A stretch of DNA of 64,000 bases from an uncultured virus (IMG/VR IMGVR_UViG_3300036770_005354) (IMGVR_UViG_3300036770_005354:1-64000); one strand, 5' to 3'. Shown: positions 1 through 64,000, numbered from the stretch's first letter. The notes: a model not told the origin generated them from the letters alone. Numbers and translations are program-made.

Positions 1-70
1 CTGAATCGATACAGCGTAAGAAGGCACTGGAAAAGTTAACATATGAAGAAAAGAAACTGTTGGGGTTGGT

Positions 71-277
71 ATGAACGAACGAATGTTGGAAATCGCCAAA
101 CAGGCAGGATTAAAAAAAGATCATGCCAGTGACCGTGAATACGTTGGTGATTTTGATTGGCGATTGTTTGGTGATTTGATTGTTCGGGACTGTTCATATG
201 TTGCAAAGGTGAATCAAGCAGAAAACATGGATTGGGACATTAGCGAGATTTTACTAGAACATTTCGGAGTTGAATAA
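71..277 (+). CDS. hypothetical phage protein
   Basis: 68-aa ORF tightly packed with its neighbours; no recognisable motif. Confidence 0.6.
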   Translation: MNERMLEIAKQAGLKKDHASDREYVGDFDWRLFGDLIVRDCSYVAKVNQAENMDWDISEILLEHFGVE

Positions 278-565
278 ATGTACGAATATCGATACACAGT
301 TGACGAAAACAATGATGGCTACGATGATGCGTTTGTCATCCGCAGAATGCGTCAAATTGACTTTGATGATAGATGGCAGATTGAATCATTGGCGAAAGAC
401 TGCGCTAGTGATTATTTTCATGATCATGATGGTTGGGATTATCGTTCATGGGTCAACGGTAATACGCATATTGATCTAACAATCTGGGAAAATGAAGAAA
501 CCAAACATACATTCCAAGTTGATATAGAATTTCATCCAAGTTTCATTGTTAGGAGAAGCCAATGA
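278..565 (+). CDS. hypothetical protein
   Basis: 95-aa ORF; ATG directly follows the previous TAA; ATGA overlap with the next gene. Confidence 0.65.
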   Translation: MYEYRYTVDENNDGYDDAFVIRRMRQIDFDDRWQIESLAKDCASDYFHDHDGWDYRSWVNGNTHIDLTIWENEETKHTFQVDIEFHPSFIVRRSQ

Positions 566-849
566 GCGAAGAATGGATCTGGGAACGTTATCGTGAACTG
601 GAACGTGACCGCCGAAAAAAGAATCAAGAACTCATGCAAGAGTATGATAGAACTGTTTACTATCCTGCATTGAGACAACTTACACAAGAATGCTTCAAAG
701 AAGGTCATCGTGGCGGAAAGTACCACGATAATGGCTTTGGTTGGTCTTGGTTCTATTGTGCGAAATGCGGTGGTAGATATGATATTACAGGACCAGATGG
801 ACAACGTACAAAGGATGATGGAGATACAACAAATGAACAAACAACATAA
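562..849 (+). CDS. hypothetical protein, possible Zn ribbon
   Basis: AGGAG RBS; C-x4-H ... CAKC motif. Confidence 0.65.
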   Translation: MSEEWIWERYRELERDRRKKNQELMQEYDRTVYYPALRQLTQECFKEGHRGGKYHDNGFGWSWFYCAKCGGRYDITGPDGQRTKDDGDTTNEQTT

Positions 850-1147
850 AGAACAAGTTATAAACAATGTTACAACTGCGCTAGGTGACGTTGGGTCATC
901 GATGCTAAATCGTGTTAGACCCTTGATTGACTTGGCGTATGAAGCAGGTTATAATCAAGCATACAAAGACGCCGCCGAACGTCAATCTACTAATCCTATA
1001 CCAGAACAATGGTGGAATCCACGAATAGTTAAACACGTTGACCTTAATAAAGGTTGCCCATTGTGTGGTATAAGGGAAGATGACAAAGCAAAATATGGGT
1101 ATGTATGTAATCGCAGTGATTGCCCAACAAAGGTAACTTGTGTTTAA
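833..1147 (+). CDS. hypothetical protein with C-terminal Cys cluster
   Basis: start moved to ATG 833 behind GGAG; CPLC...CNRSDCP. Confidence 0.6.
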   Translation: MNKQHKEQVINNVTTALGDVGSSMLNRVRPLIDLAYEAGYNQAYKDAAERQSTNPIPEQWWNPRIVKHVDLNKGCPLCGIREDDKAKYGYVCNRSDCPTKVTCV

Positions 1148-1976
1148 GCTGAAAGAATACCACAAAGACAAAGCATACAGCACCTATGCTTTCAATATCC
1201 GCACGCCTCATGAATACTATGATTCTGGTCACTGTGCGACGAAGTATTGCCTGTTGAATATTTCACTCGGTTCTAGATCGTGGTGGTGGATAATCCCACA
1301 AATCATCAAGCCGCGAAAGAAGTGGGTCGATACTAGTAAGTATGAATGGTCGAAGAATCCAAACGACGGGTATTGGAACTATATTGCACGTGAATATGGC
1401 TTCACAATGACAGAACAAAACCTCCATATCCACTATGGTATCCAACCTGGATGCTGGCATTCTCGTGATAAGAAGAACTCCGATCACACTAAGGTGTTTG
1501 ATATCCCTTGGAGGAATAACACGTTTGTTGGTCAGTTGTTCTTCGCGCCTGATTGGGCGTTCTATGATTTTGTGAAACCAAGAAACAAGCGTGGCGCTCT
1601 TGACTTTGACAAGCTTTATGCTGTCCAAGAATCAGTTCCAAAGTTCAAGATCAAGTTTAACGACTATGATGGTGAAGAGATTATTGCAACATGCTATCTC
1701 ACTATGCGAAAGTACCATCGTGGCACAAGTTGGTGCAAGTGGCTAAAATACTTCACCAAGTCTGTCGAATACTACGCTCTTGAGGTCGAGTACGACAAGG
1801 AAACTGGATACGAGAAGGGATCGTGGAAGGGTGGGACGATAGCACATGGAATCCAACTACAGTACGGTGAAGATCCCGTTGAAGCGTTCAAGCGTTATGG
1901 CTCAGAGAATGACCGCTACAAGAATCACGGAACCAAGCCACGTGGATATAACAATATTTTCATGATAAAGGAATAA
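1140..1976 (+). CDS. hypothetical protein (Trp/Tyr-rich)
   Basis: 278-aa ORF, visibly higher GC than the bulk of the window. Confidence 0.75.
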   Translation: MFKLKEYHKDKAYSTYAFNIRTPHEYYDSGHCATKYCLLNISLGSRSWWWIIPQIIKPRKKWVDTSKYEWSKNPNDGYWNYIAREYGFTMTEQNLHIHYGIQPGCWHSRDKKNSDHTKVFDIPWRNNTFVGQLFFAPDWAFYDFVKPRNKRGALDFDKLYAVQESVPKFKIKFNDYDGEEIIATCYLTMRKYHRGTSWCKWLKYFTKSVEYYALEVEYDKETGYEKGSWKGGTIAHGIQLQYGEDPVEAFKRYGSENDRYKNHGTKPRGYNNIFMIKE

Positions 1977-1977
1977 A

Positions 1978-2226
1978 ATGGCCAAAATTGATATTATGGA
2001 ATTAACTGAAACTGAATTGCAAAAGCACATGAACTCTGCATTTCTTAATATAGTGGCTGGAATGGTGAAAGAAGGTTTTATAACACCTGACCAGGCTTAT
2101 AAACTACAAACAGAATATTTTGTATCCGTTGAATCTCATTCATGGTTACCAAAATGGTTGACTGACAAACTATCATTTCCAAAAGATAATCTGAAATATG
2201 TTCTTTCTAGGAGAATTTGTGAGTAA
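1978..2226 (+). CDS. hypothetical protein
   Basis: 82-aa ORF with AAGGA RBS. Confidence 0.6.
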   Translation: MAKIDIMELTETELQKHMNSAFLNIVAGMVKEGFITPDQAYKLQTEYFVSVESHSWLPKWLTDKLSFPKDNLKYVLSRRICE

Positions 2227-2536
2227 ACTTTATATTGCGGTTCTAGATGAATTTCCAGACTATATGACACCTACATTGGTTGCTCATGCAGTACTGGGAG
2301 CACATTTAGTATTCAATGGATCACAAGTATACGATGCATGGTTAAAATCTAGTTTCAAGAAATGCGTAGTTAGAGTGAATCGCAAAGAATTTGAAAAGAT
2401 CAAAGAGTTACCAAATGTATATCTTGGTCATGAAAATAATACACTAAACGGTGAAAAGAGCTGCGCTGTAATTTGCGTTGACGCTGATATACCGAATGTG
2501 CTAAAATTTGCCAAACTGTGGAAACCAAGTATTTGA
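2219..2536 (+). CDS. peptidyl-tRNA hydrolase type 2 (PTH2)-like protein
   Basis: GTG start after AGGAGA; LYIAV...VAHA...W...KKCVVRV...KLW pattern resembles the PTH2 fold. Confidence 0.5.
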   Translation: MSKLYIAVLDEFPDYMTPTLVAHAVLGAHLVFNGSQVYDAWLKSSFKKCVVRVNRKEFEKIKELPNVYLGHENNTLNGEKSCAVICVDADIPNVLKFAKLWKPSI

Positions 2537-2707
2537 ACGATATTATGACAAAGAAAATTCCATATCTTTTATCAAACAAACCATATAAACCAAATCATTC
2601 AACCACACACAATCTTAAAAAGATACCAGTGTTATTTTTGCCAAAATATCAACCAACAAGTAACATTAAAACAAACAATAATACATCTACTTAGTTTTTA
2701 ATAATCT

Positions 2708-3136
2708 ATGATAAATAATTTTATGGAAGAATTTATTTTAGATTTTAAAAATGAATTTGAAAAAATTCTTAATTTAGTACTTGAGACAAACCCAACTATA
2801 AAATCAGTTTTATGGTCTCAAAACAACAGTATATTAAGCAATTTATATATTTCAAATGCTACAATAGATGATATACATCACATAGATTCAAATTTCCAGT
2901 ATATCGGACCATTAAATACTATATGGATAACACCCATTATAGAAAATCCATCTGAAAATATGATCATAACGGATTCTATATATAATCATATTAGCATTGA
3001 ATTGGATAAAACATATATAGACATCGCATGTTTTATCTATGTATCTAAAACAACTAAAGATTATATTTTTGAAGCATATGGTAATAACAATAAAATTACA
3101 TTCTGTGAAAGTAATATTCTTACTACTCAGCTTTAA
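2708..3136 (+). CDS. hypothetical protein, diverged paralogue of 4473-4943
   Basis: NPTIKSVLWSQ / NPDITAFTWTQ, YISNA / YFTNA and YGNNNKI / FGDHTKV are colinear. Confidence 0.5.
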   Translation: MINNFMEEFILDFKNEFEKILNLVLETNPTIKSVLWSQNNSILSNLYISNATIDDIHHIDSNFQYIGPLNTIWITPIIENPSENMIITDSIYNHISIELDKTYIDIACFIYVSKTTKDYIFEAYGNNNKITFCESNILTTQL

Positions 3137-3141
3137 TAAGA

Positions 3142-4002
3142 TTATGGACTTCCGTAAACACCTCTCTTACCTAAAAAATTTCTAAGTCTTAGATTAGTAG
3201 AGGGAAAAGTTCCTGACAATGCTGTTCCTTCATACCATGTGACCCCACGATATGCTGATAAATTAGTACCAAGACCAAACACTGAATTTACGGCTGATAT
3301 AGAAACAGTCGGATATTGATTTAGTGTGTTAAAATTAACAGAACTATTATATCCATTTACGGTAGAGTTAGCAATAATTATTCTTTCAAAACTAGAATTT
3401 GTTAAATGCACCTGTTCATATGTAATACCAGAAGCCGTTGTACGATATATTACATTACCTGTTACACTACTCGTTCCTCTAAATGTCATACCGGATGGTG
3501 TATTAATTGCAATATATGGGGATGTTCCAGTTGGATTATACACTATCGTATTAGATTCCACGGTTGATGTCAATAATCTACCAAAACCATATGATAATAA
3601 ATAGTCTGCTGATACTGCTGGACTGAATGTAGAACTTCTTGAAGAAGTATATATTCCGTACAAGTTCCCAAGTGCTCTATTGCTGTATAAAAATACATGT
3701 GAACCAGTTGCATTTATGTTACCAACATCTATTGTTCCATTACCAACTGATAAAGTTAATGTTCGTTTACTATATGTATTAGTCACTGGATCTGGTATAC
3801 CCGTTCCATTTAAACCATTTGTTCCAGCAACAAGAGTTATATTAGCATTTATAGTACTTATATTGCCGTTTTGACTACTAATTACTGTATCACCACCATT
3901 AAATGTTATATTTCCAGTGAGTATAATATCTCCATACGGCACTCTTATTCTATAGTTAGTATAAGTACCAGGTCCTATAACATAGGTTCCAATCACAGTC
4001 AT
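3142..4002 (-). CDS. beta-rich putative virion/adhesin-like protein
   Basis: 286 aa rich in T/N/S/G; upstream on the minus strand TAAATA box and AAGGA RBS. Confidence 0.65.
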   Translation of the reverse strand: MTVIGTYVIGPGTYTNYRIRVPYGDIILTGNITFNGGDTVISSQNGNISTINANITLVAGTNGLNGTGIPDPVTNTYSKRTLTLSVGNGTIDVGNINATGSHVFLYSNRALGNLYGIYTSSRSSTFSPAVSADYLLSYGFGRLLTSTVESNTIVYNPTGTSPYIAINTPSGMTFRGTSSVTGNVIYRTTASGITYEQVHLTNSSFERIIIANSTVNGYNSSVNFNTLNQYPTVSISAVNSVFGLGTNLSAYRGVTWYEGTALSGTFPSTNLRLRNFLGKRGVYGSP

Positions 4003-4053
4003 TTATAAAAATCCTTTACTTTATATTATATTTATTTCATTTTTTAAAATATA

Positions 4054-4082
4054 TTGACAGCCTATATCATCCATGATACAAT
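4054..4082 (+). promoter_or_regulatory. sigma70-type promoter
   Basis: TTGACA-17-TACAAT. Confidence 0.75.
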
Positions 4083-4104
4083 ATCTTAAACATGAGAAAT
4101 TTTT

Positions 4105-4470
4105 ATGAAACCATTTCTACACAGTAAAATTCATGCAAAAAAGTATGGCGGGAAACCGGATGATTATGCTGATATAGATGATTTTATTGATAGTTCTAAA
4201 CAAACTATTGCAGATGTGAGACATCGTGCTATACTTCATAGTGCTTTCGGGTGCTATATTGTAGAACGCATCTTTGGCAGAACAAGAATTAATTCAGATG
4301 GCCGTGAATACAGTCCACGTGATATTGCTGAAGATCATCTGTTGCAAGATTTGGGTTTTATTCCAACGGTGGAACAATACCTGAATAACATGACATTACA
4401 AAATTGGATGTCAGGGACCGAGAAAACTCGTAAATCAATCAATCGTAAACATATTAACCTAGAGGACTAA
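4105..4470 (+). CDS. conserved hypothetical protein (His-rich, possibly DUF6915-like)
   Basis: H..HAKKYGG...DFIDSSK...HRAILHSAFG...AEDH pattern; family name from memory. Confidence 0.6.
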   Translation: MKPFLHSKIHAKKYGGKPDDYADIDDFIDSSKQTIADVRHRAILHSAFGCYIVERIFGRTRINSDGREYSPRDIAEDHLLQDLGFIPTVEQYLNNMTLQNWMSGTEKTRKSINRKHINLED

Positions 4471-4472
4471 AA

Positions 4473-4943
4473 ATGAATACATTACAAGAACGTTTCGATC
4501 AACTTATCGCTGAACAACAAAAATTGAAAAAGAAATTTCAAGAAGATGCGCAATCTATCTTCAAAGAAGTAACCAAAGAATTCTTTAACAAGAATCCAGA
4601 TATTACTGCATTTACTTGGACACAATATACTCCATACTTTAATGATGGTGATGAATGTGTGTTTAATGTACACGAAGTTTATTTTACTAATGCCCCAGCT
4701 GATGAACTTGAAAACGTAAGTTCTTGGGGAGAATATGATGGTGACCTTGAGGATGTTTGGGTAGAGTATTTTATCAAAAGAATCCCCAATTCAACTGGAA
4801 TTGATAAAGAAAGTTGCGAACTTATCAGTGATATGATTACTTCAGTTGAGATGAAAGATATTATGCGAGAAATGTTTGGAGATCATACAAAAGTAATTGC
4901 AACCAGAAATGGTTTTGATGCTGACGAATTTGATCATGATTAA
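4473..4943 (+). CDS. hypothetical protein
   Basis: GAGG RBS; WTQYTPYFNDGDECVF motif. Confidence 0.75.
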   Translation: MNTLQERFDQLIAEQQKLKKKFQEDAQSIFKEVTKEFFNKNPDITAFTWTQYTPYFNDGDECVFNVHEVYFTNAPADELENVSSWGEYDGDLEDVWVEYFIKRIPNSTGIDKESCELISDMITSVEMKDIMREMFGDHTKVIATRNGFDADEFDHD

Positions 4944-4956
4944 ACGGAAATAATAA

Positions 4957-5457
4957 ATGAGCAATCTTAAATTTCATGCACAGAATGAATTTATAGCAGC
5001 AGGTTGGTGCAACGAAAATGGCGTTTTTAAAGACGAAATGCAACAAGCGATATGTGAGCATGTCTTGAAACTATTGGAAGTATTTTCTGAAGAAGGTCAT
5101 TCGGGCAGTAGTGCACCATATGCTATTAATTTATTTTCTACATTAGCCAAGTTTAAGCCAATCGCTCCTCTAACAGGAGAAGATTGGGAGTGGAATAATG
5201 TAGCAGAATACAATGGCAGTCCCTTGTGGCAAAATAAACGGTGTAGCAGTGTATTCAAAGATGAAACTGGCGCATATGACATAGATGGACGTGTTTTTTG
5301 GGAATGGTACAAAGATACTGAAACTGGTGAAGTTTTCAAAACATATTTCACTAATAGAAATAGTCGAGTATATATCACTTTCCCGTATACCAAACCCGAA
5401 CATCCAGAATATGTATTTTCATCTACAGATGAATTCCCCAATGAAGTATTAGAATAA
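4957..5457 (+). CDS. conserved phage hypothetical protein
   Basis: GHSGSSA...PIAPLTGED.EW...QNKRCSSVFK pattern. Confidence 0.75.
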   Translation: MSNLKFHAQNEFIAAGWCNENGVFKDEMQQAICEHVLKLLEVFSEEGHSGSSAPYAINLFSTLAKFKPIAPLTGEDWEWNNVAEYNGSPLWQNKRCSSVFKDETGAYDIDGRVFWEWYKDTETGEVFKTYFTNRNSRVYITFPYTKPEHPEYVFSSTDEFPNEVLE

Positions 5458-5465
5458 ATATTGTT

Positions 5466-5696
5466 ATGAGATATTTTTCATACAACGAATATGATCCCAA
5501 TAGTTTATTTGCTGATGAAACTGGTGGGTATATAGTTACGGTCAGTGAAGATGATATTAAACGAAAATATTGGCCCTATTGGTATAATCGTATGTGTGAA
5601 AAATATGAACAATCTTATGTAGACGAAAACTATACATTTGAAGATTGTTTAGAGGATTGGATTGTCGTCAATTGGGCTTGGGAGTCTAAACAATAA
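5466..5696 (+). CDS. hypothetical protein
   Basis: 76-aa ORF; TAAATA 5 nt before the ATG. Confidence 0.65.
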   Translation: MRYFSYNEYDPNSLFADETGGYIVTVSEDDIKRKYWPYWYNRMCEKYEQSYVDENYTFEDCLEDWIVVNWAWESKQ

Positions 5697-5710
5697 CACA
5701 AGTTTAGTAC

Positions 5711-5739
5711 TTGACTTGGAATAATATCTACACTATAAT
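5711..5739 (+). promoter_or_regulatory. sigma70-type promoter
   Basis: TTGACT-17-TATAAT. Confidence 0.75.
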
Positions 5740-5761
5740 ACAAAAAATAGTGAGGATCATC

Positions 5762-6391
5762 ATGACTACTTATATCAAGTACCCTAGCACATCTCATCTA
5801 CCATTCAGTCCCGGTATGCAGCGGGATGATACTCGTATATCTTCACTAAATAGCCTTGAAGGTCGTGAGGTCGTCATTACGGAGAAAATGGATGGAGAAA
5901 ATACCACCATGTATACAGATCATATTCATGCTAGGAGTGTTGATTCCCGTCATCATCCTAGTCGTGATTGGGTTAAAAATTTTTGGAATAGCATTCGATT
6001 GGATATACCAAGTAATTTTCGAATTTGCGGTGAAAATGTATATGCGAGGCACTCCGTAAGTTACGACAGTTTGGAAACGTATTTCTACGGTTTCAGCGTG
6101 TGGGATGGTGATCGTTGCTTGTCTTGGGACGATACTCTTGAGTTCTTTGAACTGTTGGGTGTCACTCCTGTACCAGTGATTTATCGTGGTGTTTTCGACG
6201 TCAAAACTGTAGAACATATCGCAAACAACTTTGATGTAGAAAATAAAGAAGGTTTTGTTGTTCGGATTGCTGAAGATTTCAGTTATAATCAATTTGACAC
6301 ACACGTTGCTAAATGGGTTCGTGCAGGACATGTGCAAACCGACAAGCATTGGATGCATAGTAAAATTATCCCCAATCAATTGAAAGTCTAA
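5762..6391 (+). CDS. ATP-dependent RNA ligase family protein (Rnl2-like nucleotidyltransferase domain)
   Basis: motif I TEKMDGEN, GEN, FYGF, EGFVVR, AKWV; start moved to ATG 5762 after GAGG. Confidence 0.8.
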   Translation: MTTYIKYPSTSHLPFSPGMQRDDTRISSLNSLEGREVVITEKMDGENTTMYTDHIHARSVDSRHHPSRDWVKNFWNSIRLDIPSNFRICGENVYARHSVSYDSLETYFYGFSVWDGDRCLSWDDTLEFFELLGVTPVPVIYRGVFDVKTVEHIANNFDVENKEGFVVRIAEDFSYNQFDTHVAKWVRAGHVQTDKHWMHSKIIPNQLKV

Positions 6392-6392
6392 A

Positions 6393-7310
6393 ATGTTTCG
6401 TGATGAATTGCGTGAATATGTACGGCAGAATTCCCAGTCTGTAAAGATGCGGGAATCTGCTATATATCCTAGTTTGTATGTGCTGAAGTACAACAAGAAG
6501 GTCTTTTACAAGAATTCCTGGGATCAATATCTGGAAGAATGTCGTGGTGCGGTCGTTGATCAGGATTTCAATCTGGTTGCTTATCCGTTTAAAAAAATTT
6601 ATAACTTCGGTATCGAAAGCCGTGCGCCTGCGATTGATGTTGATACCAAGGTAACTGCTTTCCGTAAAATTAACGGATTTATGGCGTCCGTTACCTGGTA
6701 TCGTGGTGATTTGTTGATCAGCACTACTGGTTCATTGGATAGTGATTATGTTAACATGGTTCGTAAAATGATCCGTGAACAATATAATTACGAAGATTGG
6801 TGTTTGGTTTTCAGCCGCAGCGATATGCAGGGTGTGACCTTTATGTTTGAATGTTGCCATGTAGATGATCCGCACATTGTTCCTGAACGTCCTGGCATGT
6901 ATTTGTTGGGTTTTCGGGAAAATGTGTGGGGTTCTCGGGTACAGTATGATAGTTTTACTCTGCGTGATCTAGCGAAAGAGTTGGGTTGTTATACGCCTGA
7001 ATGTACTGTTACCAATATGGGTAGAATTCAAGAGTTGACTAAGGAGTGTCGTCACGAAGGTTATGTTGTATACACCGATGATGGTCGGTCTACCAAGATC
7101 AAGAGCCCGTATTACTTGGTAAACAAGTGGGTAGCGAGAAACCCAAATACTGACAAGCTAGTGGACTTAAATAGGGACATCAAGCGTAGCATTGATGAAG
7201 AATATCATGGGTTAATTGACTACATTCGTGAAAACATTGTAGAATATACTGATATGACCGAACAACAACGGTTGGAGTGGGTTAGAACCTATATGGAGAA
7301 TACTGTATGA
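6393..7310 (+). CDS. T4 Rnl1-like RNA ligase
   Basis: ECRG, PFKKIYN, KINGFM (KxxG), FE, EGYV, KIKSPYY. Confidence 0.75.
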   Translation: MFRDELREYVRQNSQSVKMRESAIYPSLYVLKYNKKVFYKNSWDQYLEECRGAVVDQDFNLVAYPFKKIYNFGIESRAPAIDVDTKVTAFRKINGFMASVTWYRGDLLISTTGSLDSDYVNMVRKMIREQYNYEDWCLVFSRSDMQGVTFMFECCHVDDPHIVPERPGMYLLGFRENVWGSRVQYDSFTLRDLAKELGCYTPECTVTNMGRIQELTKECRHEGYVVYTDDGRSTKIKSPYYLVNKWVARNPNTDKLVDLNRDIKRSIDEEYHGLIDYIRENIVEYTDMTEQQRLEWVRTYMENTV

Positions 7311-7696
7311 ACGCATGGAGTCGTTTGCCTAATGCCTGTCATATTGATAGGGTACTTGAGTCTGTAAAGTCGCATACTGAAATTTGGGATGCGATTTGGG
7401 ATGAGGCTAGGCTTTCGTCTAGGTATGCGGCTTTGGGTGCGGCTCGGCTTTCGGATAGGTATGCGGCTAGGTATGCGGCTTTGGGTGCGGCTTTGGGTGC
7501 GGCTAGGTATGCGGCTTGGAATGCGGCTTGGGGTGCGATAACAGCCCTAATCGCATATGATGACGCTAGCAAATATCTATACATACCCAGCGATCAACTA
7601 CGTGTTTGGGCTATTCTTAGTGAAGACCCGGCATCGGTTTTATTACTACCAGCAGTGGTTGCTTTTGAACGAATTCGTGAATTGGAGTGTGTATGA
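7307..7696 (+). CDS. Ala/Trp-repeat protein, paralogue 1 of 5
   Basis: MNAWSRLPNA.HIDRVLES... variable AAxx core ...ALIAYDDASKYL...LLPAVVAFERI. Confidence 0.8.
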   Translation: MNAWSRLPNACHIDRVLESVKSHTEIWDAIWDEARLSSRYAALGAARLSDRYAARYAALGAALGAARYAAWNAAWGAITALIAYDDASKYLYIPSDQLRVWAILSEDPASVLLLPAVVAFERIRELECV

Positions 7697-8091
7697 ATGC
7701 ATGGAGTCATTTACCAAATGCCCATCATATTGATCGGGTACTTGAGTCAGCGAAATCGCATCCTGAAATTTGGGGTGCGACTTGGGATAAGGCTTGGGAT
7801 GCGGCTACAAATGCGGCCACAAATGCGGCTAGGGATACAGATCATAATGAGGCTTGGGATGCGGCTTTGGGTGCTAGGCTTACGGCTCGGGGTGCGGATT
7901 GGCTTGCGGCTCGGGATGCGGCGTGGAATGCGATAATCGCCCTAATCGCATATGACGACGCCAGTAAATATCTAGACATGCCTAGTGATCATCTACGTAT
8001 CTGGGCTATTCTCAGTGAAATACCAGCAGCAATTCTATTGATTCCAGCAGTAATTGCTTTTGAACGAATTAATGAATTGGAGTGTGTATGA
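7693..8091 (+). CDS. Ala/Trp-repeat protein, paralogue 2 of 5
   Basis: same conserved ends; ATGA overlap with GGAG RBS. Confidence 0.8.
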   Translation: MNAWSHLPNAHHIDRVLESAKSHPEIWGATWDKAWDAATNAATNAARDTDHNEAWDAALGARLTARGADWLAARDAAWNAIIALIAYDDASKYLDMPSDHLRIWAILSEIPAAILLIPAVIAFERINELECV

Positions 8092-8477
8092 GTGCCTGGA
8101 GTAATTTGCCTAATGCCCATCATATTGATCGGGTAATTAAGTCAGTGAAATCACATCCTGAAATTTGGGATGCGGCTTGGCTTGTGGCTAGGAATACGGC
8201 TCCGAGTGCGGTGTGGGATGCGATTTGGCTTGCGGCACGGAATACGGCTCCGAGTGCGGCGTGGGATGCGATTTGGCTTGCGGCACGGAATGCGGCTCGG
8301 GGTGCGGCTTGGGGTCCGATAGCAGCCCTAATCGTATATGATGATTCCAGTAAATATCTAGACATGCCTGTCGAACAACTACGTGTTTGGGCTATACTTA
8401 GTGAAGACCCAGCAGCAGTTCTATTGATTCCAGCAGTGGTTGCTTTTGAACGAATTCGTGAATTAGAGTGTGTATGA
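8088..8477 (+). CDS. Ala/Trp-repeat protein, paralogue 3 of 5
   Basis: same conserved ends; ATGA overlap. Confidence 0.8.
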   Translation: MSAWSNLPNAHHIDRVIKSVKSHPEIWDAAWLVARNTAPSAVWDAIWLAARNTAPSAAWDAIWLAARNAARGAAWGPIAALIVYDDSSKYLDMPVEQLRVWAILSEDPAAVLLIPAVVAFERIRELECV

Positions 8478-8875
8478 ACGCATGGAGTCATTTACCAAAT
8501 GCCTGTCATATTGATAGGGTACTTGAGTCAGCGAAATCGCATCCTGAAATTTGGGATGCGGCTTTGAATACTAGACTTGCGGCTCATGGTGCGGCTTTGG
8601 ATGCGTCTAGGTTTGCGGCTTTGAATGCGTCTAGGGTTACGGCTTTGAATGCGTCTTGGGTTACGGCTTGGAATGTAGCTTGGGTTGCGGCTACGCTTGC
8701 GACTATGGATGCGACAGCAGCACTAATTGCATTTGATGATGCCAGTAAATACCTAGATATACCCAGTGATAAACTACGTGTTTTGGCCATTATCAGTGAA
8801 AACCCGGCAGCAATTCTATTGCTGCCAGCAGTGATTGCGTTTGAACGAATTAATAAATTGGAGAATGCTATATGA
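8474..8875 (+). CDS. Ala/Trp-repeat protein, paralogue 4 of 5
   Basis: same conserved ends; ATGA overlap. Confidence 0.8.
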   Translation: MNAWSHLPNACHIDRVLESAKSHPEIWDAALNTRLAAHGAALDASRFAALNASRVTALNASWVTAWNVAWVAATLATMDATAALIAFDDASKYLDIPSDKLRVLAIISENPAAILLLPAVIAFERINKLENAI

Positions 8876-9273
8876 GTGTCTGGAGCCACTTACCAAATGC
8901 CTATCATATTGATCGGGTACTTGAGTCTGTAAAGTCACATCCTGAAATTTGGGATGCAGCTAGGGATACGGCTTGGAGTGCGGCTCATGGTGCGGCTTTG
9001 GATGCGGCACATAGTGCGGCTTTGGATGCGTCTAGAATTGCGGCTTTGGATGCGTCTAAGGTTGCGGCTTGGAATACAGCTTGGGGTGCGGCTAAGCTTG
9101 CGACTATGGATGCGACAGCAGCACTAATCGCATATGATGACGCCAGTAAATACCTAGATATACCCAGTGATAAACTACGTGTTTTGGCTATTCTCAGTGA
9201 AACCCCAGCGGCAGTTCTATTACTTCCAGCAGTGGTTGCTTTTGAACGAATTAATGAATCGGAGTTGGTATGA
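8872..9273 (+). CDS. Ala/Trp-repeat protein, paralogue 5 of 5
   Basis: same conserved ends; ATGA overlap. Confidence 0.8.
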   Translation: MSVWSHLPNAYHIDRVLESVKSHPEIWDAARDTAWSAAHGAALDAAHSAALDASRIAALDASKVAAWNTAWGAAKLATMDATAALIAYDDASKYLDIPSDKLRVLAILSETPAAVLLLPAVVAFERINESELV

Positions 9274-9626
9274 AACATCAATGGCGCAATGACGAATCCG
9301 CATTTGGTATGCCCGATCTAACCTATTGTAAGGTTTGTAATACGGTAGAAACCGTGTATAATACCAAAGAAGAATGTCCGGGAGTCAAATGTATCAAATG
9401 TTTAAGCTCAACTGAATGTGATGGTGTAAACTGTTTACAACGACTTCCAACCGAAAGCCAACCACTGATTTATCGTTTACGTAAACGTGCAGAGATTCGT
9501 AGACAAATCCCAGGTAGAAAAAGTGTAGAAGAGGGTGAACCCGATCGTATTGCTGACTTGTTAGAAGAAGCAGCCAATGAAATTGAAAACAATAAAAAAT
9601 TATCATTGACAAAAAAACTCACATGA
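9270..9626 (+). CDS. hypothetical protein, Cys-rich N-terminus
   Basis: CKVC, CIKC; C-terminal RLRKRAEIRRQIPGRKSVEEG.PDRIADLLEEAA. Confidence 0.7.
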   Translation: MKHQWRNDESAFGMPDLTYCKVCNTVETVYNTKEECPGVKCIKCLSSTECDGVNCLQRLPTESQPLIYRLRKRAEIRRQIPGRKSVEEGEPDRIADLLEEAANEIENNKKLSLTKKLT

Positions 9627-9634
9627 CTTATAAT
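9606..9634 (+). promoter_or_regulatory. sigma70-type promoter
   Basis: TTGACA-17-TATAAT, perfect consensus. Confidence 0.85.
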
Positions 9635-9658
9635 TAAAGTATAACAATAGGAACCATC

Positions 9659-9841
9659 ATGGATAAAAAATTTAAGAAATTTGAACCTATGTCAAATGTC
9701 GCAAATCAAAAAATTGATGAGCTAATTAAAAGAGGCGGTAAAATAGTTTCTGAATATAGAGAATATGTCCTAGTTCAAAGACTGGAAAGTATAGCAAAAA
9801 TTGACCAGTTTGGTCGTGTGGTATGGAACGAACTAGAATAA
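9659..9841 (+). CDS. hypothetical protein
   Basis: 60 aa, AGGA RBS, first gene after the promoter. Confidence 0.65.
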   Translation: MDKKFKKFEPMSNVANQKIDELIKRGGKIVSEYREYVLVQRLESIAKIDQFGRVVWNELE

Positions 9842-10332
9842 TGAACGATAGAATGAAAAAATTTTACTCAGACGTTGCAATTCAATGTGCAAAAATGAGT
9901 AGAGCGATAAGACTTCAGGTGGGCTGTGTCATTGTTAAAGATGATAACATCCTTTCATTTTCATGGAATGGAACTCCAGCTGGATGGGATAATAATTGTG
10001 AAGATAAATTAGTCACATATGATGTAAGAGAAACCGTTTCAGAAAAGGCGGCATGGTCCTACAATGTAGACACTAAGCAATATACAAGGCTTAAAACTAA
10101 ACCTGAAGTTTTACATGCTGAACGGAACGCAATTGATAAATTAGCAAAAAAAGGAAATGCAGGGGGCGACGGTGCATATTTATTTTGCACTCATGCCCCA
10201 TGCATGGAATGCGCCAAAAGTATATATGGTGCAGGTATAAGAAAATTATTTTATTTAAATGAATATCGATCAACTGATGGCATAGAGTTTTTGAAAAAAT
10301 GCGGGGTTGATATTGAAAAGCTAGATACTTAA
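9841..10332 (+). CDS. dCMP deaminase
   Basis: QVGCVIV, WNG, HAE and PCMEC Zn-binding motifs. Confidence 0.9.
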   Translation: MNDRMKKFYSDVAIQCAKMSRAIRLQVGCVIVKDDNILSFSWNGTPAGWDNNCEDKLVTYDVRETVSEKAAWSYNVDTKQYTRLKTKPEVLHAERNAIDKLAKKGNAGGDGAYLFCTHAPCMECAKSIYGAGIRKLFYLNEYRSTDGIEFLKKCGVDIEKLDT

Positions 10333-10413
10333 TTCTCTAAAGTATAGAATACTCGTTGCGTGATTTATTAAAAAATAAATATAAAAATAGAAAAATAATA
10401 TATAAGGATAATA

Positions 10414-11136
10414 ATGAAAAAAGGTAAATTAAATATTCCAACTAAAAAAGTTCTTGCCCCACCTCCACCAGTTGCTACAGCACAACCCGCTGCACCAGTA
10501 AATAGAACACAACCACCAAGCATAATGATAGCAGTACCATCAATGGAAATGGTAAATGCAGAATTTGCACAACACTTAGCAATGGCATCAGCCAATTTGG
10601 TGGCAAATGGAATAAAAATAAATTGTGCATTTAATATAGGAAGTGTTATCACAATTGCTCGTAGAAATTTAGTAGATATTTTTATGAAAAGCAATTTTGA
10701 TTATATATGGTGGGTCGATAGTGATATGAAATTTCCAATTGACACACCAATGAGGTTGCTTGCTAGAAATAAACCAATAGTTGGTGCAAATTATCGTAGA
10801 CGTAGATTCCCAAATCCAAGTTTTACTGGTATGACCGGATCAGCCGGATCTTTTAGAGAGTTTCAAACAACTGATAACAGTCCAGCAATGGAAATGTGTG
10901 ATGTACTACCACATGGATTATGCTTAATAAAAAGAGAAGTATATGAAAAAGTAGCACAACCTCACTATCTTCAAGAATACATTCCCCATCTTAATTTAGA
11001 AGTAGGTGAAGACATTTACTTTTTCCAAAAGTGTAAGCAAGAAGGATATGAAATCTGGTGCGATCAAGAGTTAAGCAGAGAAATTGCACATATTGGAATA
11101 TTCCATTTCAATTACAACTTAAGCGTACAAAGGTAA
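10414..11136 (+). CDS. GT-A fold glycosyltransferase-like protein
   Basis: IMIAVP, ARRNLV, WVDSDM (DxD), GLCLIKREV, GEDIYF. Confidence 0.75.
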   Translation: MKKGKLNIPTKKVLAPPPPVATAQPAAPVNRTQPPSIMIAVPSMEMVNAEFAQHLAMASANLVANGIKINCAFNIGSVITIARRNLVDIFMKSNFDYIWWVDSDMKFPIDTPMRLLARNKPIVGANYRRRRFPNPSFTGMTGSAGSFREFQTTDNSPAMEMCDVLPHGLCLIKREVYEKVAQPHYLQEYIPHLNLEVGEDIYFFQKCKQEGYEIWCDQELSREIAHIGIFHFNYNLSVQR

Positions 11137-11139
11137 AAT

Positions 11140-11292
11140 ATGATTGATTCTATTGAATTAAGAAAAGTAAAAAATGGATATGTTGTAACTGTAAGATCCG
11201 ATGAGGAAGATTCTGAATATATTTTTACTACTATCCGCCAAGCATTAAAATTTATGAAAGATAACTTACAAAGTAAAGTTGGATCGGATTGA
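11140..11292 (+). CDS. small hypothetical protein (absent from ORF track)
   Basis: 50 aa, MIDSIELRKVKNGYVV..., fills the gap, AAGG RBS. Confidence 0.55.
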   Translation: MIDSIELRKVKNGYVVTVRSDEEDSEYIFTTIRQALKFMKDNLQSKVGSD

Positions 11293-11294
11293 TT

Positions 11295-11765
11295 ATGAAT
11301 ATAGTAAAAGAATATAAATTAAATGATACTGTTTGGATTTATGGCATATCATCAGGAAAAAATAGATTAACAAAAGGGAAAATAATTAAAATCCTCAACC
11401 TTGAAGAAGAAGGATACGATAAAAATCAAAAATTTTATATAATTTCAATCCCTACTGAAATTGAACCACTTCTTGAACTAAGAACATGGGAAACAATTAG
11501 TCAAGATGAATTTGGACCTGTTGGATGTTTAAGAGAAAATTTTGTTAATGCAGATGCAAATAACAAAAAAATAAGTCAAGCTGGATATACATATAGTCAA
11601 AATTATGACGTTAATGATGATGGTCCCAGTCCAGAAGAAATTATGGCAGCATTAGAAAATAGTGCAAGCAATCTAGTTCATCAAAACATTAATTTTAATA
11701 AAAAACCTGAATTTAAACCAAAATTCAAATCAAAGAAGAAAACATTTGTAAAAAATAAAATATGA
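11295..11765 (+). CDS. hypothetical protein
   Basis: ORF with a Lys-rich tail. Confidence 0.7.
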   Translation: MNIVKEYKLNDTVWIYGISSGKNRLTKGKIIKILNLEEEGYDKNQKFYIISIPTEIEPLLELRTWETISQDEFGPVGCLRENFVNADANNKKISQAGYTYSQNYDVNDDGPSPEEIMAALENSASNLVHQNINFNKKPEFKPKFKSKKKTFVKNKI

Positions 11766-11986
11766 ATATTTTTGGAAATAGACTCTTTATTAGAAAAAGT
11801 AATGAATTAGAAATAAGTGTTTTTTGTACAGATAGTAATATTTGGAATTGGATTGAAAACACAGTTAATAACAATTTTAATTTTAAATTAATAAACTCAA
11901 ATACCTTTCGATTTGAAAATGAAAACGAATTATCAAAGTTTTTAACTATTTTTAATTTAAAATGGGGACATAAATTAACAGGATAA
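11762..11986 (+). CDS. small protein, dispersed member of the F-x-L-K-W family
   Basis: C-terminal FRFENENELSKFLTIFNLKWG. Confidence 0.55.
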   Translation: MNIFGNRLFIRKSNELEISVFCTDSNIWNWIENTVNNNFNFKLINSNTFRFENENELSKFLTIFNLKWGHKLTG

Positions 11987-11994
11987 TTAAAAAT

Positions 11995-12285
11995 ATGTTT
12001 TACAAAACAATAATTGATAAAGACAAATCTATTAAAGAAATCCACAAAATAGTCGTTCACAGGTTTAGTTTATATGATTTCTATTGTACAGATGAAGCAG
12101 TGTCTGAACATATAAATATTTGGAAAAAAACTAAACCTGGACATTTTATTGTAACATCATCATATGAAAAACCAGAAGTGCATAAATTTATCAATGCGCA
12201 AAATGCTACATATGATTTTGCAATTGTTGCATTTATTGACAGTAAAAAGCTTACAGAATACTACCTAAAGTACCAAAATATATAA
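11995..12285 (+). CDS. hypothetical protein
   Basis: 96 aa, ends TEYYLKY. Confidence 0.65.
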   Translation: MFYKTIIDKDKSIKEIHKIVVHRFSLYDFYCTDEAVSEHINIWKKTKPGHFIVTSSYEKPEVHKFINAQNATYDFAIVAFIDSKKLTEYYLKYQNI

Positions 12286-12294
12286 GGAAATAAA

Positions 12295-12666
12295 ATGCCA
12301 AATGTTTTTAAAGATCAAGAAAAATTTATGAAATCTTGTGATCAATCAGTAGACAAATTCAATCAATCACAATTCAACTTATATCTTAAATTAATTGAAG
12401 AAGAAGTTGGAGAATTAAAAGTTGCGATAGATAACAATAATAACCTAGAAGTGTTTGATGCTCTTTTAGATATTATGGTTGTAACAGCAGGTGCAATCCA
12501 CTCAGCGGGATTTAACGGCGAAGAAGGATGGAAGGAGGTGATGCGATCCAACTTTGCAAAAATTGACACACAGACTGGAAAAGTTAGAAAAAGAGAAGAT
12601 GGAAAAGTCCTAAAGCCTTTAGGTTGGACTCCACCAGATTTAAAAAATTATTTAATAAAGGAGTAA
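12295..12666 (+). CDS. MazG-like / PRA-PH-like NTP pyrophosphohydrolase
   Basis: LIEEEVGEL, DALLD, EVMRSNFAK, KREDGKVLKP. Confidence 0.85.
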   Translation: MPNVFKDQEKFMKSCDQSVDKFNQSQFNLYLKLIEEEVGELKVAIDNNNNLEVFDALLDIMVVTAGAIHSAGFNGEEGWKEVMRSNFAKIDTQTGKVRKREDGKVLKPLGWTPPDLKNYLIKE

Positions 12667-12670
12667 AATA

Positions 12671-13366
12671 ATGTTCGGTTCAAGTATGGGTTTACCACAA
12701 ACAGGGTATCGTACTGCAAGTGATATAAATTCTGCTATGGGTAGAGTTTATGGAATTATGGCTATGGCCCTTGTAACATCAATGGTCGTTAGTATGTTAG
12801 TTGCCAGTAGCACTGCATTAATGGCATTTCTATTCACTGGATTTATGAAATGGATAGTTATTTTCTCACCACTAGTGGCAGTATTTGTAATCTCTATCGC
12901 ACTTAATGCAGATCCACCTAAATTAATTTCCCATCTTATGCTTCATGGCTTTGCAGCATTGATGGGATTATGTTTTTCAAGTATTTTTATAGTGTATAAT
13001 TTAGGTTCTATCATATCAGCATTCATGAGTGCAGCTGTTCTATTTTGTGTAATGAGTTTTTATGGATATTTTACAAAGAAAAATTTAGATAACTTAGGTA
13101 AGTGGTTATTTGTTGGCTTGATCTCAATTATCATTGCTGCTATAATCAACCTGTTCATCGGAAGTACAGTTGCAGAAATGGTCATCAGTACATTAGCAAT
13201 TGTAATATTCATGGGATTAACCGCATGGGATACCCAACGAATTAGAGAAGAACTTAGTTATAGTACCACTGCTTCTGCTGAAGTAAGAGGGGCATTGAGT
13301 TTATATATGAACTATATAAACATTTTCTTAAACCTGTTAAATTTATTTGGAAGTAAAAACGAATAA
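12671..13366 (+). CDS. Bax inhibitor-1/YccA family membrane protein
   Basis: about 7 hydrophobic segments; YGYFTKKNL, TAWDTQRI, GALSLYMNYINIF. Confidence 0.9.
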   Translation: MFGSSMGLPQTGYRTASDINSAMGRVYGIMAMALVTSMVVSMLVASSTALMAFLFTGFMKWIVIFSPLVAVFVISIALNADPPKLISHLMLHGFAALMGLCFSSIFIVYNLGSIISAFMSAAVLFCVMSFYGYFTKKNLDNLGKWLFVGLISIIIAAIINLFIGSTVAEMVISTLAIVIFMGLTAWDTQRIREELSYSTTASAEVRGALSLYMNYINIFLNLLNLFGSKNE

Positions 13367-14208
13367 TGAGAAAACATTATTGGAGTTGCAGCACTTTCGC
13401 AGATTGGCTTCGCGGGACACCGAAAAACGGAGCCAAGACTGCTGAAGGTTGGCGAGATTGGCGAAAGGATGCAGAAACAAAGTATCCTTTCCGCTATTGG
13501 CTTGCAGAAGAAGGACTAGATAAAATTCAGAATTTTATCTGGTGGCCAATAGATAAATTATACGATCTAAAATATTACATAAACAATCGTTATATTACCA
13601 AATCTCATTGCCTTACGGCTCATCCTAGAGACATTAAACCAGGGCAGTGGTGCGACGTTGGTAATCGTTTTTTGCCCTGCTTGTTCAATGAATTGGTAGA
13701 TTTTGTCGAAATTGAACAGGCATGGTGGAATATTGCTTGGGACAAAGAAGCCCGAGCTAAGTATCATGCACCATTTTGGTCCAGTGGTTGGTTTCGTTGG
13801 AGAACTTGGCGTAGTCCTGAAGCAGGACTTGACGGTCTTAAATGGCAAAGCGAACTTGTTTGGACGGAAGATGATGTAGGCGAAAAGACTGACATGATAG
13901 GTAAACCTACTTATCAGGCAGAAAAAGCCCGCGAAATTTTAGCACTATACAAGTGGTGGACCGAAGTTTATCCAAATCGCCCAGATGTACACGACGCCAG
14001 TGGGTGGACAAAGTATTGTGATCTAAAACGTGATCTATATGGAAATGAAGACCTCGATTGGTTTTGTGATGATAAAACACCAACATCATTAAAAGAATTT
14101 GGCAGTGAAGCTCTAAAGAAGAGCCAGGAAATCGAAGAAGCTTATGAAAAAGAAGATGAAGAAATGATGATTCGTCTTATCAAAATTAGAAATTCACTAT
14201 GGACTTAA
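13366..14208 (+). CDS. hypothetical Trp-rich protein
   Basis: 280-aa ORF, TAATG-coupled. Confidence 0.8.
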   Translation: MRKHYWSCSTFADWLRGTPKNGAKTAEGWRDWRKDAETKYPFRYWLAEEGLDKIQNFIWWPIDKLYDLKYYINNRYITKSHCLTAHPRDIKPGQWCDVGNRFLPCLFNELVDFVEIEQAWWNIAWDKEARAKYHAPFWSSGWFRWRTWRSPEAGLDGLKWQSELVWTEDDVGEKTDMIGKPTYQAEKAREILALYKWWTEVYPNRPDVHDASGWTKYCDLKRDLYGNEDLDWFCDDKTPTSLKEFGSEALKKSQEIEEAYEKEDEEMMIRLIKIRNSLWT

Positions 14209-14213
14209 ACAAC

Positions 14214-14435
14214 ATGAACCAAGAATTAGATATTATTTTTACAGAAAATTTTCTTAACGCATTTACCGGAACACAGGAGGATCTTGATGAAATTATCAGG
14301 CAAGTATATGAAGATTTCCCAGATGCATATGGAAAGTTTGTTATTGGGACTCAAGATGAAGATTATGAATCATTAGAAGATATTCTAGACGATGATGACG
14401 ATTACGACGCTATTCCTAAACATAAATTAAATTAA
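14214..14435 (+). CDS. acidic hypothetical protein
   Basis: D/E-rich short ORF. Confidence 0.6.
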   Translation: MNQELDIIFTENFLNAFTGTQEDLDEIIRQVYEDFPDAYGKFVIGTQDEDYESLEDILDDDDDYDAIPKHKLN

Positions 14436-14437
14436 AT

Positions 14438-14821
14438 ATGCAATATCAAGAACCAGCCGAAGGCATTTGTTTAGATAAGAATTTTGACACCGCTAAGTTT
14501 TATACAGTTTTTTGTGACTGCGGTGATGAAAATCATCGTATAAAATTGATTGTTGAAGTTGATGAATCTTGTAACCAAGTCATTGTAACACAATATACAA
14601 ATGTAAAATCTTGCTGGTGGAATCAACAGCCAACACGGTTTGATTTTATTAACAGAATTGCACATGTGCTATATACTACTTGGAAACTATGGACCAAAGG
14701 ATATATTGAGTGCGAATCCTCTGTAATTTTAAATGAACAAGTTGCTCTAAATTTTAGTGAAATTTTAAAAAAATCAATATCTGATTTAAAAAACATTAAA
14801 GAGAAAAAATCTATTATTTGA
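14438..14821 (+). CDS. hypothetical protein
   Basis: CDC...H motif. Confidence 0.7.
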   Translation: MQYQEPAEGICLDKNFDTAKFYTVFCDCGDENHRIKLIVEVDESCNQVIVTQYTNVKSCWWNQQPTRFDFINRIAHVLYTTWKLWTKGYIECESSVILNEQVALNFSEILKKSISDLKNIKEKKSII

Positions 14822-14850
14822 AATTATAATTTACCTGCACAACATTTTAT

Positions 14851-15243
14851 ATGATTATATTAACTTCTAATATAGATTATCCTTTAGAAAAAAATTCCCT
14901 TGAGGCTGATCTGAAAAATACCCCATGGATATGTAACAAAGTTAAATCTAGTTTTATATATTCACAAAATTTATATGCAGCGCTATGCAATAATGATTTT
15001 CTAAAATTAGATGTTTTAGACATTCTAAAAAACAAAATGTGGCACTGCTCATGGAGACATGCTGGTAGCATAATAGCAGACATCCATGAAGAAGGCGATT
15101 ACATGGATTGGTATTGTAGTGGTATGCATAATGAACAAGACATGAATGGAAGTATATATAATCACTATGTAAGTGAAGGTACTATAACAGAAGAAATAGA
15201 AAAAGATCTGAAGGCTATCAAATGGATTCCAGTCAAAGAATGA
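14851..15243 (+). CDS. conserved phage hypothetical protein
   Basis: QNLYAALCNN...SWRHAGSIIAD...GDYMDWYCSG. Confidence 0.75.
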   Translation: MIILTSNIDYPLEKNSLEADLKNTPWICNKVKSSFIYSQNLYAALCNNDFLKLDVLDILKNKMWHCSWRHAGSIIADIHEEGDYMDWYCSGMHNEQDMNGSIYNHYVSEGTITEEIEKDLKAIKWIPVKE

Positions 15244-15482
15244 AATCGATAAAAGTAAAAGAGAAAGATTGGATAAAAATTCTTGAAAAAATTAAAAAAG
15301 AATATCCACCAAGTTATTATCTGATACGGGCAAATTCAAGAGAAAAACTAGGTTTTACTCAGAGAACCAATATATATGACTATACGTATACTTGGTTAGA
15401 TTTCTATAATGAACATAAAAAAACACTATTTTTATTAAAATATGGTGATTTAATATCTTCAATTGATAGTGAAAATAGATAA
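15240..15482 (+). CDS. small protein, dispersed F-x-L-K-Y family member
   Basis: LDFYNEHKKTLFLLKYG. Confidence 0.65.
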   Translation: MKSIKVKEKDWIKILEKIKKEYPPSYYLIRANSREKLGFTQRTNIYDYTYTWLDFYNEHKKTLFLLKYGDLISSIDSENR

Positions 15483-15502
15483 TGTCTTAATATAGGACCA
15501 TG

Positions 15503-15531
15503 TTGACATAACCTTGCATAGTTTGTAAAAT
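15503..15531 (+). promoter_or_regulatory. sigma70-type promoter (probably leaderless transcript)
   Basis: TTGACA-17-TAAAAT; ATG follows after only 6 nt. Confidence 0.75.
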
Positions 15532-15537
15532 ACTCTA

Positions 15538-16734
15538 ATGACTACTACTACCATAAAATCAAGAAATACCCAGCTTAACAAAATTAGAGCACAAGCAAAA
15601 AAAGACCCTAGTCCGAATTGGGAGGGTCACGAATCATGGACACATGAAAAATTTGTTTCATATTTTAGAGAATCTTTACGATATTACCAATTAGAAGTTG
15701 CCAGTAAAGACTTAAAACTAAAAGTGATTCAGTGGATGTCAAATAATGACTACACTAATGAACAAATTAAAAAATTCAAAAATTCACCAGATTGGAAATG
15801 TTCTTCTACAATTGGAGCAATAGCAGCTAATTTACTAAGAGGAATGCCGGTTGTTAGAGAAAATTTTAACAATGGAAAAAATTCAGCAGAGTGGCTTACT
15901 AAAGAAATAGACAAAATAATTGTAGGTGAAAAGTATACCGTAGAAAAACCCACAGAAACTCAGGTAAAACAACCAGTCGCAGATTCAGGATTTAATATTC
16001 AAGAAAAAATTAAAGAATCTGCTGGGCAAATGTGTGAAGATATAGATTATAACATTGATACTTTTATTGAGAATCCAAATGAATTCAATCCGTCTTCCAT
16101 CAAAGTTCTAAATGTTTTACGAGGAAAAAATGTAAAAGCAGCACATGCTAGATATATAAAAACTTTTTATCAAAAACAGTTTGATGAACTTCTAGAATTA
16201 TCTAGTGGGAAAGCTGAAGAACAACTTAGAGAAGCATATAGGCATCACCCAAGAAAAAATATCAAAAAATTGATTGAGTTTTATGAAAACGTTTATAAAG
16301 CATGTGATCAGTTAATTGAAGAAGGTAAAGTAAATAAAAAACCAAGAACTAAAAAAGCCAAATCTTCAGAAGAATTAGTTAAAAGTTTTAAGTATTGTAT
16401 AAGGGATGATAAATTAAATCTAGTTTCTTTAAATCCAACCAACCTAATTGGTGCACAGATGGCATTAGTATATAATGTTAAAACAAGAAAAGTTGGAATT
16501 TACAGAAGTACAAGCATCAATGGATTTGAGGTAAAAGGTTCATCTATTAAAGGATTTACAGATACTAGTTGTCAAAAAACATTAAGAACTCCCGTCGCTC
16601 AACTTAAAGAGTTAAAAGATCAGAATACTCAAAAAAAGATAGAAACATGGTTTGATAAAAATGTAAGAACTATTGATACCAAGCTTACTGGAAAATTTAA
16701 TGAAGATGTTTTGATTCTAAAAACATTTAAGTAA
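15538..16734 (+). CDS. conserved hypothetical phage protein
   Basis: 398-aa basic ORF. Confidence 0.8.
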   Translation: MTTTTIKSRNTQLNKIRAQAKKDPSPNWEGHESWTHEKFVSYFRESLRYYQLEVASKDLKLKVIQWMSNNDYTNEQIKKFKNSPDWKCSSTIGAIAANLLRGMPVVRENFNNGKNSAEWLTKEIDKIIVGEKYTVEKPTETQVKQPVADSGFNIQEKIKESAGQMCEDIDYNIDTFIENPNEFNPSSIKVLNVLRGKNVKAAHARYIKTFYQKQFDELLELSSGKAEEQLREAYRHHPRKNIKKLIEFYENVYKACDQLIEEGKVNKKPRTKKAKSSEELVKSFKYCIRDDKLNLVSLNPTNLIGAQMALVYNVKTRKVGIYRSTSINGFEVKGSSIKGFTDTSCQKTLRTPVAQLKELKDQNTQKKIETWFDKNVRTIDTKLTGKFNEDVLILKTFK

Positions 16735-16748
16735 CAATAATTTAGTAC

Positions 16749-16785
16749 TTGACTAGATCGAGCTTGTATGCAATAATACAAGCTC
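16749..16785 (+). promoter_or_regulatory. sigma70-type promoter overlapped by a 10-bp inverted repeat
   Basis: TTGACT-17-AATAAT; GAGCTTGTAT-N6-ATACAAGCTC. Confidence 0.6.
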
Positions 16786-16811
16786 TATAAACTATAAACC
16801 ACAAGGCTTAT

Positions 16812-17084
16812 ATGAACATTAATATTGATTTGTCAAAGTTCGATAATATCAAGCTTGAAGAAAAGTCCAACTTTATGAAAACCGGCAAATCCAAAAGTTG
16901 GCTCGGTGAATATCATTGGGTTAAAATTGAAAATACCGAAGATAAACAGCTAGACATTGAGAAAGCTAAAAAATGGTGTAATAAAAATTTCGGTTCATCA
17001 GCATCCGTGTGGTACGAGCATAAAAGTGTATTTTTCTTTAAAGAAGAAAAAAATATGACTATGTTTATTTTAAAATGGTCTTAA
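16812..17084 (+). CDS. small protein, dispersed F-x-L-K-W-S family member
   Basis: KWCNKNFG...W...FFFKEEKNMTMFILKWS. Confidence 0.75.
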   Translation: MNINIDLSKFDNIKLEEKSNFMKTGKSKSWLGEYHWVKIENTEDKQLDIEKAKKWCNKNFGSSASVWYEHKSVFFFKEEKNMTMFILKWS

Positions 17085-17098
17085 TATAATAATTCGTT

Positions 17099-17296
17099 AT
17101 GTCTAATTTATCTCAAGAAAATAATTTTCCAATCAATGATATTGAGTTAAGATGGGTAACAGTTGACAATGTAAAACAACTTCAATATAGAAAAAAGTAC
17201 ATACACACAGACTACAGTGCATTTGATGAAACAACATCTAGTTTTTTAAATGTACCAAAATGGTCTGAATGGATTACACTTAACGAAACTCATTAA
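17099..17296 (+). CDS. hypothetical protein
   Basis: ELRW...LQYR...WSEW. Confidence 0.6.
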   Translation: MSNLSQENNFPINDIELRWVTVDNVKQLQYRKKYIHTDYSAFDETTSSFLNVPKWSEWITLNETH

Positions 17297-17315
17297 TAAA
17301 TTTTTGAAAGATCAT

Positions 17316-17567
17316 ATGAAAGAACTTCTGCATTTTCTTGTTTGGTTTGCTAAAAAAGTAGATCCTTTTTATTTTTTATGTATTTTGTCTGTTAGTGTCA
17401 CAATAACTGGGTTAATGATTCAATCAATAAGCACCGTGACAACCGGGATTATGATTATGGTCGGCGTATTTTTAAAAATAACTATATATGACACTGTTAT
17501 TGACAATTGGAAAATATATAAAGAAGAAAAAAATAGTTTACTCACCAAAATCAAGAATTCAAATTAA
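17316..17567 (+). CDS. small membrane protein
   Basis: two hydrophobic segments. Confidence 0.6.
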   Translation: MKELLHFLVWFAKKVDPFYFLCILSVSVTITGLMIQSISTVTTGIMIMVGVFLKITIYDTVIDNWKIYKEEKNSLLTKIKNSN

Positions 17568-17569
17568 AC

Positions 17570-17917
17570 ATGACAAAAAATGCATTTATTTTTAGTTGGG
17601 ATTACAACGGAATCGAAGCAATCATTCCTATTTCTATATATGAAAATCAAGATAAAGAAAACCTTATTAAACTACTTAAAGGAGAAGAATCTATACCTAA
17701 TCCTTTGAATAGTATTATTCGTAACTTAATTATAAGGGCAAGATTTAATCATCAAAGATTCTATGAAATTTATGCAGTAGATTGTGATGAAAGTCTTGAT
17801 GAAAATTTTTGGAAAAATCAATGGCAAGAACACCCACAACTTACTGCTGATTTAATTAGAGAACGTGGTCACAAAATTTATAGTGATCGACAAACTAAAA
17901 CCGCAGTTATAATTTAA
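17570..17917 (+). CDS. hypothetical protein
   Basis: 115-aa ORF. Confidence 0.7.
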   Translation: MTKNAFIFSWDYNGIEAIIPISIYENQDKENLIKLLKGEESIPNPLNSIIRNLIIRARFNHQRFYEIYAVDCDESLDENFWKNQWQEHPQLTADLIRERGHKIYSDRQTKTAVII

Positions 17918-17926
17918 AGGAAAAAT

Positions 17927-18508
17927 ATGTTAGTACCAATGGTAGTTGAAAAGACAAGTCAGGGAGAAAGAGCATTTGACATTTACAGCCGTTTATTGAA
18001 TGAAAGAATCGTTTTTCTGAATGGCCCAGTTAATGATCATAGTGCAAACTTAGTTATTGCACAAATTCTTCATCTTGAAAGTATGGATTCTAATAAAGAT
18101 ATTAATTTGTATATTAATAGTCCAGGAGGATCGGTAGTTTCAGGATTGGGAATTTTAGATGTAATGGATTTTGTAAAACCAGATATTGCAACATATGTTA
18201 TTGGACAAGCTGCTAGTATGGGATCACTACTTGCTTCATCCGGTAAAAAAGGAAAAAGATTTATGTTGCCACATTCACGACATTTAATTCATCAGCCTTT
18301 AGGTGGAGCAAGTGGTCAAGCATCCGACATGGAAATTCAGGTTAACGAAATTCTACGAATGAAAAAAGATTTAACTAATATCTATGTAAAAAATACGGGA
18401 AAATCTTTTAGTCAGTTGACTAAAGATATGGACCGTGATAATATCATGGACGCACAAGCTTCAATTAATTACGGATTAGCAGATAAAGTTATTGAAAAAA
18501 GGTCATAA
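17927..18508 (+). CDS. clpP: ATP-dependent Clp protease proteolytic subunit
   Basis: [18 protein letters not shown], catalytic QAASMG, IHQP, DRD. Confidence 0.95.
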
Positions 18509-18670
18509 ATGTTTTACTTAGATAAAGATATGTTAAATAAAGTATCATTAGCTTATGAAGTTTATTCAAAAAAAGTAAGACCAGATTTACATATTGAAAA
18601 CTTCATTAGTTGGATGTATAAGCAATATGGAATAGTCGAGTTAAAAAAAGAGGAACATCATGGAAACTAA
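18509..18670 (+). CDS. small hypothetical protein (absent from ORF track)
   Basis: 53-aa ORF directly after the clpP stop. Confidence 0.5.
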   Translation: MFYLDKDMLNKVSLAYEVYSKKVRPDLHIENFISWMYKQYGIVELKKEEHHGN

Positions 18671-18836
18671 ATGGATTTTAGAAACTAAAGAAGATCCAGA
18701 AACTGGAGACATATTGTTAGAATTCCCCCCTGAATTACTAGATCAGGTAGGTTGGAATGAAGGTGATACTCTTAATTTCTCCGATAATGGCGATGGTTCA
18801 TGGTCTATCACTAAAGCTGACCCTAAAAATACATAA
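18660..18836 (+). CDS. AbrB/MazE/SpoVT-like small DNA-binding protein (absent from ORF track)
   Basis: 58 aa; DILLEFPPELLDQVGWNEGDTLNF; GAGG RBS. Confidence 0.7.
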   Translation: METKWILETKEDPETGDILLEFPPELLDQVGWNEGDTLNFSDNGDGSWSITKADPKNT

Positions 18837-18871
18837 TATTTTATCAATCAATGATTAGGGTATTAGATATT

Positions 18872-18901
18872 ATAGCAGTAAATTTTTTACTGCTATTTTT
18901 T
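18872..18901 (+). terminator. possible intrinsic terminator
   Basis: ATAGCAGTAAA-TTT-TTTACTGCTAT followed by a T run; lies inside a possible 51-aa hydrophobic ORF (18851-19006). Confidence 0.5.
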
Positions 18902-19041
18902 AATATTGATAAAAAGTCATTTATTGATGAACTTGGAATTAACTTTATAAGACTTATTTTTATTAGTATAGTAATTATATCATTAATTATATTTTTATTG
19001 TACTAATGCTGTATTATTGATTTTTTCAGTCAACTATATGG

Positions 19042-19070
19042 TTGACAAGAAATAGTTGCAGTGTTAAAAT
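19042..19070 (+). promoter_or_regulatory. sigma70-type promoter heading the cassette array
   Basis: TTGACA-17-TAAAAT; -35 overlapped by inverted repeat GTCAAC-N6-GTTGAC (19029-19046). Confidence 0.8.
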
Positions 19071-19096
19071 GGTAGTACACTGTAAAAATTTCACGC

Positions 19097-19315
19097 ATGA
19101 CTACTGAAATAAAGTTAAAGCAAGCACTAACTTATCAACAAGAATGTTGGTTAGAGCATCATGTTGGTCCGATACTTTATTATCTTAATAATAAGTATGG
19201 TGGCCAACAATGGTCTGTCGTAAAAGTATATGAAGCTGAGTATCATCAGTTTATCAACTATCTAAAATTTACAGATGATCGTGTGGCTATGCTTTACATG
19301 TTGAGGTGGTCATGA
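19097..19315 (+). CDS. array ORF 1
   Basis: ends MLYMLRWS. Confidence 0.75.
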   Translation: MTTEIKLKQALTYQQECWLEHHVGPILYYLNNKYGGQQWSVVKVYEAEYHQFINYLKFTDDRVAMLYMLRWS

Positions 19316-19587
19316 AAAAAGACTGTATAGGTGATTTTGTTCAAGCATGGGGAGATTGGGATAATACTCGACCTCGTAGTCTCGCCCATAACTGGGACTC
19401 TAGATTTGCCGACGCAGGCTATTATCGTGTAAATGTATCTGTCGTCAATATAGAATATAATTGGCTTGACATAAACGAATGGTGTAAGGAACAATTCGGG
19501 AAAACACACTATTTTTGGTCAAGAATAGATACCGTTTGGTTTGAATCTGAAAAACACGCAACGTTGTTTATTTTGAGGTGGTTATGA
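19312..19587 (+). CDS. array ORF 2
   Basis: ends FESEKHATLFILRWL. Confidence 0.75.
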   Translation: MKKDCIGDFVQAWGDWDNTRPRSLAHNWDSRFADAGYYRVNVSVVNIEYNWLDINEWCKEQFGKTHYFWSRIDTVWFESEKHATLFILRWL

Positions 19588-19904
19588 ACCCGATTGATAA
19601 AATCACTATTGATGCTACAAATATAATTTGTGAAGAGATTGACAGAGCCGTAATATTTGACACAATAACAGAAGGCTGGCACAAAATGGAGATTACATTC
19701 GACAAAGATCGCTACCACGAACAGAAAGATATGGAAGAATGGTGCTATAACAACATAGGACCCGGTGGTTGGACTTACGGTACTCCTCTAACATGGAAAG
19801 GAATGGGTGACAATTTGTGGGTGGTGCATAACATATTTGGCAGTACTACTTTTGCCTTCAAGAACCCAAAGGATCTGACTTTGTTTATTTTGAGGTGGTC
19901 ATGA
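19584..19904 (+). CDS. array ORF 3
   Basis: ends FKNPKDLTLFILRWS. Confidence 0.75.
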   Translation: MNPIDKITIDATNIICEEIDRAVIFDTITEGWHKMEITFDKDRYHEQKDMEEWCYNNIGPGGWTYGTPLTWKGMGDNLWVVHNIFGSTTFAFKNPKDLTLFILRWS

Positions 19905-20065
19905 TGTTCAAAATCAATGTTGCGTATAGAGACATGTTCTGGGAATGGTGTCAGAATCAAAATATTGTTTGTGAATATATGGGAACTAATAGTTATAGTA
20001 AGTTTGATACCTGGTATATTGGCAATGAAAAAGATAAATTATTTGCCATATTGAGATGGACATGA
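19901..20065 (+). CDS. array ORF 4 (54 aa, absent from ORF track)
   Basis: MMFKINVAYRDMFWEWCQ...NEKDKLFAILRWT. Confidence 0.7.
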   Translation: MMFKINVAYRDMFWEWCQNQNIVCEYMGTNSYSKFDTWYIGNEKDKLFAILRWT

Positions 20066-20256
20066 GTTATACTTTTTGTTTTAGATATGATAAACATCCT
20101 TTCGTAGAAACACAAAAAATACTAGAATGGACAATAAAACATTGCTCAAGTTATATTACAAATGACGCATTTAAACACGAAAACGGTGAGTGGTACTATC
20201 GTTTTTATTTTTATGATAAAAAAGATTATATATTATTCATGTTAAAATGGGCATAA
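20062..20256 (+). CDS. array ORF 5
   Basis: ends FYDKKDYILFMLKWA. Confidence 0.75.
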   Translation: MSYTFCFRYDKHPFVETQKILEWTIKHCSSYITNDAFKHENGEWYYRFYFYDKKDYILFMLKWA

Positions 20257-20257
20257 A

Positions 20258-20629
20258 ATGAAAACTTCAATTTGGTATAATACTAAAGATAAACAACCTG
20301 ATACATCTGGATACTATCTCGGTTATAGAGGTTGGGGCGTTGGTGGAAAGGCTGACGGTGATCATGATTATAATTATTTTTATTATCATAAAAAAACTAA
20401 TGAGTGGTATACATACGAAAATCAAATTCGGGCCACGTTTCCCGATATCGCTATTGTTTATTACTGGACAGACGCAAACCCATATGCTTGGGTTAATAAT
20501 GATGTATTTAATAAGGCATTCAGACAAACTCATGAAACACAAAAAAATAATCCAGCATTAGAAATTGCTTGGAAAAGAGTAGAAGAAGCAATTCGTCAAT
20601 ATGAAATTATAAAAAGTATGGTGATATGA
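20258..20629 (+). CDS. hypothetical protein interrupting the array (non-member)
   Basis: lacks the LRW terminus; ends NPALEIAW...YEIIKSMVI. Confidence 0.7.
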   Translation: MKTSIWYNTKDKQPDTSGYYLGYRGWGVGGKADGDHDYNYFYYHKKTNEWYTYENQIRATFPDIAIVYYWTDANPYAWVNNDVFNKAFRQTHETQKNNPALEIAWKRVEEAIRQYEIIKSMVI

Positions 20630-20696
20630 GATCACTTAAAAAACAACTTTGGCCATATATGATTACTATATGTTATTTGTGCTGAGGTGGCCATGA
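20626..20696 (+). pseudogene. internally deleted array ORF relic
   Basis: MRSLKKQLWPY start joined out of frame to DYYMLFVLRWP* with an intact CTGAGGTGGCCATGA junction. Confidence 0.65.
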
Positions 20697-21013
20697 CTAT
20701 TACAGTACCAAAACTCAAAAAACATAAGCCTATCCTTGTGGCACCTTCTATCCGAATATATTATCCAAAACAATGGACTTGGCAGGATCATCTACAAGAG
20801 TTAGAACTACAATATAACAATTCGATTAGTACTTACAACACCCAAGAAATAACTATGAAGGACATGAAACATGTAAATGAAGTCATGCAGGCTCTGTATC
20901 CTGGACCATATCGTGTTGTAGAAAAGTATCTAACAGATAGAATGGTTTTTGGATTTAGTTTAGAATTTGACGATCCGCATGAAAAGATAATTTGGTTGTT
21001 GAAAAACTCATGA
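20693..21013 (+). CDS. array ORF 6
   Basis: ends FDDPHEKIIWLLKNS. Confidence 0.7.
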   Translation: MTITVPKLKKHKPILVAPSIRIYYPKQWTWQDHLQELELQYNNSISTYNTQEITMKDMKHVNEVMQALYPGPYRVVEKYLTDRMVFGFSLEFDDPHEKIIWLLKNS

Positions 21014-21189
21014 CTACAGTAACAATAAAATGTCCAATTACATGGTATGAACAATGCGATTGGATCTATGCTAATTGTAAAAATTGGGTAGATCGAACCT
21101 ACTGGGCAGATTGGCAGATTGGTCATGACGACATTTATTTTGAATTAGAAGATTGTGATGCTATAATGTTTTTGTTGAGGTGGTCATGA
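21010..21189 (+). CDS. array ORF 7
   Basis: ends DAIMFLLRWS. Confidence 0.75.
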   Translation: MTTVTIKCPITWYEQCDWIYANCKNWVDRTYWADWQIGHDDIYFELEDCDAIMFLLRWS

Positions 21190-21437
21190 CAGTAACTTAT
21201 AAACCAGTGCCTGGCTTTCCAGAAATCAAGACGCCGGTTCTTCATCTTGTAAAGTATACTGACGAATCAGAATTAACTGGTTTTTATCTGTATTCTCATA
21301 AGGATCTTTTAATAAGTGAATGGTTGAAGGAAAATTGTCAGGGCAATTACTATCATAGTCCAGATTATCTCCCTGAAAAGTTCATTCAATTTGAGGATGA
21401 TCATGATGCCTTATTGTTTGCGTTGAGGTGGTCATGA
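21186..21437 (+). CDS. array ORF 8
   Basis: ends FEDDHDALLFALRWS. Confidence 0.75.
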   Translation: MTVTYKPVPGFPEIKTPVLHLVKYTDESELTGFYLYSHKDLLISEWLKENCQGNYYHSPDYLPEKFIQFEDDHDALLFALRWS

Positions 21438-21706
21438 TCGTAAAAACAATAGAAGTGGAAAAAATTTACTCGTCCCTACACAAAAAAATTCTAAATTTTG
21501 GTGTAAATAATCTTCGTTATACTGGTGCTTTTGAAGCTACAGAGTATATTAAAAAGAATTTCCCAAGTGTTTCATATCCCGAATTGGGACCTGAAATGTT
21601 AGTATGGTGTGAAAAAAACTTTGGAAATGACTGGATTTGGAATTGGTCCACTATCTATTTCAAACATGAAAAAGATAAAATGTTATTTTTACTGAGATGG
21701 TCATGA
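21434..21706 (+). CDS. array ORF 9
   Basis: ends FKHEKDKMLFLLRWS. Confidence 0.75.
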   Translation: MIVKTIEVEKIYSSLHKKILNFGVNNLRYTGAFEATEYIKKNFPSVSYPELGPEMLVWCEKNFGNDWIWNWSTIYFKHEKDKMLFLLRWS

Positions 21707-21957
21707 TATTCCTAGATACCAATCCACTACATTACAATACTAGATTTTACTTCAAAGAAAATATCATGCCTAACTTACCAAACAATTTTGATGCGTGGTA
21801 CGAAGGTTATCGGTCATGGTTAGCCGAACAAGGTTGTGAAATCATTAAGCACGAACCTAAGTCACTAGGTGATGCATTAGGAGTTAGTACTGGTTATGAT
21901 TGGTTTGGATTTGTTAACGATCAAGATGCTACTTTGTTTTTGCTGAAGTGGTCATGA
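21703..21957 (+). CDS. array ORF 10
   Basis: ends FVNDQDATLFLLKWS. Confidence 0.75.
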   Translation: MIFLDTNPLHYNTRFYFKENIMPNLPNNFDAWYEGYRSWLAEQGCEIIKHEPKSLGDALGVSTGYDWFGFVNDQDATLFLLKWS

Positions 21958-22193
21958 AAACAGACAACGTAATTTCATTAAAAGGTGTTCAAATAAAGAA
22001 ATCACGATACTATCATGGTAGATATGAGTGTGGATTTTGGGGAAAGCATGGCAGAGAGATGAAACAATGGTTACGTGATACATTCGGCGAAAATGACGAT
22101 ATGATCTATGCCAGTAATGATGACCTAGAAAACAGTTATGATGCTATGATTAATAAAGAACAACTAACTATTCTATTATTGAAATGGTCATGA
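21954..22193 (+). CDS. array ORF 11
   Basis: ends EQLTILLLKWS. Confidence 0.75.
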   Translation: MKTDNVISLKGVQIKKSRYYHGRYECGFWGKHGREMKQWLRDTFGENDDMIYASNDDLENSYDAMINKEQLTILLLKWS

Positions 22194-22393
22194 AAAAATT
22201 ATTAATACAGTTCAACAAAACTACTTTTAACGAATTGATATCATGGTTTGAGTCTCTAGGACACCCTTGTTTAAGTATAGGTATAGTAGAGATCAGCGGC
22301 GCATATTGGAGAGTTAATATCATATATCAGCACTTTGAAGTTAAAATATCTGATGAAAAATTATATACGATGGTATGTTTGAGGTGGTCATGA
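22190..22393 (+). CDS. array ORF 12
   Basis: ends DEKLYTMVCLRWS. Confidence 0.75.
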   Translation: MKKLLIQFNKTTFNELISWFESLGHPCLSIGIVEISGAYWRVNIIYQHFEVKISDEKLYTMVCLRWS

Positions 22394-22587
22394 AAATTTA
22401 TCAACTTAGGGGTTATCCTAGAAATAATTATTTTGTTAAAGATTTTTCTGAGTTTTTAGAAATCATGAATTGGATGAAAGAAAATAAAGTAAAACACTTA
22501 CACGAATCTTCTAGCATTCATGGCTATGAATTTAGTGTAATACCATCTGGGCCTGGATATTCACTATTTGTCTTGAAGTGGTTATAA
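22390..22587 (+). CDS. array ORF 13
   Basis: ends YSLFVLKWL. Confidence 0.75.
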   Translation: MKIYQLRGYPRNNYFVKDFSEFLEIMNWMKENKVKHLHESSSIHGYEFSVIPSGPGYSLFVLKWL

Positions 22588-22985
22588 TGTTAAAACTAAT
22601 ACAAAAACGATATCTTGAATGGCGAGAACGTCGTTTTCTAGCAGCACATGGTTGCGAAACTAGAGAACAATACGATCACATGTACGATCTAGATATCAAT
22701 CGTCCTGCTAGTAGAGTAAAAGATTTTTATCGTGGGTATCCATATGTTTACTGTTTTGAAAATCGTGGCCACAATGTTTATTACTGGGATGTAGCAATAG
22801 ACGGAATATATGTGCTTAGTCAATGGTGTAAGGAAAACTGTACAGATAAATTTAGATTTGATTTCCATCGTGCATCAAGTACATCAAATGGATGGGAAAT
22901 AGATGAACTTGGTGGAGGAGATTATATTTTCTTCGCCTGTAAAAATCCAAAAGATTACACATTGTTTTTGTTGAGGTGGTCATGA
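22587..22985 (+). CDS. array ORF 14
   Basis: TAATG-coupled; ends KNPKDYTLFLLRWS. Confidence 0.75.
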   Translation: MLKLIQKRYLEWRERRFLAAHGCETREQYDHMYDLDINRPASRVKDFYRGYPYVYCFENRGHNVYYWDVAIDGIYVLSQWCKENCTDKFRFDFHRASSTSNGWEIDELGGGDYIFFACKNPKDYTLFLLRWS

Positions 22986-23188
22986 CAAATCTTATTGATG
23001 ATAATATGGTCTGGCGCGCTATCAATAAATGGGAAGAAAATGCTCCTATTAGTTTGTTACTTAATATTCATGCGCTTAAGGAACATATGGTTAAAGAATA
23101 CGGAATCCAATTGTCATCCGCTATTGGCGGGCGTATTGAAGTAGTTGATGAAAAAAAATATACAATGTTTATTTTGAGGTATTCATGA
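22982..23188 (+). CDS. array ORF 15
   Basis: ends VDEKKYTMFILRYS. Confidence 0.75.
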   Translation: MTNLIDDNMVWRAINKWEENAPISLLLNIHALKEHMVKEYGIQLSSAIGGRIEVVDEKKYTMFILRYS

Positions 23189-23598
23189 AACATATTGAAA
23201 AATCAAAATCAGTTAAATCATTTTTAAATCGTTATTACGGTTCCGTCAAATATGATAAGAGGATGTACGTGCATAACAATCCATCATTAGTTCCTAACAC
23301 CTACAATCCTTACGAAGATTATTTGTCTACCTACGCCATTACAAAGATTGACAGTGTTGAAGCAGTGGAGATTACCATGCCAATAGTGGAGTTTGAACAG
23401 TTGGCAGACGAACATGTTGATCTCGAAAATCTAAAGAATTTCACAGGACTAAACTCAGTTGAGATGATCATACATGACTATGGGCAATTAAGAGAACTAT
23501 ATTTTGTGAATTTAAACGAAAAACGTATTAGAGACAGTAACGAATCTGTACGAAAAGCATATGAACATTATAAAACATTGCTAAATTTAGCAAAATAA
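23185..23598 (+). CDS. hypothetical protein
   Basis: ends NESVRKAYEHYKTLLNL. Confidence 0.7.
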   Translation: MKHIEKSKSVKSFLNRYYGSVKYDKRMYVHNNPSLVPNTYNPYEDYLSTYAITKIDSVEAVEITMPIVEFEQLADEHVDLENLKNFTGLNSVEMIIHDYGQLRELYFVNLNEKRIRDSNESVRKAYEHYKTLLNLAK

Positions 23599-23605
23599 AA
23601 ATATC

Positions 23606-24184
23606 ATGTCAATAAATTTATTAACAATTCATTCGACCGATCGAGAATTAATAAGAAGTCTTAATTTAGAAAATTATAATGCAATTGTTGCAGGAGGAGC
23701 AGCATTAAGATGGTTTCAGGATTACGCAGTAGAAGAGCATGATATAGATATTTGGTTTCCAACTGTAGAATCCATGAATAAATTTAGAATGAATATTGGT
23801 TATCATCCAAAATTTGATACAGTATATGCATCTACCTACTTAATTTCAAATATAAAAGTTCAAATTATTAAAAAACCATATCGTACAAACATTGATGAAA
23901 GCGATGAAAAAAATGTGTTAAATTTATTAGATAATTTTGACATAACTGTTTGTCAAATTGCAACTGATGGTGACACATGGTATTATTCTGATAATTTCAT
24001 AAATGATTTAAAAAACAAATATTTAAGAATGACAAAAATCAATGAAAATAGTATTAAAAGATTATTTAAATACTGGTCATATGGATATCAACCAGACGAT
24101 GAACTAATAAAAAACATCATTGCTAATCCTAAAACAATATGGGATTATACTAAATTAACAGAAGAGGATTACGGTAATGCATGA
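23606..24184 (+). CDS. nucleotidyltransferase (polyA polymerase/CCA-head-like)
   Basis: VAGGA...HDIDIWF...QII...NFDITVCQIA. Confidence 0.7.
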   Translation: MSINLLTIHSTDRELIRSLNLENYNAIVAGGAALRWFQDYAVEEHDIDIWFPTVESMNKFRMNIGYHPKFDTVYASTYLISNIKVQIIKKPYRTNIDESDEKNVLNLLDNFDITVCQIATDGDTWYYSDNFINDLKNKYLRMTKINENSIKRLFKYWSYGYQPDDELIKNIIANPKTIWDYTKLTEEDYGNA

Positions 24185-24569
24185 TGCAGCGGCTTGGAGT
24201 TTTATTAGTCCTGTCCCATTTAATATGTATATAAAAAAACATGATGCTCATATAACATATTGGAATGGTGTTGCAATGACACAAACATGTGCTAGAATGA
24301 TAGTAGGCACATTATGGCTTAATATATATTATGCAGAAACTACTAAAATATCAGCATTTCGAGAATATAATAAAATTTATCGGGCAGGTGTTTTCAATAC
24401 AAGAGCATGGGATTATATTATAGATGAAAAATCATCAGATAATATGGTTAATATGTTTATTAAATTTATTAATAAAAAAGATGCAGATTTTTTTCTTAAA
24501 TTAATAGAAAAATATAGTCCACAAGAAACACTTGAATGGTTTTTACCTTCAAAAGAATATGTATGCTAG
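24177..24569 (+). CDS. hypothetical protein
   Basis: 130-aa ORF overlapping both neighbours. Confidence 0.65.
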   Translation: MHDAAAWSFISPVPFNMYIKKHDAHITYWNGVAMTQTCARMIVGTLWLNIYYAETTKISAFREYNKIYRAGVFNTRAWDYIIDEKSSDNMVNMFIKFINKKDADFFLKLIEKYSPQETLEWFLPSKEYVC

Positions 24570-24799
24570 ACAAATTTCCTCATAAATCAATTTTAAAAGC
24601 TATGTCTGCATCTAAAATGCTAGATATAGTTAATGAATTGAAACTTACAGGTTTAGTAGTTGACAAAGATTTCAGTTTCGCTTATACTCCATCTTCGTCT
24701 TATTATATGTATGGCCTCAAGAGTGGAACTGAATCACATGTAACTTTTTCTTTTAGTGAAGGAAAAAAACTTACTTGGTTTATTCTAAAGTATTCATAA
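24563..24799 (+). CDS. small protein, dispersed F-x-L-K-Y-S family member
   Basis: FSFSEGKKLTWFILKYS. Confidence 0.7.
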   Translation: MLDKFPHKSILKAMSASKMLDIVNELKLTGLVVDKDFSFAYTPSSSYYMYGLKSGTESHVTFSFSEGKKLTWFILKYS

Positions 24800-24815
24800 A
24801 CCCTAAGGATTTTAA

Positions 24816-25841
24816 ATGATCAAACGTATTGGATTTGCTTGCAAATGGATTGATAACCCCAATCAAACTGATGGAATTAAATCATCAGATGATTGTAAAA
24901 AATACAATACTGGTACTACTACAGTAGCATGGCTTAATAGACAATCTAAGTCTAAGGCAGAAGAAAAATTATGGGATTTGATGAAAGGTAACATCGAATC
25001 TGTTAAAAAACTTGTAACCCGTGTTGGAAATTTAAATCAACACCTTAGAATGGTCCGCCTCTCAAGTGATATTTTACCTGTATACACTGAATCTAATTGG
25101 CGGTATTTTTGGAAGCTCCCTGACGTACAACAATATGCGGAAAGACATTTTGCTGAAGTCGGGCGCATTGCCCGTGATCGTAATGTTAGACTGTCTTTCC
25201 ATCCAGGTCAGTTTACTGTTCTTGCTAGTGATAATCCTGATATTGTAAATAAGAGTATAGAGGAGTTTGAGTATCATGCAGATATGGCCCGGTGGATGGG
25301 GTTTGGTAAACAATTTCAAGACATCAAGATCAACGTGCACATCTCGGGTAAAGAAGGTCCAGAAGGTATCAGGAGAGCCTATAAAAGACTCTCACCAGAA
25401 GCCCGTAATTCAATCACCATTGAAAATGAAGAAAACTCATGGGGATTAGATGAATGCCTAACACTAGGCGATCTACTGCCCATTGTTTTAGATATACATC
25501 ATAATTATTGTCGTGAAGGAGAATATATTTCATCAAATGATCCGCGTATCAAAATGATTATTAATAGTTGGCGTGGTTTACGGCCTGTTATGCATTATAG
25601 CCAATCCAGAGAAGAATTTCTTTCTGATCATCCAACCGACATACTTCCCTCCCGTGATGTGCTAATTGATAGAGGCATCAATAAACAAAAATTAAGAGCC
25701 CATAGTGATTACATGCATAATCTTGCTATGAACTTATGGGCCAAAACACATTGGGAATGGGCAGACGTAATGGTAGAGGCAAAGGCTAAAAATCTAGCAA
25801 GTTTCAAATTGTTTGAGTATTGGGAAAGCCTCAAAATGTAA
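24816..25841 (+). CDS. uvsE: UV-damage endonuclease (UvsE/UvdE)
   Basis: RIGFACK, RLSFHPGQF, INVH, IENEE, LDIHH, RAHSD, MVEAKAK. Confidence 0.9.
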   Translation: MIKRIGFACKWIDNPNQTDGIKSSDDCKKYNTGTTTVAWLNRQSKSKAEEKLWDLMKGNIESVKKLVTRVGNLNQHLRMVRLSSDILPVYTESNWRYFWKLPDVQQYAERHFAEVGRIARDRNVRLSFHPGQFTVLASDNPDIVNKSIEEFEYHADMARWMGFGKQFQDIKINVHISGKEGPEGIRRAYKRLSPEARNSITIENEENSWGLDECLTLGDLLPIVLDIHHNYCREGEYISSNDPRIKMIINSWRGLRPVMHYSQSREEFLSDHPTDILPSRDVLIDRGINKQKLRAHSDYMHNLAMNLWAKTHWEWADVMVEAKAKNLASFKLFEYWESLKM

Positions 25842-26459
25842 TTTAGGATTTTTCTTTATAGAACAAACCGTTGATGTAGAGAATTCTGTAGATTTAGAGA
25901 TATTGCGAATAGATTCACCTGCATTCAATAGTTTAAAAAGTAAAATTAAGTTATCTATTTTGTTTTTATTCTTTGTTTGGATAATTAATATTTTTCTTGA
26001 ATCGAGACATGGTATTTTTTTCCCATACATCCCATTTTTTGGGCCTTGCTTTGCCAAAGAAAGATTATTACACCATTCTTCTGTTCTAGGTATTCCTTTA
26101 AGACTGTTGCTACGTTTAGATAAAGTTTCTTTTGTAGGTTTCCAGCCTATTTTAGAAGGGGGTTTAAATCCTCCTTTTGCAGCATTCCATGCTATATTTT
26201 TATTTGGACGAAATTCTTCTTCTAGTAGATAACAAGACTCTTCAGTACCTTGATATAATAAAGTTTGAACAAGAATATTAGAATATTTTTGTAAAATTCG
26301 GGTGAAAAATGGATTTTTCTCGTTCATGAATTTTGTAACATTGAGATGTTCTCTAAATCTACGTTTTGGGTTGTTAGAAACACCTATATACCCCTGAGAA
26401 TAATGGTCGTTATGTTCTGGTAAATGTATCCAATAAACGTAATGTGTATAAATAGTCAT
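25794..26459 (-). CDS. free-standing GIY-YIG homing endonuclease with NUMOD3-like and HTH segments
   Basis: YVYWI...GYIGVS...RRFREH; KQGPKNGMYGKK; SIRNISK...STSTV. Confidence 0.85.
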   Translation of the reverse strand: MTIYTHYVYWIHLPEHNDHYSQGYIGVSNNPKRRFREHLNVTKFMNEKNPFFTRILQKYSNILVQTLLYQGTEESCYLLEEEFRPNKNIAWNAAKGGFKPPSKIGWKPTKETLSKRSNSLKGIPRTEEWCNNLSLAKQGPKNGMYGKKIPCLDSRKILIIQTKNKNKIDNLILLFKLLNAGESIRNISKSTEFSTSTVCSIKKNPKLHFEAFPILKQFETC

Positions 26460-26533
26460 GCTGATGCCCCTTTATTTAAATCTAGCATTAGAGTGGGTAG
26501 AGATGGCAGTCTCGTGACCCACACTTATTTATC
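26457..26533 (-). ncRNA. structured 5' leader of the GIY-YIG gene
   Basis: minus strand: GATAAATA box, stem GTGGGT/ACCCAC with inner GAGA/TCTC, then an ATGCT/AGCAT stem enclosing the AAGGGG RBS and covering part of the ATG. Confidence 0.55.
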
Positions 26534-26591
26534 AAAAACTTAGCAAGCTTTAAACTGTTTGAAACATATCTATCCAAAAAGGAAAAATTAT

Positions 26592-26804
26592 ATGACTAAT
26601 AAAATTTTATTAAACGAATTAAAAAATAATATTAAATCATGCGAACATATAATTGATGATCTAAAAACTTTCAGTAGAGTTTTTGATACTGATTACGATG
26701 AAGATCAAATTTTAAATATTCTAATTGGGTTAGAAACATTATATACGCATAAATTCAATGAACTCAACCAAGCTTTTGAAAAATTAAATTCAAGACTTCT
26801 TTGA
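26592..26804 (+). CDS. hypothetical protein
   Basis: AAGGA RBS; NILIGLETLY..KF. Confidence 0.65.
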   Translation: MTNKILLNELKNNIKSCEHIIDDLKTFSRVFDTDYDEDQILNILIGLETLYTHKFNELNQAFEKLNSRLL

Positions 26805-27194
26805 CCTAGATTTTTTTGCAACCTTAGGGGTAGATTTTTCTACCCCTTTTTCTTTTTCAGCAACCGTTTTTTCAACCACTTCTTTTTTTACTTTTTTAGT
26901 TTTTGGTTTAGCTTTTACTTCTTCTTTTAAGGTGGGAACTTCTACCTCTTTAGGTAATTCAACGATTACGGGTTCTTCTTTTTTTACTGGCTCAACAAAT
27001 TTAACTACAACTTCTTCAGTTACTAATGGCTGAACAATAACTTTTGGAACATCTACAGTGTCTCCCGATTTGTTATTAATTACAGGAGTAACAGGTGCTT
27101 CTACTTTATAAGGAACAGCCGATTTTGCTTCTTCAGCAAGTCTTTTTTCTTCTTCAGTTGGTAACCCCAACAGTTTTTTTATAAATGAAAACAT
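26790..27194 (-). CDS. K/E/V/P-rich low-complexity protein
   Basis: MFSFIKKLLG N-terminus, PYKVEAP, basic tail; AAGGA RBS. Confidence 0.75.
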   Translation of the reverse strand: MFSFIKKLLGLPTEEEKRLAEEAKSAVPYKVEAPVTPVINNKSGDTVDVPKVIVQPLVTEEVVVKFVEPVKKEEPVIVELPKEVEVPTLKEEVKAKPKTKKVKKEVVEKTVAEKEKGVEKSTPKVAKKSRSKKS

Positions 27195-27313
27195 ATTATA
27201 AATCCTTTATATAAGTTATATAAAAATATTTATCACTAAATAAACATATAGAAATTATTTTTAAAAGGAGGTGATTCGTTAATCTATTTCTAAATACTTT
27301 ATGGAGTACAAAA

Positions 27314-27535
27314 ATGTCAAATAACATGCCAAATGTAGACGAAACTACATACGATGAAAACGAAGAAACATACGATCCAAATGATTATGGATTTATAATA
27401 GGCCCAGATGGTGAATTAAAAAGTATAATGTATCCACCCGACTTAATGGAGGACCCACCTGAAGAAATAAAAATGATATTGGAAATATTCGGAATAGATA
27501 ATTTTGAGACGCTAGATCACAGAGTACTTCATTAA
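27314..27535 (+). CDS. acidic hypothetical protein
   Basis: GGAG RBS; DYGFIIGPDGELKS. Confidence 0.7.
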   Translation: MSNNMPNVDETTYDENEETYDPNDYGFIIGPDGELKSIMYPPDLMEDPPEEIKMILEIFGIDNFETLDHRVLH

Positions 27536-27575
27536 TTTTAAAAATATGGTAAATAATTAAAAATACTTATTTATC

Positions 27576-29657
27576 ATGACCTCACCTATTTGGATTACAC
27601 CATCGGGATTTTTATTTACTGCTACAGAATTAGTATCAACTTCAACTACATTAGTAGCCTCTGGTACTAATATAACCTATTCTATTTTAAGTGGTAAATT
27701 ACCTGATGGTTTGTCACTAACAACAACCACAGGTATTATTAGTGGCACACCTGAAGTAGTTTCAAATTTAAAAACAAATAAGTTTGTAGTAAGAGCTACC
27801 AATACTTCTGGAATAAGAGATAGAACTTTTATTCTAGATGTCGAAGGTATAAATTCCCCAACGTGGGAAACACAAACAATCATAACGGGTACATCTTTTA
27901 CCCTAACATATAGTACAATTGAAGGTTATCTATCTATAGATGGCGTAAAACCCTATGTGTTTAATAAACAATATATAAACTATCAATTAGAAGCAACAAC
28001 TACCAAATCACCTGACTCTAAAATATCTTATTATGTAGATGGTTTAAGCGATGCGCTGCCCCCAAACTTGGTATTATCTGATTCTGGAGTACTAAGCGGA
28101 ATAATTGATTGTTTTACCGATCTAGACTTAAACACAACTGTAACTACTGCAACAGTATATAATCCAAAAACATATCAATTTTATGTATCTGCATCTGATG
28201 GAATATCAGAATCTAAAAGATTATTCAAATTACTGGTTTTAGATTCTGAAATGTTAAGGTATCATCCTTTAACAACAAGTACTGGTATTGCTATTTTAGA
28301 TGTAAGTTTGAATACACAACCAAAAAGCTACTTGCTACCACCACAATTTATTAATGGTAATAGCTTAGGAACAATAAGAGCAGAAAATTATCAAATATTA
28401 GATGCATCTGCTTATGATCCATCACCCTTTGTAGGAACAATAACATATAATTTGGTAACTGGTACTACAATTACTACTAGATTGCCGCAAAATTTAAATT
28501 TAGATAGAAATACTGGATTTTTATATGGTTATATACCGTATCAACCAGCATATACAATTAACTATAATCTAAATATTAACGCAACAAAATTTGATAGCTT
28601 AACAGGGGTGTCCGTAACCGCATCAAATACATTTACACTAGCTATAAAAGGTCTTGTAGAAAGTTCTATAGAATGGGTTACAACAAGTTCATTCTTAGGC
28701 ACAGTTACTACTGGAGAATTAAGTCATTTATATGTGCAAGCAAAACAGACAATTTCAAATTATGATATAAAATACAGTAAAAAATCTGGAAATTTGCCCG
28801 ATGGTTTAACATTATTATCAGATGGGTCAATAACTGGAAAAGTAAACACTGGGACTTCTGGAACATTTAATTTTGAAGCAGAAGCTAAAGATATATACGA
28901 ATTAAGCGCAATAAATAAAAGTTTCAGTATAAATGTAACAGAAGCATCTAAAAATTATACATCATTATATTTTAAACCATTTTTATCCAAGTCTACAAAA
29001 GATTATTACAGTAATTTTATTAATGATGAGCAAATTTTTGATCCAAAATTACTCTACAGAAATTTAGATCCAGAATTTGGTGTTCAACGAGATATAAAAA
29101 TAATTTTAGAATTTGCCATTGAAAAAGTTGATATAGAAAAATATGCAGAATCATTTGTTAGAAATTTCTATAGAAGAACATTTTATTTTGGTAATATAAA
29201 AACTGCAAGAGCAGAAGATTCAAATGGAAATTATATTTACGATATAGTATATGCTGATGTAATTGACAATTTAGTAAATCAATATAACACAAGTGTTAGT
29301 AGTATAGTATATTTTGATAATATCCAATATTATCCAGCAAGTATCGATAATATGAGAGAACAATTATCAAACATAACTTTAGAAGATTCTGAAAAAATTT
29401 CTATTAATAAAAGTTTCTATCCTAAATTTTTACAGACTTCACAGGATTCAAGCTATAAATCTATAAATTATATGAGATTTATACCATTATGTTATACCTT
29501 ACCAAATGAAGGACAACGAATCGTAAGTAGAATAAAATTGAAAAATTTTGATTTCAAAAAAATTCATCTAGATATAGATAGAGTTATAGTAAAAGAAGAC
29601 AACATCACCAATAAAGAACGGTATTTATTTTTTGGTAAAAGAGATATAAAAAATTAA
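27576..29657 (+). CDS. virion structural protein with Ig-like repeats (possible baseplate component)
   Basis: repeated LP.GL.L...G.ISG segments; Thr-rich; upstream TAAATA. Confidence 0.7.
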   Translation: MTSPIWITPSGFLFTATELVSTSTTLVASGTNITYSILSGKLPDGLSLTTTTGIISGTPEVVSNLKTNKFVVRATNTSGIRDRTFILDVEGINSPTWETQTIITGTSFTLTYSTIEGYLSIDGVKPYVFNKQYINYQLEATTTKSPDSKISYYVDGLSDALPPNLVLSDSGVLSGIIDCFTDLDLNTTVTTATVYNPKTYQFYVSASDGISESKRLFKLLVLDSEMLRYHPLTTSTGIAILDVSLNTQPKSYLLPPQFINGNSLGTIRAENYQILDASAYDPSPFVGTITYNLVTGTTITTRLPQNLNLDRNTGFLYGYIPYQPAYTINYNLNINATKFDSLTGVSVTASNTFTLAIKGLVESSIEWVTTSSFLGTVTTGELSHLYVQAKQTISNYDIKYSKKSGNLPDGLTLLSDGSITGKVNTGTSGTFNFEAEAKDIYELSAINKSFSINVTEASKNYTSLYFKPFLSKSTKDYYSNFINDEQIFDPKLLYRNLDPEFGVQRDIKIILEFAIEKVDIEKYAESFVRNFYRRTFYFGNIKTARAEDSNGNYIYDIVYADVIDNLVNQYNTSVSSIVYFDNIQYYPASIDNMREQLSNITLEDSEKISINKSFYPKFLQTSQDSSYKSINYMRFIPLCYTLPNEGQRIVSRIKLKNFDFKKIHLDIDRVIVKEDNITNKERYLFFGKRDIKN

Positions 29658-29703
29658 ATACCAAATCAAATAAATACATGTAAATTTATGGATATTTAAT
29701 TTT

Positions 29704-32700
29704 ATGACAACAAGAGCCCCATTATCGCAAGTTCTACAAGATCCAGGTTTAACCAATCCAACTGAAGGAGAAACCCTTTTTATTGTTGCAGATTCTGGAG
29801 TTGAACAAAAACTAACGGTTTCACGCGCCAGATTATTGTTAGATACAGTTGGTCCTGCTGGTCCACAAGGTATCCAAGGAAGTCAGGGAGTCCAAGGAGC
29901 ACAAGGGGTTCAAGGTCATCAAGGAGTTCAAGGCCATCAAGGAGTTCAAGGAGAAACTGGATCAAGTGGAGGACCGGGTTCACAGGGTGTTCAAGGGGCA
30001 CAAGGTGTTCAGGGAACACAAGGCGTACAAGGAGCACAAGGTGTTCAGGGAACATCGGGTGTACAAGGAACACAAGGCGTACAAGGAGCACAAGGTGTTC
30101 AAGGTTCTCAAGGTGTAGCTGGGGTACAAGGATCACAAGGTCCAACGGCTACAGTATTTCCAAATATTCAAGGTGGTTCGCAAGGCTCCATTCCAATACA
30201 AGTAGATACTGATGTAACTGCATTCATTAATATAGGTCCACAAAATTATATATTAAAATCAGAAGGTAATACTGCTACATGGGTGTCAACTTCTACGATT
30301 TTTGTTGGAAGAGCAGATAAATCAGACAAATCATTTATAACTTCTTCGGATAATATTTCAGAATATTATCCAACAATGGCTATTGGAATCAATGATTATG
30401 TAACCCCAGTCTCAGATTCTTCTTTAATATTTCAAAGCGATTCAAAAACATTATTAACACCCATATTAAAAGTAACAACTTCAACCAATGCAATAAGTAC
30501 TACTACTGGAGGATTAATTGTAACAGGTGGGGTTGGTATAGGCAAAGATATCCATATAGGTGGAGACATCTATAAAAATGGAGAGCTATACGTCGTAGGT
30601 GGTGGTTCCGGAACACAAGGTGCGCAAGGATTCCAAGGAACACAGGGGCATCAAGGACTTGAAGGAGCACAAGGTTTACCTGCCGAAACAGGAATACAAG
30701 GAGCGCAAGGCTTCCAAGGAGCACAAGGATTTCAAGGAACACAGGGTATAGGTGGTGGACCTGGATCAGATGGAATTCAAGGTGCGCAAGGTTTTCAAGG
30801 GGCGCAAGGATTTCGAGGTGCAACTGGCATTCAAGGGGATCAAGGTTTAGCAGGAATTCAAGGGGCACAAGGATTCCAAGGTACACAAGGGGCTGGGGGA
30901 CAAGGACCACAGGGCGCACAAGGTTTAGAAGGTTTTCAGGGACATCAAGGATTCCAAGGAAATCAAGGATCACAGGGAGAATTAGGATTTACTGGTATTC
31001 AAGGCGCACAAGGATTCCAAGGAAATCAAGGTCATCAGGGATTTCAGGGAACACAAGGTGTAGAAGGTATTCAAGGAGCGCAAGGATTCCAAGGACATCA
31101 GGGATTCCAAGGAGCACAAGGAATAGAAGGCATTCAAGGGGCGCAAGGATTCCAAGGAAATCAAGGCCACCAAGGATTCCAAGGAACACAAGGTGCTGGA
31201 GGCGAAGGACCACAAGGCGCACAAGGAGTAGATGGAGTTCAAGGAGCACAAGGATTCCAAGGACATCAAGGTCATCAGGGTTTCCAAGGAACACAAGGAC
31301 ATGATGGTATTCAAGGAGCACAAGGATTCCAAGGAGCACAGGGATTCCAAGGAGCACAAGGATTCCAAGGTCATGATGGAATCCAAGGAGCACAAGGATT
31401 CCAAGGAACACAGGGCGCTGGAGGACAGGGAGCGCAAGGATTCCAAGGACATCAAGGTTTCCAAGGGACACAAGGATTCCAAGGACATCAAGGTTTTCAA
31501 GGACATCAAGGTTTTCAAGGACATCAAGGTTTCCAAGGGGCGCAAGGATTTCAAGGAAACCAAGGCTTCCAAGGACACCAAGGCTTCCAAGGACATGATG
31601 GAATTCAAGGAGCACAAGGATTTCAAGGAACTCAGGGTGCTGGGGGCGATGGGCCACAAGGCGCACAAGGTTTTCAAGGTCACCAAGGATTCCAAGGTCA
31701 CCAAGGTTTTCAAGGAACTCAGGGTCATCAAGGTTTCCAAGGTCATCAAGGTTTCCAAGGAGCACAAGGACTTAGAGGTGCACCCGGGTTACAAGGTGCT
31801 CAAGGTTTTAATGGCGTACAAGGATCACAAGGTTTTCAAGGAAATCAAGGACATCAGGGATTCCAAGGTGCACAGGGATTCCAAGGAACACAAGGTGCAC
31901 CGAGCGAAGGAGGATTCCAAGGTGCACAGGGATTCCAAGGACATCAAGGATTCCAAGGAAATCAGGGTTTCCAAGGAGCACAAGGATTCCAAGGAACACA
32001 AGGTGCTGGTGGCGAAGGCCCACAAGGCGCACAGGGATTCCAGGGACACCAAGGTTTCCAAGGAAATCAAGGACATCAGGGTTTTCAAGGATCAACTGGA
32101 ATTCAAGGACAACAAGGTATATTAGGAGGAGATGGTCCACCAGGATTACAAGGTGCACAGGGTTCACGTGGATTACCAGGATTTCAAGGAAGTCAAGGAG
32201 CACAAGGATTCCAAGGAACTCAAGGTGATAGTGGGGTAGGCGTTCAAGGTGTTCAGGGTGCAGAAGGGTTCCAAGGAAGTCAAGGAGCACAAGGATTCCA
32301 AGGAGCCGAAGGTAGTCAAGGCCCATCGGGATCAGGGGCACAAGGTCCAGCAGGTTTTCAAGGAAGTCAGGGCGCAGAGGGACTTCAAGGAGCACAAGGC
32401 CCACGTGGATTTCAGGGAAATCAAGGTCATCAAGGATTCCAAGGAAATCAAGGTCATCAAGGATTTCAGGGTGATCGTGGGGCACAAGGATTCCAGGGAC
32501 ATCAAGGATTCCAAGGAAATCAAGGATTCCAAGGGGCACAGGGTCATCAAGGATTTAGAGGACCACAAGGATTACAAGGTCCAGAAGGATTGCAAGGAAG
32601 CCAAGGACATCAAGGATTCCAAGGACGACAGGGACATCAAGGGTTTCAAGGAGCAACCGGCGCAGAAGGTATCCAAGGAGCACAAGGGTTCACTGGTTCT

Positions 32701-33240
32701 GGTTCACCAGGTTCCCCAGGTTCCCAAGGAGCACAGGGATTCCAAGGAGCACAAGGATTCCAAGGACCATCAGGTGCACAAGGACCAAACGGCGCACCAG
32801 GAATACCAGGAACCGCTGGTTCATCTGGACAAGTATTATATAATAGCGGTGGAACTGTAACAAGTTCTTCAAATTTACAATTCAATGGATCAGACCTATA
32901 TGCATCAGGTGAGATTCGAGCAGGTGGAGACATAGTTGCATATTATTCATCAGATAAGAGATTAAAAACCAATATAGAAACAATTTCAAATGCAAAAGAA
33001 AAAATAAAACAAATTTCCGGAATTTTATATAATTGGAATCAGTATGCTGTAAATAAAGATACAAGAACTAGGCAAGCAGGTGTAATTGCCCAAGAAATAG
33101 TTAATGTGTTGCCAGAAGCAGTTATTACAAGAACTGATGGTTACTTAGCAGTTAATTATGAGCAAATAATACCTTTATTAATAGAAGCATTAAAAACATT
33201 AATAAATGAAGTTGAAAATTTAAAAAATAAATCGGAGTAA
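29704..33240 (+). CDS. collagen-like tail/head fibre with C-terminal intramolecular chaperone (peptidase S74-like)
   Basis: long G-X-Q runs; SSDKRLKTNI...YNWN...GVIAQEI..VLPEAV...VNYEQIIPLLIEALK. Confidence 0.9.
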   Translation: MTTRAPLSQVLQDPGLTNPTEGETLFIVADSGVEQKLTVSRARLLLDTVGPAGPQGIQGSQGVQGAQGVQGHQGVQGHQGVQGETGSSGGPGSQGVQGAQGVQGTQGVQGAQGVQGTSGVQGTQGVQGAQGVQGSQGVAGVQGSQGPTATVFPNIQGGSQGSIPIQVDTDVTAFINIGPQNYILKSEGNTATWVSTSTIFVGRADKSDKSFITSSDNISEYYPTMAIGINDYVTPVSDSSLIFQSDSKTLLTPILKVTTSTNAISTTTGGLIVTGGVGIGKDIHIGGDIYKNGELYVVGGGSGTQGAQGFQGTQGHQGLEGAQGLPAETGIQGAQGFQGAQGFQGTQGIGGGPGSDGIQGAQGFQGAQGFRGATGIQGDQGLAGIQGAQGFQGTQGAGGQGPQGAQGLEGFQGHQGFQGNQGSQGELGFTGIQGAQGFQGNQGHQGFQGTQGVEGIQGAQGFQGHQGFQGAQGIEGIQGAQGFQGNQGHQGFQGTQGAGGEGPQGAQGVDGVQGAQGFQGHQGHQGFQGTQGHDGIQGAQGFQGAQGFQGAQGFQGHDGIQGAQGFQGTQGAGGQGAQGFQGHQGFQGTQGFQGHQGFQGHQGFQGHQGFQGAQGFQGNQGFQGHQGFQGHDGIQGAQGFQGTQGAGGDGPQGAQGFQGHQGFQGHQGFQGTQGHQGFQGHQGFQGAQGLRGAPGLQGAQGFNGVQGSQGFQGNQGHQGFQGAQGFQGTQGAPSEGGFQGAQGFQGHQGFQGNQGFQGAQGFQGTQGAGGEGPQGAQGFQGHQGFQGNQGHQGFQGSTGIQGQQGILGGDGPPGLQGAQGSRGLPGFQGSQGAQGFQGTQGDSGVGVQGVQGAEGFQGSQGAQGFQGAEGSQGPSGSGAQGPAGFQGSQGAEGLQGAQGPRGFQGNQGHQGFQGNQGHQGFQGDRGAQGFQGHQGFQGNQGFQGAQGHQGFRGPQGLQGPEGLQGSQGHQGFQGRQGHQGFQGATGAEGIQGAQGFTGSGSPGSPGSQGAQGFQGAQGFQGPSGAQGPNGAPGIPGTAGSSGQVLYNSGGTVTSSSNLQFNGSDLYASGEIRAGGDIVAYYSSDKRLKTNIETISNAKEKIKQISGILYNWNQYAVNKDTRTRQAGVIAQEIVNVLPEAVITRTDGYLAVNYEQIIPLLIEALKTLINEVENLKNKSE
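30610..32829 (+). repeat. 9-nt periodic Gly-X-Gln coding repeat (shorter block at about 29851-30144)
   Basis: caaggattccaaggagcacaagga-type units repeated over about 2.2 kb. Confidence 0.95.
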
Positions 33241-33243
33241 AAA

Positions 33244-33798
33244 GTGTCAACATTAAATACAGCAAGTGTTTTTATTAACAAAATAAATCAAAATTTTCCA
33301 GTATCAGGAAGAGATAATGACACACAAGGATTTAGAGATAATTTCAAAAATATAAGACAAGCATTAATATATACAGATGAAGATGTAGAATATTTAAAAA
33401 TAAATGCGGTTAAATTATCTGAAACTAATAATTTTGGCGATAATATAATAGAACGTGCTTCTTTTAAAGATTGCTCTGATATTGTTTATGATGAAACCGA
33501 AACTATCCAAACTGGTGATGTTGAATTAGATTATTCTAATGGTGGTTTTCAGAAATATAAAATTAGTAGTGGTACACATTCTTTTAGTGTTATAAATTTA
33601 CCCCCAACAAATCGTTCAGGCACAATGATGTTAGCAATTTCAACTGCTAGTACATTTGCAACAACTGTAACATTTTCAGCAGTAAATTTATACAATTATG
33701 GCGCATCTCTACCCGTTACCATCACTGGGCCAAACCCTGCATTATTTCAATTATGGTCCGATGGAGATTCAGACAATCTTTATTTAAAGCAAATATAA
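33244..33798 (+). CDS. putative structural protein
   Basis: GTG start after GGAG; INQNFPVSGRDNDTQGFRDNF. Confidence 0.75.
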   Translation: MSTLNTASVFINKINQNFPVSGRDNDTQGFRDNFKNIRQALIYTDEDVEYLKINAVKLSETNNFGDNIIERASFKDCSDIVYDETETIQTGDVELDYSNGGFQKYKISSGTHSFSVINLPPTNRSGTMMLAISTASTFATTVTFSAVNLYNYGASLPVTITGPNPALFQLWSDGDSDNLYLKQI

Positions 33799-34040
33799 TG
33801 TTTAATCCATTAATTGACAATTTGCATAAACTTAAAGATGATGATATTGAATTAAAAATTCAAGATTTAACTAAAAAATATCATATAGCCGCAAAATGTG
33901 GGCAAGGACAATTGTGTTTACAAATATCTTCTATATTAAATATGTTAAATGATGAGCTAAAAACTAGATATCGTAAACGTATGGAAGATTTAGAAAAAAA
34001 TAAAGACAAAAATCTAGATGGTTTGATTAACATTGATTGA
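33798..34040 (+). CDS. hypothetical protein
   Basis: TAATG-coupled; MFNPLIDNL. Confidence 0.7.
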   Translation: MFNPLIDNLHKLKDDDIELKIQDLTKKYHIAAKCGQGQLCLQISSILNMLNDELKTRYRKRMEDLEKNKDKNLDGLINID

Positions 34041-34066
34041 CAAGATATACCAACATGTGGTATCAT
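34037..34066 (+). promoter_or_regulatory. sigma70-type promoter (probably leaderless)
   Basis: TTGACA-18-TATCAT with extended -10 TG; ATG follows after 6 nt. Confidence 0.6.
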
Positions 34067-34072
34067 GTTTGA

Positions 34073-34591
34073 ATGAAGATAAACTCATATGGTCAAGTAT
34101 CGTTAACTGAAAAAGAAATTTTTGAAGCTATATATACCAAAACTTTAGATTCATTATCAGACGTATATGTTGATGACAAATTCATAAGTGAGTTATTTAA
34201 TAAAAGTAATAAAGACAATTACAACGAGTTTGACGATTTAAATTTTTTTGTTGAATCATCTATATCTCAAGAAGAGTTTGATAAACTTAACCAAAAAAAT
34301 TGGTTTATTCCACCGGATTATAAAGATTTTGATATTATAGAACATTTATATAATATTTGTCCAAAAGAAAATATAAATCGTCTGTCCAAAGAATTAAAGT
34401 TATATGAACAATATAATTTAATAGACTTATTAAAATTTCTTAAATACTTAGTGGATATGATGAAAACTCACAAAATTCCATGGGGAATTGGTAGAGGCAG
34501 TAGTGTATCAAGTTATGTATTATTTTTATTGGAAATACATAAAATAGATTCTGTAAAACACAGGCTTGACATATCCGAATTCTTAAATTAA
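34073..34591 (+). CDS. DNA polymerase III alpha (DnaE)-like fragment
   Basis: RL..EL..Y...GIGRGSSVSSYVLFLLEIHKID matches the DnaE GRGS motif; only 172 aa. Confidence 0.75.
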   Translation: MKINSYGQVSLTEKEIFEAIYTKTLDSLSDVYVDDKFISELFNKSNKDNYNEFDDLNFFVESSISQEEFDKLNQKNWFIPPDYKDFDIIEHLYNICPKENINRLSKELKLYEQYNLIDLLKFLKYLVDMMKTHKIPWGIGRGSSVSSYVLFLLEIHKIDSVKHRLDISEFLN

Positions 34592-34601
34592 AGGAACAAT
34601 T

Positions 34602-34802
34602 ATGAAATATAGAACTATGCAAGGTAAAGAAATTGATTTAGAAAAATTAATGAAAAAGAATGAATTAATGCCAGCTATTGGAAATATGCGGGTAAATGCT
34701 AGAGGCGATGAATTAGGCCCTGGTGGGAAAATCGTAAAAAAGCGTGATGAAATCATGAATGATTATTACGAAACAAATCCAAAGGCTTCACCAAAAAAAT
34801 AA
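34602..34802 (+). CDS. conserved hypothetical protein
   Basis: AAGGA RBS; AIGNMRVNARGDELGPGG. Confidence 0.75.
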   Translation: MKYRTMQGKEIDLEKLMKKNELMPAIGNMRVNARGDELGPGGKIVKKRDEIMNDYYETNPKASPKK

Positions 34803-34814
34803 AACGGAGTTATT

Positions 34815-35153
34815 ATGAAAGTTAAAGGAACAATTTTGCCATTAAAAGATAAAGTTTTAGTTTCAGATATGGATTTCGGAATCGAAAGAACATCTTCTGG
34901 ATTATATATCCCGAGCGATAATGGAAAAAATCAAGGAATCCACCCTAGATGGGGTAAAGTATGGGCAATTGGTCCAGATCAACAAGATGTGAAAATCGGT
35001 GAATGGGTTTTAGTTGAACATGGTAGATGGACTAGAACTATAGAATATGAGGATTCAAACGGCTCAGTTATAGAATTGCGAATGATAGATAATAATGCAA
35101 TAATGATGACCGCTGACAGTAAACCATCTGATATCTATAGATCAGAAAATTAA
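34815..35153 (+). CDS. GroES-like co-chaperonin
   Basis: PLKDKVLV...TSSGLYIP...GKVWAIGP...VKIGEWVLV. Confidence 0.85.
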   Translation: MKVKGTILPLKDKVLVSDMDFGIERTSSGLYIPSDNGKNQGIHPRWGKVWAIGPDQQDVKIGEWVLVEHGRWTRTIEYEDSNGSVIELRMIDNNAIMMTADSKPSDIYRSEN

Positions 35154-35155
35154 AA

Positions 35156-35431
35156 ATGAGTTTAATTAAAAGTATATTATACAAACTGTATAAAAAGTTA
35201 GATAAATCATTTAATGAGATCGGTCCAGAGCCTGCTGACCTTTCATTAGCCCGTTCATCACAAAGAAATTTAGGGTTCAATATTTATATAGCAAAAGGTG
35301 GTATTATAGTTGAATCATTAAGATATGATACTAAAAAACATGAAGAAATATCCTGTCTACATATTGTAAATTCCGAATCAGATTTAGGTGAGACAATTGG
35401 AAAAATTATCACTATGGAATTTTTAAAATAA
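35156..35431 (+). CDS. hypothetical protein
   Basis: 91-aa ORF within the operon. Confidence 0.7.
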   Translation: MSLIKSILYKLYKKLDKSFNEIGPEPADLSLARSSQRNLGFNIYIAKGGIIVESLRYDTKKHEEISCLHIVNSESDLGETIGKIITMEFLK

Positions 35432-35435
35432 TTAT

Positions 35436-36356
35436 ATGATAAAAAAACTTTGGTGTGAAAAATATCGCCCAACAAAACTTTCAGAATATGTTTTTCGTGA
35501 TTCTGCGCAACAACAACAGATTGAAGCATGGGTTAAAGAAAAATATATTCCACACCTTTTGTTCAGTGGTTCACCGGGAGTAGGTAAAACAACTCTGGCA
35601 AAAATTCTAGTCAATGAATTAGAAATAGACAATTTTGATTTTTTAGAACTGAATGCAAGTAGAGAAAATAGTGTAGATACTATAAGAGATAAAATTGTAA
35701 ATTTTGTTGAAAGTATTCCATTTGGTCCATTTAAAGTAGTATTACTAGATGAAGCTGATTTTTTAACTCCAAATGCACAAGCAATTTTACGTGGAGTTAT
35801 GGAAAATTATAGTAATTACAGTAGATTTATTCTAACATGTAATTATTCTAACAAGATAATCCCTGCTATTCATAGTAGATGTCAAGGGTTTCATATCGAA
35901 AAAACTGACCAGACGGAATTTACTGCTAGGGTTGCCACTATTCTAGTTGAAGAACATACAGAATTTAATTTGGATGTGTTAGATACATATGTAAAAGCAA
36001 CTTACCCAGATCTAAGAAAATGTATCAACTTTGTACAACAAAATGTTATAGATAATGTATTATATCTACCAAACAGCAGTGACAAATTTGCAGATGACTA
36101 TAAAATTAAAATGGTAGAACTTTTTAAAAACGGATTAATAAAAGATGCCAGAAAACTATTATGTCAAAATGCTAAACCAGAAGAAATGGAAGATATTTAC
36201 AAATGGATGTATAGAAATATAGATCTATTTGGTGATACCGAAGAGAAAAAAGATTCTGCCATTTTAATCATAAAAGATGGATTAGTAGATCATGCAATCT
36301 GCGCTGATTCAGAACTGAATTTATCAGCAACTTTGATTAAATTATCTAGACTGTAA
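35436..36356 (+). CDS. clamp loader AAA+ subunit (RFC small subunit / T4 gp44-like)
   Basis: WCEKYRP, GSPGVGKT, LNAS, LDEAD, SRC. Confidence 0.95.
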   Translation: MIKKLWCEKYRPTKLSEYVFRDSAQQQQIEAWVKEKYIPHLLFSGSPGVGKTTLAKILVNELEIDNFDFLELNASRENSVDTIRDKIVNFVESIPFGPFKVVLLDEADFLTPNAQAILRGVMENYSNYSRFILTCNYSNKIIPAIHSRCQGFHIEKTDQTEFTARVATILVEEHTEFNLDVLDTYVKATYPDLRKCINFVQQNVIDNVLYLPNSSDKFADDYKIKMVELFKNGLIKDARKLLCQNAKPEEMEDIYKWMYRNIDLFGDTEEKKDSAILIIKDGLVDHAICADSELNLSATLIKLSRL

Positions 36357-36388
36357 AAAGCGGCACAGCAGGTCAATGGCCGCTTTTT
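36355..36388. terminator. bidirectional intrinsic terminator
   Basis: AAAAAGCGGC-N14-GCCGCTTTTT between convergent genes. Confidence 0.8.
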
Positions 36389-36393
36389 ACTTT

Positions 36394-37152
36394 TTAGACG
36401 TCTTCTTTATAAATTTTTAGAATTTCTTTGACTACGGGATGTCTTTCAACGTCTTTTACGTCAAATTTTACCATTCCAATCATTTTATAATTTGTAGCTT
36501 TCGCATATAAATTACAAAATTCTAATAGACCATTTTCTTTTGGTCTATCAGCTTGGTTTAGATCCCCTGTTACAACCATTCTAGAATTTTCCCCAATTCT
36601 AGTTAGTAACATTTTCATTTGACTAGTAGACGTATTTTGACATTCATCTGCTATTATAAATGCATTTTTGAATGTTCTACCTCGCATCATTGCTAATGGT
36701 GCAATTTCAATGATCCCATCTTCGATCATTGCTTGAATTTCTCTAGGGTGATAGTATTCCTCAAATACATCAAAAATTGGGCGAGTCCACGGCTCCATTT
36801 TTTGATTTAATGTCCCCGGCAAAAATCCATGTTCCTCATCAACACTGACAGCTGGGCGTGTTACAATTATTTTTTTAATTGAACCTTCTTTAAGCTGTTT
36901 TATAGCCATTTGTACCGCCAACATAGTTTTTCCGGTTCCTGCTGGCCCTATTGCAAAAACTATGTATAATTTTTGATTTTTAAGTAACTCAATATAAGTT
37001 TCTTGATTTATACTCCTCGGAATTATTAAAACTTCTTGATTTCTTTTTACGTAAGATTTAATTTGTATTAAATTATCTTTTGGCTCTTTTTTTATGAATC
37101 TTGGGTCTTTTTCTAAGAAAAATTCCCTGTCTTTTCTTTTGGCTCTAGGCAA
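36394..37152 (-). CDS. phoH: PhoH-like ATPase
   Basis: GPAGTGKT, TRPAV, GFLPG, MRGRTF, DECQN, LLTRIG, GDLNQ, RHPVV. Confidence 0.95.
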   Translation of the reverse strand: MPRAKRKDREFFLEKDPRFIKKEPKDNLIQIKSYVKRNQEVLIIPRSINQETYIELLKNQKLYIVFAIGPAGTGKTMLAVQMAIKQLKEGSIKKIIVTRPAVSVDEEHGFLPGTLNQKMEPWTRPIFDVFEEYYHPREIQAMIEDGIIEIAPLAMMRGRTFKNAFIIADECQNTSTSQMKMLLTRIGENSRMVVTGDLNQADRPKENGLLEFCNLYAKATNYKMIGMVKFDVKDVERHPVVKEILKIYKEDV

Positions 37153-37276
37153 TTGTAACCTCCTAATTGAATCGACCTACATTTTTATTTAAACATAAAC
37201 AATAAAAAGTATATCAAAACAGTAGAAAAATCGCAAGAATACTTTTTAGGATAAATATTTAATAAAAGAGACCACC

Positions 37277-37828
37277 ATGAAAGACATTATAGATATAATT
37301 AAAAATGTTCAATACATAAATGAAAACAATAATTCACTAAAAATACTTTTAGATTTTGAGAAAGTATTAGATGAATTAAATTTATATGCATTTGATAACT
37401 GGATTGATGGTGAATTGGTAGAAGGTCCAAAAGTATCTAGATACATGATTTCTTGTACTTTTATGTGGCCGACAAAAAAATCACCAGATTCTCACGGATT
37501 GAAAATACTCAGAATGTATGGATGTAAAGTATCATATGAAAAAAATAATATTTTAATTCCTAGAAAAATAAAAGATCCAGATGATTTTAGACCAGGTACA
37601 AAAAAAGGAAAAATAGAAGCACATCCAATATGGTTGGTAACAATTGAAATGCCGAAAAAATTAATTCATGATATTTCAATTGGAAAAGAAAACAAAGAGA
37701 AAGCAAGGATGTCAGAATTCTTAAAATATAATAGTATAGAAACCACAGCCGAAACGATGCAACAAGGACCGGAAGCAAATGAAATCCCACAAACTCCAGC
37801 ACCAGCAGCCCCACCAGCAAATATTTGA
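37277..37828 (+). CDS. conserved hypothetical protein (late)
   Basis: GATAAATA upstream; LLDFEKVLDEL.LY.F.NW..GELVEGP. Confidence 0.8.
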   Translation: MKDIIDIIKNVQYINENNNSLKILLDFEKVLDELNLYAFDNWIDGELVEGPKVSRYMISCTFMWPTKKSPDSHGLKILRMYGCKVSYEKNNILIPRKIKDPDDFRPGTKKGKIEAHPIWLVTIEMPKKLIHDISIGKENKEKARMSEFLKYNSIETTAETMQQGPEANEIPQTPAPAAPPANI

Positions 37829-38552
37829 AAGCCTTAGAAGTAAGGACATGGAACATTTTATTAATACAAAATTTTCCATTGATCGATTTAAAAGCAAAAT
37901 GGGTGAAGACGAAGATATCGTCGTTTTAGGATTTAAACTAAAAGAAAAACAGCCAGCTATAGATTTGATGGAGTTTTTTGAAAAAAGTTATGATTTTATT
38001 CTTGATTCTGATATGAGTGCAGGTGAAGAATTTGATGGAAATTATCATGTATTTGTAGAGTTGGAAAGAAATAAAAATTTACCAAATAATTTAAATGAAT
38101 TATTCTATGGTTTGAAAAAATTAACAAACAATTCAAACTGGAAATTTTCATATCAAAAATCAAAAGAATATTATGACTTAAATGAAGATAATTTAAAAAA
38201 ATATGTTCCATTAAATGTGGATTCTTATAAAAAATTTATGTTTGAATCAAAAAGTAATGATATCAAAAAATTCTTTAACAAAGGAATAGTTGATGTTATT
38301 TTGTCAGAAAATAATACTTTAATATTTAAAAAACCATATTTTCATGATTTAACCGCTAAATTTATTGCTATAGGTAAGTCTGATAAAGTATTTGATACAA
38401 CACCTGGACCATTCGACATAACAGAAAGTGGTCAAAGTAAAGTATTATTTTTAAATAAATTTTTAGGAAATTATGATATTCAAAAAATTGGTGACAAATA
38501 CATTATACGTAATGAAAAAGACGCAATAATTATTGAAAAGGATAGGTGGTAA
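37779..38552 (+). CDS. conserved hypothetical protein
   Basis: IDRFKSKMGEDEDIVVLGF; start uncertain. Confidence 0.75.
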   Translation: MKSHKLQHQQPHQQIFESLRSKDMEHFINTKFSIDRFKSKMGEDEDIVVLGFKLKEKQPAIDLMEFFEKSYDFILDSDMSAGEEFDGNYHVFVELERNKNLPNNLNELFYGLKKLTNNSNWKFSYQKSKEYYDLNEDNLKKYVPLNVDSYKKFMFESKSNDIKKFFNKGIVDVILSENNTLIFKKPYFHDLTAKFIAIGKSDKVFDTTPGPFDITESGQSKVLFLNKFLGNYDIQKIGDKYIIRNEKDAIIIEKDRW

Positions 38553-38554
38553 TC

Positions 38555-39031
38555 ATGTGGCAAATTGGTGCTTTATTAGGATTAATACCAACTTGGTTCT
38601 GGACCATTGTGTTGCTAACAGGACTAGGATGTTTAGTATTTTCATGGTTTACTAGGATATATAAAGTACCATTAAAAGCTGCTGGGATAATATGTATAGT
38701 AATAGGTTCATGGTTTTTAGGAATTGCCGCAAATGAAGCTAAATGGGAACAAAGAGTAAAAGATTTAGAAAAACAATTAGAAAACGCAAAAGTTGAGAGT
38801 CAAACTGAAAATGTAAGAATTGAAGAGAAAATAGTATATAAAGATAGAATAATAAAACAAAAAGCCGATACTAGAATAGAATATGTAGATCGTGTAATAA
38901 AAGAAAAAGAAGAAGTTGTAAAATATGTTGAAAATTGTCCAGTTCCACAAATAATTTTGGAAGAACATAATAAAGCTGCATTAAATCAACTGAATGAAGC
39001 TGCAAAAAATCCTAACGGAGATAAGAAATGA
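38555..39031 (+). CDS. putative i-spanin (Rz-like)
   Basis: N-terminal TM segments, coiled coil, late Cys; followed by a lipoprotein and an endolysin. Confidence 0.65.
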   Translation: MWQIGALLGLIPTWFWTIVLLTGLGCLVFSWFTRIYKVPLKAAGIICIVIGSWFLGIAANEAKWEQRVKDLEKQLENAKVESQTENVRIEEKIVYKDRIIKQKADTRIEYVDRVIKEKEEVVKYVENCPVPQIILEEHNKAALNQLNEAAKNPNGDKK

Positions 39032-39300
39032 AAATTTTTTTTATACTATTAACAAGCATTTTTTTATCAGCATGCACTACAGTTGTTCCAGTAAAACAAA
39101 AATTTCCAGAAGCTCCTAAAGCTTTACTTGAAAAATGTCCCGATTTATTACAAGCAAATGATAATGCCACTGACATTAGTGAATTTTTAAAGGTAATAAT
39201 ACGCAATTATCAATTATATTATGAATGCTCTAATAAAAATGATGGTTGGATAGATTGGTATTCAACCCAAAAGAAAATTATGGATAAATCAAACAAATAA
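39028..39300 (+). CDS. putative o-spanin lipoprotein (Rz1-like)
   Basis: lipobox LSAC, Pro-rich segment, further Cys. Confidence 0.7.
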   Translation: MKIFFILLTSIFLSACTTVVPVKQKFPEAPKALLEKCPDLLQANDNATDISEFLKVIIRNYQLYYECSNKNDGWIDWYSTQKKIMDKSNK

Positions 39301-39337
39301 AAATTACGAAATTTAGTAAATAACATTGGAGGGTAAA

Positions 39338-39970
39338 ATGCAAAAATTCATTCTTACAGCAGAACAACTAGCACTAATTATAAAAAAGAACCCATATGTT
39401 GAACAATGGCATAATGCAATGGAAAGATTATTACCCGATTATGATATTAATACTCCACAAAGAGTAGCTGCATTTGTTGCACAATGTGCACACGAATCTG
39501 CAAATTTCAAGTTCTTAAAAGAAAATCTAAATTATAGATCATCCACTCTTAGAAAAATATTTCCAAAATATTTTCCAACAGATGAGTTAGCTCAAAAATA
39601 TGCATCACTTCCAAATAAACAAGAAGCTATAGCTAATAGAGTTTATGCTAATAGAATGGGAAATGGTGATGAAAATAGTGGAGATGGGTATCGTTACTGC
39701 GGTAGAGGTTTAATTCAATTAACTGGAAAAAATAATTATCAAGCATTTGCCGATAGTATTGAAACACCAGTTGAAGAAATACCAGAATATCTAGCTACAT
39801 TTGAAGGAGCAGTACAGAGTGCCTGTTGGTTTTGGGAAACAAATAGTTTAAACAAATGGGCAGATACTGGTGATATTAGAGAATTAACTAGAAGGATAAA
39901 TGGCGGTTATATTGGTTTAGAGGATAGAATAAATCATTATAAACATGCATTACATGTGCTAGGAGTGTAA
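39338..39970 (+). CDS. glycoside hydrolase family 19 endolysin
   Basis: AQCAHES, ENLNY, GRGLIQLTGK.NY, RRINGG..GLEDR. Confidence 0.9.
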   Translation: MQKFILTAEQLALIIKKNPYVEQWHNAMERLLPDYDINTPQRVAAFVAQCAHESANFKFLKENLNYRSSTLRKIFPKYFPTDELAQKYASLPNKQEAIANRVYANRMGNGDENSGDGYRYCGRGLIQLTGKNNYQAFADSIETPVEEIPEYLATFEGAVQSACWFWETNSLNKWADTGDIRELTRRINGGYIGLEDRINHYKHALHVLGV

Positions 39971-39971
39971 A

Positions 39972-40109
39972 ATGGAAATAATTTTATGGTTATTAATTGG
40001 AATGTTCATAGGATGGAATTTACCACAACCAGCATGGGCAACAAATTTACAAACTAAGGTAAAGGAAATTATATTAAACTTAAAGGATAAAAACCATGAC
40101 GGAAAATAA
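39972..40109 (+). CDS. small membrane protein (absent from ORF track)
   Basis: MEIILWLLIGMFIGWNLPQP; AGGAG RBS. Confidence 0.6.
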   Translation: MEIILWLLIGMFIGWNLPQPAWATNLQTKVKEIILNLKDKNHDGK

Positions 40110-40581
40110 AGAAGATTGGATGCAGAAAAAATGGCGGCCCATGATGGCAATAATGTACATGTCAGTCTGTGCTTTTGATTTTATAGTATTTCCAATATTA
40201 TGGGCAGTTGTTCAATTTTGGGAAGTAATGCCAGAAAATGATGCTTTTCGTCAATGGGAACCTTTGACCTTACAAGGAGCAGGATTATTTCATATGGCAA
40301 TGGGTGCAGTATTAGGTGTAACTGCATGGAGTAGAGGACAAGAAAAGCTAGCTGGAATTAATAATCAAAGTGGTAATCAACCAGCATTGCCAGCACCTCA
40401 ACCAACACAAAGTTTTTCAGCACCAGTTTCACAATCTTTCAGTGCGCAACCACAACCTGTTAATTCAATGGGAGGTTCTTCGCAGTTTCAATCATTTGAT
40501 AGACCACAAACATCTAATCAAGTGTTGACTGACTCTAAGGGAAGAGCCATGCCGGTACAGCCAGAAAGAGAGGAATTATAA
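40096..40581 (+). CDS. putative holin-like membrane protein
   Basis: WRPMM..., FH.AMGAVLGVTAWSRGQEK; located in the lysis cassette. Confidence 0.65.
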   Translation: MTENKEDWMQKKWRPMMAIMYMSVCAFDFIVFPILWAVVQFWEVMPENDAFRQWEPLTLQGAGLFHMAMGAVLGVTAWSRGQEKLAGINNQSGNQPALPAPQPTQSFSAPVSQSFSAQPQPVNSMGGSSQFQSFDRPQTSNQVLTDSKGRAMPVQPEREEL

Positions 40582-40604
40582 TAAATTATTTTTAGGAGAT
40601 AAAC

Positions 40605-40784
40605 ATGAATACAGTCGCTAAAATTTTAATACTATCATCAATTTTTATGTTGTATTCATGTGATGTCAGGTATAGATATCCATGTCAAGATCCAAAAAAC
40701 ATTAATAATGTAGAGTGTCAAAAAGAAACATGCGAAATATCGAGAGAATGTCCAGAAATTAAAGAAGGTAGAAACCATGAATGA
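40605..40784 (+). CDS. small Cys-rich lipoprotein (absent from ORF track)
   Basis: AGGAG RBS; signal peptide + LYSC; YRYPCQDP; four further Cys. Confidence 0.65.
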   Translation: MNTVAKILILSSIFMLYSCDVRYRYPCQDPKNINNVECQKETCEISRECPEIKEGRNHE

Positions 40785-41061
40785 AAGAATGACTTCTGAA
40801 GAATTGTTTGCTAGACTTAAAGTATTCGTCGGAGTATGTTTAGCATTAACCCTTATGGGGATTGTATTTGTAGTTTTATATAGTATTATTTTCGTAACAC
40901 AGCCGTTAGATGCTATAAGCCCAATTGATACAAAATTCTTTGAATTAATTATTCCAATAGCTACATTTTTAACTGGAACCTTATCAGGAATAATGTTAGG
41001 GTCTTCCAATGATAAAAAATGTAATAAAAATGAAGATTCAGATAAAAAGGAAGATGTATGA
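40777..41061 (+). CDS. two-TM membrane protein
   Basis: two hydrophobic helices, charged tail. Confidence 0.7.
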   Translation: MNERMTSEELFARLKVFVGVCLALTLMGIVFVVLYSIIFVTQPLDAISPIDTKFFELIIPIATFLTGTLSGIMLGSSNDKKCNKNEDSDKKEDV

Positions 41062-41291
41062 AAAATATTTTATTATCAATAATAACAAGCCTATTTCTTT
41101 TAAGCCCATCTTTTGCAGATGAACCAAAAACAGATACTGCCGGAAAAGGTGAAATTAAAGAAGTATGTCATCCAAAAAAAGACAAATCTGGTAAAGAATT
41201 AAAAGATAAAAATGGTAAAGTAATCGAAGAATGTAAAAAGATAAAAGTTAGAAGAAAACTTGAAGGAACAGAAGTTCCAGTAAAAAAATAA
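41058..41291 (+). CDS. small secreted protein
   Basis: signal peptide ending SFA; two Cys; Lys-rich. Confidence 0.65.
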   Translation: MKNILLSIITSLFLLSPSFADEPKTDTAGKGEIKEVCHPKKDKSGKELKDKNGKVIEECKKIKVRRKLEGTEVPVKK

Positions 41292-41294
41292 GTA

Positions 41295-41323
41295 TTGACT
41301 ATTTTTCAAAAACATAGTATGAT
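41295..41323 (+). promoter_or_regulatory. sigma70-type promoter
   Basis: TTGACT-17-TATGAT. Confidence 0.65.
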
Positions 41324-41346
41324 CATGTATACCATTACATGAATAT

Positions 41347-42144
41347 ATGCCCGATTATTATACTATATTAGGAATAGAAAAGTCAGCATCTAAAGAAGAG
41401 ATAAAATCTGCTTATAGAAAATTAGCAAGTCTACACCACCCTGATCGGGGTGGCGACACTAAGACATTTCAAGAAATACAAGCAGCGTATGCAACTTTAA
41501 GCGATCCTGATAAAAAACTTCAATACGATAATTACCAAAATCAGACTACAAACAACCATTTTCAAGATATATCTGATATTTTTAGAGACTTTTTTAATTT
41601 TGAAAATAACAACGTATTTCGTAGAGAATTTAGAAATAAAAATTTAAATCTTAAAGTAGAAATAACTTTAGAAGAAGCTTTTAACGGCAAAGATATTATA
41701 AGTAATGTTAAACTACCATCCGGCAGAGATCAATTAATAGATATTAAAATACCAAAAGGTATTCAACATAATACTACCTTACGAATTTATAATATCGGAG
41801 ATGATAGTATTAAAAATATCCCAAGAGGAGATATTTTTTTAACAGTAGATATTAAACCACATCCTATATTTAAACGACTTGATGATGACCTAGAGACTGT
41901 GGTACAATTGTCATGCTTTGAAGCAATCTTGGGGAAAGAGTTAACAATTAACACAATAGATAATAAAACTCTAGCAATTAACATTCCTCCAGGTGCACAA
42001 AATAACCAAATTTTTGGTGTACCAAATTTTGGAATGTTTAATAACTCGACAAATACAAGAGGTAGACTGTTTATAAAAATAAACATAACAATACCAACAA
42101 ATTTAACAGATGAACAAAAAGCAATTTTGAAAAACTTTATATAA
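41347..42144 (+). CDS. dnaJ: DnaJ/CbpA-like chaperone without Zn finger
   Basis: DYYTILG, HPD, C-terminal substrate-binding domain. Confidence 0.9.
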   Translation: MPDYYTILGIEKSASKEEIKSAYRKLASLHHPDRGGDTKTFQEIQAAYATLSDPDKKLQYDNYQNQTTNNHFQDISDIFRDFFNFENNNVFRREFRNKNLNLKVEITLEEAFNGKDIISNVKLPSGRDQLIDIKIPKGIQHNTTLRIYNIGDDSIKNIPRGDIFLTVDIKPHPIFKRLDDDLETVVQLSCFEAILGKELTINTIDNKTLAINIPPGAQNNQIFGVPNFGMFNNSTNTRGRLFIKINITIPTNLTDEQKAILKNFI

Positions 42145-42157
42145 AAGGAAAAACTAA

Positions 42158-44404
42158 ATGATAGATACTGATAAAGATTTAGAAGAAATTTTTGAAAATG
42201 CAATAATGATTGCTATAAAAAATAAGCATGAATATATTACGTTGGAACATTTTCTTTTAAGTATAGTATCAAATGAAGAATTCTGTTCACTTTTAACTGA
42301 TTTTGGAACAGACGTCGAGGTTTTAAAAGATGATATTCAACACTATATTGAGTATGATTTAAAAGATATTATAAACCCCGATATTAATAAACCTAAAAAA
42401 ACAAACGTTTTAGATAAGGTTATCAATAGAGCATTCACCAATGTTCTACTAGTTGGTAAGCATATTATCGAGCCCATAGACTGTTTTTTAAGTATTTTAT
42501 CAGAAAAAAATACTCACGCTGTATATTTGCTTAAAAAAGCAAATATTGATAAAGAAAAATTCTTAAAATTCTTGAATAAAGAAGATAAGTCCAATAAATC
42601 TTCAAATAATAGTACTAAATATGAAAATATTATTAATCAATTTTGTACTAATTTAAATGAAAAAGCAAAAAATAAAAATATTGATCCAGTAGTTGGACGT
42701 GATAAAGAAATCGAAGATATTGAACTGATTCTAGCTAGAAGAGTTAAATCAAATGCTATTTTAGTAGGTGACCCCGGAGTTGGAAAAACTGCGATTGCTG
42801 AAGGGCTAGCTAAAAAAATCGTGGATAAGTCAGTTCCAAAATTTTTAGAAAACTATACTATCTACAATTTAGATATTAGTGCAATGTTAGCTGGATCTAA
42901 ATATCGTGGAGATTTTGAAGAAAGACTGAAAGCAGTAATTAATGCCTCTGAAAAATTAGGTAATTGCATATTATTCATTGATGAAGCCCATATGATGAAC
43001 GGCGCTGGCACTAGTAATGGTGGAAGCAATGATATGAGCAATATGCTAAAATCTGCCTTATCTAAAGGTAATATCAAGGTAATTGCAAGTACCACATGGG
43101 AAGAGTATAGGAAATTCTTTGAAAAAGATAGAGCATTAATGCGACGTTTTCATAAAGTTGTAATTGATGAACCTTCAGAAGAAGATACTGTAAAAATCCT
43201 AAAAGGGTTGAAAAAGTACTATGAAAAACATCATGGTGTAAAAATCACAAATCAAGCAATTGTTGATGCTGTAAAATATAGTATCAAATATATTACTGAT
43301 AAAAAACTACCAGACAAGGCAATTGACTTAATTGATTGTGCATGTGCTAGATTTAAACTCAATAATTCATCAGAAAAAACAGTAGACCATGACCAAATTA
43401 TTTTTGAAGTTTCAAAAATGGTAAAGATGCCTATTGAAAATCTAAATGAAAAAGAGAGTAAAAATCTTCAAAATTTAGAAAAGCATATGAAGCAAAGCGT
43501 TTTTGGACAAGAAAAGTCCATCGATGTTTTATTAGATAAAATATTTATTGCTCAAGCTGGACTTAAAAATGGAAATAAACCAGTAGGAAACTTCTTGTTC
43601 GTAGGACCAACTGGAGTCGGAAAAACTGAAGTTGCAAAACAATTATCAATCAATATGGGCACAAAGCTTGTCAGATTTGATATGAGTGAATTTCAAGAAA
43701 AACATAGTGTCAGTAAATTCATTGGTAGCCCACCGGGATATATTGGGTTTGATGATAATGCTGGTCAACTGGTTACAAGCCTACAAGAAAATCCAAATGG
43801 TATTTTTCTTTTTGACGAAATTGAAAAAGCGCACCCAGATGTCTTTACAGTTTTGCTTCAGCTAATGGATAATGCAGTAATTACTGGAAGTAATGGTAAA
43901 AAGGCAGATGGTAAAAATGCTATAATTATCATGACTAGTAATTTAGGTGCAGCTGATGCAGAAAAAAATAGTGTTGGATTTGGAAATATCGAAAGAGATT
44001 TTGACCCCACTAATGCAGTAAATACTTTCTTTGCACCAGAATTTAGAAATAGATTAGATGGTGTAATTAAATTTAATAAATTAGACCAAGAATCCATGAC
44101 AAAGATCGTCAAGAAATTTATTGATGAAATTAATAGTTTGATGAAAGATAAAAATATATCTATCAAAATTCTACCAGAAGCAATTAAATTCTTGATTAAT
44201 AAAGGTTTTGACAGTAAAATGGGTGCTAGACCACTACAGAGAACTATTGATGAATTTATTAAAAAGCCTCTAAGTAAAGAAATTCTTTTTGGTAAACTTA
44301 AAAATGGTGGAACAGTTGAAGTTAATGCATCAAATGATGAAATAATTTTTGATTATATTAAGCTGGTACAGCCTAAAACAGATATTGCTTTAGAAAAAGT
44401 ATAA
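42158..44404 (+). CDS. clpA: ClpA-like Hsp100 ATPase
   Basis: N-domain HEYITLEH, GDPGVGKT, FIDEAH, GPTGVGKT, FDMSEF, DEIEKAH, VGF loop, GARPL. Confidence 0.92.
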   Translation: MIDTDKDLEEIFENAIMIAIKNKHEYITLEHFLLSIVSNEEFCSLLTDFGTDVEVLKDDIQHYIEYDLKDIINPDINKPKKTNVLDKVINRAFTNVLLVGKHIIEPIDCFLSILSEKNTHAVYLLKKANIDKEKFLKFLNKEDKSNKSSNNSTKYENIINQFCTNLNEKAKNKNIDPVVGRDKEIEDIELILARRVKSNAILVGDPGVGKTAIAEGLAKKIVDKSVPKFLENYTIYNLDISAMLAGSKYRGDFEERLKAVINASEKLGNCILFIDEAHMMNGAGTSNGGSNDMSNMLKSALSKGNIKVIASTTWEEYRKFFEKDRALMRRFHKVVIDEPSEEDTVKILKGLKKYYEKHHGVKITNQAIVDAVKYSIKYITDKKLPDKAIDLIDCACARFKLNNSSEKTVDHDQIIFEVSKMVKMPIENLNEKESKNLQNLEKHMKQSVFGQEKSIDVLLDKIFIAQAGLKNGNKPVGNFLFVGPTGVGKTEVAKQLSINMGTKLVRFDMSEFQEKHSVSKFIGSPPGYIGFDDNAGQLVTSLQENPNGIFLFDEIEKAHPDVFTVLLQLMDNAVITGSNGKKADGKNAIIIMTSNLGAADAEKNSVGFGNIERDFDPTNAVNTFFAPEFRNRLDGVIKFNKLDQESMTKIVKKFIDEINSLMKDKNISIKILPEAIKFLINKGFDSKMGARPLQRTIDEFIKKPLSKEILFGKLKNGGTVEVNASNDEIIFDYIKLVQPKTDIALEKV

Positions 44405-44407
44405 ATA
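44400..44407 (+). promoter_or_regulatory. T4-type late promoter
   Basis: TATAAATA, 7 nt before the ATG at 44415. Confidence 0.65.
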
Positions 44408-44414
44408 CTATACT

Positions 44415-44819
44415 ATGCCAGCATTAAGTCAAACTCTAAACTTTGTACCGTTAAATACTCCTTCTAGTACCAGCACAACAGCTGTGGTATATCCAAATTC
44501 TGGTACTGAAGCTATAGTTTTTATTAGCGATAAAGTCAAAGGTGATGGCTATTTTGGTGGCAGCGATGGCTTGCATACCGTGATGTACACTGCAACACAA
44601 GACTTTTCAGGTACTATTACAATGCAAGCCACTCTAGCAACAGTACCGACCAATTCAGATTGGTTCAACGTCAGTAATTCAAGTGTGGCATACACTGAGT
44701 TAAATGTAAGAAATACATCTACTGTAGATATAATAAACTTTACCGGAAACTTTGTTTGGGTAAGAGGACATGTTTATATCAATGATGGTTCAGTTGAGTC
44801 AATATTGTATAATCATTAA
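44415..44819 (+). CDS. putative virion protein
   Basis: beta-rich; GDGYFGGSDGLHTV...NFTGNFVWVR; late promoter upstream. Confidence 0.7.
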   Translation: MPALSQTLNFVPLNTPSSTSTTAVVYPNSGTEAIVFISDKVKGDGYFGGSDGLHTVMYTATQDFSGTITMQATLATVPTNSDWFNVSNSSVAYTELNVRNTSTVDIINFTGNFVWVRGHVYINDGSVESILYNH

Positions 44820-44862
44820 AAAATATTAAAATCACTAAATAATTGTAATAGGGTATACAATT

Positions 44863-45288
44863 ATGAAAATTAGTGATTTAGTACTTGATCCATCCTCCTT
44901 AGAGGAATCTATGTCTATAGGTGATGTATTTCATCTTGAATTAGACAATATTCTCATAGAAACATCCATCATAGATTTCACTACTGATGGAGTTGTCATT
45001 TCTATTGACGATACTGGGTTATCATACCTCCCATTGGAAACTATTAACGAAGCCGAGTACCAAGGAAGAAAAGTACCTTTAGGTAAACCAATGAAAGGTG
45101 ACGTTAAGAAAAGCAAAGTTTACGTCAAGGGACCAAAAGGAAATGTGGTAAAAGTAAATTTCGGTGACAAAAAAATGAGGATTAAAAAATCTAATCCTAA
45201 ACGCCGTAAGAGTTTTAGAGCAAGACATAATTGTGCTAACCCGGGTCCAAGATGGAAAGCCAAATTTTGGTCATGTCGAGCATGGTGA
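44863..45288 (+). CDS. hypothetical protein with acidic N-half and basic C-half
   Basis: INE|AEYQGRKV...KSFRARHNC...WSCRAW. Confidence 0.75.
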   Translation: MKISDLVLDPSSLEESMSIGDVFHLELDNILIETSIIDFTTDGVVISIDDTGLSYLPLETINEAEYQGRKVPLGKPMKGDVKKSKVYVKGPKGNVVKVNFGDKKMRIKKSNPKRRKSFRARHNCANPGPRWKAKFWSCRAW

Positions 45289-45292
45289 AATC

Positions 45293-45646
45293 ATGAAATT
45301 AATGGAATTTTTTGGTAGTCATTCATTAGATTCAAAAAAGGAAGAAAGTAATTCAAGTATTCCAATAGATGAATTGTTTGAGTTCATTTTAAACAGTGAT
45401 CAAACTTTTAAAAATCACTATTTTAATATAGCAGAAACTTTTAATGAAAAAAAATCTTTTTCTAATGAAGAAATTATAGAATACTTTATGCCTATGGTTA
45501 AACAGGGATGTAAAGAATTTTACGATAAAAATAAACTAAATGGGAAATTAGGAAAAGTCTTTAATAAAGATTTAAGAGAAAAACTGTGTAATAAATTATA
45601 TGATCATTACCATAATGATTTGAAAAAATATTCATATTTTAATTAA
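45293..45646 (+). CDS. hypothetical protein
   Basis: start moved to ATG 45293 (MKLMEFF). Confidence 0.65.
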   Translation: MKLMEFFGSHSLDSKKEESNSSIPIDELFEFILNSDQTFKNHYFNIAETFNEKKSFSNEEIIEYFMPMVKQGCKEFYDKNKLNGKLGKVFNKDLREKLCNKLYDHYHNDLKKYSYFN

Positions 45647-45648
45647 TT

Positions 45649-45849
45649 ATGGATGATATTAATAATTTAAAAAAACTAGCAGGTATAACTACTACAAAAA
45701 CAAATATTAACTTCGGCGAACCTAATATCAGTTATACTGGTATGGAAAAAGCAGAATTAATGAAAAAACATAACATAAAACCTGGGACGGAAGAATGGTT
45801 TCGGTTATTTTTTGCTAAGCCGTGGTTAACGGGCGAGACCCCGATATGA
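45649..45849 (+). CDS. hypothetical protein
   Basis: LKKLAGI...NIKPGTEEWF. Confidence 0.7.
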   Translation: MDDINNLKKLAGITTTKTNINFGEPNISYTGMEKAELMKKHNIKPGTEEWFRLFFAKPWLTGETPI

Positions 45850-45989
45850 GTAAAAAGCATAAAAAAGCAAAAGTCAATTACAGAAAAATATGGGAAGATC
45901 ATTACAGTAGTATACCGAAAGATGAAAATGAAATAAGTTATCATATTCATCATATTGATGGAAATCCAGAAAATAATTCTAATAAATAA
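45846..45989 (+). pseudogene. truncated HNH endonuclease remnant
   Basis: 47 aa: NYRKIWEDHY..IPKDE...YHIHHIDGNPENN then a stop before the rest of the HNH motif. Confidence 0.65.
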
Positions 45990-45994
45990 TTTCT

Positions 45995-46618
45995 ATGAAA
46001 ATATTAGAAATTATCAATGAAGATGACATTAGAGATATTAAATCTGCATTGTCAGTAAATGACAAGTCTAAATTTTTAAAAAAAATAAACAATAATTCCT
46101 CTAGTGGAGGAACAAAAGTTTATCATATTAAAAAAAATAATAAAATATTAAAAATTTGGAAGATACATAATCCAAAATTTGATTCCTATTTAGAATGGAC
46201 CAATAAGATAAAAAATTTATCTTCATCAAATTCATATTTACCAAAAATAGAATCTGTTAAAGTATTCTCTTTTCCTAATCCAAAATTTGAAGACACTATT
46301 TCATATCAAGGATTGGCTGTTATGGAAAAGCTTGATCCGATAAGTAAATACCCAGATAGTATATTATTACCATTATTCAGAAATACCGGAATAAATCTAA
46401 AAAGTAGAATTAGATTTTTAAAAACTTTATGGACTAAAGAAAATTTAGATATATTAAAATCGGAAGTTCATGATGAAAAACTACTTCAAGCCTTAAATTT
46501 AGTATCAGAAATATTGGATGAATTGCCTAATTCAAGAGGTGATTTACATACTGGTAACTGGATGATACGTAAAGACGGAAATTCATTACAGTTAGTACTA
46601 ACTGATCCTGTAACTTAA
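45995..46618 (+). CDS. protein-kinase-like fold protein
   Basis: SSSGG.KVY, ILKI, VMEKL, GDLHTGNWM, LTDP. Confidence 0.7.
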   Translation: MKILEIINEDDIRDIKSALSVNDKSKFLKKINNNSSSGGTKVYHIKKNNKILKIWKIHNPKFDSYLEWTNKIKNLSSSNSYLPKIESVKVFSFPNPKFEDTISYQGLAVMEKLDPISKYPDSILLPLFRNTGINLKSRIRFLKTLWTKENLDILKSEVHDEKLLQALNLVSEILDELPNSRGDLHTGNWMIRKDGNSLQLVLTDPVT

Positions 46619-46673
46619 AATCATTATCAGATAAATAAAATATATAAAATATCTAAAAAGATAGGATACTTTC

Positions 46674-47114
46674 ATGGATGATTTACAAAAACTGGCGAAG
46701 ATAGCATTTTCAAGTGAATTTAGTTTTTATTTAAAAGCTCATTTTTTTCATTGGAACGTTGAAGGGCCGGATTTTTATCAATATCATAAACTTCTTGGTA
46801 AAATTTATGAAGAAGTCCAAGACAGTATAGACGAGTTTGCTGAAAAAATCAGATCATTAAATACTTATATGCCAGGTAGTTATACTAGATTTAGTATGTT
46901 ATCACAAATTGAAGATGAAACCAAAATATTATCTTCAAGAGAAATGATAGAAGAATTAATTAAAGACAATGAAAAAATGAAAATAATTTTTACTAAATTA
47001 TTTAAACTTTCTGAATCTTTAAATGAGCATGGGTTTAGCGATTTTATTGCAGCTAGAATAGATGCACATGATAAGCATGGTTGGATGTTACGTTCTAGTT
47101 TAAAGAGAGATTAA
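46674..47114 (+). CDS. dps: Dps/ferritin-like protein
   Basis: HWNVEGPDF...H..L..IYEE....DEFAEKIR; K..WMLRS. Confidence 0.9.
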   Translation: MDDLQKLAKIAFSSEFSFYLKAHFFHWNVEGPDFYQYHKLLGKIYEEVQDSIDEFAEKIRSLNTYMPGSYTRFSMLSQIEDETKILSSREMIEELIKDNEKMKIIFTKLFKLSESLNEHGFSDFIAARIDAHDKHGWMLRSSLKRD

Positions 47115-47121
47115 TTATAAA

Positions 47122-47874
47122 ATGAAAATATTAGAATTATTTGAACAAACTAATCCTACACTTAGAATAGGTAGCAGAGGTCCAGCAGTTGGTCAAGTAC
47201 AAACATTATTAAAAATAAAATCTGATAACATTTTTGGAAATAATACTAGACAAGCAGTTATAAATTTTCAAAAAAGCAATAACTTAACAGCAGATGGTAT
47301 AGTTGGACCTAATACATGGAGGGCATTATTAACAAGCGGATCAGCGGCACAAGCCCCAGCTACTCAACAACCAGCACAAGAAAAAGAAATTGATAGAATT
47401 GTAAAAAGTGGTCCTGGGTTTATTGATGTAGAAACAGTTGATGGGGATATTCAACGAAGACAAGGAAACGTTAACTGGAGGATGAATAACCCTGGAAACC
47501 TAAGAGATTTTCCGTGGACAAAAAAACAACCTGGATATGTCGGATCAGGAAATGCTGGTGCTAGTGGAACTTTTGCAGTATTTGCTACACCGGAAGATGG
47601 TTTTAATGCTAAGAAACAATTGCTATTTAGTCCATCATCTAAATATGTAAATATGACCATTAAGGATGCTATAACAAGATATGCTCCACCTACAGAAAAC
47701 AATACATTAGCATACATTGATGCAGTAGTAAAAGCAACCAATACCAGCCAAAATACTCCCTTAAATAGATTAACACCACAGCAGCAAAATTTAATGCTTG
47801 ATGCAATTAATCGAATGGAAGGATATAAAGTAGGATCAATTAAAACAATTCAAAAATCTACTGGAACAGCTTAA
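47122..47874 (+). CDS. peptidoglycan-binding domain + lysozyme-like domain protein
   Basis: LRIGSRG..V..VQ...FQ....L.ADGIVGPNTW; NNPGNLR, FAVF, RYAPP.ENNT.AY. Confidence 0.8.
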   Translation: MKILELFEQTNPTLRIGSRGPAVGQVQTLLKIKSDNIFGNNTRQAVINFQKSNNLTADGIVGPNTWRALLTSGSAAQAPATQQPAQEKEIDRIVKSGPGFIDVETVDGDIQRRQGNVNWRMNNPGNLRDFPWTKKQPGYVGSGNAGASGTFAVFATPEDGFNAKKQLLFSPSSKYVNMTIKDAITRYAPPTENNTLAYIDAVVKATNTSQNTPLNRLTPQQQNLMLDAINRMEGYKVGSIKTIQKSTGTA

Positions 47875-47880
47875 TATATT

Positions 47881-48249
47881 ATGAGATTAAAAGAATTCAT
47901 CACAGAAAAAAAGATTGGTAAAATAAAAAAACGCCAACAAAAATCTTCTAGAGGAATACATGTTTATTCTGATGGTGAACGAGCCAGCGGTGATTACACA
48001 GAATATAGATTGGGACTAGCTGTAGCAGGAGCCAATGGAAAAGATCCATTAAAGATTGATTCAAAAAGCTGGTTTGGTAAGAAAAAAGTGACCTTTCCAT
48101 ATTCTGAAGAAGAACAAGAAATGCTAAAACAAGCATATAAAGCTGTTGGAGCGAAATGGAAAGATATTAATCACGGTGATTTAAATAGTGAAGAGTTAGA
48201 TAACACCAACACTGTAAGTCCCGTTTCAAATTGGATGGGTAAAAAATGA
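47881..48249 (+). CDS. hypothetical protein (possible internal head protein)
   Basis: N-terminus MRLKEFITE. Confidence 0.75.
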   Translation: MRLKEFITEKKIGKIKKRQQKSSRGIHVYSDGERASGDYTEYRLGLAVAGANGKDPLKIDSKSWFGKKKVTFPYSEEEQEMLKQAYKAVGAKWKDINHGDLNSEELDNTNTVSPVSNWMGKK

Positions 48250-49715
48250 ACAAAGAATTTAAAAAAGTATCTGGAAAATCTGAAACAAGATATATCCTTG
48301 AAACAGCATCCGCTGGCGGCACATCTTCTGGTGATGTGGGATCAGTTGCGTCTAATTTAGGAATGATTAAACGCAGAGTACAAGAATTAAAAAAAACTGT
48401 AAAAGTTCCAACAAAACCTCCTAGAAATCCAGTTGGCATGGGGTCTACTCCCGGTAGAGGAACACAGAAACATACTAGGTCAGATAGAAAAAACGAAAAA
48501 GATTCTAAAAAAATTTTTGAATTAGATGATGATAATAGTAAAATTTTCATTAAATTCAGACTATCCGAAATGCCAAATGAAGAAACTAGAATAATAATGT
48601 TTGGTGGCCCTGGTAATAAGCCTAAAGATATAAAACGTCAAGATTCTATTTTTAGTCCAGTTAATATAGATTATAAAGATACAGATGATTCCATTCTTAA
48701 AATTAAAAATGTATTATCTGAACTTGAAATTGGCGAGAAATCAAAAATTTTTATAGATATACCATCATACTTAAGTGATATTTTAGAAGACATTAAAGAT
48801 GCGATTGAAACCGAAATTATAGACGATAATAAAAATATAGAACTATTCAGAAAACCTAATATAGATAATGGTCTGAAAAAAGATGATGAAGAAGATAGTT
48901 TACATTATTTAATGACTCATCCAAAAAGTCAGATTGATATCGGTAGTAAAGATAAAAAATCACCGGACACAACTACTGATACTGATAATGATGTCACCAC
49001 TCAAGAGTTACCAAAAACTGATGGTAATAATTTAATTATACCAACTACAATACAAGGAAATAGATTTATTAAACAATTAGTTAGTGACGGAATATTAAAT
49101 TCAAATGATATAAAACTTATAGGTAATACTTTATATATTTCTAAAAATGATTTTAATACTGTTAAACAAGAACTTAAAAACAGAAATTTAAAAGATATTG
49201 AAATACATAAATTTTTTCCAGTTAAAAAATTTATGAGAGAGAACAAAGAACAAGACCATGAAATAAGTATGGCTTCAAGTGAATTGAAAAGTATAATGGC
49301 TGATGCCAAAAAAATATTAGCTAAAATAAAAAAATATAAAGAATCTGAAGGTATAATGGCATGGCAGCAAAGTAAAATAACAAAATCTGCCGATTATATG
49401 AATAGTGTAAATCAAAGTCTTGATGAAAATACATCTTCAATTTTAAAAAAAAAAGTAGAAAATGAAATAAAAGAAGATCTTCGTAAATGGTTTAAAGAAA
49501 AATGGGTTCGTTTTGGACCAGATGGTAAAATACGAGGAGATTGTGCAAGAGGATCAAGTAGTGAAGGTAAACCAAAGTGTTTACCACAAAGTAAAGCACA
49601 TTCTTTAGGCAAAAAAGGCAGAGCAAGTTCTGCTTCTAGAAAAAGAAGAGAAGATCCCAATCCAGAACGCAAAGGTTCTGCGATAAATGTTGCAACAAAA
49701 AAGAAAACAAGTTAA
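48246..49715 (+). CDS. modular hypothetical protein
   Basis: LETASAGGTSSG; W.QSKITKSADY; EDLRKWFKEKWV...KPKCLP modules. Confidence 0.8.
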   Translation: MNKEFKKVSGKSETRYILETASAGGTSSGDVGSVASNLGMIKRRVQELKKTVKVPTKPPRNPVGMGSTPGRGTQKHTRSDRKNEKDSKKIFELDDDNSKIFIKFRLSEMPNEETRIIMFGGPGNKPKDIKRQDSIFSPVNIDYKDTDDSILKIKNVLSELEIGEKSKIFIDIPSYLSDILEDIKDAIETEIIDDNKNIELFRKPNIDNGLKKDDEEDSLHYLMTHPKSQIDIGSKDKKSPDTTTDTDNDVTTQELPKTDGNNLIIPTTIQGNRFIKQLVSDGILNSNDIKLIGNTLYISKNDFNTVKQELKNRNLKDIEIHKFFPVKKFMRENKEQDHEISMASSELKSIMADAKKILAKIKKYKESEGIMAWQQSKITKSADYMNSVNQSLDENTSSILKKKVENEIKEDLRKWFKEKWVRFGPDGKIRGDCARGSSSEGKPKCLPQSKAHSLGKKGRASSASRKRREDPNPERKGSAINVATKKKTS

Positions 49716-49741
49716 AATACATCACCTGCCAAGGAACAAAT

Positions 49742-51070
49742 ATGAAAAATAATCAATCTTTAAAAAGCAGAAAATGCCCAGAATGTGGCGGTCCATTATT
49801 TTCAGAGTCAGTAATGATGGAAAAAAAGGATGCATGTTATTATAAAGTAAAAAGTAGATATAAAGTGTGGCCAAGCGCATATGCTTGTGTTCCAGAAGAA
49901 ACATCAAAAGCGTTAACTAAAGAAGGATGGAAAAAAGTAGACGAATTAAATATAGGCGATAACATTTTAACTTATAATATGCAAAAAGATGTTATGGAAT
50001 TTAAACCAATAACAAATTTGCATCGTTACAAAAATGCCGAAACCAATGTAATTAGAAGCGGTAATACTGGATTTGTTTTTGAATGTACCCCGAATCATAA
50101 ATGGGTAATAAAATTTCCTGAACAAAAAACTTCTAAAATAGGAAAATATGAAAAAACTAATAATATGGCATTATTAGAATCTACTGACATGATTGATTTC
50201 AAGCATAAAAAACATTTAGTAGTTACTGCACCATATGAAGGTGGGGAATCGATACGAAAAGATAAAATATTTAAATATGGTGATAATTGGATAAAATATA
50301 TTTTAGATATATCACCAGAACAACGTCAAAGTTGGTTATTTAGCGCAATTGTTTATGATGGAAACCAATGTAAAGCTAGACGTCTTACTGAAAATAATAA
50401 CAGTATAAGTAATCTGGATTGGGAATATAGTGGAAATTATGGCAAGCAATCTTTTAATTTTAAGCAAAAAGATGTAGAACATCGTAATGCTTTTATTTTA
50501 GCTGCATTTTTAAACGGTGGAACTGTTACTTGGAAAGAATATTATAATCATGAGATTTATTCATGTTATTATGTAAGCAATAAAAGATATAAAAATTTAA
50601 CTAACTTCAAGATTATTAAAGAAAATAAAACTGACGTATGGTGCCCAGAAACAGAAAATGGTACTTGGGTAATGATGCAAGAAACTGATGGATGTGGAAT
50701 TATTACAATTACTGGAAATAGTGGAGCATTAGTTAAATGCAGGAAAAAAGGATCTAAAAACTGGGGAGCTAAAAAAGAAAATATGAACTACACTAATATA
50801 CAAGAAAATGAAACAGTTGATCAAGAAGCTCTTGATAAAAAGAATCTAAATTTTATTAAAAAATTAGCTGGTGCAGATTATAAACCCGATAATACTTTAT
50901 CAGATTCTGATAAACAACAAATGTTAGCTACAGCTTTGCAACAACCTGAAATGACGGCAGATCCAAAAAATATTATAAAGTTTGTACTAAGTATTGGTTA
51001 CGATATTGAATCAGTTTTAGCTTCTATACCTCCGGGAATGGATTTATCTAAAGACTTGCCAAAAAAATAA
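49742..51070 (+). CDS. intein-containing hypothetical protein
   Basis: CPECGG N-terminus; exteins join as DACYYKVKSRYKVWPSAYA|SGALVKCRKKG. Confidence 0.85.
   Translation: MKNNQSLKSRKCPECGGPLFSESVMMEKKDACYYKVKSRYKVWPSAYACVPEETSKALTKEGWKKVDELNIGDNILTYNMQKDVMEFKPITNLHRYKNAETNVIRSGNTGFVFECTPNHKWVIKFPEQKTSKIGKYEKTNNMALLESTDMIDFKHKKHLVVTAPYEGGESIRKDKIFKYGDNWIKYILDISPEQRQSWLFSAIVYDGNQCKARRLTENNNSISNLDWEYSGNYGKQSFNFKQKDVEHRNAFILAAFLNGGTVTWKEYYNHEIYSCYYVSNKRYKNLTNFKIIKENKTDVWCPETENGTWVMMQETDGCGIITITGNSGALVKCRKKGSKNWGAKKENMNYTNIQENETVDQEALDKKNLNFIKKLAGADYKPDNTLSDSDKQQMLATALQQPEMTADPKNIIKFVLSIGYDIESVLASIPPGMDLSKDLPKK
49886..50719 (+). mobile_element. intein (278 aa)
   Basis: block A CVPEETSKALTKEGWK, block B CTPNHKW, block F DVWCPETENG, block G ITGN followed by Ser+1. 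Confidence 0.88.
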
Positions 51071-51101
51071 TTTAATAGAATTCATCAACATTTTTATAAT
51101 G

Positions 51102-51147
51102 TGAGAAGCTACGAGTACTTGTATCATAGCTTCTCATGTAGTATAAT
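51102..51147 (+). promoter_or_regulatory. sigma70-type promoter overlapped by a 10-bp inverted repeat
   Basis: TTGTAT-17-TATAAT (51119-51147); TGAGAAGCTA-N15-TAGCTTCTCA. Confidence 0.6.
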
Positions 51148-51166
51148 ATTTGGCAAAGGAGTTTTT

Positions 51167-51439
51167 ATGAGCAAAGCATATGGCGCACCAGAACAAGCAA
51201 AAATCAAACAAATAATCGCAGAAGGCGTAACTGTCATGCGAGAAATTCAGGATTTAACTGAAGGGCTAAATGAAACAATTAAAGCAGTTTCAGAAGAACT
51301 GGAAGTAAAACCAAGTATAATTAGAAAAGCGATAAGAATTGCATTGAAAGATCAATGGGATCAAGTATTTCGTGAATTTGATGATTTGGAGACTATCGTT
51401 GATATTAGTGGTCATGCGCATATTAGAAAAGAAGATTGA
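51167..51439 (+). CDS. small helical protein, possibly T4 DsbA-like dsDNA-binding
   Basis: AAGGAG RBS; IKAVSEELEVKPSIIRKAIRIA. Confidence 0.6.
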   Translation: MSKAYGAPEQAKIKQIIAEGVTVMREIQDLTEGLNETIKAVSEELEVKPSIIRKAIRIALKDQWDQVFREFDDLETIVDISGHAHIRKED

Positions 51440-51441
51440 AT

Positions 51442-52059
51442 ATGCCTACATCCCTTTCAGCTTTTAATAAAGAAGTTATAGACCATATAACAGCATTAAA
51501 ACCAAAAACTGTATTAGACGTAGGTCCAGGCCAAGGTAAATATAAAAATATAATTAATTCAGTAAGTTCTGAAATTGTATGTGATGCAGTTGAACCTGTT
51601 GAAAAATATATTACTGATTATGATTTAAAATCAAAATATAGAAATGTTTTTTATCAAGATATAATTGATTTTGTTAAAACAGATAGAACACATCATTATG
51701 ATTTATGTATCATGGGTGATATATTAGAACATTTGTTTTTAAACGAAGCTATGAATGTAATTGATGCACTTGCATATAAATGTAAACATTTAATTATTAT
51801 CTGGCCAACAAACTTACCACAAGATGTTGAGTTTGACTCTTATTACGAAATGCATAAAAGTAATTTCACGTTAAGTGATATTGCTAGATTCAATATTCAA
51901 GTTTATAAAAAAACTTTTGGATTCTATCGAAATAGATTACCAGTTGAACTTCATTATGCTTTAATAGCGGGTCACACAACTGCACACGATGAAATTTTAA
52001 GAAAATTAATTATAAACAACGACGGATATGTCATTGGTGTCGAAAACGAAAACTGTTAA
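51442..52059 (+). CDS. class I SAM-dependent methyltransferase
   Basis: VLDVGPGQG, DAVE, YDL...GDILEH. Confidence 0.85.
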   Translation: MPTSLSAFNKEVIDHITALKPKTVLDVGPGQGKYKNIINSVSSEIVCDAVEPVEKYITDYDLKSKYRNVFYQDIIDFVKTDRTHHYDLCIMGDILEHLFLNEAMNVIDALAYKCKHLIIIWPTNLPQDVEFDSYYEMHKSNFTLSDIARFNIQVYKKTFGFYRNRLPVELHYALIAGHTTAHDEILRKLIINNDGYVIGVENENC

Positions 52060-52061
52060 CT

Positions 52062-54761
52062 ATGAGTTATGTTGATGCAATTTGGGATAAGCAAAAAGAT
52101 TTAGTCCATGTAGTAGAAAGAGATCCCAAAAAAGGAAGAGTTTATAATACTTATCCAGCAAAATACTGTTTTTATTATGAAAATGACAAAGGTAAGTATA
52201 GATCCATTTTTGGAAAAAAGTTAGATAAAGTATCAACTACTTCCTATAAGGATTTCAAAAAAGAAGAAAGAATAAAAAATAATTATAAACTATACGAGAG
52301 TGATCTATCTGCAATTTCAAGATGTTTAGAAGAAAATTATTTAGGTAAAGAACCACCAAACCTTAATGTATGTTTTTTTGACATTGAGGTTGACTTTGAT
52401 CCAGATCGGGGTTATGCATCACCTGAAGATGCATTTATGCCAATAAATGCAATATCTTTATATATGCAACATTTAGATGCATTAATAACATTGGCAATTC
52501 CACCTAAAACATTGACACTTGAACAAGCAGTTGAATTAACCAAAGATTTTCCAAATACTTATATATTTGAAGAAGAAAGGGATCTTATTGATACTTTTCT
52601 TCAGTTAATCGAAGATGTAGATGTATTAAGTGGATGGAATAGCACAGGTTTTGATATCCCTTATACAGTACATAGAACTATTAAATCTCTAGGTAAAGAT
52701 TATACTAGAAAATTTTGCTTATGGGATTATTATCCCGTAAAAAAAGAATATGAAAAGTATGGAAAACATGCGGTTACCTATACGTTAGTTGGTAGAGTCC
52801 ATCTAGATAGTCTAGAACTATACAGAAAATATACGTATGAAGAAAGACCTAGTTTTAGTCTAGATTCAATTGCTGAATTTGAATTGGGAGAACGAAAGAC
52901 TGAATATGAAGGTTCTTTGGATCAGTTATATAACAACGATTTCAAAAAATTTATTGAATATAATAGACAAGACGTAACTCTTCTAAACAAGTTGGATAAA
53001 AAGTTGAAATTTTTAAGCTTAGCTAATTCAATTGCTCATGAAAATACAGTATTGTTACCGAAGGTACTTGGTGCAGTAGCAGTAACTGAACAAGCAATTA
53101 TCAATGAAGCGCATTATAGAGGATTAATTGTACCATCAAGAATTAGAACAAATGATCAAGAGGTAGATGATGAAGATAAAGAAGATGACATCGAAGATAA
53201 AGCCGCAGGAGCGTATGTAGCATATCCTAAAAAAGGATTACATGATTGGATTGGTTCTGTTGATATTAATAGTCTATACCCAAGTGTTATTAGAGCATTA
53301 AACATGGGTCCTGAAACTATTGTTGGTCAGCTAAATCAAGAAAAAACTGAAGCATATATAAAATTTCAAATGAGAGAGGGTAAAAAATTCGCCGCCGCAT
53401 GGGAAGGATTATTTGGCAGTTTTGAATATGAATCAGTTATGAATAAAGAAATAGGAACTGAAATTGAAATAAATTGGGAGAATGGATCAAGTCAAACATT
53501 TTCAGCTGCTGAAGTATATCAAATAATATTTGAAAGTAACAAACCGTGGATGTTATCTGCCAACGGTACTATATTTTCTTATGAGAACGAAGGAGTTATC
53601 CCGGGACTTCTAAAAAAATGGTACGTTGAAAGAAAGGAACTACAAGCTAAACTTAAAATTTCAAAAGAGAATGGAAACTCTCAAGAAGAGGAATATTGGG
53701 ATAAAAGACAATTAGTAAAAAAAATTAACTTGAACTCATTATATGGAGCTATTCTTAATGCAGGATGTCGTTTTTATGATAAGAGAATTGGTCAATCAAC
53801 TACACTTACTGGTAGACAAATTGTCAAACACATGAATTCAAAAATTAATGAAATTATATGTGGAGATTATGATCATACTGGAAAATCAGTAATTTATTCT
53901 GACACTGATAGTTGTTATTTTTCAGCATATCCAATTTTAAAAGATGATATCAATAGTAAAAAAATAGAATGGGATGGTGAAATTGCAATTAAGTTGTATA
54001 ATGCTGTTGCAGATAATGTAAATTCCTCATTTTCTGATTTTATGTTAAATCAATTCCATTGTCCACCAAGTAGAGGAGAAGTTATTAAAGCTGGCCGGGA
54101 AATAGTGGCATCAAAAGGTCTGTTCATAACCAAAAAAAGATACGCTGTTCTTTATTATGATAAAGATGGCAAACGTTATGATATTGACGGTTCTCCCGGT
54201 AAAATTAAAGCAATGGGCCTAGATCTAAAAAGAAGTGATACTCCTGATTACATGCAGAATTTTTTAAGCTCAATTTTGAAAAAAATTCTTACTGGCAGTA
54301 AAGAGCATGAAATTGTAGAACTTATAAAAAGCTTCAGAGCAGAATTTAGAAAAAAACCAGGTTGGGAGAAAGGAACTCCAAAAAGAGTTAATAATATCAC
54401 TGCATTAGCAAAAAAAGAGAGTGACTTAGGAAAAGCAAATTTACCTGGTCATGTTAGAGCATCTTTAAATTGGAATACCCTAAAAAAATTAAACAATGAT
54501 AGATACTCATTAAATATTACTGATGGTTCAAAAATTATAGTTTGCAAAATAAAAGATAATCAGTTAGGATACACATCAGTAGCATATCCTATAGATGATT
54601 TGAGATTACCAGAGTGGTTTAAGAAACTACCATTTGACCATGAAGCTATGGAAGAAGCCATCATTGATAAAAAATTAGACAATTTGATAGGTATATTAAA
54701 TTGGTCGATAAAAAATACACAAGAAAATAACACATTTAGCAACATTTTTGAATTTGTATAA
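52062..54761 (+). CDS. family B DNA polymerase
   Basis: FDIE, GWNS..FD.PY, YNRQD, DINSLYPS, K..LNSLYG, YSDTDS, KKRY. Confidence 0.97.
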   Translation: MSYVDAIWDKQKDLVHVVERDPKKGRVYNTYPAKYCFYYENDKGKYRSIFGKKLDKVSTTSYKDFKKEERIKNNYKLYESDLSAISRCLEENYLGKEPPNLNVCFFDIEVDFDPDRGYASPEDAFMPINAISLYMQHLDALITLAIPPKTLTLEQAVELTKDFPNTYIFEEERDLIDTFLQLIEDVDVLSGWNSTGFDIPYTVHRTIKSLGKDYTRKFCLWDYYPVKKEYEKYGKHAVTYTLVGRVHLDSLELYRKYTYEERPSFSLDSIAEFELGERKTEYEGSLDQLYNNDFKKFIEYNRQDVTLLNKLDKKLKFLSLANSIAHENTVLLPKVLGAVAVTEQAIINEAHYRGLIVPSRIRTNDQEVDDEDKEDDIEDKAAGAYVAYPKKGLHDWIGSVDINSLYPSVIRALNMGPETIVGQLNQEKTEAYIKFQMREGKKFAAAWEGLFGSFEYESVMNKEIGTEIEINWENGSSQTFSAAEVYQIIFESNKPWMLSANGTIFSYENEGVIPGLLKKWYVERKELQAKLKISKENGNSQEEEYWDKRQLVKKINLNSLYGAILNAGCRFYDKRIGQSTTLTGRQIVKHMNSKINEIICGDYDHTGKSVIYSDTDSCYFSAYPILKDDINSKKIEWDGEIAIKLYNAVADNVNSSFSDFMLNQFHCPPSRGEVIKAGREIVASKGLFITKKRYAVLYYDKDGKRYDIDGSPGKIKAMGLDLKRSDTPDYMQNFLSSILKKILTGSKEHEIVELIKSFRAEFRKKPGWEKGTPKRVNNITALAKKESDLGKANLPGHVRASLNWNTLKKLNNDRYSLNITDGSKIIVCKIKDNQLGYTSVAYPIDDLRLPEWFKKLPFDHEAMEEAIIDKKLDNLIGILNWSIKNTQENNTFSNIFEFV

Positions 54762-54764
54762 TTT

Positions 54765-55496
54765 ATGAAACAAATATTAGACGATATAGTACAGCACACG
54801 CATTTAATGGGTTTATTTCCTGCCTTAAAAATTCACACCAATGAAAATAATGAAACTATTATTGAATCAATGGCGGAAGATAAAAGTGTAGTATTACAAG
54901 CAATTACCAATTCACCCATTCCAGATTTTAACTATACATTTGGAATGGGTAATATAGAAAAATTAAATACATTACTTAAGTGCCCAGAATATAAAGACGA
55001 TCCAATAATAAAAGTTATCAAATCTGACAAAGATGATCAAAAATTACCAATAGCAATTGAATTTAATAATAAAAATAATGATTTTAAAAATCATTATAGA
55101 TTAATGAATACTGAAATAATTAATGAAAAATTAAAATCAATAAGATTAAAACAAATATATTGGGAAATTGATTTTGAACCATCCGATACAAGTATGCAAA
55201 AATTCAAATATCAAGTAGCGTTGAATAATCAAGAAAAGAATTTTAGTGTTACAACCACAGCAGGAAATTTAATATTTAATTTTGGTGATCAAGGTTCTTA
55301 CTACGGCTCATACATTTTTGAAAAAAATGTTAGTAAAAAATTAAGAAACAAATTTTCATGGCCAATTTCACAAACTTTATCTTTGTTTAACTTACCAGGA
55401 AGTAAAAAAATAAAATTTTCCAATGAAGGCGCAATGATGATCACTGTAACAAGTAATCATGCAGTTTATAATTATATATTGCCAGCGAGAGCTTGA
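54765..55496 (+). CDS. putative sliding clamp
   Basis: 243 aa directly after the polymerase; clamp loader in the window; alternating beta/alpha pattern; inferred from context. Confidence 0.5.
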   Translation: MKQILDDIVQHTHLMGLFPALKIHTNENNETIIESMAEDKSVVLQAITNSPIPDFNYTFGMGNIEKLNTLLKCPEYKDDPIIKVIKSDKDDQKLPIAIEFNNKNNDFKNHYRLMNTEIINEKLKSIRLKQIYWEIDFEPSDTSMQKFKYQVALNNQEKNFSVTTTAGNLIFNFGDQGSYYGSYIFEKNVSKKLRNKFSWPISQTLSLFNLPGSKKIKFSNEGAMMITVTSNHAVYNYILPARA

Positions 55497-55521
55497 CATC
55501 TATAACAAGCAGTGCTAAAAT
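55493..55521 (+). promoter_or_regulatory. sigma70-type promoter
   Basis: TTGACA-17-TAAAAT with extended TG; small TCACCT/AGGTGA hairpin downstream. Confidence 0.75.
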
Positions 55522-55585
55522 AGCATCACCTACGCAAGGTGAAATTTTTAAAATTCTAAACAACATTTAAAGGAAATATTCAAAC

Positions 55586-55765
55586 ATGGCACAGCCAAAA
55601 TTCATTGAAAAGCATCTTCGTATGAAGCCCGAAGTTTCTAAAATTTTTGATGACATTGAAAATTATAAAGAATATTGTAGAGACAATATGCTCAAGTTCG
55701 ATGAGCGAGATCTATACAAGTCAGAACAATATAAAAAGTTTGAAAAAGAACTTAGGAATAGATAA
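55586..55765 (+). CDS. small hypothetical protein (absent from ORF track)
   Basis: 59 aa, AAGGA RBS; IFDDIENYKEYCR...FDERDLY. Confidence 0.7.
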   Translation: MAQPKFIEKHLRMKPEVSKIFDDIENYKEYCRDNMLKFDERDLYKSEQYKKFEKELRNR

Positions 55766-56743
55766 ATGCGGCTTGTTTTTAATTTAATGGGTCACTTTAA
55801 CCCCAACTCTGGGGGTGTAAATGTCCTGTTATCTCACATGAAACTGTTACGTGAACTTAATTTTAATGTTTGTGTATATGTTTATTGGAGAGAAGAACAA
55901 CAATCAATAGTAAAATTAGTAGAAAACGATTATGAAATTTTAGATTTAAATCATCTTACCAAAGATGATCTAGTAATAGTATGTGAAGAATTTATTTGGG
56001 TTGCAAATGATTTACTTGCACCATTAGGAATTCCTTATATTATTATTAATCAGGGAATTCATGGAACATTTTATTCATATAATCCATATGAGTTACACAA
56101 GAAAACGTATGATAATGCTGTTGCTATCTTAAGTAATTCACTACATACTACTACAGGTTTGAAAAAGATATTTAATTTACCAAACGATAAGATATATAAT
56201 TTTCGTATTGGAGTAGATAGCAATTTATATTACAATGAAAATGTAAAAAATAAAAAAAATATAGCATGCTATTTAAACTATAAAAATGGCAACTTTGCAA
56301 GATTTATTGACGTATATTTTCGAGGAAAATATCCAAATTGGCAATTAATTAAAATAGAAAACTTACCAAAAGAAGAAACTGCTACAGTATTCAGAAAATC
56401 AAAATTATTTTTTTCTTTTGGTGGTCCAGAGGGTTTTGGATTACCACCATTAGAATCCGCACTGTGTGGATGCAAGGTATTAGGATTTGATGGATATGCT
56501 GGTTCAGAATATTTTAAAGAATCAATATTTACAAAAGTCCAATTTATGGATTACATAGATTTCATTGATAAAATCCCATCTGTAATAGAAAATATAGATA
56601 ATTTTTCATCAGATGATTTAGAATATATAGACTATTTAAAAAATTTTTATAGTTTAGAAAAAACAAAAGATAGTTTATTTAAAATTTTCAATGAATTAAT
56701 AGATAAACAACAAACCAAATCAATCAACTTCATTTTATCATAA
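55766..56743 (+). CDS. GT-B (GT4-like) glycosyltransferase
   Basis: SGGV N-terminus; EGFGLPPLESALCG. Confidence 0.85.
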   Translation: MRLVFNLMGHFNPNSGGVNVLLSHMKLLRELNFNVCVYVYWREEQQSIVKLVENDYEILDLNHLTKDDLVIVCEEFIWVANDLLAPLGIPYIIINQGIHGTFYSYNPYELHKKTYDNAVAILSNSLHTTTGLKKIFNLPNDKIYNFRIGVDSNLYYNENVKNKKNIACYLNYKNGNFARFIDVYFRGKYPNWQLIKIENLPKEETATVFRKSKLFFSFGGPEGFGLPPLESALCGCKVLGFDGYAGSEYFKESIFTKVQFMDYIDFIDKIPSVIENIDNFSSDDLEYIDYLKNFYSLEKTKDSLFKIFNELIDKQQTKSINFILS

Positions 56744-56747
56744 AAGT

Positions 56748-57083
56748 ATGTTCAAAAACCTTTTTAAAAGATCGAATACCGCTGAAAAATTATCCCCAAA
56801 AGAAGAAGCAACAAAGTTAAAACAACCGTGGGTCACTGTAATCAATACAGAAATCAATAAAGAAAATATTAAAAATGGGTTTTTTGAGCTTGATTGGAAT
56901 GAATATTTTATTCTAGAATTAAGAAAAAATGGATATAATGGACCATCTGAAGAGGATATAGTTGATCAGTGGTTCACTGAAATGTGTAAAAACATTGGCA
57001 GTGAAGTGGGGATCAATATGAACAATAGAAACAGCGGATCTTTAAACAAAGCACTAAGAATTGATGATGACAAATATGAATAA
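56748..57083 (+). CDS. conserved hypothetical protein
   Basis: GFFELDWNEYFI..L...GY.G..EEDIVDQWF. Confidence 0.75.
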   Translation: MFKNLFKRSNTAEKLSPKEEATKLKQPWVTVINTEINKENIKNGFFELDWNEYFILELRKNGYNGPSEEDIVDQWFTEMCKNIGSEVGINMNNRNSGSLNKALRIDDDKYE

Positions 57084-58059
57084 ATGTTTTATTTTAGTTG
57101 ATACTGCTAATATCTTCTATAGAAATAGATATGGTATTAAAGCACCACTAGAAGAAAAGATGGCTCTTTGTGTAAACTCTATTTTTTATAGTATTAATAA
57201 AGCATGGAAAATGTTCAAAGCAACCCATGTTGTATTCTTCTTTGAAGGAAAAAGTTGGCGTAAAGACATTTATAAACAATATAAGCAAAACAGAGATAAG
57301 GGAGAGATGAGTCCCGATGAAGAGTTAGAAGAAAATCTATTTTGGGAAACATATGAATCTTTTAAGAAGTATGTTGCAGAAAATACCAATTGTACCACTC
57401 TTGAAAATTCTGTACTAGAAGCAGATGATTTAATCAGTGGGTGGATTGAAAAACACCCCGATGATAATCATGTTATTTGTTCATCAGATGAAGATTTTGC
57501 ACAATTAATTTCTAATAATGTCACCATATATAATGGTCTATCTGACACCACTATTAAAATTAATGGGTATTTTGATGATAAAAACAGACCTGTAATTGAT
57601 TCAAAAACAAAAAAAATTAAAGATCCACCAAATCCAGAATGGCTTTTATTTAAAAAATGCATTCGTGGAGACAAAAGCGATAATGTGTTTTCCGCTTACC
57701 CCGGTGTGAGAGAAAAAGGTTCAAAAAATAAAGCTGGATTAGTTCAAGTATTCGAAGATCGTCATACAAAAGGTTTTACATGGAATAACTTTATGTTACA
57801 AACGTGGATTGATCACGAGGGTGTCACACATACTGTAGGTAAAGATTATGAAAGAAACCTACTACTGTGTGGATTAAAAAATCAACCAGAAAATATCAAA
57901 AAAATCATCTCTGAAACAATCGATGAAGAGATTAGCCTTAATAAAAATATATCAATGGTTGGTGTTAGATTCTTAAAGTTTTGTGGGAAACATGAATTAC
58001 TAAAACTAGCAGAAAATCCAAATCCATATGTGGAAGTATTAAATGCAAAATACAATTAA
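57076..58059 (+). CDS. T4 RNase H-like 5'-3' exonuclease (FEN family)
   Basis: LVDTAN, SWRK, EADD, SSDEDF.QL, RGDKSDNV. Confidence 0.9.
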   Translation: MNKCFILVDTANIFYRNRYGIKAPLEEKMALCVNSIFYSINKAWKMFKATHVVFFFEGKSWRKDIYKQYKQNRDKGEMSPDEELEENLFWETYESFKKYVAENTNCTTLENSVLEADDLISGWIEKHPDDNHVICSSDEDFAQLISNNVTIYNGLSDTTIKINGYFDDKNRPVIDSKTKKIKDPPNPEWLLFKKCIRGDKSDNVFSAYPGVREKGSKNKAGLVQVFEDRHTKGFTWNNFMLQTWIDHEGVTHTVGKDYERNLLLCGLKNQPENIKKIISETIDEEISLNKNISMVGVRFLKFCGKHELLKLAENPNPYVEVLNAKYN

Positions 58060-58558
58060 TAATATAAAAATAGAAACAAAGGCCTTATTAAAAAATAAAG
58101 AATGGCTTTTATACCAAAATGAATATAAAATAGGCTCCATTTGTAAAGAAAAAAACAAATATTTTTTTCTAAAAAATGGCAAAAAAGTAGAAATTAAAAA
58201 TTTATTAGATTTTGAGAAAAATTTTGGTATTAAATTAGCATCTGACACAAAACTTCATCAATCTAAATACGATATCAAACAAATATATGGATATCCATGT
58301 AAAAATAAGCCAATAGCTCCAGTATATGATATAAAGAAAAAGCTACCATTATATCTAAAAAGAGCAAATAGTAAAAGTTATTACTGTGCAGGATATTATC
58401 TTATAAAGATAAAAAAGGGTTGGGTTAAAAATTATTGTCCAAAACTAATAACATTAGATAATAACTTATATCATGGACCATTTAAATCCGATTATGATTT
58501 AAAACAAAAATTAATTGAGTTAAACAATTATGAAAAGCATCAACACCTTGCCGATTGA
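58043..58558 (+). CDS. hypothetical protein
   Basis: basic ORF; SKSYYCAGYY...CPKLITL...GPFK. Confidence 0.75.
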   Translation: MQNTINNIKIETKALLKNKEWLLYQNEYKIGSICKEKNKYFFLKNGKKVEIKNLLDFEKNFGIKLASDTKLHQSKYDIKQIYGYPCKNKPIAPVYDIKKKLPLYLKRANSKSYYCAGYYLIKIKKGWVKNYCPKLITLDNNLYHGPFKSDYDLKQKLIELNNYEKHQHLAD

Positions 58559-58751
58559 AGATTTTCTAGATAAAGCAAGGGTTGCAATTCGTTCCAATCA
58601 GAAAAATTTAGTTCTTTCTTTAAAAGAAGTAAGCGATTTGCAAAATAGTTTATCTATAGTTATGACTAGATTAGCAGGAAATCTAGACAAACAGGTGTCC
58701 GAAAAAGCAAATGATAACATAACTGTAACATTTAATGGTGGTAAATTTTAA
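58530..58751 (+). CDS. hypothetical protein
   Basis: 73 aa, ends GGKF. Confidence 0.7.
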   Translation: MKSINTLPIEDFLDKARVAIRSNQKNLVLSLKEVSDLQNSLSIVMTRLAGNLDKQVSEKANDNITVTFNGGKF

Positions 58752-58787
58752 TAAATACTACGATAATTAATTTATTGGAGTATTATT

Positions 58788-59090
58788 GTGAGCCGCCCAA
58801 AACCAAAAGTTTTACTTGAACTAATAGATAAAAAAACTTTTAAACTAGAAGAAGTCCTAGAAGCAGAAGCTATTTGGGCTGTTTATTACAAAGATAAACC
58901 TATAAATATAAAAATTTCAAATTATCTGACTAATAAAATAAGTCCAAAATATAAAAAAATTTCTTTTTCAAACTCAGGGCATGCTTTTAATTTAGCTGAA
59001 AAACTTAATAAAGTATACAAGTGTAATGATTTTTCAGTATATAAATTGACTACTGGCGAAAAAGTTCATGAAATAAAATCAGAGGAATAA
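58788..59090 (+). CDS. conserved hypothetical protein
   Basis: TAAATA and GGAG upstream; MSRPKPKVLLE...KYKKISFSNSGHA. Confidence 0.75.
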   Translation: MSRPKPKVLLELIDKKTFKLEEVLEAEAIWAVYYKDKPINIKISNYLTNKISPKYKKISFSNSGHAFNLAEKLNKVYKCNDFSVYKLTTGEKVHEIKSEE

Positions 59091-59109
59091 AAATACAATA
59101 AATACAGCA

Positions 59110-59487
59110 ATGAATCAAAAGTTAGCTATAACTAAATTTATTATAGATCATTTGTCATTGCCCTCTGATGAAAAAAATTTTAAAAAATACTTATTTCTTT
59201 GGTGGAGAAGCATTAGAGTAAAAGATTCAGGTGGATTGGGTCTTTCTGAAGAAGGCTTTAATGCTCTATGCAAATGTGATATAAAAAAATATAAAATTAA
59301 TTTTCCAAAAAATATCATTTGCAACAACAATCTAATACTAATATTAGATCAAAATCTAAAATCCCCATATTTTATAACAAAAAACCATATTTACGTTTTT
59401 AATGAAACTACTGCAATACATCTAATTTTATTAGATGGCGATTTACACAAGTTTACAACACACGTAAAAAAGTTGCTTGATTCCTAA
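59110..59487 (+). CDS. hypothetical protein
   Basis: TAAATA 5 nt before the ATG. Confidence 0.7.
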   Translation: MNQKLAITKFIIDHLSLPSDEKNFKKYLFLWWRSIRVKDSGGLGLSEEGFNALCKCDIKKYKINFPKNIICNNNLILILDQNLKSPYFITKNHIYVFNETTAIHLILLDGDLHKFTTHVKKLLDS

Positions 59488-59505
59488 TCCTAGTAGTGCT
59501 ACAAT
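59477..59505 (+). promoter_or_regulatory. sigma70-type promoter
   Basis: TTGATT-17-TACAAT with extended TG. Confidence 0.65.
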
Positions 59506-59557
59506 AACCTTGTTGCACGACAACAATCCTTAACTAACTATTGAAAGAGAGTACATC

Positions 59558-60640
59558 ATGGCAGAAAAAAACATTGTTTCCCGCACCCTTGGCCCAAATG
59601 AAGCTAAAACAGCAATTACAAAGTGTATGAAAAGTAGCCGTCCTGTTTTTATGTGGGGGCCTCCTGGTATCGGTAAGAGTGATATCGTAAAGCAGATTGG
59701 CAACGAACAAAATCGTAAAGTAATCGATGTTCGTTTGTCTCTATGGGAACCAACTGATATCAAGGGAATTCCATATTATAATTCATTAAGCAATACTATG
59801 GCGTGGGCTCCACCACTTGAGTTTCCAACTGACCCTGAAGACAACAGCATCCTATTTCTTGACGAGCTAAATTCTGCTGCACCCGCTACCCAAGCTGCCG
59901 CATATCAGCTTATTCTGAATCGTAGAGTCGGAACATATGAACTTCCACGTAATGTAAGTATTATTGCAGCTGGAAATCGAGAAACAGATAAGGGTGTAAC
60001 TTATAGAATGCCTGCTCCTTTGGCAAACCGTTTTATTCATATTGAACTACGTGTTGATTATGATGATTGGCACAAGTGGGCTGTTACTAACAATGTCCAT
60101 GAACAAGTCGTGGGATATATTGGGTTTGCAAAACAAGATCTTTATGACTTTGATCCAAAGTCACCCAGCAAGAGCTTTGCAACACCCCGTTCATGGAGCT
60201 TCGTAAGTGAACTTCTAAACGATGATGATATTTCAGATAAAACACTAAATGATCTAGTGTCAGGTGCAGTAGGCGAAGGACTAGCTGTTAAGTTTATGGC
60301 TCACCGAAAGGTTGCTAAACAAATGCCAAATCCAGAACTAGTGCTTTCTGGTAAGATCAAAAAGTGTGATATCAAGGAAATTTCAGCAATGTATTCTTTG
60401 ACTATCAGCCTGTGTTATGAACTAAAGTCAGCTAACCTTAAAAAGGTTAAGAACTGGGATGAAATGGCCGATAATTTCTTTGGGTTCATGATGAAAAATT
60501 TCCCAACCGAGCTAGTAGTTATGGGGGCAAAAACTGCACTAAGTACTTACGAACTTCCATTCGACGCCGGTAAACTTACTAATTTTGATGAATTCCATTC
60601 AAAATACGGTAAGTTCATCGTCCAAGCAATGGAAAATTGA
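59558..60640 (+). CDS. MoxR-like AAA+ ATPase
   Basis: GPPGIGKS, LFLDELN, AAGN, LANRF, TPRSW. Confidence 0.9.
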   Translation: MAEKNIVSRTLGPNEAKTAITKCMKSSRPVFMWGPPGIGKSDIVKQIGNEQNRKVIDVRLSLWEPTDIKGIPYYNSLSNTMAWAPPLEFPTDPEDNSILFLDELNSAAPATQAAAYQLILNRRVGTYELPRNVSIIAAGNRETDKGVTYRMPAPLANRFIHIELRVDYDDWHKWAVTNNVHEQVVGYIGFAKQDLYDFDPKSPSKSFATPRSWSFVSELLNDDDISDKTLNDLVSGAVGEGLAVKFMAHRKVAKQMPNPELVLSGKIKKCDIKEISAMYSLTISLCYELKSANLKKVKNWDEMADNFFGFMMKNFPTELVVMGAKTALSTYELPFDAGKLTNFDEFHSKYGKFIVQAMEN

Positions 60641-60643
60641 TAC

Positions 60644-60662
60644 AAGGCCCGTAAGGGCCTTT
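60644..60662 (+). terminator. hairpin/terminator between the ATPase and VWA genes
   Basis: AAGGCCC-GTAA-GGGCCTT with a short T tail. Confidence 0.65.
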
Positions 60663-60687
60663 ATGCTTAAACTAATAAAGGATTAAT

Positions 60688-61941
60688 ATGACAGCTAAAA
60701 ATACTAGTACAAAGCAATCAAAAGATGATTGGTCAAAGAAGCAATTTTCAAATTCTGAAAAAAACAAGCTTGTTGAAAAGCTAACAACTGCACGTGTTGG
60801 TCTGCTATTAAAGCATCCATTTTTTGGTAATATGGCAACTCGTCTAACTTTAGTAGACGCCAGTGATTGGTGCACAACTTTAGCAACTGATGGTAGAAAA
60901 TTTTATTACAACAACGGTTTTGTTGACAAACTTAGTGCTAAAGAATGTGAGTTTGGATTTGCCCACGAAGTTCTACACAATGTATTTGATCATCTAGGAA
61001 GAAAAGAATCCCGTGATGCTATGTTAAGTAATGTAGCAGCAGATTATGCGGTAAATCAAATATTGGTTGATGAAAAGATTGGTGCTGTACCGAAATTCTT
61101 AAAAATTTTTCAAGATAACAAGTATCGCGATAAAAGTTTTGAAGAAATTTACGATGAACTTTTTTCAAAAGCAAAAAAGATTAATATTCAAGACCTAGGT
61201 GATATGTTTGATGAACATCTTGACGGAGATGATGGAAATGGTGATGAAAATAATGACCAGAATAATCCAAAAAAACCCCGTCTAACTAAAGAGGAAAGAG
61301 ATGCCATTCGTGAAGAAATTAAAGAAGCAATGATTTCTTCTGCACAAAGTGTAGGTGCTGGTAAAATTCCAGCAGGAATTCAAAGAATGATCAAGGATTT
61401 CACTGAACCAAAAATGGATTGGAGAGAATTACTTAGAATGAACATTCAAAGTATTCTAAAAAGCAATTTTAGTTTCAGTAGACCGAATAGAAAAAGTCAA
61501 CATAGTGGAGCAATTTTACCAGGTCTACTAAATGAAGATACAATTGATGTAAGTATCGCCATTGACATGAGTGGAAGTATTAGTGACACACAAGCCAAAG
61601 ATTTCCTATCTGAAATTAAAGGAATCATGGATGAATATCAAGATTTTAAAATTAAACTTTGGTGTTTTGATACCGCAGTCTATAACTATGAAACTTTTAC
61701 TTCCGATAATGCTGACGAAATTTTGTCTTATAAAGTAAAAGGCGGTGGTGGAACTGCATTTGAAGCTAACTGGAAATTTATGCAAGAGAATGATATTCAA
61801 CCCAAGAAATTTATTATGTTCACTGATGGATATCCGGGTGGAAGTTGGGGTGATGAGGATTATTGTGATACATTGTTTATTATCCACGGAAATGATTCTA
61901 TTGTTCCACCATTTGGCGAACATGCATATTATGATGAGTAA
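60688..61941 (+). CDS. HExxH metallopeptidase-like + VWA domain protein (DUF2201-like)
   Basis: ATDG, HEVLH, DMSGS (MIDAS), GGGT, FTDG. Confidence 0.9.
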   Translation: MTAKNTSTKQSKDDWSKKQFSNSEKNKLVEKLTTARVGLLLKHPFFGNMATRLTLVDASDWCTTLATDGRKFYYNNGFVDKLSAKECEFGFAHEVLHNVFDHLGRKESRDAMLSNVAADYAVNQILVDEKIGAVPKFLKIFQDNKYRDKSFEEIYDELFSKAKKINIQDLGDMFDEHLDGDDGNGDENNDQNNPKKPRLTKEERDAIREEIKEAMISSAQSVGAGKIPAGIQRMIKDFTEPKMDWRELLRMNIQSILKSNFSFSRPNRKSQHSGAILPGLLNEDTIDVSIAIDMSGSISDTQAKDFLSEIKGIMDEYQDFKIKLWCFDTAVYNYETFTSDNADEILSYKVKGGGGTAFEANWKFMQENDIQPKKFIMFTDGYPGGSWGDEDYCDTLFIIHGNDSIVPPFGEHAYYDE

Positions 61942-61943
61942 TC

Positions 61944-62225
61944 ATGTCATTGGCTAATGGAACAATTAATCCATTGAATGTGTTGGGTATAAGAAAAATA
62001 AATTTTATGCCCGACACTTTTCATAAAATTCAGATGCCAGAAAACTATATAACTACTGAATTTTTAGAACACTGGATTGAATATAACTTAAATAGTAGGT
62101 ATTCAATTACACGAATAACCGTATTAGATACATATGGTTTGTGCGAAAAAGTAGTAGTTGGATTCGAAGATGAAAAAGATTTAACAGTTTTTTGTATATC
62201 ATATCCAAATTTTTTGAAAGGCTAA
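61944..62225 (+). CDS. hypothetical protein
   Basis: NPLNVLG.R...WIE.NL..RY...VGFEDEKDLTVF. Confidence 0.7.
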   Translation: MSLANGTINPLNVLGIRKINFMPDTFHKIQMPENYITTEFLEHWIEYNLNSRYSITRITVLDTYGLCEKVVVGFEDEKDLTVFCISYPNFLKG

Positions 62226-62227
62226 AC

Positions 62228-62413
62228 ATGGAAAATACACAAGATCAACAACCAAACAATACGACAGAACTTTCTGTTTCCGATTTACAAGCACTAAAAA
62301 CATTAGTTGAAACTGCGGTTCGTAGAGGTGCATTCCAAGCAAATGAATTAACGGCTGTTGGAACAGTATACGACAGAGTTAACACATTTTTAAGCTCAAT
62401 TTCTACAAAATAA
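62228..62413 (+). CDS. hypothetical protein
   Basis: LSVSDL...RGAFQANEL..VG.VY. Confidence 0.7.
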   Translation: MENTQDQQPNNTTELSVSDLQALKTLVETAVRRGAFQANELTAVGTVYDRVNTFLSSISTK

Positions 62414-62424
62414 TAGGATAAACA

Positions 62425-63039
62425 ATGAAACACGTTGGAAAAATGAAAAATAATAACGCAAAAATAGTTATTGTTTATAGAACTTTACCGGGAGATCCAA
62501 ATAGTGCACTAGTAGTAGGAACATCTAATTTAGGTGATGCTTATCACAATGCATTAATGAATTTGATTCAAGATCCTAGCGGTCAACAAGCTAATGAATT
62601 TGCAGACATATTATCTGTAAGAAGTTTTCCAGATGGAAATAATATGTTAGCATGGTTACATAATCGTAATCAACTAAAAAAAGTACCAACTAGTGAAGTA
62701 TTGGTAACTCCTAATCCACAGACATCTGTACCATTAGATGAATTAAATAGATTAATTGCTGAACAAAAAGGTGTAAGCATTGAAGATTTGGCTATTTCTG
62801 AGGGTAAAAAGCAATCAGTAGCAGAAAAACAAACACAAGTAGTTGAATCCAGTAAAGTTACAGAAAAGGCTGCTATGACATTAACAGAAGACACATCTAT
62901 TGATATTTCAAAGTTGTCAGCTACTGAATTGAGGTCAAAAGCAGACGCATTGTTTAAACAGGCACAACAACTACGAAAAAAAGCTGAAGAACTTGATCCT
63001 ATAAAAAAAAGACAAAAAGTTGAAACGGTCAGTGAATGA
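62425..63039 (+). CDS. conserved hypothetical protein
   Basis: AGGA RBS; MKHVG...YRTLPGD. Confidence 0.8.
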   Translation: MKHVGKMKNNNAKIVIVYRTLPGDPNSALVVGTSNLGDAYHNALMNLIQDPSGQQANEFADILSVRSFPDGNNMLAWLHNRNQLKKVPTSEVLVTPNPQTSVPLDELNRLIAEQKGVSIEDLAISEGKKQSVAEKQTQVVESSKVTEKAAMTLTEDTSIDISKLSATELRSKADALFKQAQQLRKKAEELDPIKKRQKVETVSE

Positions 63040-63515
63040 TAAATTCAATAGTAGCAGTAGACAAACAATCTGGAATTGGATTTTTGGGAAAATTGCCATG
63101 GCCCCATTTAAAAAATGACATGAAATTTTTTAAATCACAAACTGAAAACAATTTTGTGATAATGGGGTCAACTACTTGGAGAAGCTTACCGAATAAACTG
63201 CCCAATAGAATCAATTGTGTGATTTCAAGATTCAAACATGACGCAGATTTATGCTTTTCAGCATTAGAAGCATCTATATTTTTTGCAAAAAAACATCACC
63301 CAGAAAAAGAAATATTCATAATTGGAGGGGAAAAACTCTATAATTCTAGTATGGATATTATAGATAATTTTTACGTTACTGAAATAGATCAATCTTTTGA
63401 TTGTGATAGGTTTTTTAATTTAGATTTTGTAAAAAATAATTACAAAAATACATCAATTATATCATCTCATATTGATAGTGATATATCTTACACTATAAAA
63501 AAATACTCAAAATGA
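63036..63515 (+). CDS. folA: dihydrofolate reductase
   Basis: GIG..GKLPW, DMKFF, IMG..TW.SL, LP.R.N, IIGG, CDRFF. Confidence 0.95.
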   Translation: MINSIVAVDKQSGIGFLGKLPWPHLKNDMKFFKSQTENNFVIMGSTTWRSLPNKLPNRINCVISRFKHDADLCFSALEASIFFAKKHHPEKEIFIIGGEKLYNSSMDIIDNFYVTEIDQSFDCDRFFNLDFVKNNYKNTSIISSHIDSDISYTIKKYSK

Positions 63516-64000
63516 ATCATCAAGAATATACTTATCTCAATGCGTTAGAAAATGTGTTATATAATGGAAATAATAGAAATGATCGTACTGGAGTTGGAAC
63601 TAAAAGTTTATTCGGGTTACAATTAACTTTTGATTTAAAAGAAGAATTTCCAGCAATTACTACCAAAAAACTAGCATGGAAAGCCATGGTTAGTGAACTT
63701 CTATGGTTTATAGAAGGAAGTAATGACGAATTTAGACTAAAAGAAATATTACACGGGGAAAGATATATTGATAAAAAAACAATATGGACTGATAATGCAC
63801 AAGCACCATATTGGGTCAATCGTAAACTTCAAAGACATCCTGGTGATTTAGGTAGAATTTATGGAGTTCAATGGAGACGTTGGCGCAAACCATTGATTAG
63901 AATCAATAAAGTTGTATTACAAAATCATGATCAACTTCTAGAATTAGTTGAAAATTTAAAAAATGATCCTTACAGTAGACGGCATATATTAACTGCATGG
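63512..64000 (+). CDS. thyA: thymidylate synthase (partial, runs off the window; absent from ORF track)
   Basis: DRTGVGT, FPAITTKK, ELLWF, DLGRIYGVQWR, P.SRRHI..AW. Confidence 0.95.
   Translation, partial: MNHQEYTYLNALENVLYNGNNRNDRTGVGTKSLFGLQLTFDLKEEFPAITTKKLAWKAMVSELLWFIEGSNDEFRLKEILHGERYIDKKTIWTDNAQAPYWVNRKLQRHPGDLGRIYGVQWRRWRKPLIRINKVVLQNHDQLLELVENLKNDPYSRRHILTAW

Follow-up and report, generated by a model that had tools for sequence, protein, structure and literature searches.

Probable integrase-free turnover of an array of small paralogous genes by homologous recombination at a shared coding junction in an uncultured giant phage

The window analyzed here is a stretch of 64,000 nucleotides from an uncultured giant phage (IMG/VR IMGVR_UViG_3300036770_005354), and all the features described below lie on its plus strand. 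Positions 19097 to 23188 hold 15 small genes of one family, together with one unrelated gene and one relic consisting only of the tail of a family gene. The 15 ORFs were found where a first-pass annotation of this DNA had placed them, ending in variants of the consensus F..(D/E).D...F.L(R/K)WS. The consensus promoter that the same annotation had set at the head of the array is also present (19042-19070, TTGACA-17-TAAAAT with a TG before the -10, sigma-70-like, 11/12). About 150 nt upstream of this promoter, a hairpin resembling a terminator, with a run of T behind it (18872-18896, 11-pair stem with three GC pairs), was detected as a consensus match only. The promoter scan as a whole returned 83 sites and was not above shuffles (82.2), with two further 11/12 sites in the 14 kb scanned; inside the array the head promoter is the sole 11/12 site, accompanied by weaker consensus matches, and no terminator-like site was found on the plus strand between 19097 and 23188. 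The -35 hexamer and the TGTTAnAAT are invariant in all five aligned sequences (the window and the related loci L002, L003, L072, and L143), though cassette A is merely 45-48% identical to its orthologues, the first genes of the L002, L003, and L072 arrays. T4-like replication genes and RNA ligase genes surround the array, and genes for ClpP and a Clp-type ATPase are also present in the phage. The region is a variable, probably early part of a giant T4-like phage genome.

The first family gene, cassette A (19097-19315, 72 aa, HMM E 6e-8), ends in MLRWS with the exact 15-mer of the junction described below. It is followed by B (19312-19587, 91 aa, tail ILRWL, ATGA overlap, 57% identical to L003 9541-9813), C (19584-19904, 106 aa, tail ILRWS, exact junction, HMM E 4e-18), D (19901-20065, 54 aa, tail ILRWT, a member of cluster [6] common to L145, L148, L150, and L151), and E (20062-20256, 64 aa, with an alternative ATG at 20056), whose tail MLKWA ends in a TAA stop with the following ATG 2 nt on. 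That ATG opens the unrelated gene (20258-20629, 123 aa), which has neither tail motif nor family match. The relic (20640-20696, 18 codons, KTTLAIYDYYMLFVLRWP, reading ...DYYMLFVLRWP) comes next, and it retains CTGAGGTGGCCATGA, which supplies the Shine-Dalgarno sequence and ATG of cassette G (20693-21013, 106 aa). Cassette G has a divergent tail, LLKNS, with an ATGA overlap and gave no match to the family HMM; as cluster (3) it also occurs within four other arrays (L145, L146, L148, and L150). Cassettes H (21010-21189, 59 aa) and I (21186-21437, 83 aa) both have exact junctions. The remaining genes are K (21434-21706, 90 aa, tail LLRWS, 80% identical to L072 2740-3015), L (21703-21957, 84 aa, tail LLKWS, 73% identical to L072 3012-3266), M (21954-22193, 79 aa, tail LLKWS), N (22190-22393, 67 aa, tail CLRWS, exact junction), O (22390-22587, 65 aa, tail VLKWL, TAATG overlap), P (22587-22985, 132 aa, exact junction), and Q (22982-23188, 68 aa, tail ILRYS), the last with an ATGA overlap onto the non-family gene 23185-23598. 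The otherwise identical contig L001 carries a TGG>TAG change in cassette K. Two further family members are dispersed at 16812-17084 (tail ILKWS, HMM E 3e-16) and 24536-24799 (tail ILKYS, HMM E 3e-5), and a weak one at 15222-15482 (HMM E 1e-4 within the ORFs of this genome) runs about 11 residues beyond the family tail (...LFLLKYGDLISSIDSENR).

The gene bodies had been described as dissimilar, which proved not to be wholly so, because about 45 residues are homologous among the array proteins. These form a C-terminal domain of alpha-beta-beta-alpha order (helix, hairpin, helix) that ends in ...F.L(R/K)WS and follows a variable N-terminal part. A family HMM, built in part from the window's own sequences, recognized 14 of the 15 array members (all but cassette G). 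A profile of 17 domains from the window retrieved 975 metagenomic clusters at E<=1e-3, and the domain was at the C-terminal end in those cluster proteins that were inspected. In the AF2 model of cassette K, residues 51-90 are predicted with a pLDDT of 90-96 (helix 53-63, strands 67-70 and 73-76, helix 79-89), and the conserved F, L, and W fall in the confidently modelled last helix. Full-length identities of 16-32% to the first aligned member point to old, strongly diverged paralogues, and dN/dS was 0.16-0.42 in all eight orthologue pairs. The domain was found neither in Pfam or PHROGs nor in the collection of phage genomes that was searched, and the search for clues to function gave no Pfam, PHROGs, or PADLOC match, no PDB sequence match, and no fold match. 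None of these libraries lent support to the host-takeover or anti-defence role suggested by the first-pass annotation.

The junctions between these genes are strongly alike at the DNA level. Thirteen of the 15 stops are TGA codons overlapping the following ATG (ATGA), the two others being TAATG (22587) and TAAAATG (20256). The junction 15-mer TTGAGGTGGTCATGA occurs in six exact copies and, with up to 2 mismatches, in 13, all on the plus strand and all in the array (0.12 expected; 0/100 shuffles reached 13). The identities reported earlier, 25 nt shared by 21167-21191 (in cassette H) and 22963-22987 and 19 nt before 19587 and 19904, are exact. Mean pairwise DNA identity among the 15 tails has a background of ~0.28, reaches 0.87 over the 6 nt that close with the stop codon, and is down to 0.30 just after it. 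The Leu-Arg-Trp codons read GAGGTG, five bases ahead of the overlapping ATG, so that a Shine-Dalgarno sequence, whose GAGG stops 5 nt short of the ATG, lies inside the preceding gene.

Codon counts bore out the claim that the arginine is mostly AGG at array junctions and that dispersed members use other codons. Arg at -3 is AGG in 8/10 cases (6% genome-wide, binomial 7e-9), Leu at -4 is TTG in 12/15 (13% of Leu codons genome-wide, binomial 7e-9), and Ser at -1 is TCA in 11/11 (30% genome-wide, binomial 2e-6). The dispersed members ending at 17084 and 24799 have TTA/CTA, AAA/AAG, TCT/TCA, and TAA in these places, the full tail of the second being CTA AAG TAT TCA TAA. In a census of 470 family ORFs from IMG/VR loci, made after removing 147 found through the exact 15-mer, the ATGA-coupled ORFs had AGG 111 times and AGA 23 times at the Arg/Lys tail codon and the 74 uncoupled ones had AGG 11, AGA 12, and AAA 17 times, counts that are not independent of ascertainment because the loci were found through the junction motif. 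This coupling-specific codon choice and the relic that serves cassette G support the earlier proposal that each gene bears the translation signal of the next. The tail TTG AGG TGG TCA TGA would thus have two roles, as the end of the last helix and as the Shine-Dalgarno sequence (GAGGTG) for the overlapping ATG. The single head promoter would yield one long mRNA spanning the array, along which ribosomes may be handed on from gene to gene. The similarity of the junction DNA is itself accounted for by protein motif, Shine-Dalgarno sequence, and ATGA, and selection for recombination is not implied.

Relatives of the locus were found with cassette P as query. Its orthologues are present in L002-L006 (46-76% identity) and in 13 more metagenome loci (40-94%), and L142 is identical. 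All these comparisons were made on metagenome assemblies, in which repeats can mislead assemblers. The gain, loss, and reordering of cassettes with breakpoints in the junction, which the first-pass annotation had suggested looking for, were seen among them. The near-identical L002 and L003, whose flanks share 97-99% identity, are set apart by three indels in the array (852, 615, and 295 bp, corresponding to four, two, and one cassettes), and the pair L084 and L089 by two (563 and 443 bp). Each of these five indels comprises entire cassettes, and each crossover falls within the junction repeat and leaves a chimeric tail behind. The tail sequence shared at these crossovers ranges from 5 to 37 nt; the third event had only ~5-9 shared bases and in this comes nearer to illegitimate recombination. 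L143 also contains cassettes H and I, at 92% and 94% DNA identity, not adjoining there but with three other cassettes between them; the homology stops at the junction ...GAGGTGGTCATGA, and no flank reaches 85%. Homology was seen to end at 273 points inside the arrays, and 197 of these were no more than 30 nt from a family stop, compared with 46 +/- 6 when positions were random. This count is by itself no proof of homology-driven exchange because abutting genes put ends near stops under any gene-level turnover. Only the five base-level crossovers and the H/I edges demonstrate such exchange.

Cassette order was scrambled among 16 arrays. In one clade, each of six contigs had an arrangement of its own in the stretch from cassette P to the downstream gene, L148 contains duplicated cassettes, and five records of 239-338 kb hold 15, 7, 6, 35, and 0 family copies. 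Exchange carries cassettes between phage lineages as well. The whole-cassette indels, the junction crossovers, and the scrambled order thus support the idea of recombination at the junction.

One may ask if the tail is kept only as protein, for instance because the C-terminus serves in docking or degradation or because the fold simply ends there, with boundaries falling there as genes abut and with recombination no commoner than elsewhere. The tail is indeed conserved as protein among the listed members of the 975 clusters, with its F, L, and W in the modelled last helix, and the ClpP and Clp-type ATPase of the phage would, speculatively, suit a degron. We consider this explanation unlikely, as synonymous codon choice follows coupling and not the protein, the relic retains a tail without a protein body, the weak dispersed member runs beyond the tail, and all five array indels cross inside shared tail DNA to give hybrid tails.

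A strict site-specific cassette system, in which a dedicated recombinase encoded elsewhere would recognize the junction and excise or insert cassettes as circles, would agree with a single head promoter ahead of putatively promoterless cassettes and with their cassette-precise gain, loss, and reordering. No tyrosine integrase (PF00589) or resolvase was found in the window record, in line with the first-pass annotation; this is weak evidence because the record is only ~21% complete by CheckV, and the recombinase could sit outside it. However, an integrase was found in none of the five large array-bearing records, two of them estimated to be 92% and 97% complete, and a RecA-family gene was found in four of the five. 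The crossovers are also spread over the 5-37 nt of shared sequence with no fixed point, and the five junctions that were folded gave no stable or shared hairpin (z -1.68 to +0.91). A site-specific system is thus very improbable, and the earlier label "integron-like" holds for the behavior of the array but not for its mechanism.

It is extremely unlikely that the variation consists of assembly artefacts, that is, of assembly errors in mixed populations that collapsed contigs or joined them wrongly at repeats of 15-37 nt: in 4/4 runs the array came out in pieces of a few hundred bases, joined by short sides on repeats, while its flanks lay in kilobase contigs, and L001 stops inside the array, but the same pair of neighbors at the array end is found in two separate contigs each time ([7]-(4) in L072 and L155, [25]-(4) in L002 and L153, [45]-(4) in L003 and L143), open frames and overlaps are kept in all variant arrays, shared cassettes carry real substitutions with dN/dS below 1, and such repeats are shorter than the longest k-mers usual in metagenome assemblers.

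The crossing of indels inside the repeat, the scrambled order, the lack of a detected integrase, and the RecA-like genes point to homologous recombination at a coding joint. We find it likely that the array, made up of diverged paralogues arranged head to tail, turns over in this way and without an integrase. Each unit ends in the same 15-40 nt because the tail serves both as the end of the protein and as the Shine-Dalgarno sequence and start of the next gene. When one tail recombines with another, by general homologous or short-homology recombination, whole genes are removed, added, duplicated, or moved. Comparison of the relatives shows that after each exchange the hybrid tail is intact, the frame is open, and the following gene still has a working start. 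The enzymes responsible would be those of the RecA/UvsX type encoded by the phage itself, or replication slippage could be at work, rather than an integrase.

Several known systems resemble the array in part. In integrons, which use an IntI integrase and an attC hairpin, one promoter serves a row of cassettes that have none of their own, and cassettes enter, leave, and change places at a boundary sequence that recurs. The array shares the cassette behavior and has a conserved head promoter, with weaker consensus matches further in, but no IntI or attC hairpin was found, the crossover position varies, and the boundary lies inside coding sequence between cassettes of one family. Tandem multigene families such as the "genomic accordions" of poxviruses grow and shrink by unequal crossing-over, and here too the members are homologous and change in copy number and content by recombination between repeats; the array members, however, are old and diverged, have DNA identity left only in the tail, and are exchanged also between lineages. 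ATGA stop/start overlaps with translational coupling are known in operons, and the 13/15 overlaps with a Shine-Dalgarno sequence inside the upstream gene are of this kind. The array differs in reusing one coupling sequence at nearly every junction, because the conserved protein motif encodes it, and an ordinary operon feature thereby becomes a dispersed repeat.

In lambdoid phages, short conserved boundary sequences have been proposed at mosaic joints (PMC3029335). As that proposal is put, they resemble the array junctions in allowing homologous recombination between modules by general enzymes and differ in that nearly every array gene has the boundary sequence as part of itself. The closest known system is the PeSL cassettes of T4-type phages, whose defining features the array lacks. 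The promoter-early stem-loop is an intergenic motif of ~100 bp combining a sigma-70-type promoter with a terminator stem-loop, and mini-circles of its cassettes have been demonstrated (Arbiol et al. 2010, PMC2839356; Comeau et al. 2014, PMC4122927). On these descriptions, both systems have short conserved repeats that separate small non-essential genes in the variable parts of T4-like phage genomes, indels between close relatives whose ends fall in the repeat, where a chimeric copy remains (five of five in the array pairs), and cassettes that each bring an expression signal for themselves or a neighbor, with no need for a dedicated recombinase. The setting also agrees, with T4-like genes around, array genes lacking database family matches, and array content varying among relatives. 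However, PeSLs carry transcription signals between genes and join unrelated ORFans, whereas the array repeat carries translation signals (Shine-Dalgarno sequence and overlapping ATG), is coding sequence (the last 5-12 codons of the conserved domain, with no intergenic space), and joins paralogues. No PeSL-type promoter was found at cassette boundaries, where no site reaches 11/12, and no PeSL-type stem-loop terminator was found on the plus strand of 19097-23188 or at the five folded junctions.

As a tentative guess, the array proteins might be a diversifying set with a common scaffold, candidates for early interaction with the host or for counter-defence. The outcome of recombination at the coding joint would be an integrase-free cassette array with quick turnover within and between phage lineages.

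Between positions 19097 and 23188 lie 15 ORFs of 54-132 aa, all on the + strand and ending in F..(D/E).D...F.L(R/K)W(S/T/A/L), which agrees with the short genes of common C-terminus described in the first-pass annotation. That annotation had also claimed that the C-terminus doubles as a DNA junction holding a Shine-Dalgarno, a stop and the next start, and this was confirmed: the stop is a TGA with an ATGA overlap onto the next start in 13 of the 15, the other two reading TAATG and TAAAATG. The 15-mer TTGAGGTGGTCATGA is found exactly at six junctions and, with two or fewer mismatches, 13 times, always inside the array (expected 0.12). Within the last ~40 nt, pairwise DNA identity among the tails rises from 0.28 to 0.87; just past the stop it is 0.30, and the 25-nt and 19-nt identities reported between junctions are both exact. 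The ORF bodies had been called dissimilar, but they are not unrelated, as their alignments revealed a common domain with a conserved Trp and a W(C/L)..N.G-like segment, followed by the strand-strand-helix tail.

An unrelated ORF of 123 aa (20258-20629, +) sits inside the array and is followed by a tail-only relic of 18 codons (20640-20696), encoding KTTLAIYDYYMLFVLRWP and a stop (...DYYMLFVLRWP at its end), with a junction match at 20682-20696 that is one of the 13. The relic supplies the next family gene, cassette G (20693-21013), with its Shine-Dalgarno and ATG, and the joint can thus outlive its own protein. Weak family matches were detected outside the array at 11759-11986 (E 2e-4), 15177-15482 (E 1e-4), and 61938-62225 (E 6e-3; E values within the window genome), and all three continue several residues beyond the usual domain end. 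The consensus promoter noted earlier ahead of the array is present as TTGACA-17-TAAAAT at 19042-19070; a scan of 14 kb gave three sites scoring 11 of 12, this one included. The window and the related loci L002, L003, L072, and L143 share its -35 hexamer and TGTTAnAAT without change, the spacers being otherwise diverged. No terminator-like sites were found on the + strand inside the array. The array would then give a polycistronic early transcript on which ribosomes may be handed over from gene to gene.

The junction can be read at two levels. GAGGTG is made of the G of TTG, AGG, and TG, with GAGG ending 5 bases and GAGGTG 3 bases before the ATG. The tail Leu is TTG in 12/15 cases against 13% genome-wide (binomial 7e-9), the tail Arg is AGG in 8/10 against 6% (7e-9), and the tail Ser is TCA in 11/11 against 30% (2e-6). 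No downstream start overlaps the two dispersed members that end at 17084 and 24799, and these use TTA/CTA, AAA/AAG, and a TAA stop, so that the earlier remark on AGG at junctions and other codons in isolated members was correct. The family HMM retrieved 479 ORFs from the IMG/VR loci, 470 of which end within two residues of the domain; 354 of these overlap the next start by ATGA or GTGA and 42 by TAATG, an ATG follows within 12 nt in 30, and the other 44 show none of these arrangements. Once the 147 members found via the exact motif were removed, coupled members had AGG 111 times versus AGA 23 times, compared with 11 AGG, 12 AGA, and 17 AAA in the 74 uncoupled members, a census that depends on how the loci were found and is not independent. 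Codon choice at the tail is linked to coupling. The DNA identity of the junctions needs no more than the protein motif, the Shine-Dalgarno, and the ATGA overlap to be explained. An approximately twofold excess of TTG over gene bodies is also seen at Leu -5 and -7, whether or not a member is coupled. The Shine-Dalgarno does not account for this excess, which might come from an exchange of tails.

Cassette P (22587-22985) used as a query found 6 viral and 14 metagenome loci, and a scan of IMG/VR with the 15-mer gave at least 135 stretches; among the matches listed, 155 of the 185 unique ones are family tails by HMM, making the 15-mer a highly specific probe for arrays of this type. The relatives all come from metagenome assemblies. 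The flanks of the related contigs L002 and L003 are 97-99% identical, and their arrays differ by three indels of 852, 615, and 295 bp, corresponding to 4, 2, and 1 cassettes. At every one of these indels the shorter contig matches the left copy as far as the tail and then continues as the right copy, with 15, 37, and ~5-9 shared bases at the switch. Two further indels of this kind (563 and 443 bp) separate L084 and L089. All five array indels are therefore of the whole-cassette type with a crossover in the tail, which is the gain and loss with junction breakpoints that the first-pass annotation had proposed to look for. Cassettes turn over, with crossovers in the tail. At least two more indels distinguish L002 from L003 outside the array; a 1.9-kb insertion in L002 relative to L003 (540-2455), also outside the array, carries three ORFs of 259, 57, and 332 aa.

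Homology end points within arrays point the same way: of 273 distinct ones across 20 sequences, 197 lie no more than 30 nt from a family stop, where random positions give 46 +/- 6. The end points are not independent of one another, and the count is biased by genes that abut. Contigs from the sequencing runs X3-X6, aligned to the window, cover the array in fragments, with numerous joints and loose ends at the junctions; the joint sides are 18-43 letters long and lie on the repeat. The contig L001 differs from the window in a single one of 11,999 bases, a TGG>TAG change at codon 69 of cassette K (L001 656, window 21639), a nonsense change in an otherwise identical genome. This contig stops inside the array, at window 20984.

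Reordering of units, also predicted earlier, was observed between lineages. Cassettes H (21010-21189) and I (21186-21437) are adjacent in the window; in L143 they are found at 92% and 94% DNA identity with three other cassettes between them. Both edges of I and the right edge of H mark the end of the similarity to L143, each time at ...GAGGTGGTCATGA. The flanks of L143 are 97% identical to L003, whereas no window flank reaches 85% to the L143/L003 clade; at the protein level the downstream UV-endonuclease is 69% identical. In L072, orthologues of window cassettes K (21434-21706; 80%) and L (21703-21957; 73%) are flanked by the clade's first cassette on one side and its 104-aa cassette on the other. 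Six contigs of the L143/L003 clade have six different arrangements between P and the downstream gene, each of the three end adjacencies being present in two contigs. Cassette order is not colinear in the L145-L150 group either, where four cassette types occur twice in L148. Array size goes up to 31 members in 10 kb (L146). Runs X4, X5, and X6 gave contigs on window 19188-22468 that are ~10% divergent, deeper than the window's own phage, and cover only some cassettes (A/B, L, N), which suggests co-occurring related phages with part of the same cassette set.

Searched against 1.84 billion proteins, a profile of the 17 window domains matched 975 clusters (50% identity) with E<=1e-3, none of them reaching an E below 1e-10. 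This large family had no match in Pfam or PHROGs at E<=0.01 (19 ORFs searched: 17 family members, 20258-20629, and 23185-23598), nor was there one in the phage genome collection searched, either by blastn of the array DNA or by tblastn of three family proteins (P, P0013, P0021). Copies reach 31-35 per locus or genome. The 30 outside proteins inspected have lengths of 50-141 aa and carry the domain at their very C-terminal end; four (P0004, P0006, P0120, P0140) have two domains and two family tails per chain, as if a junction stop had been lost and two cassettes fused. At E<=1, 27 outside members gave scattered sub-threshold rows in Pfam/PHROGs plus one fragment: some 28 N-terminal residues of P0009 (104 aa) match the N-terminal region of Gp23, the major capsid protein of T4 (PF07068, E 3e-6). 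The same match occurs in 13% of one Atlas cluster, and by sequence these members look like chimeric genes of a capsid-gene fragment and the family domain. The dN/dS of orthologous cassettes is 0.16-0.42 in 8/8 pairs, indicating coding genes under moderate constraint. AlphaFold2 modeled cassette K from 143 sequences with a mean pLDDT of 76 (90-96 at residues 51-90), predicting a helix at 53-63, strands at 67-70 and 73-76, and a helix at 79-89. Foldseek found nothing in the PDB at E<=0.001, the best hit of the wide VIA structure search (Z 5.1) was under the tool's stated background, and BFVD returned uncharacterised proteins of uncultured phages only (best E 0.024). Family proteins are all named 'hypothetical protein' at source, and Atlas returned unnamed viral clusters only. 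A single PADLOC row (E 0.056) and Skp1, the best PDB-sequence match of the profile (E 0.1), were taken as noise.

The window covers the opening 64 kb of one IMG/VR virus record of 75,859 bases, estimated by CheckV to be ~21% complete, which indicates a genome of roughly 300-400 kb. G+C is ~30%, and the neighborhood holds a T4-type clamp loader, family B DNA polymerase, RNA ligase, ClpP, a Clp-type ATPase, a collagen-like tail fibre, and homing endonucleases. The fibre gene (29704-33240; 1178 aa) has many internal DNA repeats and a local G+C of 0.46 against ~0.30. A homing-endonuclease-like ORF (25794-26459, - strand; phrog_314) overlaps the 3' end of the UV-endonuclease-like gene (24816-25841); L002 and L003 have a different ORF on the opposite strand at this spot. 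For the 398-aa upstream gene, no relatives were found among viral contigs.

The absence of a visible integrase reported earlier extends to the whole 76-kb record, which has no integrase, resolvase, or RecA gene, and to the large array-bearing records (0/5), four of five of which encode a RecA-family gene of ~360 aa. Five records of 239-338 kb carry 15, 7, 6, 35, and 0 family copies. Recombination could be carried out by the phage's general machinery, possibly with circles of cassettes. The label integron-like stands for the behavior of the array but not for its parts, neither an integrase nor an attC-like site having been found; folding of the five junctions examined was no better than shuffles. 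The closest known system is the promoter-early stem-loop (PeSL) cassettes of T4-type phages, alike in behavior; in the available text of the two sources PeSLs are defined by a promoter and a stem-loop (PMC2839356, PMC4122927), both absent at the window junctions, where the repeat is instead coding and translational. Short boundary sequences, an old idea as far as the text available of PMC3029335 presents it, are put into practice by the array at almost all of its genes. The literature searched yielded no description of either the family or the architecture, which does not prove that they are unpublished.

A tentative reading, to which we give clearly less than even weight, is that the family has kept its tail as a portable three-in-one joint, at once a helix end, a ribosome-binding site with start, and a recombination site. 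It would give giant phages integrase-free, always-in-frame exchange of cassettes across lineages, the variable N-terminal halves being the payload and the shared domain partly the carrier of the joint. A degron or ClpXP link as the reason for the tail carries low weight. The phage does encode a ClpP-like protease (17927-18508), for which head maturation protease is the best PHROG name, and a Clp-type ATPase of 748 aa (42158-44404; phrog_4871, E 9e-247), but to tie either of them to the conserved C-terminus of the array proteins would be purely speculative.

Wherever two tails cross over, the resulting genes are intact and have working starts. A protein motif can double as a dispersed recombination repeat. 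The three-in-one joint, if true, would be the coding-sequence counterpart of integron attC sites and PeSLs. The array itself carries the PeSL idea, as set out in the portions available of its sources, over from spacer-borne transcription signals to translation signals that lie within genes. It also offers a concrete, sequence-level mechanism for the turnover of the many uncharacterised small genes in giant phages with expression unbroken. Should the proteins be counter-defence or host-takeover factors, the arrays would provide a ready catalogue of their variants.
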